A stretch of DNA of 32,000 nt from SAR202 cluster bacterium (GCA_009392095.1 VFHF01000183.1:1-32000); one strand, 5' to 3'; positions 1-32,000 are shown, numbered from the stretch's first letter. Program-made: numbers and translations. The notes: generated from the sequence alone by a model not told the origin.

Positions 1-193
1 ATTGCCGTGCCTCTACGTCTTTTTTAGCAGCCATCCCAATGTCCGGCAGCTATCCCGGCTATAATTCAGACGAGTGCCTCGCCCTCCTGTCGCACCGGCA
101 AGCGCCGTAGGCAGCCGAAGAATCTCGTTTCCTGTGGGAGATGACAGTGCAGCCGGAAAGGGACACCGCAGCCGCCCAGTGACTATCCCCATT

Positions 194-222
194 TTGTGTT
201 TAAATATCCCGCCTGATAAGAT
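194..222 (+). promoter_or_regulatory. Possible sigma70-type promoter for surE (TTGTGT-N17-TAAGAT)
   Basis: TTGTGT at 194-199, a 17-nt spacer, then TAAGAT at 217-222, in the only AT-rich stretch upstream of surE. Matches to consensus are partial. Confidence 0.25.
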
Positions 223-284
223 ATTCACCGACCCTATATATTCACAAACAGCATTACAGGAATGGGAAAACCCCCGGGAGACAC

Positions 285-1094
285 ATGAAGATTCTGGTAA
301 TAAATGACGACGGAATCACCGCGCCGGGCATCTGGGCGGCAGTCCGGGCCCTTCGTCAGGTTGGCGAGGTCGTCGTGGCCGCGCCCGACCGGCAGCAGAG
401 CGGAGTGGGCGCCAGCCTGACCCTCCACGCACCGATCAAGGCGAGTGAATGGAGCGTTGAGTCGGAGTTTCAATCAGAGGGCGATGGCCTCTATCCGGTG
501 AGCGCCTTCTCGGTGGAAGGAACTCCTGGAGACGCTTGCATCTTGGCCTTGGAATCGCTGGTGAAGGATGTTGACCTGGTGGTGTCCGGAATCAACGCCG
601 GCTCGAACGTGGGTTGGGACGTCATGGTTTCAGGCACGGTGGGCGGTGCGGTCCAAAGTTTTATCCGGGGTATCAACACCATTGCCATCTCGGTGGCCGC
701 CGTGACCAATACCAAGTACGACATCGCCCAGAAAATCTTGAAGCCATTGGCCGCGAGGTTCGTGGATTATTCCGGCGATACCCTGTTCTTGAACGTGAAC
801 GTCCCCAAGATCGAAATGTCTCAAGTGGCTGGAACCCGGGTTACCCGCATGGGTGGCCGGTCATGGGGCGAGAACGTGCGGGCCGAAAATGTTGGCCCGG
901 AGAAGAGGTATTGGATATCTAGGAACAAGTCCATCAACGAAACACCCCCACCCGACAGCGACATCGCGGCGCTGAAAAACAACTGCATATCAATCATGCC
1001 GATGCACATCGGGCTGGGTAACGACTCGGCCATGCCTGACGTGGAAGCGCTCCTGGGTGACATACCTCGGCAGATGTTGGACCGGCACGACTAA
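285..1094 (+). CDS. surE: 5'/3'-nucleotidase SurE
   Basis: N-terminus MKILVINDDGITAPGI matches the SurE signature (NDDG...APGI). The length (269 aa) is typical. GGGAG lies 5 nt upstream of the ATG, and a strong terminator hairpin follows. Confidence 0.92.
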   Translation: MKILVINDDGITAPGIWAAVRALRQVGEVVVAAPDRQQSGVGASLTLHAPIKASEWSVESEFQSEGDGLYPVSAFSVEGTPGDACILALESLVKDVDLVVSGINAGSNVGWDVMVSGTVGGAVQSFIRGINTIAISVAAVTNTKYDIAQKILKPLAARFVDYSGDTLFLNVNVPKIEMSQVAGTRVTRMGGRSWGENVRAENVGPEKRYWISRNKSINETPPPDSDIAALKNNCISIMPMHIGLGNDSAMPDVEALLGDIPRQMLDRHD

Positions 1095-1105
1095 CTAAGC
1101 CGGCC

Positions 1106-1153
1106 AAAATCAGAAAGCCCCGCCGGAAGAACCCGGCGGGGCTTTCTGATTTT
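1106..1153. terminator. Bidirectional rho-independent terminator between convergent surE and the nitrile hydratase alpha gene
   Basis: Perfect 21-bp inverted repeat: aaaatcagaaagccccgccgg (1106-1126) and ccggcggggctttctgatttt (1133-1153), with loop aagaac. The A/T runs at the arm ends supply a U-tract on either strand. Confidence 0.8.
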
Positions 1154-1168
1154 TACAGGTTCTTCAAG

Positions 1169-1792
1169 TCAACTGGCGCTGACCGCCTCGGGGGACAGCG
1201 CCAGGCCGACGCCGATCATGCTTTCCTGAGTGATCAACTTGGCCAGTTCTTCTTCGGTCATGTTCTCGGTTCCGGCAGGCCGGTTGGGCAAGATCAAGTA
1301 ACGGTAATCAGCGCTACTGTCGATCACCCGTACCTGGATAGCTTCGTCAAGCACGGTGCCGAACTCTTGCAGGACGCCCCTGGGGTCAACCACCACCTTC
1401 GAGCGGTAGGACAACTCTTTGTACCAGGCGGGTGGGCGGCCGATGATGGCCCTAGGGAAGCAGGAACACAGGGTGCAAACCGCCATGTTGTGGACGTCGT
1501 CCGTGTTTTCTAAAACCGTGATCTTGGGCGATGTTTCGGGGAGGTCGTAGCCAAGTTCCAAGAAGGCCGCCTCGGCGTTGGCCAACAGGCGCTTCTTGTA
1601 ATCTGGGTCAACCCAGGCATGGGCCAGGATCTTGGCGCCGTCTTCAGGTGAACGGGAATCGATCTTGTCCGCCATGGTCAAGATATCGTCCAGCGTGCAG
1701 ACGCCCTTCTCAATCAACAGGGCTTGCATAGCTTGGGCCCGCTTGGAGTAATACTCAGAGTTTTCGCCGTGGGAGTGTCCGTGATCAGCCAT
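1169..1792 (-). CDS. nthA: Nitrile hydratase alpha subunit, cobalt-type metal site
   Basis: V-CTLCSC motif, with CTLCSC encoded at 1460-1477 (minus), followed by FPRAIIGRPPAWYKELSYRSKVV. Thr in CxLCSC is the Co-type signature, whereas Fe-type has Ser. The N-terminal region (ALLIEKG..., AHAWVDPDYKKRLL) is also typical. Confidence 0.9.
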   Translation of the reverse strand: MADHGHSHGENSEYYSKRAQAMQALLIEKGVCTLDDILTMADKIDSRSPEDGAKILAHAWVDPDYKKRLLANAEAAFLELGYDLPETSPKITVLENTDDVHNMAVCTLCSCFPRAIIGRPPAWYKELSYRSKVVVDPRGVLQEFGTVLDEAIQVRVIDSSADYRYLILPNRPAGTENMTEEELAKLITQESMIGVGLALSPEAVSAS

Positions 1793-1829
1793 CGATGCTC
1801 TCCTGCCTTAAAGGTGTTAGGCTGTATAA

Positions 1830-2120
1830 CTAGATTTTTTCTAGCCAATTTTCGTAGACGTCAATCAGCAACATGTCAGATGCGGGCCCTTTGTAGTCCT
1901 GCCACAAATCGGTCTGGGGGAATTCAACTTGGTAGAGAGGTTGGGCCGGCAGGCCGTTTCCGCCGTATGCCAGGGACTCGGGATTCGGGAATGCGCCCCA
2001 GAGGGTCGCGATCTTGCCCTGTTTCCCCTGGATGTATTCGGGGGTCCGGAAATGAGTCGGCGGGACTCCTACCCTGATTCGCACTAGCTCACCCAGTTGG
2101 TATTTCTCGTTGCTGGCCAT
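1830..2120 (-). CDS. Nitrile hydratase beta subunit, C-terminal (SH3-like) half as a separate ORF
   Basis: 96 aa. LGELVRIRV...THFRTPEYIQGKQGKI...LYQVEF...LW...IDVYENWLE matches the C-terminal domain of NHase beta (GD.VRV..HTR.P.Y.RGK.G.I...LY.V.F..LW...DLWE.YLE). It has its own ATG 4 nt after the stop of the preceding ORF, with AGGGAAG upstream. Confidence 0.85.
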   Translation of the reverse strand: MASNEKYQLGELVRIRVGVPPTHFRTPEYIQGKQGKIATLWGAFPNPESLAYGGNGLPAQPLYQVEFPQTDLWQDYKGPASDMLLIDVYENWLEKI

Positions 2121-2124
2121 TTTG

Positions 2125-2424
2125 CTAACTTCCCTGTTCCAGGGCGGCCATCTTGGCGTCTATCTCATCTGAGGTCATGATGCCCTGTTCGACCAGGAGC
2201 ACTTCCATGGCCGCGGTCCACTTCTCGTAGTAGGCCAGAGATTCGTAGGTGGCCAAGTCCAGGCTCTCGATGGCCCGGCGCAATTGGTCGGTGTTCTTGA
2301 GGCCTTTGTCGCCGAGTACACCGTTCAAGGCGTCAACCTGCCGCTCCCACTCCTCCATCTTGTGCTCGGAATGGTCGATGGGGTCGTCATTGGGCCAACC
2401 GCCGCGGTCATGTACCTTTGGCAT
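2125..2424 (-). CDS. Nitrile hydratase beta subunit, N-terminal half as a separate ORF
   Basis: 99 aa. MPKVHDRGGW...WERQVDAL...DQLRRAIESL...YYEKWTAAMEVLLVEQGIMTSDE matches the N-terminal domain of NHase beta (M.G.HDLGG...WE.R..AL...YYE.W...). Confidence 0.85.
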   Translation of the reverse strand: MPKVHDRGGWPNDDPIDHSEHKMEEWERQVDALNGVLGDKGLKNTDQLRRAIESLDLATYESLAYYEKWTAAMEVLLVEQGIMTSDEIDAKMAALEQGS

Positions 2425-2526
2425 GGCTTGCTCCTGGTTTTAGTCGGGTTAGCGAGTACGCGGACATGTTAGACGCGATGCAAAGAGTTGGCAAGGGATT
2501 CCCAGATAGCTGAACGCTGTTCGCTG

Positions 2527-3648
2527 TCAGCTTTTGGCCCGCTTCTCTATTACTTCCCGTCCAAAGTCTTGAATCAGGTCACGAGCCCCTTCGGCGTCGG
2601 TGACGGAGATTGCTACGTTATCGACGCCGGTGGCTTCCATCCGGTCCAACTTTTCGATTAGTTCCGGCCCGGTGCCCGTCAACGACCTTGCCATTAGTTC
2701 CGTAGTGGCGAATTGCTCTTCGCCTGGTTTTAGGAAGACCATATGGCCCCGATGGGCGTCTAGGTAGAGACGGTCGGACGGTGTCCCTTGGGTTGCTGCG
2801 TACTCCTCAAGGTAGGCTTCATACGCGTCGGCCACTTCGGTATCGGGTTGCATTCCCAGGTTCGCACCCGGGCCGTAACTGGCCTCCCATTGGGCGTGCA
2901 CCCCAGGCATAATGCTGGGACCGACACGCGCCATAACACGCTCCGAGGTTAGGGATTCGCCTTTCCGCAGCACGCAACCGTAGCTGAGCGCCACGGTGTA
3001 AGGCTTGGCGGTGCCGCGGCCTGCCTGCGCTGCCGCATGTTTGATCGAAGTGTAATTCTCGCCAAGGTCGCTTCGAGCCCGTAGCGTCGTCACCCAGCCG
3101 TCAGCTAGTTCGCCGACAACCCCAAGCGCTCTTGGACCGTTGGCGGCAACAAAGACGGGGATCGGGTCTTTGATGTTGATAAATTCCTCTTGGTCGGCAT
3201 GAACCAGCCGGATCCACCGCTCCTTATCGCCCTCGCGGAACAGCACATCTTCACCGGCTAGGAGACCCTTCACCTGCTGCGTGTATTCTCTGAGGCTTTT
3301 CACGGTCATCTGGGGCAAACCCATAGTGTTCCGGCCCGTGTAACCGGTGCCCATGGCCAAGATCACTCTGCCCGGCGCCAACTTGTTGATGGTCGCGATA
3401 GCCGATGCGGTCACCGGCGCGATGCGGTTGGTGGGAATCGCCACCAGAGTGCCCAACTTGATACGGCTGGTATTCTGCGCCGCCAAAGCCATGGTGGCGT
3501 AAACGTCGCTGTAGATAAGTTGGGAGTCGTAGAACCAAGCGTGAGTGAAACCTGCTTCTTCCGCCGCTTGCACCTCGCGCCAGGCGTCTATATACGAAGG
3601 GATGCCTATCCCGTAGTCCATGAATCTTCTCTCTGCGCCTAAGCCCAC
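2527..3648 (-). CDS. Luciferase-like monooxygenase (LLM) family flavin/F420-dependent oxidoreductase
   Basis: A TIM-barrel LLM pattern: AEEAGFTHAWFYDSQ..., RIKLGTLVAIPTNR.P...A...ATI..LAPGRVILAMGTGY. The start is ambiguous. The ORF opens at 3648, overlapping the upstream gene by 10 nt, but the ATG at 3621 (MDYGIGIP...) has GAGAGAAG upstream and is equally plausible. Confidence 0.8.
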   Translation of the reverse strand: MGLGAERRFMDYGIGIPSYIDAWREVQAAEEAGFTHAWFYDSQLIYSDVYATMALAAQNTSRIKLGTLVAIPTNRIAPVTASAIATINKLAPGRVILAMGTGYTGRNTMGLPQMTVKSLREYTQQVKGLLAGEDVLFREGDKERWIRLVHADQEEFINIKDPIPVFVAANGPRALGVVGELADGWVTTLRARSDLGENYTSIKHAAAQAGRGTAKPYTVALSYGCVLRKGESLTSERVMARVGPSIMPGVHAQWEASYGPGANLGMQPDTEVADAYEAYLEEYAATQGTPSDRLYLDAHRGHMVFLKPGEEQFATTELMARSLTGTGPELIEKLDRMEATGVDNVAISVTDAEGARDLIQDFGREVIEKRAKS

Positions 3649-4448
3649 ATCTTGGCCACGTCGATGGCCCGCATGAACTCCACATTGGGGAACGATTTGA
3701 TGTGCTCGATAAGCCGCTCCAACATCAGCAGTCGCCCTGGACGGCCGATGTACTGGGGGTGCATGGTTAGGGTGAAGGCCCGGCCGTAGCGGTATAGGCC
3801 TTCGAACTCGGCGGCCCAGGTGCCGTACACCTCATTGGGGTTCCGCATCGGTCCCAGCCGGTTGGCCACTGGGGCGTAGACGAAATTGGGCGCGTCGTCC
3901 AGCAGCCAATGGATGGGCAACTCAACGATGGTCTTGCCGTTGGCCTCGGAATCCACGATATACGGCGCATCGTCGCCCATCAGGCTGCTGTCATAGAGGA
4001 ACCCGTGGTCGGTCAACAGTTCCAGCGAGTGCTCGCTCAATTCCCAACTAGGCGAGCGGTAGCCAAGAGGCTTTTCGCCGGTAATGCCGCTCAGGATGCG
4101 AATGCCTGACTCGATGACATCTTTCTCCTGCTCGCGGGTTAGAGTTGACGGCGGCTCGTGCATATAGCCGTGGTGCGCGATTTCAAAACCTCGCTTGAAT
4201 ATCTCGCTGACCAGGTCTTCGTGGGTCTCGGCGACAAACCCCGGCACGTAGAAGCTGGCGGGTATGGAATGGGCGTCCAGCATGTCTAGTATTCGGGGCG
4301 TGGCCACCGAGGGGCCGTACTCGGCCATGGACATGAGGCTGGGATGGTTTTTATAGGACGGGTCGCGGTTTAACCAGGACGACACACCGTCGACGTCGAA
4401 TCCCAGCATCACCACGCATTGCGTTTCACCGGGCCATATTCCCGACAT
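3639..4448 (-). CDS. Polysaccharide deacetylase (CE4/NodB-homology) family hydrolase
   Basis: The CE4 motifs are recognisable: GFDVDG (equivalent to TFDDG), HHGYMHE (the H-x-x-x-H metal site) and RSPSWE. The 269-aa size is typical of PuuE-like or deacetylase-like single-domain enzymes. Confidence 0.8.
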   Translation of the reverse strand: MSGIWPGETQCVVMLGFDVDGVSSWLNRDPSYKNHPSLMSMAEYGPSVATPRILDMLDAHSIPASFYVPGFVAETHEDLVSEIFKRGFEIAHHGYMHEPPSTLTREQEKDVIESGIRILSGITGEKPLGYRSPSWELSEHSLELLTDHGFLYDSSLMGDDAPYIVDSEANGKTIVELPIHWLLDDAPNFVYAPVANRLGPMRNPNEVYGTWAAEFEGLYRYGRAFTLTMHPQYIGRPGRLLMLERLIEHIKSFPNVEFMRAIDVAKMWA

Positions 4449-4533
4449 GGTTTATCCCCTACAACTCGATTCTGCCTAGTTTTAGATTGGAGGCTATTCT
4501 AGCCTACAGAGGGATGGCGGGGAAAGGGCGAGT

Positions 4534-5457
4534 TCAGAGATTTGGTATGACCTCTTCAGCCAGGGCGTCTAGATGCTCCATGTCGTCGAATGCTGGGTTC
4601 AGCAGGACCATCTCCGCGCCTGCTCCGGTGACCTTGGCCAGTTTTTCTGTGACTTTGGCGGTGGAGCCCCAGACCGACACTTGGGAGGCCATGTCTGCGT
4701 TGCCGTAACGCTTGCCGAACCATTCCTTCAAGCGGCCCTCGGCGCGGTCCTCGTCGTTGTCCACGGCCACGTAGACCCTCTTGGATATGGTGAATGAACC
4801 GGGGTCCCGGTCCGCTTCCTCCAGGTACATCTTGGTCTGGTCCACGGCGGTGACGAAGCTGGCGGTATCGGACGACCCGGCACCCATCCAGCCGTCTCCG
4901 TGCCTGACCGCCCGCCGGAGGGCATTGATATGCCGAGCGCCCAGCCAGATGGGAGGGTGTGGCTTCTGAAGGGGTTTGGGTTCCATCTTGAGGCCGTCTA
5001 GTTGCCAGAACTCGCCCTGGAAATGGGCCTCGGGCTGAGTCCAGAGGGCTTTCATGACGTCGATGATCTCGGTGAAACGGCGTACCCGCTTCTCCGAGGA
5101 TAAGCCGTACGGCGGGATGTCATTGGGGTTGCCGCCCAGTCCCAGTCCGACGGTCAGCCGGCCCCTGCTCATGTGGTCTAGGCTGCCCAGGCTCTTGGCC
5201 AACTGGATGGGATTGCGGAGCGGGGCCACGATCACCGAAGTGCCAAGCCGCACCTTTTCCGTGATGGCGGCCAGATACGACAAGAGAGTCACCGGCTCCA
5301 GTATGGGAACCGCCCCGGTGATGGCTTCTTGTGTCCAAAGGCTCTCAAAGCCCAAGGACTCGGCGCGCTTTGACCACCGCTCGATCAACGGCATGTCGAT
5401 GGGCCCGTCGAAGAACACCTGGGGGATAGAGATACCCCAACTAACTTTTCCAGCCAT
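4534..5457 (-). CDS. LLM class F420/flavin-dependent oxidoreductase
   Basis: WGISIPQ..., AESLGFESLWTQE..., KVRLGTSVIVAPLRNP...AK.L.SLD..S.GRL.VGLGLGG are typical LLM-family motifs. 307 aa. Confidence 0.8.
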   Translation of the reverse strand: MAGKVSWGISIPQVFFDGPIDMPLIERWSKRAESLGFESLWTQEAITGAVPILEPVTLLSYLAAITEKVRLGTSVIVAPLRNPIQLAKSLGSLDHMSRGRLTVGLGLGGNPNDIPPYGLSSEKRVRRFTEIIDVMKALWTQPEAHFQGEFWQLDGLKMEPKPLQKPHPPIWLGARHINALRRAVRHGDGWMGAGSSDTASFVTAVDQTKMYLEEADRDPGSFTISKRVYVAVDNDEDRAEGRLKEWFGKRYGNADMASQVSVWGSTAKVTEKLAKVTGAGAEMVLLNPAFDDMEHLDALAEEVIPNL

Positions 5458-5498
5458 TTTGGCCTCCGTATTAAGCTGACAGCAACAGCCGTCAGGAA

Positions 5499-6782
5499 TC
5501 AGCTTTTTACTGCGAGGATAACGTCAAATCCGGTATACGGGCGTAGTACATCTGGAATCACCACCGAGCCGTCGGGCTGCTGGTAGTTCTCCAAGATTGC
5601 GATGATTACGCGGGGCAGGGCCAAGCCGGAGCCGTTCAACGTGTGGGGCAACCGAGGGCGGCCACCCTCTTCGGCCCGGTAACGGATGTTAGAGCGGCGG
5701 GCCTGGAAGTCGGTGCAATTGGAACAGGAACTGACCTCCAGCCACTCCTCGCAGCCGGCGGCCCAGACCTCGATGTCGTAGGTCTTGGACGAAGCGAAAC
5801 CCATGTCTCCAGTGCAAAGTTGTAACACACGGTAGGTGAACCCTAGCTTCCGGCAGACGTCCTCGGCATCATCCACCAGATGTTCCAGTTCTCGATTGGA
5901 TGTCTCCGGCTCCACGAACTGGTACATCTCCACCTTGTTAAACTGGTGCACCCGCTTGATTCCCCGGGTGTCCCGTCCGGCCGACGCCTTCTCGCGGCGG
6001 AAGCAGGGTGTCTGGGCCACGTATTTCAGTGGCAGGGTGTTGGCCGGGATGATTTCGTCCCGGTAGAGGTTGGTGATGGGGACTTCGGCGGTGGGTATCA
6101 GCCAGAGATCGTCTTCGTCGTCGTGGTAGAGGTTGTCGGCAAACTTAGGCAGGTTGCCCGAGCCCTCCATGATCTCACGCTTCACCACTGCCGGTAGGGA
6201 GACCTCGGTGTAGCCGTGGTCTTTGGAGTGTAAGTCCAGCATCCAGGCGATCAACGCCCTTTCTAGCTTGGGACCGGAGTCCATCATAGTGTAGAATCGG
6301 CTGCCGGCTAGCTTGGTGCCCCGCTCAAAATCGATGATGCCCAGTTCTTCGCCCAGGTCCCAGTGCGGCTTGGGGGAAAAGTCCAAGACCGGAGGCTCGC
6401 CGTTCTGCCTAACGATTACGCTGCCCGATTCGTCTTCGCCCACCGGGACGTCGGCCTGGGGGAGGTTAGGCAAAGTTAGCATCAACCCGCTGAGCTTTTC
6501 ACCCAATTCCTTGGTTTGCTCGTTCAGGGCGTTGGCCCGGTCGCCGATCTCCCGCATTTCCGCCCGCGCTTTTTCGGAGACTTCCTGGCCCTGGGAACGC
6601 GCCTGGCCAAGCTCCCTGCTAACTCGGTTCCGCTCGGCGTTAAGGTCGTCGCGCTCGGTGATGGCGGCGCGAATCTGGGAGTCCAGTTCGAGGACCTCGG
6701 TTATGGAGTCATCCTCGCCCCTGGTCTGCAGGGCAAGGCGGACCTCATCCGGGTTTTCTCGTATGTGTTCGATGGATAGCAT
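5499..6782 (-). CDS. serS: Serine--tRNA ligase
   Basis: An N-terminal coiled-coil arm (MLSIEHIRENPDEV...) precedes class II core motifs (GSRFY..., TAEVP..., FRRE.ASAGRDTRGIKRVHQFNKVE, LNGSGLALPR). 427 aa. Confidence 0.95.
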   Translation of the reverse strand: MLSIEHIRENPDEVRLALQTRGEDDSITEVLELDSQIRAAITERDDLNAERNRVSRELGQARSQGQEVSEKARAEMREIGDRANALNEQTKELGEKLSGLMLTLPNLPQADVPVGEDESGSVIVRQNGEPPVLDFSPKPHWDLGEELGIIDFERGTKLAGSRFYTMMDSGPKLERALIAWMLDLHSKDHGYTEVSLPAVVKREIMEGSGNLPKFADNLYHDDEDDLWLIPTAEVPITNLYRDEIIPANTLPLKYVAQTPCFRREKASAGRDTRGIKRVHQFNKVEMYQFVEPETSNRELEHLVDDAEDVCRKLGFTYRVLQLCTGDMGFASSKTYDIEVWAAGCEEWLEVSSCSNCTDFQARRSNIRYRAEEGGRPRLPHTLNGSGLALPRVIIAILENYQQPDGSVVIPDVLRPYTGFDVILAVKS

Positions 6783-6803
6783 TAGGTTTCTCTGACTCGC
6801 GGG

Positions 6804-8333
6804 TTATTCCGTGGCTTCGCCCTGGGCGTCTTGGGTGGCTTGGTCGCTTGGCATGGTCCGCATTTGGGGGAATAGCAACACGTCCCGGATGGACGGTTGC
6901 CCGGCCAGGAGCATGACTAGCCGGTCGATACCGATGCCCAGGCCGCCGGTGGGGGGCATGCCGTACTCCATAGCGGTCAGGAAGTCGTCGTCCTGGCGGT
7001 CGACTTCTTCATTTTCGTAGAGACGCTGGATCTGCGCTTGGGCCTCGAACCGCTCCCGCTGAATCTTGGGGTCGTTCAACTCGCTGTAGGAATTGGCGAT
7101 CTCCATCCCAAAGGCAAAGGCCTCAAACCTCTCCACGTATCCGGGTGAGTCGGGCTTGGCCTTAGCCAGCGGGGACATCTCCTCCGGGTAGTCCAGAACG
7201 AACGTCGGCTGGATGAGGCGGGGTTCCACGAAAGTCGATAGTAGTTTGTCGATCAAGCGCCCCCGGCTTTCCAGCACCTTGGTGTCGATACCCACTTCGC
7301 CGGCTTTCTGTCGCAGGGCGTCGTCATTGTAGGACTCCAGGTCTACCCCGCTACGTTTCTCCAATTCTTCCCGTAGGCTTACCCGCTGCCACGGCGGCGC
7401 GAAATCGATCACATCCTCGCCGATGGCCACCTTGGTGGAGCCGTTCACTTCGATAGCGATCGTGGAGACCATCTGCTCAACCATTTCCATGATGTCGTTG
7501 TAGTCGGCGTAGGCTTCGTAGCTCTCCAGCAGTGTGAATTCCGGGTTGTGGTCTTGGTCGATGCCCTCATTTCGGAAGACCCGGCCGATCTCGTAGACCT
7601 TGTCGAACCCGCCGATGATCAGCCGCTTCAGGTACAGCTCGGTGGCGATCCGCAGGTATAGCTGCTGGTCCAAGGCGTTGTGGTGAGTGACAAATGGCTT
7701 GGCGTGGGCCCCGGCAGCCACGGGTACCAGGACGGGGGTGTCCACTTCCAAAAAGCCCCGGTCGTCCAAGAACCGGCGTATCCCACGGATCACTTTGCTG
7801 CGCAGGACGAAGACGGGCATGACCTCGTCTTGGTTGGCAATCAGGTCCAGGTACCTCTGCCGGTAGCGGGTCTCCATATCCCTTAGGCCGTGGTATTTCT
7901 CCGGCAAGGGGCGCATGCCTTTGGCCGTGACAGTCAGTTCTAAGGCATCGATGGTCACCTGTCCGGTGCGGGTGCGGATCAGGTTGCCGCGGACGCCCAA
8001 GTGATCGCCGATGTCCAGGTTTTTGAGCAGGTCGAACCCGTCTTCCAGATTGTTCTGCCTGAGAAGGGCTTGGATGGAGCCTGATGCGTCCTGCAGATCC
8101 AGGAAGGCGGCCTTGCCCATGGTCCGCATGGACGTGATTCGTCCAGCTAGGGAGACGTTTTGCAACCGCTCATCGGGCGGGTCGGTCTCCTCTAATTCCT
8201 CGAACAAGGCGGTGGCCGTCGCGGAATCAAAAGTGCGGTGAAACCGGGCCGGGTATGGGTCTAAACCGTTTGCGCGGATGCGTGCGAGCTTGGTGACCCG
8301 GTTCTCCAAAAGTGTGTCTTCTCGGTCTGCCAT
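6804..8333 (-). CDS. lysS: Lysine--tRNA ligase (class II)
   Basis: An OB-fold N-domain (GRI.S.R..GKAAFLDLQD.SG.IQ) precedes the class II core (RYRQRYLDLI, FLEV.TP, YLRIATELYLKRLIIGGFDKVYEIGR.FRNEG, GGLGIGIDRLVMLL). Its stop lies 21 nt before the serS start. Confidence 0.95.
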   Translation of the reverse strand: MADREDTLLENRVTKLARIRANGLDPYPARFHRTFDSATATALFEELEETDPPDERLQNVSLAGRITSMRTMGKAAFLDLQDASGSIQALLRQNNLEDGFDLLKNLDIGDHLGVRGNLIRTRTGQVTIDALELTVTAKGMRPLPEKYHGLRDMETRYRQRYLDLIANQDEVMPVFVLRSKVIRGIRRFLDDRGFLEVDTPVLVPVAAGAHAKPFVTHHNALDQQLYLRIATELYLKRLIIGGFDKVYEIGRVFRNEGIDQDHNPEFTLLESYEAYADYNDIMEMVEQMVSTIAIEVNGSTKVAIGEDVIDFAPPWQRVSLREELEKRSGVDLESYNDDALRQKAGEVGIDTKVLESRGRLIDKLLSTFVEPRLIQPTFVLDYPEEMSPLAKAKPDSPGYVERFEAFAFGMEIANSYSELNDPKIQRERFEAQAQIQRLYENEEVDRQDDDFLTAMEYGMPPTGGLGIGIDRLVMLLAGQPSIRDVLLFPQMRTMPSDQATQDAQGEATE

Positions 8334-8525
8334 TTGGTCTTAAGAGTCCCCGGCTTGCAAGGTCAAGATAATGGGTCGAAATAATCGGGTGGGAAAGTCA
8401 GAAAAAACAGCGAAAAGCGTCGTCTATTCTGACTAGCGATTGTAATGCTGGACCCATGCCTTGTAAAGGAACCGCCAGCCTGAATAGGCGTGGATATACG
8501 CCGGAATTCGGGAGGTGATTCTCAC

Positions 8526-9296
8526 CTAGACAGTGACCGGGTAGATGACCTGGATGACTTTGTTGTCGCGAAGGCCGTCGAAGTAGGGGTGAGGCCGCTC
8601 CGGGTTCTGCAGCCAGCGGCGCACGAAGAAGGCGACCAGGTTGGACAATTGGCTTCCCACAGAGTGTCCTGGGTCTACGAAGCAGATGTCGTCGATCAGA
8701 CCGGTGGCGTCTATCCCTTCATCCGAACGCAGGAACTCGGACATGAACTTTGACTGAATGGAAGCCCCATTCTGAGCAATCACCAAAGCATGGTTAGTGA
8801 TAGGCATTGCGCCTTCCATGATCTGGTCGCCGGATAGATTCGCCATATTAAGTTCATCTAGGAACATGCTCATGGCGAAGAAAAACTTGTTGATCACAGG
8901 TCCAGTCGGCGTCTCCCAGACTGTGATGTACGGGTCGTTCCCGGCGGCTTTGGCGTTGGCGAATTCTTGCTTATTGATGTAAGAGGTGATAACCGGTGTC
9001 TGGCGCCGGACCATCACGTTCAGGCAGTCTTGAATAAGTTCGTTTCTCTTCAGGGTGGGCCAGGAAGCAAAGTAGCCTAGGCCTTGAAAGACATCTACCG
9101 GCCTGATCACGCTTGGGGAGCCTTCTCCACCCAAAGGCACGCCGAAATGACGGCGACACAGTGCGTCAAACTCTCCGTTCATCGAGATCGATTGGCTCTC
9201 GTGCACGAAGAGCCCGGTGTAGACCTGGTGGGGCTGGGAAGAGTCTGTGATAGTGTTGCCGGAAATCCCCGATTCTCCGACGTAGGTTAGGAACAT
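8526..9296 (-). CDS. Hypothetical protein with DUF3800-like motifs
   Basis: The ORF track opens at TTG 9314. I prefer ATG 9296 (MFLTYVGESG...) because GGAG lies 7 nt upstream. N-terminal YVGESG and C-terminal CFVDPGHSVGSQLSNLVAFFVRR resemble, from memory, the two hallmark DUF3800 motifs. The gene is visibly more AT-rich than its neighbours. Confidence 0.6.
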   Translation of the reverse strand: MFLTYVGESGISGNTITDSSQPHQVYTGLFVHESQSISMNGEFDALCRRHFGVPLGGEGSPSVIRPVDVFQGLGYFASWPTLKRNELIQDCLNVMVRRQTPVITSYINKQEFANAKAAGNDPYITVWETPTGPVINKFFFAMSMFLDELNMANLSGDQIMEGAMPITNHALVIAQNGASIQSKFMSEFLRSDEGIDATGLIDDICFVDPGHSVGSQLSNLVAFFVRRWLQNPERPHPYFDGLRDNKVIQVIYPVTV

Positions 9297-9315
9297 TTCC
9301 GGTCTCCAAAACAAC

Positions 9316-9356
9316 CGCCGGAGGCCGCGTGCCCATCTGAGTTTGCTCCTCCGGCG
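9316..9356 (-). terminator. Hairpin downstream of rplY (possible weak terminator or attenuator)
   Basis: 9-bp inverted repeat cgccggagg (9316-9324) and cctccggcg (9348-9356) with a 23-nt loop. On the minus strand it is followed by GTTGTTTTGG. The large loop makes it atypical. Confidence 0.35.
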
Positions 9357-9422
9357 TTCTTAAACTTTATTAGATCCCGCTGCTTGAACCTGGCGGGACA
9401 GACATAGATTCGGCTTCACCGA

Positions 9423-10076
9423 TTACTCTTCAGAGGCCTCGGCCGCGCCGCCTTCGTCACCCTCTTCACCTTCCTCGCCTTCCACACCCTCGACGACAAC
9501 TTCTTCTGCAACACGGGGTAGCTCGATCCGGACAACCAGCTCTTCGAGATCGCTAAGCAATGTGGCGGTTTCGGGAATCGGCAGATCGGATACACGGAGC
9601 ACCGAGTCCGGGTCTTCCATGACCGAGATGTCTAATTCGATCTGGTTTGGCATCTCCAGGGGGAGGGCCTGAACATCAACGGTGCGCAGTTGGTGCATCA
9701 CTGTCCCGCTCACGGTGCGGGCGCCGGCGGATTCGCCGACCAAGACGATCGGGACTTGGGCTGTTACCGGACGGCTTACGTCGGCGGCCAGGAGGTCTAC
9801 ATGCAAAAGGTCGTCGCGCCTGGGGTCCCACTGGATCTCCCGCGCAAAGGCCAGGTGATTGCCGGACTCGCCGTTGATGGTGATATGAATCGGCGTGGCG
9901 CCGCCGGCGGTGGCCAAAACCTGAATCAGCCGGGAGGCCTGGCATTGTAGGGCCCTTGGTTCCATACCTGGACCGTATAGGTGTATGGGTACGATGCCGG
10001 CCCGGCGTAGACGCCCGACCTTTTTGCCCATTAATTCTCGGGGGTCTAGTTCTATCTGTACTGCGTTGGTGGTCAT
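9423..10076 (-). CDS. rplY: 50S ribosomal protein L25 / general stress protein Ctc
   Basis: MTTNAVQIEL.PRE..GKK..RLRRAGIVP..LYG is the L25/Ctc N-terminus. It is followed by the Ctc C-domain and an acidic tail (EGVEGEEGEEGDEGG). The ORF track start at 10199 adds 41 non-conserved residues, so ATG 10076 is preferred. Confidence 0.9.
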   Translation of the reverse strand: MTTNAVQIELDPRELMGKKVGRLRRAGIVPIHLYGPGMEPRALQCQASRLIQVLATAGGATPIHITINGESGNHLAFAREIQWDPRRDDLLHVDLLAADVSRPVTAQVPIVLVGESAGARTVSGTVMHQLRTVDVQALPLEMPNQIELDISVMEDPDSVLRVSDLPIPETATLLSDLEELVVRIELPRVAEEVVVEGVEGEEGEEGDEGGAAEASEE

Positions 10077-10308
10077 GGGACGATGGTCTCCGGTGGTTTT
10101 GTGCTTCCGGGTCCCAAAATTGTCTACATCGGGAACGGTGGTTACGGAATCTGGACAAGCACGGGTTAATCGCAACCGTCTAATAATAGCATCAGCCACC
10201 CCGAAAGTGAATGGCAGGAGCAGGCCCCGCGCTCAATAGCCGGTTGTCCGGTCCGAAATCTTGACACTCGGTTTATCATGGGTTTGGACTTTGACCGGAG
10301 GAGAAACG

Positions 10309-11220
10309 ATGGCGTCTCATTCAATGGGGTTGACCTTACACGAAGCGGCACGCGGCATGGGCGTGCCGTTTACTGAAGAAAACGAGCCCGAAGACCGGAC
10401 GGTCAATGCCAATGGCTTGGAATTTCATTACCTTGAGTGGGGCGACCCAGCGAACCCCACCCTAGTCATGCTCCACGGAGTTTCGCAGCAGGCCCACAGT
10501 TGGGACTTCGTTAGTTTGGCCCTATCTCCGACCTACCATATCATCTCTCTGGACCAACGTGGCCACGGCGACACCGATTGGGCGTCGGACGGCGTTTACT
10601 CCCTGGACGCCATGCAGGCGGATATTGACGGAGTGGTGGAAGCACTCGGGCTGGACGACTTCAACCTCATGGGGCATTCCATGGGTGGACGAAACAGTTT
10701 TATCTGGGCCTCGCGGCACCTGAAGACCCTGCGGTCGTTGACCATCGTGGACACCGGCCCGGAAACCCAACGCCGCGGCCAAGACCGCATCCGGGACTTC
10801 AGGGAACTGCCAAATAACTTGGACAGCTTCCAAGAGTTCGCCGACCGGGTTAAAGAGTACACCGGCCGGACCGAAGAGCAGGTCTTAGGGGCGCTTAAAT
10901 ACAGTATCCGACAGATGCCCGACGGCAAGTGGGCTTGGAAATGGGATCCTGCAACCCGCAACCGAACCCGCAGCGGCGACGACCCTACCTGGAACACCGA
11001 GAAGCTGTGGGAATGCGTTGAAGCGGTGGATTGCCCTTCACTAGTCGTTAGGGGCAGCCGCAGCGATATCTTCGCTGAGGAGACTCTGGCAAAGATGGGA
11101 CAGGTGATGACCGATTGCATCACCGAGACCATCGACAACGCCGGACACCTGGTGCAGGGCGACAACCCAGTAGACTTTATAGCCGCTGCACAGGGAATCC
11201 TCTCCCGCACTAACGGCTAG
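10309..11220 (+). CDS. Alpha/beta hydrolase fold protein
   Basis: Oxyanion region LVMLHGVSQQAHSW, then LDQRGHGDTDW, nucleophile elbow GHSMGG and a C-terminal NAGHLV. GGAGGAG lies upstream of ATG 10309. The track start at 10261 is an upstream TTG. Confidence 0.85.
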   Translation: MASHSMGLTLHEAARGMGVPFTEENEPEDRTVNANGLEFHYLEWGDPANPTLVMLHGVSQQAHSWDFVSLALSPTYHIISLDQRGHGDTDWASDGVYSLDAMQADIDGVVEALGLDDFNLMGHSMGGRNSFIWASRHLKTLRSLTIVDTGPETQRRGQDRIRDFRELPNNLDSFQEFADRVKEYTGRTEEQVLGALKYSIRQMPDGKWAWKWDPATRNRTRSGDDPTWNTEKLWECVEAVDCPSLVVRGSRSDIFAEETLAKMGQVMTDCITETIDNAGHLVQGDNPVDFIAAAQGILSRTNG

Positions 11221-11239
11221 CCCCCACCACCTAAGTGCC

Positions 11240-12487
11240 CTAACCTAAGTCGATCAACCTGGGAATCAAGTCGCCAAGTCCGAAGCCGATTCCTGCGGAG
11301 ATCGCCCCGATGGTTAGGATCTCCAATCCCTGCAGGAGCGGCGATCTCTGCACCAGCCGGCCCTTGCCCACGCCCAGGATGAATAAGCCCGTGAGTGCCG
11401 CTGCGATGGAGATGCTGATGGCTGCCCCGCCTTCCAAGAAGAAGTGGGGAAAGATTGGGATGATCGCCGCCAAGATGAATGCGATGCCCATGGTGAGGGC
11501 GTCTTTCACGGGGCTGCTTGTTTCGTCGGGACTGATGCCCAGCTCCTTCTCCACCAGGGTGCGCAGCCACAACTCCTTGTCCTGCGCGATCTCGTCGGCC
11601 AGGTGCCGGGCTTCCTGGTAGGTCTTGCCCTCCCGTTGGTATAACACCACCAACTCGGCTAATTCCTCGGCTGGGTTATCCTCCAACTCCTGTGCCTCAC
11701 GGGCAATCTCAGCCCGCTGCACGTCCTGCTCGGCGCGAGAACCCAAGAATGCGCCGGTAGCCATGGACAGCATCCCCGGCAGGGCTGCGGCCAGACCGGC
11801 GACCAAGACGGTCGTCTGGTTCTCGACGGCCACGGCCACACCGGTGACCAGCGCCACGGTGCTCAGCAGGCCGTCCTGGGCGCCGAATACCACCTCGCGC
11901 AGGCGGCCCAAACGGGCGACCCGCCACCGTTCGCGGTCGATCTCGGTGGCCGCGCTGACGTAGTCCGACATGGTCATGCCGTCGGTCTCGATATTGAGCG
12001 GGCTGCCGGCAGCCACCACCGTAGCATTGACTGGCTCCATGGCCGCCACCGTCTGAGGCTGGCCTGCGGCGGCAATGGCTGCCGTTTTGGCTTCCAACAG
12101 TTCAAGGGCACTGGTGAATACCTCCAGGTGATGGCGCTCCCGGTCCATGGCCAAGGCGAAAGAATCGGCGGCGTCCTGCCGGCCTTCATCCAGTGCATCC
12201 TGGATCATCTTGGGGTACATGGTGCTGTACTCTTTCGACTCGCCCTCGGTCACCGTGCGCAGGTTCACCGACGTCGTCTCCAGAGCGCCGGAAACACGCA
12301 GGTGGTTCATGCCGTGGATCGTCTCGGCGCCGGCCACTTCCTGGAACACCTGGGCAACTTCCGGATGGCCTTCTTCTAGGGCCCGGTGGGCGTAGGCGTT
12401 GTATTTCAAGTGGGCCAGAGCCTCGGCGACGATGGCCGACCAAAGGTTCCGCTCCGTCTTAGTCATCGACGGTGTATTTGTAGCCAT
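11240..12487 (-). CDS. Erythrin/ferritin-like domain fused to a VIT1/CCC1-family iron transporter
   Basis: The N-terminus is a rubrerythrin-like four-helix domain (TERNL..A...EA.A..KY..YA..A..EG...VA..F...A..E..H, second half E.....YP). The C-terminus is a VIT1/CCC1 membrane domain (REVVFGAQDGLLSTVALVTGVA..., multiple TM helices). AAGGA lies 8 nt upstream of the ATG. Confidence 0.85.
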   Translation of the reverse strand: MATNTPSMTKTERNLWSAIVAEALAHLKYNAYAHRALEEGHPEVAQVFQEVAGAETIHGMNHLRVSGALETTSVNLRTVTEGESKEYSTMYPKMIQDALDEGRQDAADSFALAMDRERHHLEVFTSALELLEAKTAAIAAAGQPQTVAAMEPVNATVVAAGSPLNIETDGMTMSDYVSAATEIDRERWRVARLGRLREVVFGAQDGLLSTVALVTGVAVAVENQTTVLVAGLAAALPGMLSMATGAFLGSRAEQDVQRAEIAREAQELEDNPAEELAELVVLYQREGKTYQEARHLADEIAQDKELWLRTLVEKELGISPDETSSPVKDALTMGIAFILAAIIPIFPHFFLEGGAAISISIAAALTGLFILGVGKGRLVQRSPLLQGLEILTIGAISAGIGFGLGDLIPRLIDLG

Positions 12488-12644
12488 GATTGGTGTCCTT
12501 TCTATTGCTGTGAGGCCGCCGGCGGCGCCATTAAAAAGAGGCGGGCAGCAGAATCTATCTTATCAAATGGGAATAAGAAGCCGTCAGAAAAGCGGCACGT
12601 TTTATGGCCAGCGAAACTCTAAGTCCGGGGGTTAAGTAGCCTGC

Positions 12645-13046
12645 TCAGCCGCCTTGGGAGGCGTGGTGGGCGACTATGCGCCAACCGTCCTCGTAGCGGG
12701 CAAAGATGTTGGTGGCGAATGTGCTGAAGTTACTGGCGGTGCCTTGAACGACGCTGGTGATGCCCTCAACACAAGTGACAAAGCCGAATTCGCCTTGGAC
12801 GACCACGTTCAGATAGCGGACTTGAAATTGCATCAGAGCGGTGTTCTGGAAGATGCGGTCCCAACTCTGACGCACGTCTTCCCAGCCGATTAGGGGAGCC
12901 CAACCTGGGTGGACGCACATGGCCCGGTCCGAGGTCTCCCAGACACGGTCCATGCCGGCGATGTCCAAGTCGGAGAAGGCGTTGTAGAATCGCTGATTGG
13001 CGGCTTTTATCTCTTCGACGATCTCCGGTTCTGGTTGAGGGACCAT
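12645..13046 (-). CDS. NTF2-like / SnoaL-like (DUF4440-type) protein
   Basis: 133 aa. The pattern IKAANQRFYNAF...D...MDRVW......CVHPGW....GWEDV..SW..IF ... W(R)IVAHHAS is typical of NTF2-like small proteins. Its start overlaps the upstream stop by 1 nt (TGATG). Confidence 0.7.
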   Translation of the reverse strand: MVPQPEPEIVEEIKAANQRFYNAFSDLDIAGMDRVWETSDRAMCVHPGWAPLIGWEDVRQSWDRIFQNTALMQFQVRYLNVVVQGEFGFVTCVEGITSVVQGTASNFSTFATNIFARYEDGWRIVAHHASQGG

Positions 13047-13765
13047 CAGGAACCCCGGCCCCGCCCGGCGCGGTTCGCCCAGTACTCCCAGGCACGCTGC
13101 TGTCCCGTGAGACTCATCTGGCTATCTGTCATCGCTTCGATCTCGCCCGGAGAGAGGTATTTAACATCCCCAAGCCGCATTGACTCCATCAGGAGTCCAG
13201 CATTCACTTGAAGGTAGATCGAAGCCATGATTACCTCGCGTATGGTCTTGCCGGCAATCACGCACCCATGGCCGCGCATCAGCGACACCCTGCGGTCTCC
13301 CAGGCAGGCTGCTAGGTCTCGCCCCTGATCCATGTTGGTGACCAGCATATTTGTGTCTTGGAACTTGTCGCGGATGTCCCAAACCGGCAGTTCCGGCCCG
13401 ATAATGGCCGCCAAGTGGAACATGGGCCGCAGAGGCGTGGTGGTGACGCTGAAGGGAATCACTGTCGGCGAGTGATTATGAACGATGGCCATCACATCGT
13501 CCCGGGCCTGATATATGCCCCCGTGGATCGGCCGCTCGGTATACATGGGGCGGCCTTGCTGGTCCACGGGGTCTCCCTCCAGGGTGTATTCCATGAGGTC
13601 GTCCCTTTCCACCAGGTCAGGGGCTCGGGACTGGGAAAGGATGTACCGATCGGGCCGTTCCGGGTGACGGATACTGACGTGGCCATAGGCGTCAACCACG
13701 CCCTCCCGCGCCAGGATGCGGTTGGCCGTGACCAGCAGTTCCAATTGTTCTTCGATGTTGTTCAT
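13046..13765 (-). CDS. Class II aldolase / adducin-domain protein
   Basis: L..A.RIL...GV.DAYGHVSIR.P, the metal-site region IVHNHSP, and MRGHG.V..G are all present. 239 aa. Confidence 0.85.
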   Translation of the reverse strand: MNNIEEQLELLVTANRILAREGVVDAYGHVSIRHPERPDRYILSQSRAPDLVERDDLMEYTLEGDPVDQQGRPMYTERPIHGGIYQARDDVMAIVHNHSPTVIPFSVTTTPLRPMFHLAAIIGPELPVWDIRDKFQDTNMLVTNMDQGRDLAACLGDRRVSLMRGHGCVIAGKTIREVIMASIYLQVNAGLLMESMRLGDVKYLSPGEIEAMTDSQMSLTGQQRAWEYWANRAGRGRGS

Positions 13766-13805
13766 AAATCTGTTCTTCCGTTATCCCGGCGCAGGGCAGA
13801 ATGAC

Positions 13806-13845
13806 GAAGAAGAGCCTGCCGACGTTTCCAGGCAGGCCCTTCTTC
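13806..13845. repeat. Inverted repeat / stem-loop between the NIPSNAP gene and the aldolase gene
   Basis: gaagaagagcctgcc (13806-13820) pairs with ggcaggcccttcttc (13831-13845) at 14 of 15 positions, with a 10-nt loop. There is no U-tract on the minus strand, so it is not a canonical intrinsic terminator. Confidence 0.4.
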
Positions 13846-13888
13846 CCAATTATCTGATCACTCGCCCGTACAAAACGCGGCTGGGCCG

Positions 13889-14509
13889 TTAGTGCATCGG
13901 CGAGAAGGATGCGGGAACCATGATTTTGTTCTCTTGGTTCACCAAAAACTCTCGTGTGGGCGGCGGCCAGGACGGCGTTTTTACGGCTTCGGCACGGATT
14001 TTGTTCCGCTGTTCTAGGTCGTCGTAGGGCCAGATGTGGACCCACTTGTTCAGTCCGCCAACGTCGGTGTACATCGCGGCGGCCAATGGGGAGAATTCTT
14101 CTCTGGCAGGGACTGCCTCGGCCCAGATGTCGACTACTTTGCCGATGCTGCCGGTCTTGTAGGTGTAGGTGCGCATCTCGTAGAGAGCGCCCAAAGCTTG
14201 GTCTCCACCCATCGGGCGCATGAACGGCGCGGGGATGAAGATCTCAGAATTCATGTTCACGTACATCTCGGGGTCATTGGGCGGCGGCCAGTTGGGGTCT
14301 TTTCCGGCCTCGGCGCGAATGCTGTTGCGCTCTTCCACGCTTTCGTAGGGCCAGACGTGAATCACCTGGTTCAACGGCCCGATCTCCGTGTGCCAGAAGG
14401 CTCCCAGCTTGGAGTATTTCTCGCGGTGAGGCAGGGCGGCGGCGAAATTCTTTTCGAATTCAGGAACGCTGCCTGGTTTCAGGGTATAGGTACGCACTTC
14501 ATAGATCAT
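13889..14509 (-). CDS. NIPSNAP family protein (two tandem NIPSNAP domains)
   Basis: Clear internal duplication: MIYEVRTYTLKPGSV...VIHVWPYESVEERNSIRAEAGKDPNWPP and LYEMRTYTYKTGSI...WVHIWPYDDLEQRNKIRAEAVKTPSWPP. Confidence 0.85.
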   Translation of the reverse strand: MIYEVRTYTLKPGSVPEFEKNFAAALPHREKYSKLGAFWHTEIGPLNQVIHVWPYESVEERNSIRAEAGKDPNWPPPNDPEMYVNMNSEIFIPAPFMRPMGGDQALGALYEMRTYTYKTGSIGKVVDIWAEAVPAREEFSPLAAAMYTDVGGLNKWVHIWPYDDLEQRNKIRAEAVKTPSWPPPTREFLVNQENKIMVPASFSPMH

Positions 14510-14627
14510 GGCGGCTCCTCTGTGGGGTTGTTTGCGTTCTGCTGGCTCGTCTAGGCTCGTTTTTAGCCGGGCGTGAGGTTCGGCGACAGTGTAGCAAAAG
14601 TGGTTGGGCTGGGCAAACGGCGCGGCG

Positions 14628-15428
14628 CTATTTACCCGCCTGCTGGATGACCACTTTGTCGCAGTGTTGTTCGGCGGCCTTTAACACCTCGGGATGGGAT
14701 TCGGACGGGCTGCCGATGGTGCAGACCACACTCCATAGCCCGGCGCGGGCGTCCCGGCCCAAGCGGGAGAGAATCTCGTTGGTGTTCTTGCCGTTCAGAA
14801 TCAGCTCCGTCCCGCTTGCGGAATTCCGGACAGCGTCCAAGGCTTCTGGTGTGCCTGCCACGTAGTCGGCGTGTTTTAGAAGGCCCACGGCTAAAACGCC
14901 TAATTCGGAAGGGCGGTCCGGATCTAGAGCGATGAAAGTTACGGCCCGTTCCCTTGCGTTGAAGGCTTCCACGTACTTCCGCGTCTCCACGATCTGGCGG
15001 GAGTGGGCGGTCCAATGGCCGGACGACCGTTCCACCAACTCCAGCAGGGTCAGTCCGGGGAAAGAGTTTTCAGGGTTGGGCGCCGTCACCTGCTGGGACA
15101 TCTTTGCTTCGGTCAAGCTCTCCACCAACTTGCGGAACCGCCGGTAGTTGTCGTCCAGATGGACAATGTCTGCTTTGAGCTTCGTTTCGCGGGTATTGAA
15201 CGGAGGCAACATGTCCTTGTCACCGGCCACGATTTGTTCCAGCGCCGCGACGAACTTTTCGGTATCCAGGTGGTTAAGCACCTCCCAGACGGACCACCGA
15301 GAGCCCAAGAAGGCGTCCACGGGATCGAGTCCTTCCAGTGAGGTATGGAGGTTCTTATACCCCTCGTCCAGCCGCTCCAGCACGCGTGCGCGCCGTTGGA
15401 GTGAGGTCAGTTCTTGTTCTGGTGCCAT
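14628..15428 (-). CDS. Hypothetical protein: DinB/ClbS-like four-helix-bundle N-domain plus an uncharacterised C-domain
   Basis: The N-terminal ~150 aa carry DinB-superfamily hallmarks (WSVWEVLNHL..., GHWTAHSRQI). The C-terminal ~110 aa are discussed in the findings. GGAGAA lies 4 nt upstream of the ATG. Confidence 0.55.
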   Translation of the reverse strand: MAPEQELTSLQRRARVLERLDEGYKNLHTSLEGLDPVDAFLGSRWSVWEVLNHLDTEKFVAALEQIVAGDKDMLPPFNTRETKLKADIVHLDDNYRRFRKLVESLTEAKMSQQVTAPNPENSFPGLTLLELVERSSGHWTAHSRQIVETRKYVEAFNARERAVTFIALDPDRPSELGVLAVGLLKHADYVAGTPEALDAVRNSASGTELILNGKNTNEILSRLGRDARAGLWSVVCTIGSPSESHPEVLKAAEQHCDKVVIQQAGK

Positions 15429-15504
15429 CGTTTCTCCAGATGTGTCTTAGTTTGTGAGGCCATTCTAAGGCAGCGGCAAACTCCAGGGAAGCAGGAAACC
15501 ACAG

Positions 15505-15513
15505 TGGTACAAT
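15505..15513 (+). promoter_or_regulatory. Extended -10 element (TGgTACAAT) upstream of the VLRF1-like gene
   Basis: TG at 15505-15506 and TACAAT at 15508-15513, only 12 nt before ATG 15526. No Shine-Dalgarno is visible in between. Confidence 0.35.
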
Positions 15514-15525
15514 TTCCTGAACATA

Positions 15526-16281
15526 ATGACCGAAGCTAGAAACAGGACCGCCACGCCTGCCGCTGGACTCAACGGAGACTGGCTCACCAAAGACCGGCTG
15601 CATAATCTTCTGAACGTGCGAAAGCCCGCCGAGGGAGAAGTTGCGTCGTCGGTCTATCTGAAGCCTGGCGACACTGCCGAGTCCTCCGAATGGCGGGAGC
15701 GGCTGGCACGATTGGGTAAAACGCCAGAGGATAGTGGGAGCGGGCTGGTTGGTTTTCGCGCTGGGGGGCGGGCTTTAGTCATCGCGCCGCCTTTCCCCAT
15801 AACTGTAAGCAACCGGTTCGATACCTGGGATGAGGGACCGCTCTGGACGTTGCTGGACGCGGAACGCACCTTTGGGGTGGTGCTGGTGCGGCTGGGGCGC
15901 TACTCGGTGGCCGTCTACCGAGGCGGAGACCTGGTTACATCCAAGACCGACTCCCGCTACGTGAAAGGCAAGCACCATGCCGGCGGCACGTCCCAACTGC
16001 GCTACACCCGCGTCCGGGAAGGCCAGATGCGGCGGCTGTACGTCAAGGTCTGCGAGACCATCCGCGCCCAATTCGAGCCGGTGGCCAGCGAGCTAGACCA
16101 CGTGGTTTTAGGCGGAGAGAAGTTCACGCTGAACGGCTTTTTGAAGGTCTGCCCCCGTCTGGACGAGTATAAGAACATCACCCTAAAACGAAGATTGAAT
16201 ATCCGGGACCCAAAACGTGACACTCTGGACGACCTGGGAGAGACCCTCTACGAAAGCCGCGTTTGGGTCCTCGATTGGTGA
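15526..16281 (+). CDS. Vms1/ANKZF1-family (acVLRF1-type, eRF1-like) putative peptidyl-tRNA hydrolase
   Basis: 251 aa. The loop RYVKGKHHAGGTSQLRYTRVREGQ (GGTSQ encoded at 15982-15996) matches, from memory, the catalytic Gln loop of Vms1-like release factors and the actinobacterial/chloroflexal acVLRF1 clade (RYV.G...AGG.SQ.RF.RRRE.Q). Confidence 0.7.
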   Translation: MTEARNRTATPAAGLNGDWLTKDRLHNLLNVRKPAEGEVASSVYLKPGDTAESSEWRERLARLGKTPEDSGSGLVGFRAGGRALVIAPPFPITVSNRFDTWDEGPLWTLLDAERTFGVVLVRLGRYSVAVYRGGDLVTSKTDSRYVKGKHHAGGTSQLRYTRVREGQMRRLYVKVCETIRAQFEPVASELDHVVLGGEKFTLNGFLKVCPRLDEYKNITLKRRLNIRDPKRDTLDDLGETLYESRVWVLDW

Positions 16282-16284
16282 ATA

Positions 16285-18780
16285 TTGAGCGACACTGAAC
16301 TGGAAACCAATAACCCAACCAGGTCTGGTGGCCATTATTTCCGGACTCGAGCTGACGTCCGGCCGTTCAACAACAACTTGGGCGGTTTCGACTTTGCCGG
16401 CCCTCTTCTGGAGTTCGACAAGGTCCAGGAACTGCTGGCAAGTCACACCAAAACCGTGGTCGGCGGCGAACGGGCCAGAGCGCTAACACCCACCCGCGAC
16501 CTGTTGGAGATCGCCACCCGCCAGCAGGAGACCTCGGAGGCCCGGCTGTATCTGGAACAGGACGGCAACCTGGAATTTGGGCCGGACGAGGATTTCCGGG
16601 AGCTGTTCCAGCGCGCTCTCTTGGGCGGACTACTGCGCGGCGAGGAACTGTTCCTGGTCAGAGAATTGCTCCGGGCCGCCCGCTACGACCGCACGGAACT
16701 GGGTCGCCACGAAGAGATACCGATGCTGTCTAGCATCTCGGAGATCATCCCAGAGTTGGGCGACTTGGAGCGGGCAATCTCGGGCGCAATTAGTCCATCC
16801 GGTGAGGTGCTGGACAACGCCAGTCCAGTGTTGCACAACCTCCGCCAGGAGGCGCGCCAGGCCCAGAACCGGCTCAACGAGATCATGGAACGCAACCTGC
16901 GTCGCCTGCAGCGGGCCGAGGTTGTTCAAGAGCCGCTGATCACCCAACGCAACGGCCGGATGGTGTTGCTGATCAAGGCCGAGATGCGGTACCGCGTGCC
17001 CGGCATCGTCCATGACGTGTCCGACAGCGGGGCGACTGTTTTTGTCGAACCCATGCCGGCCATTGAGGTCGGTAACCGCTGGCGGGAGGCCCGGCTGGCC
17101 GAGGGCAGGGAGGTCGAGCGGGTGCTGCGCCAGTTGTCGGGGATGGTCGGAATGTCCGGCGAAGACCTGTTGTTGACCTTGGACCTGATGGCCAGACTTG
17201 ACCTGGACATTGCCAAGGCCCGTTATTCCGCAGCCATAGGTGCGGTTGCTCCGTGGGTAGCCGACCAGGAAGTGGCAGAAAGGAGCTTGAAACTGGTCCG
17301 AGCCCGCCATCCATTGCTCACCGGCGCCGTGGTCCCAGTCAGTATCGACCTGGACCGGGAGCAGCAGGTGATGCTGATCACCGGCCCCAACGCTGGCGGC
17401 AAGACGGTAACACTGAAGACCGTGGGATTGCTGGCCATGATGGCCCAAGCCGGACTGCACGTGCCTGCCGAAGAGGCGCATCTTCCTCGGTTCGACGGCG
17501 TTTACGCGGACATCGGCGACCAACAGAGCATCCAACAATCGCTATCCACCTTCAGCTCCCACATCACAAACGTTAAGGGCATCATGTCCCGGGCCACGGT
17601 CCATTCTCTGGTATTGATCGACGAACTGGGCACCAGCACCGACCCGGAGGAGGGCTCCGCACTGGCCAGCGCTGTGCTGCGGTATTTCCAGAAGATCGGC
17701 TCCTTCGTGGTTGGCACCACCCACCACAGGGGCGTGGCCAGGTTCGTACAAGACGAGCCGGGCATGGTCAACGCCAGTGTCGACCTTGACCCCAGCACTC
17801 TGGAGCCAACCTACCACGTGACCTTGGGCCTTCCTGGACGTAGTTACGCGCTAACCATCGCCGCGCGCCTGGGCGTACCCCAAGAAGTCATCGACGACGC
17901 TCGCAGCGGTATCTCCCCTGTGGAACAGGCCACCGAGGGCTTGTTGCAAGAGCTCCAACAGGAGCGCCGGGTGGTGGAGGAACTGCGGGAAGAGGCCGAG
18001 ACTGCTAGGTCGGAAGCCGTGCGTATGCAACGGGAATTGGACGCTCAATTAGCCGACGTGGAATTGGCCAAGGCCAATCTGGTGGAGGAATCGCGGCAGG
18101 AATTGCAGGGCCGTATCAGCGGGATATTGGACCGGCTGGCCAGGGCCGAACGTTCGTTGGAAGCCTCCGAGCTTCGGCAAGATGCCGAATCGCGGGCCAA
18201 CGCCGATGCCAGGGCCAACTTGGCTTCCCGGCAGGAGATCGAGGCCCACCGGACCGAAGTCAGGGATATGCAACGGCAATTGGAATCGGCGTCCTGGTCG
18301 CCCATCGAAGTCGAACGAGTCCCTTGGCAATCGATCTTGAAAGAGGGAGACCGGGTCTACGTCCGCGGGATCGCTCAACCGGTGGAGGTCATCTCCCCAC
18401 CCGATAACCAGGACAGGGTAGGGGTGTTGTTAGGGACTATGCGGGCCAAGATTCCGGTGTACCAGTTGGTCCGGCAGGCCGAAGGACACCCGACGGCGGC
18501 GTCACGGGGCGTGTACCTGGACCGTGCGCCCAAAAAGAATTCGAATACCGAATTGGACTTACGGGGCCTGCGGGTGGACGAGGCCATTAGCCGGGTTGAC
18601 GAAGCCCTGAATGACGCCGCATTGGACGGCGCCGGTTCTATCCGGTTGATCCATGGCAAAGGCACCGGCGCCCTGCGGCGGGCCATCCGGGAGTACTTGG
18701 GAGGCCATCCGCTGGTGATGTCGGCCGAGGATGGAGAAGGCCCTGGCGGCGGCGGCGTTACGGTGGCGGAACTAGAGTAG
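16285..18780 (+). CDS. mutS2: Endonuclease MutS2 (MutS paralogue with C-terminal Smr domain; RqcU-type)
   Basis: N-terminal LLEFDKV motif, Walker A GPNAGGKT (17383-17406), Walker B LVLIDELGTSTDP, a long coiled-coil, a KOW-like segment, and the Smr domain ELDLRGLRVDEA...LIHGKGTGALR (18550-18777). The start is uncertain. TTG 16285 lies 3 nt after the upstream stop, while TTG 16378 gives the canonical N-terminal length. No in-frame ATG or GTG is available. Confidence 0.93.
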   Translation: MSDTELETNNPTRSGGHYFRTRADVRPFNNNLGGFDFAGPLLEFDKVQELLASHTKTVVGGERARALTPTRDLLEIATRQQETSEARLYLEQDGNLEFGPDEDFRELFQRALLGGLLRGEELFLVRELLRAARYDRTELGRHEEIPMLSSISEIIPELGDLERAISGAISPSGEVLDNASPVLHNLRQEARQAQNRLNEIMERNLRRLQRAEVVQEPLITQRNGRMVLLIKAEMRYRVPGIVHDVSDSGATVFVEPMPAIEVGNRWREARLAEGREVERVLRQLSGMVGMSGEDLLLTLDLMARLDLDIAKARYSAAIGAVAPWVADQEVAERSLKLVRARHPLLTGAVVPVSIDLDREQQVMLITGPNAGGKTVTLKTVGLLAMMAQAGLHVPAEEAHLPRFDGVYADIGDQQSIQQSLSTFSSHITNVKGIMSRATVHSLVLIDELGTSTDPEEGSALASAVLRYFQKIGSFVVGTTHHRGVARFVQDEPGMVNASVDLDPSTLEPTYHVTLGLPGRSYALTIAARLGVPQEVIDDARSGISPVEQATEGLLQELQQERRVVEELREEAETARSEAVRMQRELDAQLADVELAKANLVEESRQELQGRISGILDRLARAERSLEASELRQDAESRANADARANLASRQEIEAHRTEVRDMQRQLESASWSPIEVERVPWQSILKEGDRVYVRGIAQPVEVISPPDNQDRVGVLLGTMRAKIPVYQLVRQAEGHPTAASRGVYLDRAPKKNSNTELDLRGLRVDEAISRVDEALNDAALDGAGSIRLIHGKGTGALRRAIREYLGGHPLVMSAEDGEGPGGGGVTVAELE

Positions 18781-18782
18781 CC

Positions 18783-19586
18783 CTATTTCCCCTGGAATCG
18801 TGCCTGGCGGCGTTCTGTGAAAGCCCTAACGCCCTCTTGGAAATCCTCTGTGAGGCATATTTCCTCAAAGACAGCGGTCTCGGCGTCCAGTTGGGTCTCG
18901 ATATCGTTTTGCCAGGAACTCTCGAATAGCGCTTTTACCCGCCCATAGGCTAATGTCGGTCCTTGGGCCAGGCGGACGGCGGTTTCCATGGCGTGTTTGT
19001 GCAATTGGTCATCTGCGACCACCTGACTGACCAACCCCATGTCCAGGGCTGCTTGGGCGCTGGTTGGCTGGCTGGCCAGGTAGAACTCCATGGCCCGGCT
19101 AGCGCCGACCAGGCGAGGAAGCAGATAGGTTGATCCACCGTCGGCCGGCGCGCCGATGTTGGCATAGGCCATCAGGAACCGGGCGTTGTTGGCCGCCACC
19201 CGGACGTCGCAACCCAAGGTCAGACTGAAGCCCGCACCCGCCGCCACGCCGTTTATGCCGGCGACCACCGGTTTTCCCAATTGGCGTAGCCCCATAACGA
19301 CATCGTGGTGCAAGTTGTTGGCCAGATTGCGGATATAGGTTTGAATCTTTTCTGGGCCGCCGCTCTCCAGGTTTTCCACGAGGAATTTAAGATCAGCGCC
19401 GGAGCAAAACCCGCCGCCGGCTCCTGTGAGGAGCACGGAACGCACATCGGCTCTCTTGCAGGCCTCGATCGCTCCCCCCATCTCGGCTACCATCTCCAGA
19501 GTCAGTGCGTTCCTAGACTCGGGGCGGTTCATTGTGATAATGCCAACGCCGTCCATCTTTTCGAAACTGATGTTTTCAAAGGCCAT
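18783..19586 (-). CDS. Enoyl-CoA hydratase/isomerase (crotonase) family protein
   Basis: Crotonase fold motifs: ITMNRPESRNAL, VLLTGAGGGFCSGADL, KPVVAGINGVAAGAGFSLTLGCD. Its start overlaps the stop of the upstream pmbA-like gene by 1 nt (TAATG). Confidence 0.9.
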   Translation of the reverse strand: MAFENISFEKMDGVGIITMNRPESRNALTLEMVAEMGGAIEACKRADVRSVLLTGAGGGFCSGADLKFLVENLESGGPEKIQTYIRNLANNLHHDVVMGLRQLGKPVVAGINGVAAGAGFSLTLGCDVRVAANNARFLMAYANIGAPADGGSTYLLPRLVGASRAMEFYLASQPTSAQAALDMGLVSQVVADDQLHKHAMETAVRLAQGPTLAYGRVKALFESSWQNDIETQLDAETAVFEEICLTEDFQEGVRAFTERRQARFQGK

Positions 19587-21160
19587 TAGACGCTCTCCAT
19601 GTACTCGGAAATCTCTTCAAGACCGAAGCCGGATACCGCAATCTCCGGCGCCCAGGTAACCTGGTCCGACGACCAGCGCACAGTGGCCCGGCGCTGGGCC
19701 GTTATGCCAAGGGTGCTGTTGATCAGCCGGAGTACATTGTCGTTCATGCGTACCGTGTTGGGCTTGAGCGGGGCGGCGAACCGGCCGTCCTTGATCAGAT
19801 AGGAATCGCCGATGATTGTCCCGCTGAAGTCGCCGCTGGTGGTGCCGTTAACCGGGTAGGTGTACCAGATACGGCCGATGTACACGCCGTTTCCCACTAG
19901 CCGCAGCAATTCTTCTTTGCTGTGGCCCGGGGTCCCCTCGATGACCAGGTTGCTGGATACCGCACCCGGCATGGCGCCAAAGTTACGGCCGCCGCCGTTG
20001 CCGGGCCGGAACCCGTTGCGCGGGGCAATTTTCGCTAGCGCGTCAGACGGATTGACTCCCAGCTTCTCCCGGCCAGTGGGGTCGTTTAACATGCGTTGGT
20101 AATTGTAGTAGTCGGCCAACAGGCCCGAGAGTTCGCCTCCGCGGATCAAATCAGTCCGCCCGGTGGGTAGGCCCTCGTCGGTGATTGACTTGGAACTGGG
20201 CAGTCCGGGCGCCGCCCCGTCGTCGTACAGGTTGAAGTCCGCTGACGCCACCGCCTGGCCCAGCTTGCCCATGAAGGGCGAAGCGCCAGCGTAGAACATG
20301 TCCAAGGAGAGTCCCGGCATCAGCACCCATTCCAGAATCTCAGCCACGGCTTGGGGTCCTAGGATTACGTTGTATTCGCCGGTGGGGATCCGTTGGCCGT
20401 CCATGGACTCGATAGCGTTACGCGCGGCCTCGGCAGCAGCTTCCCCATTAAATTCGGCCAACTTACTGGCCACGGACCACCCGCTACCCTTGCTGGCCTG
20501 GCTCTCGATCATGGCCGTGGCGAATGACATAATGAGGGTGTTTTGTTCGGTTTGAACCTTGGGGATGTGGGTTGACGCAATGGACATACGGTCCTGGAGC
20601 ATGACTACGTCCCCGCCCAAGATTAGTCCCAACTCAGACATCTTTTCCGCCGAACCGGCTATCCCCATCAGGTCTTCCGACGACTGAAACGCGTCCAGCG
20701 CCCGGTCCATCATGCGCCAACCGGCGTCAACTAGACCCTTGCCGCCGATACGCATCAACGCCGGGTCGTAATTGGCCAGAGGCTCGTCGTTTGTTGTGGC
20801 CGCCCGGTGGGGCGATTCCAGTTTGGGCAGCGAAACGAACTCGGTGTCCGAGACCGCGCCGTAGCGGGCCTTTTCCAAAGCCCGTGCGGCCCCATCCACC
20901 GATAGGTCGGTGGGCTCACTGCCGAACCCGGTCTTGATGCCGCCTGGTGTTCGGAATGTCGCCCGGATGCCCATACCGTAACCCTCAGTGGACTTGGGCT
21001 CCTCCACACCGTTGCTGGGAATGTGGGAGGTGTAATTGAGGCGGACCGTCAGGTTTGCCCCAGCCGAAGCAAAAACCTCGGCCTCTGCCACATCGGGCTG
21101 GGAGGAAGCGAAGGCCAGGGCGTTCTTAACGGCGCGGCGCAGTTCAGCTACAGATAACAA
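19586..21160 (-). CDS. pmbA: TldD/PmbA family protein, PmbA/TldE-like (no HExxxH)
   Basis: 524 aa with TldD/PmbA-family architecture, including the C-terminal GxxxxGGxxxxxG-rich region (NGVYIGRIWYT..., GDFSG...G.LIKDG). The position aligned to the TldD metal site reads AEILEWVLMPGLSLD, with no His pair, as expected for the non-catalytic partner. Confidence 0.75.
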   Translation of the reverse strand: MLSVAELRRAVKNALAFASSQPDVAEAEVFASAGANLTVRLNYTSHIPSNGVEEPKSTEGYGMGIRATFRTPGGIKTGFGSEPTDLSVDGAARALEKARYGAVSDTEFVSLPKLESPHRAATTNDEPLANYDPALMRIGGKGLVDAGWRMMDRALDAFQSSEDLMGIAGSAEKMSELGLILGGDVVMLQDRMSIASTHIPKVQTEQNTLIMSFATAMIESQASKGSGWSVASKLAEFNGEAAAEAARNAIESMDGQRIPTGEYNVILGPQAVAEILEWVLMPGLSLDMFYAGASPFMGKLGQAVASADFNLYDDGAAPGLPSSKSITDEGLPTGRTDLIRGGELSGLLADYYNYQRMLNDPTGREKLGVNPSDALAKIAPRNGFRPGNGGGRNFGAMPGAVSSNLVIEGTPGHSKEELLRLVGNGVYIGRIWYTYPVNGTTSGDFSGTIIGDSYLIKDGRFAAPLKPNTVRMNDNVLRLINSTLGITAQRRATVRWSSDQVTWAPEIAVSGFGLEEISEYMESV

Positions 21161-21190
21161 TCTATCTATTCTCTTCCGGCTGGTAGGGCA

Positions 21191-22243
21191 TCATTTCTCT
21201 TCGGCATACGTTTCAACCAACTCGGTTTCGGGCAGGGCAACGGGGTCTTCCGATTCGATGGAATCGACCTCGGTGGCGTCGGGGGTGTCCCGCTGTTTGC
21301 GGATTTCCTGGATGCGTTGCAATGGACGATCTAACGTCCGGCTTCGGGTGCCTTTAAGGGACTCGAAGCTGGTTTGTGCTGATTCGATACGCCGCCCCAC
21401 GGTCTCCATCTGCGCTGCGAAAAGCTTCCATTGCCGGTCGAAGATAGCCAGCTCGGACAGTATCTCGTTGGAAGCCTGCTCGATGGCAAAGTTATCCAGA
21501 GCGTGTCGGATGACGCTAAGGATCGCGAACAGGCTGATGGGTGAGCAGAGCACCACCCGGTTGCGGAGCGCTTCTTCCACCACCGTGGCCCCGTGCTGTT
21601 GGATGTAGTGAAACATCTGCTCGTTGGGAATGAAAACTAGGACGTAGTCCAGGGTATTGTCTTCTGAGTTGATGTAATTCCGGCCGACGACTTCTTTGGC
21701 CCGGTCTCGAACGTCACGCAGAAAGGCGAGGCTATGTTGTTGGGCCTCTTCTTCAGTACCTGCTTCCACCAACCGAACGTAGTTCGTCAATGGGAATTTA
21801 GCGTCCATATTTAGTTTCTTGTTTTCTGGCATGAATATGGTGAAATCGGGGCGCGAACTCCCATCGGTGACGGTGGCCTGCTTCACATAATTCACGTGTT
21901 CAACAAAGCCGATTATCCGGAACACGTCTTCGGCCATCCGCTCACCCCATTGTCCCCGAGCTTGGGTGTTGGCCAGGATGTCCCTGAGGGCCGACGAGCT
22001 GCTATTCAAGCTGGTGAGCATGGTTTCGAGACGTTCCGACTGTTTGGCCCGGTCGACATTCAGGTTCTGGATGGCCTCGTTGACCCGGTCCATGCCCTGG
22101 CGGATCTCACCCACCTGATGGCCAAAGGCGCTATCTTGGCTTTGAGAGTCGCCTTGGGACTTGAGCAGGCGGAACATCAAGATTATCGCCAACCCCGTGG
22201 ATGAAAGGGCGACTACACCGATGATTATCAAGGCCACTGTCAT
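21191..22243 (-). CDS. rmuC: DNA recombination protein RmuC
   Basis: An N-terminal TM helix (VALIIIGVVALSSTGLAIILMF) and a coiled-coil precede the RmuC nuclease-like C-domain (RPDFTIFMP..K.L.MDAKFPL..Y, DYVLVFIPNEQMFHYI, VVLCSPISLFAIL). Confidence 0.85.
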   Translation of the reverse strand: MTVALIIIGVVALSSTGLAIILMFRLLKSQGDSQSQDSAFGHQVGEIRQGMDRVNEAIQNLNVDRAKQSERLETMLTSLNSSSSALRDILANTQARGQWGERMAEDVFRIIGFVEHVNYVKQATVTDGSSRPDFTIFMPENKKLNMDAKFPLTNYVRLVEAGTEEEAQQHSLAFLRDVRDRAKEVVGRNYINSEDNTLDYVLVFIPNEQMFHYIQQHGATVVEEALRNRVVLCSPISLFAILSVIRHALDNFAIEQASNEILSELAIFDRQWKLFAAQMETVGRRIESAQTSFESLKGTRSRTLDRPLQRIQEIRKQRDTPDATEVDSIESEDPVALPETELVETYAEEK

Positions 22244-22265
22244 AGCTTACACGGCTCCAGCCCAG

Positions 22266-23846
22266 CTAGCCCGGCCCCGTTAGACGGGCGATGCCTCTCA
22301 TGGTCGGTCCTCCGTTGCTCATTCGCTTGGCCTGCATAGGCTGGCCCTTGCCACAGTTGGGGATGGGGTTCACCCTCAGGTCGTTGCCCACGGCGTCGAT
22401 GGACATGAAATAGTCGCGGCTGTCCGAGGTGATGCCGCCGTCCCGGTACAGCCGGCCTAACTGGCCGTTCTTGATCTCGTAGACCTTCACCGCCGTGATG
22501 CGGAAATTCTCTCGGGATTCGGCGATGGACGGCGTCCGGTGCCCCGAGATGTAGTAACCGTCTTCGACGTCGGCGATGATGCTCTGGGGGTCCTGTTGTC
22601 CCGGACCGAAGACGGTGTTGGTCATGCGGATCAGGGGTACCAATTGTGCCTCAGTGGAGCGGGCCGACCCGTTGGGCTCAACCCCCATGATTGCCGCCGT
22701 CTGGCGGTTGTTCAGGAACTCCTCCAATACGCCGTCTCTCAGGATGTAGGCACGTCGGGCCGGTGTTCCCTCGTGGTCGTAGCTGAAAGAGCCGTAACCT
22801 TCCATGGTTGGGTCCGAATAGGCTGTGACCATAGGCGATGCGATCTGGTTGCCCAGTTGGTTGTCCTGCATGTCCTTTAGGAACCAGGAACGCCCGGCGT
22901 AACCCGTCTCGTACTTCAGTGCCCGATCCAACTCCGAGGGATGGCCGACCACTTCGTGGACCAGCAGGGTGTTGAAGTGAGGGTTGGTGACGACCGTTAC
23001 CTCTTTGTCGGGCGGTTTTAGGGGCGGTGCAGCGGCTACTTCCACTGCGTCCGCGCCAAGCGTCCGGCAGAAGTCCATGAAGTTAGGCAAGATGATAGGA
23101 CCGTTGGAATAGCCCTCGGTCAATATCTCCCAGCCGCGTTGGTGGCCGGTGAAGTCGTAGAGTTCATAGTTGCCGTGCTCGCTGGAGCAGATGGCGATGG
23201 CGAACCCTTCGGTCTGGGCGAAGCTCTGGTCTATGTTCGCGCCGTCCGAGCTGAGGAATAGTTCCCGGAGCAGGAACGTCGAGGCCGAGCAGGCGGAATA
23301 GACGATGTTGCTGCCCTGGCTCTGCATCTGCTTGCAGCCGTCAACGGCCATGGCGATGGTGTCAGTCAAGGGAACTTGCCGGGGGTCGACCCTGAAGTTG
23401 GCCGGGACCGTAGCCTGGTGGACAACCACCGGGGCGAGGTCACTTGGCGTGAGGTTGCTGCCTAGAGTCTCGTAGCGGCCCCGCATCTGCGATTTTTGCC
23501 TGGCGCTGGCATGGGCGCGGCCGTGGGCCTGGCGGATGCCGTCCCAGACCACATCTTCCAAACGGCTTAGATCAGTTGTGCCCAAAACCTTGCCGTAATA
23601 ACCGGAGGAGGAAGTACGTCCGCCAGCAATGACGCGGACGCCAAAGTCGAAGGCGTAGTCCTCGGAGCTACCTTTCTCCGAGCCGTTCTCCGCCACCGCG
23701 CCCTTCTCTTCCCTGACCTCGATGCGCAGGTCGCAGTATCGGAGGCTCGGCAACGTCTTGGCCTTCTCGGCAACTAGCGATTGCAGATTAGCCTGGAAGC
23801 GGTCCAGGGACTCTACGGTTACGCAGGATGGGGATGGAGATAGCAT
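22266..23846 (-). CDS. tldD: Metalloprotease TldD-like
   Basis: TldD/PmbA-family protein carrying the zinc motif HEVVGH (22941-22958, minus) followed by PSELD. The C-terminal Gly-rich region is YISG..., GGITSD..., CGKGQP. 526 aa. Confidence 0.8.
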   Translation of the reverse strand: MLSPSPSCVTVESLDRFQANLQSLVAEKAKTLPSLRYCDLRIEVREEKGAVAENGSEKGSSEDYAFDFGVRVIAGGRTSSSGYYGKVLGTTDLSRLEDVVWDGIRQAHGRAHASARQKSQMRGRYETLGSNLTPSDLAPVVVHQATVPANFRVDPRQVPLTDTIAMAVDGCKQMQSQGSNIVYSACSASTFLLRELFLSSDGANIDQSFAQTEGFAIAICSSEHGNYELYDFTGHQRGWEILTEGYSNGPIILPNFMDFCRTLGADAVEVAAAPPLKPPDKEVTVVTNPHFNTLLVHEVVGHPSELDRALKYETGYAGRSWFLKDMQDNQLGNQIASPMVTAYSDPTMEGYGSFSYDHEGTPARRAYILRDGVLEEFLNNRQTAAIMGVEPNGSARSTEAQLVPLIRMTNTVFGPGQQDPQSIIADVEDGYYISGHRTPSIAESRENFRITAVKVYEIKNGQLGRLYRDGGITSDSRDYFMSIDAVGNDLRVNPIPNCGKGQPMQAKRMSNGGPTMRGIARLTGPG

Positions 23847-23853
23847 TACAGCG

Positions 23854-25008
23854 CTAAGCGGCGTCAGACACTGCTTTGGCGACGGTCTGTGCTACCTGCT
23901 TGTCCAGAGACCAGGGGATGATGATCTCAGGTGTGGGCTCTGCAATCAGAGCCGCTAACGCGTTGGCGGCGGCCAGCTTCATGCGAGTGGTTACTCTGGT
24001 CGAGTGGGAGTCCAGTGCCCCCCGGAACACGCCCGGAAAGACCAGGCTGTTGTTGATCTGGTTGGGGAAGTCGCTGCGACCGGTGCCTACAACGGAGGCG
24101 CCGGCGGCGCGGGCTTCGTCCGGCCAGATCTCTGGGATGGGGTTGGCCATGGCGAACACTATTGAGTCCTTGGCCATGGAAGAGACCATCTCGGCGGTTA
24201 CAGCGTCGGCCGCTGAAAGACCGATGAATACATCGGCCCCACGCATCGCCTCAGCCATGCCGCCCTGGGTATTATCCGGGTTAGTGGTCTCAAGCATGGC
24301 GGATTTCACCGCCGTCAGGTCCGACCGGTCCTTGTGGATGATTCCGGTGCTGTCTACCAGGGTCACATGGGTGGCGCCTTGTTCCATGAGCAGTTTTGTG
24401 GAGGCGATACCTCCGGCCCCAGCACCGGCGAAGACGAATTTGGTGTCTTCGATCTTGCGGCCGGTAACTAGGAGCGAGTTCATTACCCCCGCGAGTACGG
24501 CGATCGCCGTGCCGTGTTGATCGTCGTGGAAGACGGGAATGCCCAGGTCCTGTAAAGCATCCTCAATGTCGAAGCATCGCGGTGCGGCGATGTCTTCCAG
24601 GTTGATGCCGCCAAAGCTGGGGGCCAGCGCGCGCACTGTCTGGATTATGATGTCGTTGTCCTGAGTAGCTAGACAGATTGGAAAGGCGTCGATGTCGGCC
24701 AGGCCCTTGAAAAGGATGGACTTGCCCTCCATCACCGGCATGGCTGCTTCGGGGCCGATATTACCCAGTCCCAACACGGCCGATCCGTCGGTGACCACCG
24801 CCACGGTATTGGCCCGGTTTGTCAGGTGGTAAGATTCCGATTTGTCGGCGTGGATGGTCATGCAGACCGAGGCTACGCCAGGTGTGTAAGCGATGGACAA
24901 ATCATCCAGTGTTTCTACTACCATCTTAGGGGCGATGCTGACCTTGCCCCGAGTTTCTCGGTGGCGGTCTATCGCTTCTTTGCCGTAGTCTCTGGGTTGT
25001 TGAGCCAT
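23854..25008 (-). CDS. NAD(P)-dependent malic enzyme (short, single-module form)
   Basis: [64 protein letters not shown] and GAGAGGIA are all present. ATG 25008 (MAQQPRDYG...) has GGAG upstream. The track start at 25173 adds 55 Arg-rich residues that overlap the ilvD 3' end, so it is rejected. Confidence 0.9.
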
Positions 25009-25079
25009 GTTTCCAAATCTCCAATCTTCCTGGAGGGAAGGCCGTCGTTTTGTTAAACCAGCCCGCGGGCAAAACCTTT

Positions 25080-26741
<1,662 letters not shown>

Positions 26742-27000
26742 ATGGGAGGGTCTAGATTTTGTCGCCACTGGGTCATCTCCTGGGGGTTGAAAAATCACCG
26801 AATCATTGCAAAATGGTTTATCGATACGCGACGGGCTGTGATATCGCGTAATTGGGCAATTATAAGTGGCTATACTAAGTGGTTACAAGATGGTTGCTTC
26901 GCATGGTCAGGTCAGGCACGAAACAGGGGTTGCGTCCCTACCCAATATTGATTACGCTGATGCTTGCTTAAAAAATCAGGTGTAGTCAGGAGAGGCTGCC

Positions 27001-27471
27001 ATGTTTAACCCCCTAGGCTGGATCAAGCCACAGATCGCCCTAGCCCATTGTGATATCCCGTGCGGTATCTACGATCCCGTTTCCGCCAAGATCGCCGCCC
27101 AGACCGTCCAGAAGATGACGCTGCGAATACAGGCGTTAGAGCGTCCTGGTGACGGTGACGCTGCTGGATTTGCAGATTACGCCAACAAGATCGCCCGGTA
27201 TGTGGAAGTCAAAGAGCAACATGCCGAGACTTGCAAGCACGAGCTAGCGGTGCTCTGGGCCGATTACGGTTGGCCGAACACTCCGGACGGCTTCGACCTG
27301 CACGGAACGTTCAACGCCGCGTTGAAACTGGCCGGCCAGTGCAAGCAGAATGTCGATATGGCCAAGTGCGAGGAATTGGTCGCGACTTGTGACGCCATCG
27401 CCGCCGCATTTTGGGCCACCAAGGGTGAGACCTACAGCGATCCGCTTTCTACAGCACGATACGGCGCGTAA
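27001..27471 (+). CDS. sodN: Nickel-dependent superoxide dismutase precursor
   Basis: The Ni-hook HCDIPCGIYDP begins at His16 (27046) after a 15-aa propeptide, MFNPLGWIKPQIALA. 156 aa. AGGAGAGG lies upstream of the ATG. Confidence 0.92.
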   Translation: MFNPLGWIKPQIALAHCDIPCGIYDPVSAKIAAQTVQKMTLRIQALERPGDGDAAGFADYANKIARYVEVKEQHAETCKHELAVLWADYGWPNTPDGFDLHGTFNAALKLAGQCKQNVDMAKCEELVATCDAIAAAFWATKGETYSDPLSTARYGA

Positions 27472-27495
27472 GCCACAACCCAATCATGGCAAATT

Positions 27496-27527
27496 AAAAA
27501 GGCTCCCCGCCACCGGGGAGCCTTTTT
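27496..27527. terminator. Bidirectional rho-independent terminator between convergent sodN and hemL
   Basis: Perfect 13-bp stem aaaaaggctcccc (27496-27508) and ggggagccttttt (27515-27527) with loop gccacc. The A5/T5 arm ends give U-tracts in both directions. Confidence 0.8.
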
Positions 27528-27547
27528 GTCTACGTATTTTTAGGGGA

Positions 27548-28834
27548 TTACCGCAGGCTGTTCAACGCAGCCTCGACCTTGGCGATCGTGGCGTTGATGT
27601 CGGCCTCAGTGTGGGCAGTGGAGACGAAGCCGGCCTCGAACTGGGATGGCGCGATGTAGACCCCCTGCTCTTGCATCGCGTGGAAGTAACGTCCGTACAT
27701 CTCTGTGTCCGAACCCTCGGCATTAGCCAGGCCCTCTACCGGACCGGGATTGAAGAAACCGGTGAACATCGAACCCACTCGGTTGATGGTGCAGGGTATC
27801 CCCATCGCTTGAAAGGCTTTCGTCAGACCGTCGGTCAGCCGCTGGGCCAGGCTGTCCAGCCGCTCGAAGGCGCCAGGTTTCTGCAGTTCGGTCAGGGTTG
27901 CGATCCCGGCGCTCACCGCCAGAGGGTTGCCCGATAGCGTGCCTGCCTGGTACATGGCGCCCAAGGGCGCGACCATCCCCATCACGTCTTTTCGCCCGCC
28001 GTAGGCCCCCACCGGCAGTCCTCCTCCGATGATCTTGCCCATGGTTGTGATGTCTGGAGCGATTCCGTACAGGCCCTGGGCGCCGTTGGGCCCGACCCGG
28101 AACCCGGTGATGACTTCGTCGAAGATGAGCAGAGCGCCGTTGTCTTGGCTGATCTTTCGCAGCGCTGCCAAGAACCCCTCTCGTGGTAGGACTACGCCCA
28201 TGTTGCCTGCCACCGGCTCGATGATAATGGCGGCGATACCTCCGGGATTGGCCTCGAAGAACCGCTCCACAGACTCGATGTCGTTGTAGTCGGCGACTAG
28301 AGTCTCGCTGGCGTATGACTCGGGAACTCCCGCGCTGGTGGGGATGCCGTGGGTCAAAGCGCCGGACCCGGCCTTGACCAGCAGCCCGTCGGCATGGCCG
28401 TGGTAGCAGCCGGCGAACTTGATGATCTTGTCGCGGTTGGTAAAGGCCCTTGCCAGCCGGATAGCACTCATACAGGCCTCAGTGCCGGAGCTGACCAGCC
28501 GGACCGATTCCACTGACGGCAGCCCTTCGCAGATCATCTTAGCCAGTTCTACTTCCTGTTCCACAGGCGCGCCGAAGCTGGTACCGCCTTCGGCTGTTTT
28601 CTTCAGGACTTCAACGATTGCGGGGTGAGCGTGTCCTAGGACCAGCGGTCCCCAGGAACCTAGATAATCGATGTATTCGTTGCCGTCCACGTCCCAGACC
28701 CGTGATCCCTTACCTCGGGCGATGAAGGGCGGAGTGCCGCCTACGGCTTTGAACGACCGGACCGGGCTGTTAACGCCGCCTGGGATGTATTTCTGGGCCT
28801 CGGCGAATAGTGCTTCCGATTTGCTAAGTTGCAT
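27548..28834 (-). CDS. hemL: Glutamate-1-semialdehyde 2,1-aminomutase
   Basis: S.ALF..A...IPGGVNSPVRSFKAVGG.P.FI..G.GS.VWDVDGNEYIDY.GSWGP..LGHAHP, then DEV.TGFR and the PLP-lysine region TMGKIIGGG.P. 428 aa. Confidence 0.95.
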   Translation of the reverse strand: MQLSKSEALFAEAQKYIPGGVNSPVRSFKAVGGTPPFIARGKGSRVWDVDGNEYIDYLGSWGPLVLGHAHPAIVEVLKKTAEGGTSFGAPVEQEVELAKMICEGLPSVESVRLVSSGTEACMSAIRLARAFTNRDKIIKFAGCYHGHADGLLVKAGSGALTHGIPTSAGVPESYASETLVADYNDIESVERFFEANPGGIAAIIIEPVAGNMGVVLPREGFLAALRKISQDNGALLIFDEVITGFRVGPNGAQGLYGIAPDITTMGKIIGGGLPVGAYGGRKDVMGMVAPLGAMYQAGTLSGNPLAVSAGIATLTELQKPGAFERLDSLAQRLTDGLTKAFQAMGIPCTINRVGSMFTGFFNPGPVEGLANAEGSDTEMYGRYFHAMQEQGVYIAPSQFEAGFVSTAHTEADINATIAKVEAALNSLR

Positions 28835-28916
28835 GCAACGTCCTGATTAAAAATATCGGCGATTGAATATTCTTCTGTCTCTTTCAACGCTGGTTTGATC
28901 GATGTCCGATTGGTGT

Positions 28917-29900
28917 CTATTCCGCTTCTTTCAGCCACTTCGCCACTTCTTTGGCGTGGTAGGTGAGAATGGTATCGGCTCCGGCGCGTTTGATGGAGGT
29001 CAGAACTTCCATGATGACCGTCTTCTCGTCGACCCACCCGTTGGCGGCTGCGGCTTTGATCATGGAGTACTCGCCGCTGACGTTGTAGGCGGCTAGAGGC
29101 AGGTCGAACCGGTCCTTGGCCTGGCGAATAACGTCCAGGTAGGACAGGGCGGGTTTCACCATCACGATGTCTGCGCCCTCGGCTATATCGGCTTCGATCT
29201 CGCGCATGGCCATGCGGGCGTTGGCCGGGTCCATCTGATAGCCCTTGCGGTCTCCGAATTGGGGCGTTGAATTGGCGGCCACCCGGAACGGCCCATAGAA
29301 CCCTGACGAATACTTGGCCGCGTAACCCATGACCGGCACATCTTCGTAGCCTTGGTCGTTCAACGCTTGGCGGATCGCCCAGACCTGTCCGTCCATCATG
29401 GCCGATGGCGCCGGAAGGTCGGCGCCGGCTTGAACGTGGGATACAGCGGTCTTGCCCAGGAGTTCTAGAGTTTGGTCATTATCGATCCGGTTGTTGTCGA
29501 TGACGCCGCAGTGTCCGTGGTCGGTGTACTCGCACATGCAGACATCGGTTACCACCATCATGTTGGGATGGTCTTTCTTGATCATCCGCACGGCTTCTTG
29601 CACGATGCCTTCGGGGTCATACCCTTCGGTGCCCAGGGGGTCTTTCTCGGCGGGCAGTCCGAACAGCAGAACGGAAGGGATGCCCAATTCCAGGGCCTCG
29701 CCAACCTCCTCGGACAGCACGTCCAGCGACATCTGAAACTGGCCGGGCATGGGCTCGATGGCTTCTTTGACGCCGTGTCCGTGGGCCACGAACAGGGGAT
29801 AAACGAACTCTTTTACGGTGAGGCGGGTCTCCCGGGCCATGTTGCGCATGGGTTCGCTACCGCGCAGGCGGCGCAACCGTGAGTCAGGGAAGCTGGTCAT
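28917..29900 (-). CDS. hemB: Porphobilinogen synthase (delta-aminolevulinate dehydratase), Zn-type
   Basis: RLRRLR...R....E..L....F.YPLFV, the Cys-rich zinc site DVCMCEYTDHGHCG, the active-site regions PSAMMDG and VMVKPAL.YLD, then YNVSGEY.M. 327 aa. Confidence 0.95.
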   Translation of the reverse strand: MTSFPDSRLRRLRGSEPMRNMARETRLTVKEFVYPLFVAHGHGVKEAIEPMPGQFQMSLDVLSEEVGEALELGIPSVLLFGLPAEKDPLGTEGYDPEGIVQEAVRMIKKDHPNMMVVTDVCMCEYTDHGHCGVIDNNRIDNDQTLELLGKTAVSHVQAGADLPAPSAMMDGQVWAIRQALNDQGYEDVPVMGYAAKYSSGFYGPFRVAANSTPQFGDRKGYQMDPANARMAMREIEADIAEGADIVMVKPALSYLDVIRQAKDRFDLPLAAYNVSGEYSMIKAAAANGWVDEKTVIMEVLTSIKRAGADTILTYHAKEVAKWLKEAE

Positions 29901-29920
29901 GACGTCCTTTTCTCCTAATC

Positions 29921-31456
29921 CTACTTGCGGGAAAGCTTGCCTCCGGCGAAATGGTTGGTCAGCGCATCCACCAGGCCTTCGACGGTGTGCTCGGTTGCTT
30001 CCAGGTCTACCCGCAGTCCCATCTCGCGGGCGGTGGCGGCGGTTACCGGGCCGATGCAGGCGATGAAACTGGCGTCCAGACCTGCGAGGTCACCCTCCAG
30101 CATCTCAACCAGGTTACGCACCGTGGAGGAACTGGTAAAGGTTACGACATCGATGCCGTCAAGAAAAGCTTTTTTGGCCAAGTCGCTTATGCCCTCCACC
30201 GGCACGTTCCGATAGGCCGCCAGTCGGTTGACCTGGGCGCCCATAGCGGAGAGTTCTTTTTCGAGTTCGTCGCGGCCGATGTCGGATGCGGGGAGCAAAA
30301 CAGAAACGCCATTCCAGTCCTGGCCTGAAAGTTCATCGAGGATAGTCTCGGCAACCGAACGGCTGGGCACGAAATCAGCGGTGATTCCCCTGCGGTCCAA
30401 TGCCTGTGCGGTGGCGGGGCCGATGGCGCCAATGGTCGTTCCGGCCAACGCCCGCGCGTCCTTCCCTTGCAGTTCAAGCCGCTCGAATACCGACTTAACA
30501 GAGTTAGCGCTAGCGAATATCACCCACTGGTAATCAGATATTTTCTCCAGCGTGGCGTCCAGAAGAGAGAAGTCTTTCAGGGGTACGATCTGGATGGTCG
30601 GCAGTTCCACCGCGTTGGCTCCGGCCTGCTCCAGCAGGGTGCACAGCCGTGACGCCTGAGAGCGGGAGCGGGTCACCAGTACTCGCTTGCCGAACAGTAT
30701 CCGCGTGTCGAACCAAGCTAGTTCTTCCCGGAGGTTGACTACCGCGCCGATGACCGTGATCACCGGAGGAGTCAGGCCAGCTTTTTGGCCTTCCTCGAGG
30801 ATGTTGCCGATGTTTCCCGTAACGGTGCGCTGGTCGCTCCAGGTGCCCCACTGCACCAGAGCTGCGGGCGTGCTGGAAGGTAGGCCCTCTTGTTGCAGGG
30901 TGGCCAGGATCTTTTCCAGAGACGCCCATCCCATTAGCACCACCAGGGTGCCGCCGTTCTTGGCCAGGACCTCCCAGGGGATGGTGGACTCGGGCTTGGA
31001 TGGGTCTTCGCTGCCGCTGACGACTGTGAACGTCGTCGAGATGCCCCGGTGGGTCAGGGGTATGCCCGCGTAGGCTGGTCCGGCGATAGCTGAAGTAACG
31101 CCGGGGACGATTTCAAATGGCAGGCCGTTGGCTTTGAGTTCGAGGGCTTCTTCCCCGCCACGGCCAAACACGAATGGGTCGCCGCCCTTCAAGCGCACCA
31201 CGGTGAACCCCTGAGATGCTTTGTCCACAAGCAGTTGGTTGATCTCCGGCTGGGTCAGTTGTTGGCGCCCGCGGGCTTTGCCGACGAAGATACGTTCGGC
31301 GTCTTCTGGGACGGCGTTCAAGAGGATCGGGTCTACCAGGCGGTCGTAAACGACGACTTGGGCCTGCTCCAGCGCTTGCATTCCCTTGACTGTGATTAGG
31401 CCGGGGTCGCCGGGTCCGGCTCCCACCAGATACACTCTACCGGTCAATGATTCCAC
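29921..31456 (-). CDS. cobA/hemD: Bifunctional uroporphyrinogen-III C-methyltransferase / uroporphyrinogen-III synthase fusion
   Basis: The N-terminal half is SUMT (VYLVGAGPGDPGLITVKG...A.VVVYDRL, VVRLKGGDPFVFGRGGEE, VPGVTSA). The C-terminal half, starting about GKRVLVTRSRSQAS, is HemD-like. 511 aa. Confidence 0.9.
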   Translation of the reverse strand: MESLTGRVYLVGAGPGDPGLITVKGMQALEQAQVVVYDRLVDPILLNAVPEDAERIFVGKARGRQQLTQPEINQLLVDKASQGFTVVRLKGGDPFVFGRGGEEALELKANGLPFEIVPGVTSAIAGPAYAGIPLTHRGISTTFTVVSGSEDPSKPESTIPWEVLAKNGGTLVVLMGWASLEKILATLQQEGLPSSTPAALVQWGTWSDQRTVTGNIGNILEEGQKAGLTPPVITVIGAVVNLREELAWFDTRILFGKRVLVTRSRSQASRLCTLLEQAGANAVELPTIQIVPLKDFSLLDATLEKISDYQWVIFASANSVKSVFERLELQGKDARALAGTTIGAIGPATAQALDRRGITADFVPSRSVAETILDELSGQDWNGVSVLLPASDIGRDELEKELSAMGAQVNRLAAYRNVPVEGISDLAKKAFLDGIDVVTFTSSSTVRNLVEMLEGDLAGLDASFIACIGPVTAATAREMGLRVDLEATEHTVEGLVDALTNHFAGGKLSRK

Positions 31457-31496
31457 CTTAAAAAGATGCCCACTTAAAAATTCTATTGGCGGTTGA

Positions 31497-32000
31497 TTAC
31501 CCTTGGTTCGCTCTGGCAGCCGCCACCAGATCAGCGCCGCCCTGTTCCACCAAGGCTAGGTAGGCGTCGCCGGCTAGCTGTAGAGGATCTCGTTTCAGCC
31601 CCCGTACCTTGGTTGTGAAGTTTTTTTCACCGTCCTCGGTACTCATGTATATCGTCATGACCATGATGTCTTCGACGCATTGCGCATAAGCGCCTACCGG
31701 GATGCTGCAGCCGCCGCCAAGTTTTTCCAGAAAAGCCCGTTCCGCCGTGGCTTCGTAGCGGGTGTCTGCGTCGTTGATGGCGCTCAACAATTCCAGCATC
31801 CGGTGGTCGTCCGCCCGCGCCTCCACGGCTAGTATGCCCTGTCCGGGCGGCGGCACGAACTGCGAGGTGGATAGATATTCAGCGACTTGGTCTTGCAGTC
31901 CCAACCGAATCATACCGGCGGCAGCCAGGATAGCCCCGTCAGCCTCCTCGCCCTGGGCCTTCCTAAGCCGGGTCTCCACGTTCCCCCGGATGGAAACGAC
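31497..32000 (-). CDS. hemC: Hydroxymethylbilane synthase (porphobilinogen deaminase), C-terminal part; the 5' end lies beyond the window
   Basis: The frame stays open to base 32000 (...VVSIRGNVETRLRKA...DGAILAAAGMIRLG...QGILAVE...ER.FL..LGGGCSIPVGAYA). It contains the cofactor Cys motif GGGCS.P. The 'M' at 31979 in the ORF track is an internal GTG. Confidence 0.9.
   Translation of the reverse strand, partial: VVSIRGNVETRLRKAQGEEADGAILAAAGMIRLGLQDQVAEYLSTSQFVPPPGQGILAVEARADDHRMLELLSAINDADTRYEATAERAFLEKLGGGCSIPVGAYAQCVEDIMVMTIYMSTEDGEKNFTTKVRGLKRDPLQLAGDAYLALVEQGGADLVAAARANQG

What the first reader, a model, noticed from the sequence alone, without database searches (positions are those of the whole stretch)
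15526..18780. Vms1/ANKZF1-like release factor (acVLRF1-type) directly upstream of MutS2: candidate bacterial ribosome-quality-control operon
Seen in sequence: a 251-aa ORF carries the loop RYVKGKHHAGGTSQLRYTRVREGQ (GGTSQ at 15982-15996). Its stop (TGA 16279-16281) lies 3 nt before the MutS2 reading frame opens, or at most 96 nt before the alternative TTG start. MutS2 has an intact Walker A (17383-17406) and a C-terminal Smr domain (18550-18777).

Established knowledge: Vms1/ANKZF1 are eRF1-like peptidyl-tRNA hydrolases that release nascent chains from obstructed 60S subunits in eukaryotic RQC. A bacterial VLRF1 clade restricted to Actinobacteria and Chloroflexi (acVLRF1) was defined computationally. 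B. subtilis MutS2 (RqcU) senses collided ribosomes and splits them. Smr nucleases (Cue2, NONU-1, SmrB) cut mRNA at collisions.

Inference: one transcription unit would encode both the collision sensor/splitter and a dedicated release factor for the resulting peptidyl-tRNA-50S complex. That would mirror the eukaryotic Smr plus Vms1 logic and could replace or complement RqcH/RqcP-Pth. I know of no experimental characterisation of acVLRF1 and no description of a VLRF1-MutS2 linkage, though my knowledge may be incomplete.
Basis: partly seen in the sequence, partly recalled or inferred. Interest (0 to 1): 0.8.

Follow-up and report, generated by a model that had tools for sequence, protein, structure and literature searches.

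The report
Vms1-like release factor paired with MutS2
A marine SAR202 (Chloroflexota) bacterium carries a two-gene unit that joins a Vms1/eRF1-like peptide-release factor to MutS2, the sensor and splitter of collided ribosomes. The pairing is kept in two deeply diverged lineages in opposite gene orders, which makes it a strong candidate for a dedicated bacterial ribosome-quality-control release step that has not been described.

Summary

- **Gene identities.** ORF 15526-16281 is an acVLRF1-family protein (Pfam PF18859, 98.5 bits; eRF1-like fold; GGTSQ loop). ORF 16285-18780 is a full-length MutS2/RqcU orthologue (TIGR01069, 753.7 bits). It aligns end to end with the B. subtilis MutS2 solved on collided disomes.
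- **Operon structure.** The MutS2 TTG start lies 3 nt after the VLRF1 stop. No terminator lies between the genes, and opposite-strand genes flank the pair.
- **Conservation of the link.**
  - In 78 of 79 informative Dehalococcoidia/SAR202 species genomes, MutS2 directly follows VLRF1.
  - In a second VLRF1 subfamily about 30% identical to this one, 62 of 66 informative metagenomic loci have the reverse order, MutS2 then VLRF1. There, 30 of 31 long loci keep the pair, while the flanking genes of the reference locus recur in only 2-6.
  - Other acVLRF1 subfamilies are not MutS2-linked.
- **Smr type.** All linked MutS2 proteins in which the motif was found carry a DLR-type Smr, the type of the B. 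subtilis splitter, in which no mRNA cleavage was detected.
- **Literature.** I found no paper describing this link. The 2019 paper that defined the family called prokaryotic VLRF-1 proteins standalone.

Function is inferred: MutS2 splits the stalled ribosome and VLRF1 frees the nascent chain from the 50S-bound peptidyl-tRNA. I could not test co-occurrence with RqcH, transcription or biochemistry.

The parts
15429..15525 (.). 97-nt divergent intergenic region between the DinB-like gene on the minus strand (14628-15428) and the VLRF1 gene. It presumably holds the promoter of the pair.
   Evidence: ORF map. No sigma-70 consensus site was found, so the promoter is inferred from gene arrangement only.
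15526..16281 (+). acVLRF1-family gene (251 aa), a Vms1/eRF1-like candidate for peptidyl-tRNA hydrolysis or tRNA cleavage.
   Evidence: Pfam PF18859, 98.5 bits. NCBIfam NF041024, 120.4 bits against a cut-off of 125. PDB profile hit to aRF1 3agk, E 1.5e-10. AF2 model pLDDT 82.8, with Foldseek hits to aRF1/eRF1 at about 1e-8 and to Vms1 6r84_R at 9.7e-4.
15955..16026 (+). Loop equivalent to the GGQ loop, RYVKGKHHAGGTSQLRYTRVREGQ. GGTSQ lies at 15982-15996. T155 aligns with the Gln of GGQ in aRF1, and Q157 lies two residues later.
   Evidence: Coordinates. Alignment to aRF1. H150, H151, G153, G154, T155, S156 and Q157 are invariant in 19 subfamily members. GGTSQ occurs in 75 of 80 related loci.
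16274..16287 (+). Gene junction TGGTGAATATTG. It contains the VLRF1 stop TGA (16279-16281), an SD-like GGTGA that overlaps the stop, and the MutS2 TTG start (16285-16287).
   Evidence: Sequence. Conserved in 19 related genomes. No terminator-like site between the genes. Gene callers use the same start. Translational coupling is an inference.
16285..18780 (+). MutS2/RqcU gene (831 aa) with a MutS domain V ATPase, coiled coil, KOW-like SH3 (MSSS) domain and C-terminal Smr.
   Evidence: TIGR01069, 753.7 bits. Pfam MutS_V, MSSS and Smr. End-to-end match to B. subtilis MutS2 in PDB 7QV3, E 1.7e-135.
17383..17406 (+). MutS2 Walker A motif GPNAGGKT.
   Evidence: Aligns to GPNTGGKT of B. subtilis MutS2.
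17614..17631 (+). MutS2 Walker B region LIDELG.
   Evidence: Aligns to LFDELG of B. subtilis MutS2, whose E416 is needed for splitting.
18343..18459 (+). KOW-like SH3 (MSSS) domain, residues 687-725.
   Evidence: Pfam PF20297, 27.1 bits against a cut-off of 26.8. In B. subtilis the equivalent KOW domain binds uS10.
18553..18774 (+). Smr domain with DLRG at 18556-18567 and HGKGTG at 18652-18669. This is the DLR type, not DLH.
   Evidence: Pfam PF01713, 69.9 bits. Motif coordinates. Same motifs as B. subtilis MutS2. DLR, never DLH, in 73 plus 46 linked MutS2 genes where the motif search found it.

Best explanation
The two genes form a bicistronic, probably translationally coupled operon that encodes a 'split and release' ribosome-rescue module.

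1. **Sensing and splitting.** MutS2, an orthologue of B. subtilis MutS2/RqcU, recognises collided ribosomes through its KOW-like and DLR-type Smr domains. Its ABC ATPase then splits the stalled ribosome. This leaves a 50S subunit that still carries peptidyl-tRNA.
2. **Release.** The acVLRF1 protein is an eRF1-central-domain protein. It lacks a stop-codon-reading domain and a GTPase-binding domain. It would enter the exposed A-site side of that 50S complex and place its GGTSQ loop at the peptidyl-transferase centre. There it frees the nascent chain, either by hydrolysing the ester bond as eRF1 does, or by cutting the tRNA 3' end as reported for Vms1/ANKZF1.

What is shown: the gene identities, the operon-like structure and the conserved linkage. 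What is inferred: the order of action, the 50S substrate and the chemistry.
For: **Identities**
- acVLRF1 by Pfam and by fold.
- MutS2 by TIGR01069 and an end-to-end match to the disome-bound B. subtilis protein, with intact Walker A, Walker B, DLR and HGKG motifs.

**Operon structure**
- Same strand, 3-nt spacing and a conserved junction with an SD-like GGTGA.
- No terminator-like site between the genes.
- Both neighbours lie on the opposite strand.

**Linkage**
- 78 of 79 informative species genomes have VLRF1 then MutS2. So do two further relatives at 40-43% identity.
- A subfamily about 30% identical has MutS2 then VLRF1 in 62 of 66 informative loci. The pair is kept in 30 of 31 long loci, while the neighbours of the reference locus are kept in only 2-6.
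- The two linked groups are not each other's nearest relatives by identity.

**Context from the literature**
[quoted passage not shown] DLR-type Smr domains bind but did not show cleavage.
- In 1306 Chloroflexota genomes, RqcP and YlmH are essentially absent and RqcH is found in about 26%. Most of the phylum therefore lacks the canonical tailing machinery downstream of MutS2.
Against: - There is no expression, interaction or activity data.
- RqcH, RqcP and Pth status of the genomes that carry the pair could not be tested.
- Several acVLRF1 subfamilies, some in SAR202 itself, are not next to MutS2. VLRF1 function therefore does not strictly need a neighbouring mutS2.
- A few members of the linked subfamilies lack a nearby MutS2 (L049, L105, L107, L121, L158).
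- The loop Gln is missing at both candidate positions in 33 of 137 family representatives, and 4 of 80 loci of the reversed-order subfamily read GGSSA. Classical Gln-dependent hydrolysis may not be the general chemistry.
- In the SAR202 lineage wider synteny is also partly kept (ECH in 70 of 80 loci, DinB-like in 56 of 80). That census alone would be weak evidence.
- All sampled genomes are Chloroflexota.
Confidence: 0.6

Rival explanations
1. acVLRF1 acts on intact stalled 70S ribosomes as a codon-independent release factor, as ArfB does. It would act before MutS2 or in parallel with it. MutS2 would then only recycle or split the vacated ribosomes, so the two proteins share a pathway but not the 50S-peptidyl-tRNA substrate.
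For: - The protein lacks a stop-codon-recognition domain, as single-component rescue factors do.
- Burroughs and Aravind suggested that prokaryotic VLRF-1 proteins may be single-component release factors.
- Several subfamilies exist without a neighbouring mutS2.
Against: - Its nearest characterised relative by family, Vms1, works on the 60S subunit after splitting.
- The protein has no C-terminal tail or domain that would probe an empty mRNA channel.
- The tight, order-independent linkage specifically to the splitter fits a handover of the splitter's product more simply.
Confidence: 0.2
2. acVLRF1 in this operon is a non-catalytic, Pelota/Dom34- or Balon-like A-site factor. It would help MutS2 recognise or split stalled ribosomes rather than release the peptide.
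For: - The predicted fold also matches Pelota/Dom34 and Balon.
- 33 of 137 family representatives have no Gln at either loop position.
- The eRF1 superfamily is known to contain inactive splitting cofactors (Discussion).
Against: - GG-x-S is essentially invariant (136 and 134 of 137), and flanking H150, R159, R162 and R164 are nearly so.
- Gln157 is kept in 79 of 80 and 76 of 80 MutS2-linked loci.
- The protein lacks the eRF1 domain 3 that Pelota and Balon use to recruit a GTPase.
Confidence: 0.12
3. The adjacency has no functional meaning for translation. MutS2 would act here on DNA (recombination suppression or repair), and the VLRF1 gene would be a conserved but unrelated neighbour.
For: - MutS2 was long regarded as a DNA endonuclease, and it sits next to polX in other bacteria (PMC9226535).
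- In the SAR202 lineage much of the neighbourhood is syntenic anyway.
Against: - The pair survives loss of all other synteny and an inversion of gene order.
- MutS2 lacks the MutS mismatch-recognition domains.
- It keeps the KOW and Smr elements that bind collided ribosomes.
- An eRF1-fold protein has no known DNA role.
Confidence: 0.05

Closest known systems
Vms1/ANKZF1 (eukaryotic VLRF-1), the release factor of eukaryotic RQC
   Same: - It belongs to the same VLRF-1 clade of the eRF1 superfamily according to the family definition.
- The model matches Vms1 on the 60S subunit (6r84_R: E 9.7e-4, TMq 0.44, 189 aligned columns).
- It has a G-x-x-Q-type loop in place of GGQ.
- The proposed substrate is the large subunit carrying peptidyl-tRNA after ribosome splitting.
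   Different: - It has no Rei1 zinc finger, ankyrin repeats, VTC domain or VIM/Cdc48-binding motif.
- It is only 251 aa long.
- Burroughs and Aravind place the origin of Vms1 nearer the Bacteroidetes bVLRF-1 family, not acVLRF-1.
- It is encoded in an operon with the splitter.
- Its chemistry, hydrolysis or CCA cleavage, is unknown.
B. subtilis RQC: MutS2/RqcU, RqcH, RqcP/YlmH, Pth
   Same: MutS2 here is a full-length orthologue with Walker A, Walker B, KOW-like and DLR-type Smr elements. The expected product of its action is a 50S-nascent-chain complex.
   Different: - In B. subtilis, release is done by the general enzyme Pth after Ala-tailing by RqcH and RqcP, and no dedicated release factor is known.
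- Here an eRF1-like factor is encoded next to MutS2.
- RqcP and YlmH are essentially absent from Chloroflexota, and RqcH is present in about 26%.
- Whether tailing occurs in these organisms is unknown.
aRF1/eRF1 class-I release factors
   Same: These are the best sequence and fold matches for the central catalytic domain (3agk, E 1.5e-10; 4af1, E 7.3e-9). The KH-x-x-GG-x-S-x-R-[FY]-x-R loop context is shared.
   Different: - It has no recognisable eRF1 stop-codon-recognition or C-terminal domain; the only eRF1 Pfam match is domain 2 (eRF1_2) at residues 116-207.
- The Gln of GGQ is replaced by Thr, and a Gln lies two residues later.
- Bacteria terminate translation with RF1 and RF2, so this is an accessory factor.
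ArfB (YaeJ) and other single-component bacterial rescue release factors
   Same: It is a codon-independent, stand-alone catalytic release domain used for rescue.
   Different: - The fold is unrelated: ArfB has the bacterial RF GGQ domain, whereas this protein has the eRF1 RNase-H-like domain.
- ArfB senses an empty mRNA channel on the 70S ribosome with a C-terminal helix, which is absent here.
E. coli SmrB / yeast Cue2 / C. elegans NONU-1 (Smr nucleases at collisions)
   Same: They have an Smr domain that recognises the interface between collided ribosomes.
   Different: Those proteins carry the catalytic DxH motif and cut mRNA. The MutS2 proteins linked to VLRF1 carry DLR wherever the motif search found it (73 plus 46 loci). 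That is the type of B. subtilis MutS2, for which no mRNA cleavage was detected and which splits ribosomes instead.

Membership tests
acVLRF1 (Pfam PF18859; actinobacterial/chloroflexi VLRF-1 family of Burroughs and Aravind 2019) | Significant match to the family HMM that beats sister eRF1-like models | tested here: met
   PF18859 scores 98.5 bits against a cut-off of 27.1. baeRF_family10 scores 59.5 and eRF1_2 scores 35.4.
acVLRF1 (NCBIfam NF041024, 'acVLRF1 family peptidyl-tRNA hydrolase') | Score at or above NCBI's curated cut-off | tested here: inconclusive
   120.4 bits against a cut-off of 125, E 7.8e-35. Homologues 81-84% identical are nevertheless named 'Vms1/Ankzf1 family peptidyl-tRNA hydrolase' by NCBI.
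acVLRF1 | eRF1 central (RNase-H-like) domain fold | tested here: met
   AF2 model with pLDDT 82.8 and pTM 0.79. Foldseek hits to aRF1/eRF1 at E 7e-9 to 1e-6, and to the isolated aRF1 central domain 8hku at rmsd 2.9 over 128 columns.
acVLRF1 | Loss of the stop-codon-binding domain, with a short distinctive N-terminal extension instead | tested here: met
   The only eRF1 Pfam match is domain 2, at residues 116-207. Residues 1-100 match no Pfam family. They fold into a small alpha/beta unit in the model.
acVLRF1 / VLRF-1 clade | Conserved Gly-rich loop with a Gln at the position equivalent to the GGQ loop | tested here: met
   HHAGGTSQ is invariant in 19 subfamily members. GGTSQ occurs in 75 of 80 loci. 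Caveat: family-wide, 33 of 137 representatives lack Gln at both positions.
acVLRF1 | Peptidyl-tRNA hydrolase or tRNA-cleaving activity on ribosomal complexes | not testable with these tools
   I found no experimental work on acVLRF1.
Vms1/ANKZF1 (eukaryotic eVLRF-1) | Accessory domains: Rei1-type zinc finger, ankyrin repeats, VTC domain, VIM/Cdc48-binding motif | tested here: not met
   None was detected by Pfam in the 251-aa protein. It resembles Vms1 in the VLRF1 core only, so it is not a member of the eukaryotic family.
MutS2 / RqcU | Equivalog HMM above the curated cut-off, with full-length architecture (no MutS I/II domains; domain V ATPase, KOW-like SH3, Smr) | tested here: met
   TIGR01069 scores 753.7 against 400 and covers residues 41-830. 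Pfam finds MutS_V, MSSS (27.1 against 26.8) and Smr, and no MutS_I or MutS_II. PDB 7QV3 MutS2 matches at E 1.7e-135.
MutS2 / RqcU | Intact Walker A and Walker B motifs, which are needed for disome splitting in B. subtilis | tested here: met
   GPNAGGKT at 17383-17406 and LIDELG at 17614-17631. Both align to the B. subtilis motifs.
MutS2 / RqcU | Binding and splitting of collided ribosomes | not testable with these tools
   Inferred from orthology only.
Smr nucleases (SmrB/Cue2/NONU-1 type) | Catalytic DxH motif | tested here: not met
   The motif here is DLR, at 18556-18564. It is DLR in 73 plus 46 linked MutS2 genes where the motif search found it, and never DLH. Park et al. detected no mRNA cleavage by DLR-type B. 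subtilis MutS2.
Operon (single transcription unit) | Same strand, short spacing, no intervening terminator, conserved junction | tested here: met
   3-nt spacing. No terminator-like site in the junction. Flanking genes lie on the opposite strand.
Operon (single transcription unit) | One mRNA spans both genes | not testable with these tools
   No transcript data were available.
Canonical bacterial RQC (RqcH-dependent Ala-tailing) | Presence of rqcH with rqcP or ylmH in the same genome | not tested
   None is present in the 32-kb window. Whole genomes could not be scanned. At phylum level, Chloroflexota have RqcH in about 26% of genomes and RqcP/YlmH in about 0%.

The most novel reading that the evidence does not exclude
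Many Dehalococcoidia, including the abundant marine SAR202 group, may run a minimal RQC pathway made of only two proteins encoded together and independent of RqcH. MutS2 would split the collided ribosome, and a Vms1-like factor would directly discharge the nascent chain from the 50S subunit. This would be the first dedicated bacterial RQC termination factor. It would also be a prokaryotic counterpart of the eukaryotic Vms1 step, and it would show that 'splitter plus eRF1-like releaser' is an ancient, portable module.
Probability: 0.4. Interest if true: 0.85.

Novelty: new variant of a known kind. Interest (0 to 1): 0.74.

Why it matters
The release step of bacterial ribosome-associated quality control is its least understood part. 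A 2024 paper states that no dedicated RQC termination factor is known in bacteria and that the housekeeping enzyme Pth does the job in B. subtilis.

A conserved, order-independent gene pair now joins the collision sensor and splitter MutS2 to a homologue of the eukaryotic RQC release factor. This gives a concrete, testable candidate for such a factor.

It also revises the 2019 view that prokaryotic VLRF-1 proteins occur independently of other RQC components. It suggests how lineages that have MutS2 but mostly lack RqcH, RqcP and YlmH deal with 50S-peptidyl-tRNA. And it concerns a globally abundant ocean clade, since the exact protein is found on contigs in 31 blocks of the public collection, TARA Oceans assemblies among them.

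Tried and rejected
**Analyses that were inconclusive or blocked**
- The SAR202-type census alone is not sufficient. A control showed that neighbouring genes are also widely syntenic there (ECH in 70 of 80 loci, DinB-like in 56 of 80). I therefore sought more distant subfamilies.
- The sigma-70 promoter scan found nothing in 15300-19000, so the promoter is not located.
- Co-occurrence with RqcH, RqcP and Pth could not be tested. The per-genome table of PMC11317155 is cut off in storage before Chloroflexota, so only phylum totals were usable.
- I never sampled actinobacterial acVLRF1. Every named homologue in three listings is Chloroflexota, Dehalococcoidia or SAR202. The 'Actinobacteria' half of the family name is therefore untested here.

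**Negative results**
- Literature searches for acVLRF1, for VLRF1 with MutS2 and for RqcH with Chloroflexi returned nothing. The Park et al. 2023 MutS2 paper contains no neighbourhood or operon analysis.
- Rfam and tRNA scans of the window found nothing.

**Ideas rejected**
- ORF 8526-9314, next to the bL25 gene, is not Pth; it has no significant Pfam match.
- The exceptions L049 and L158 do not carry an alternative conserved partner; their neighbours are unrelated.

Full report
**1. The observation**

- ORF 15526..16281 (+) encodes 251 aa.
- GGTSQ lies at 15982-15996, the stop TGA at 16279-16281, and a TTG at 16285.
- The MutS2 Walker A motif is at 17383-17406, and Smr covers residues 757-830.

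The protein matches Pfam acVLRF1 (PF18859) at 98.5 bits (cut-off 27.1, E 4.4e-28). That is ahead of baeRF_family10 (59.5 bits) and eRF1_2 (35.4 bits). NCBIfam's acVLRF1 model gives 120.4 bits, just under its cut-off of 125. NCBI still names homologues 81-84% identical 'Vms1/Ankzf1 family peptidyl-tRNA hydrolase'.

The downstream ORF is MutS2 (TIGR01069, 753.7 bits against 400) with MutS_V, an MSSS/KOW-like SH3 domain and Smr.

**2. Anatomy of the pair**

The organism is a marine SAR202/Dehalococcoidia bacterium. This follows from the names and from identical contigs in TARA Oceans and GCA_009392405.1.

The two genes share a strand and are bracketed by minus-strand genes: a DinB-like gene upstream and an enoyl-CoA hydratase downstream.

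An alignment of the junction in 19 related genomes shows a conserved '...TGGTGAAnATTGAGCGAC...'. It is followed by a variable stretch in which most length differences are multiples of three. From this I conclude that:
- MutS2 starts at TTG 16285, 3 nt after the VLRF1 stop;
- an SD-like GGTGA overlaps the stop codon;
- MutS2 has a poorly conserved N-terminal tail of 30-40 aa.

Public gene calls agree on the start. No terminator-like site lies between the genes, and no sigma-70 consensus was found upstream. No RNA genes are present in the window.

**3. The VLRF1 protein**

A profile of 19 homologues hits archaeal aRF1 in the PDB (3agk, E 1.5e-10). In that alignment GGT lines up with GGQ, and Q157 falls two residues later.

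The AlphaFold model (pLDDT 82.8, pTM 0.79) has a flexible loop at residues 146-160. By Foldseek it matches:
- aRF1/eRF1, at E 7e-9 to 1e-6;
- Balon and Pelota/Dom34;
- yeast Vms1 on the 60S subunit (6r84_R: E 9.7e-4, TMq 0.44, 189 columns).

No stop-codon-recognition or C-terminal eRF1 domain is detectable. This agrees with the published family description.

HHAGGTSQ is invariant in the subfamily. Family-wide, GG-x-S and the flanking His and Arg residues are nearly invariant. The Gln is not: 33 of 137 cluster representatives have no Gln at position 155 or 157.

**4. MutS2**

The protein aligns end to end with the B. subtilis MutS2 solved on collided disomes (7QV3, E 1.7e-135). It keeps Walker A, Walker B, DLR and HGKGTG.

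Park et al. (PMC10897456) report that DLR-type MutS2 splits disomes by ATP hydrolysis with no detectable mRNA cleavage, whereas DxH-type Smr proteins are nucleases. In the linked MutS2 genes I examined, the motif search found DLR in 73 SAR202-type and 46 second-subfamily loci, and never DLH.

**5. Is the linkage real?**

*Genome scan.* It found 185 relatives and kept the best 80. All are Dehalococcoidia/Chloroflexota species representatives.
- 78 have MutS2 directly downstream on the same strand, with 7-289 nt between the tblastn matches.
- One locus is truncated, and one (L049) lacks MutS2.
- As a control, other neighbours are also often syntenic there (ECH 70 of 80, DinB-like 56 of 80). This census alone reflects one lineage.

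*Wider family.* A profile search of 1.84 billion cluster representatives found 149 family clusters at E below 1e-30 and 498 below 1e-10. These fall into subfamilies. Sampling them gave:
- cluster 31 (about 40-43% identical to the window protein): VLRF1 then MutS2 in L085 and L170;
- the 'GLVH' subfamily (about 30% identical): the reverse order, MutS2 then VLRF1, among unrelated flanking genes in L086.

*Metagenome census of the GLVH subfamily.*
- MutS2 lies immediately upstream in 62 of 80 loci.
- Only 4 of the 18 others have at least 300 nt of upstream sequence, so the figure is 62 of 66 informative loci.
- Among 31 loci of at least 7 kb, the pair is present in 30, while L086's flanking genes recur in only 2-6.

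The GLVH subfamily is about equally distant (roughly 30%) from all the others. The unlinked subfamilies are closer to the window's subfamily than GLVH is. Either the linkage is ancestral and was kept through a gene-order change, or it arose twice. Both readings imply selection for adjacency.

**6. Limits of the linkage**

Other acVLRF1 subfamilies, also from Chloroflexota/SAR202, are not MutS2-linked.
- Cluster 22 sits after an Abhydrolase_10 gene in four of five loci, but not in L084.
- Clusters 16 and 35 have unrelated neighbours.
- Two loci have an RsmI-like methyltransferase gene immediately upstream.
- One cluster-31 member is followed by a TPR protein.

No actinobacterial member was sampled.

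**7. Mechanism**

The best-supported reading is a two-step module, and its steps rest on different kinds of evidence.
- Shown: the gene identities, the operon-like structure, and linkage that is conserved independently of gene order.
- From established knowledge: MutS2 produces a 50S-nascent-chain complex. VLRF-1 proteins of eukaryotes release nascent chains from such large-subunit complexes.
- Inferred: acVLRF1 acts on the MutS2 product, by ester hydrolysis or by cleavage of the tRNA 3' end.

Published phylum-level data add plausibility. Of 1306 Chloroflexota genomes, about 26% have RqcH and essentially none have RqcP or YlmH. I could not test the genomes that carry the pair.

**8. Novelty**

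[quoted passage not shown] That was before MutS2 was linked to RQC.

Within the searchable library (CC-licensed PMC plus bioRxiv only):
- no paper holds VLRF1 together with MutS2;
- the one listed paper that holds Vms1 together with MutS2 states that no dedicated bacterial RQC termination factor is known;
- the MutS2 architecture paper has no neighbourhood analysis.

I therefore rate this a new variant of a known kind of system. It is of high interest to the ribosome-rescue field, and the function is still unproven.

Noticed in passing
L172:4160-5747 and L173:4158-5744: In two other acVLRF1 subfamilies (one from a SAR202 MAG), the VLRF1 gene directly follows an RsmI-like 16S rRNA methyltransferase gene (TP_methylase plus RsmI_C). 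The genes overlap by 14 nt in one locus and are 3 nt apart in the other. This is a second, different ribosome-related linkage. The two loci share further synteny, so it may be a single lineage.
   Followed up: partly
L177:3029-5780; L081-L083: In four of five cluster-22 loci (marine), the VLRF1 gene overlaps or abuts the end of a large Abhydrolase_10 gene, and a short-chain dehydrogenase gene lies opposite. MutS2 is not nearby, and the meaning is unknown. The fifth locus, L084, has an rpiB gene instead.
   Followed up: partly
L171:5001-6714: A cluster-31 VLRF1 whose relatives are MutS2-linked is instead followed, 25 nt downstream, by a 306-aa all-TPR protein. Eukaryotic Rqc1 is also a TPR protein said to be of bacterial origin. 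This may be coincidence.
   Followed up: no
family-wide (alignment of 137 representatives): 24% of acVLRF1 cluster representatives have no glutamine at either loop position, reading for example GGSSA or GGSSS. 27 keep a canonical GGQ. GG-x-S and the flanking His and Arg residues are near-invariant. The catalytic chemistry may differ between subfamilies, or may not depend on Gln.
   Followed up: partly
window 16285-16400: MutS2 has an extra N-terminal tail of about 30-40 aa compared with B. subtilis MutS2. Only the first 5-6 codons (MSDAEL) are conserved, and the rest varies, mostly by in-frame length changes, among close relatives.
   Followed up: partly
L002 and L005 (both from MAG JACZYV01, isolate B27T3L14): The same MAG carries two separate contigs, each with a VLRF1-MutS2 pair (87% and 85% identical to the window VLRF1). 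This is either a duplicated locus or a bin that mixes two strains.
   Followed up: no
window 5499-10199 (minus strand): A translation-related cluster: seryl-tRNA synthetase (5499-6782), a class II Lys/Asp/Asn-type tRNA synthetase (6804-8333), an ORF with no significant Pfam match (8526-9314; weak DUF3800 hit at E 0.014), and ribosomal protein bL25/Ctc (9423-10199). From memory, pth often follows the bL25 gene in other bacteria, but the ORF here is not Pth.
   Followed up: partly
window 19586-23846 (minus strand): Two TldD/PmbA-family metallopeptidase paralogues (19586-21160 and 22266-23846) flank an RmuC-family gene (21191-22243). This arrangement is kept in many related genomes.
   Followed up: no
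literature (PMC6514570 and PMC10897456): bVLRF-1 is described as mainly from Bacteroidetes. The KOW-Smr clade with an active DxH motif is described as restricted to Bacteroidetes. The shared phyletic pattern suggests that a VLRF1-Smr partnership may also exist there. I had no look-ups left to test adjacency.
   Followed up: no
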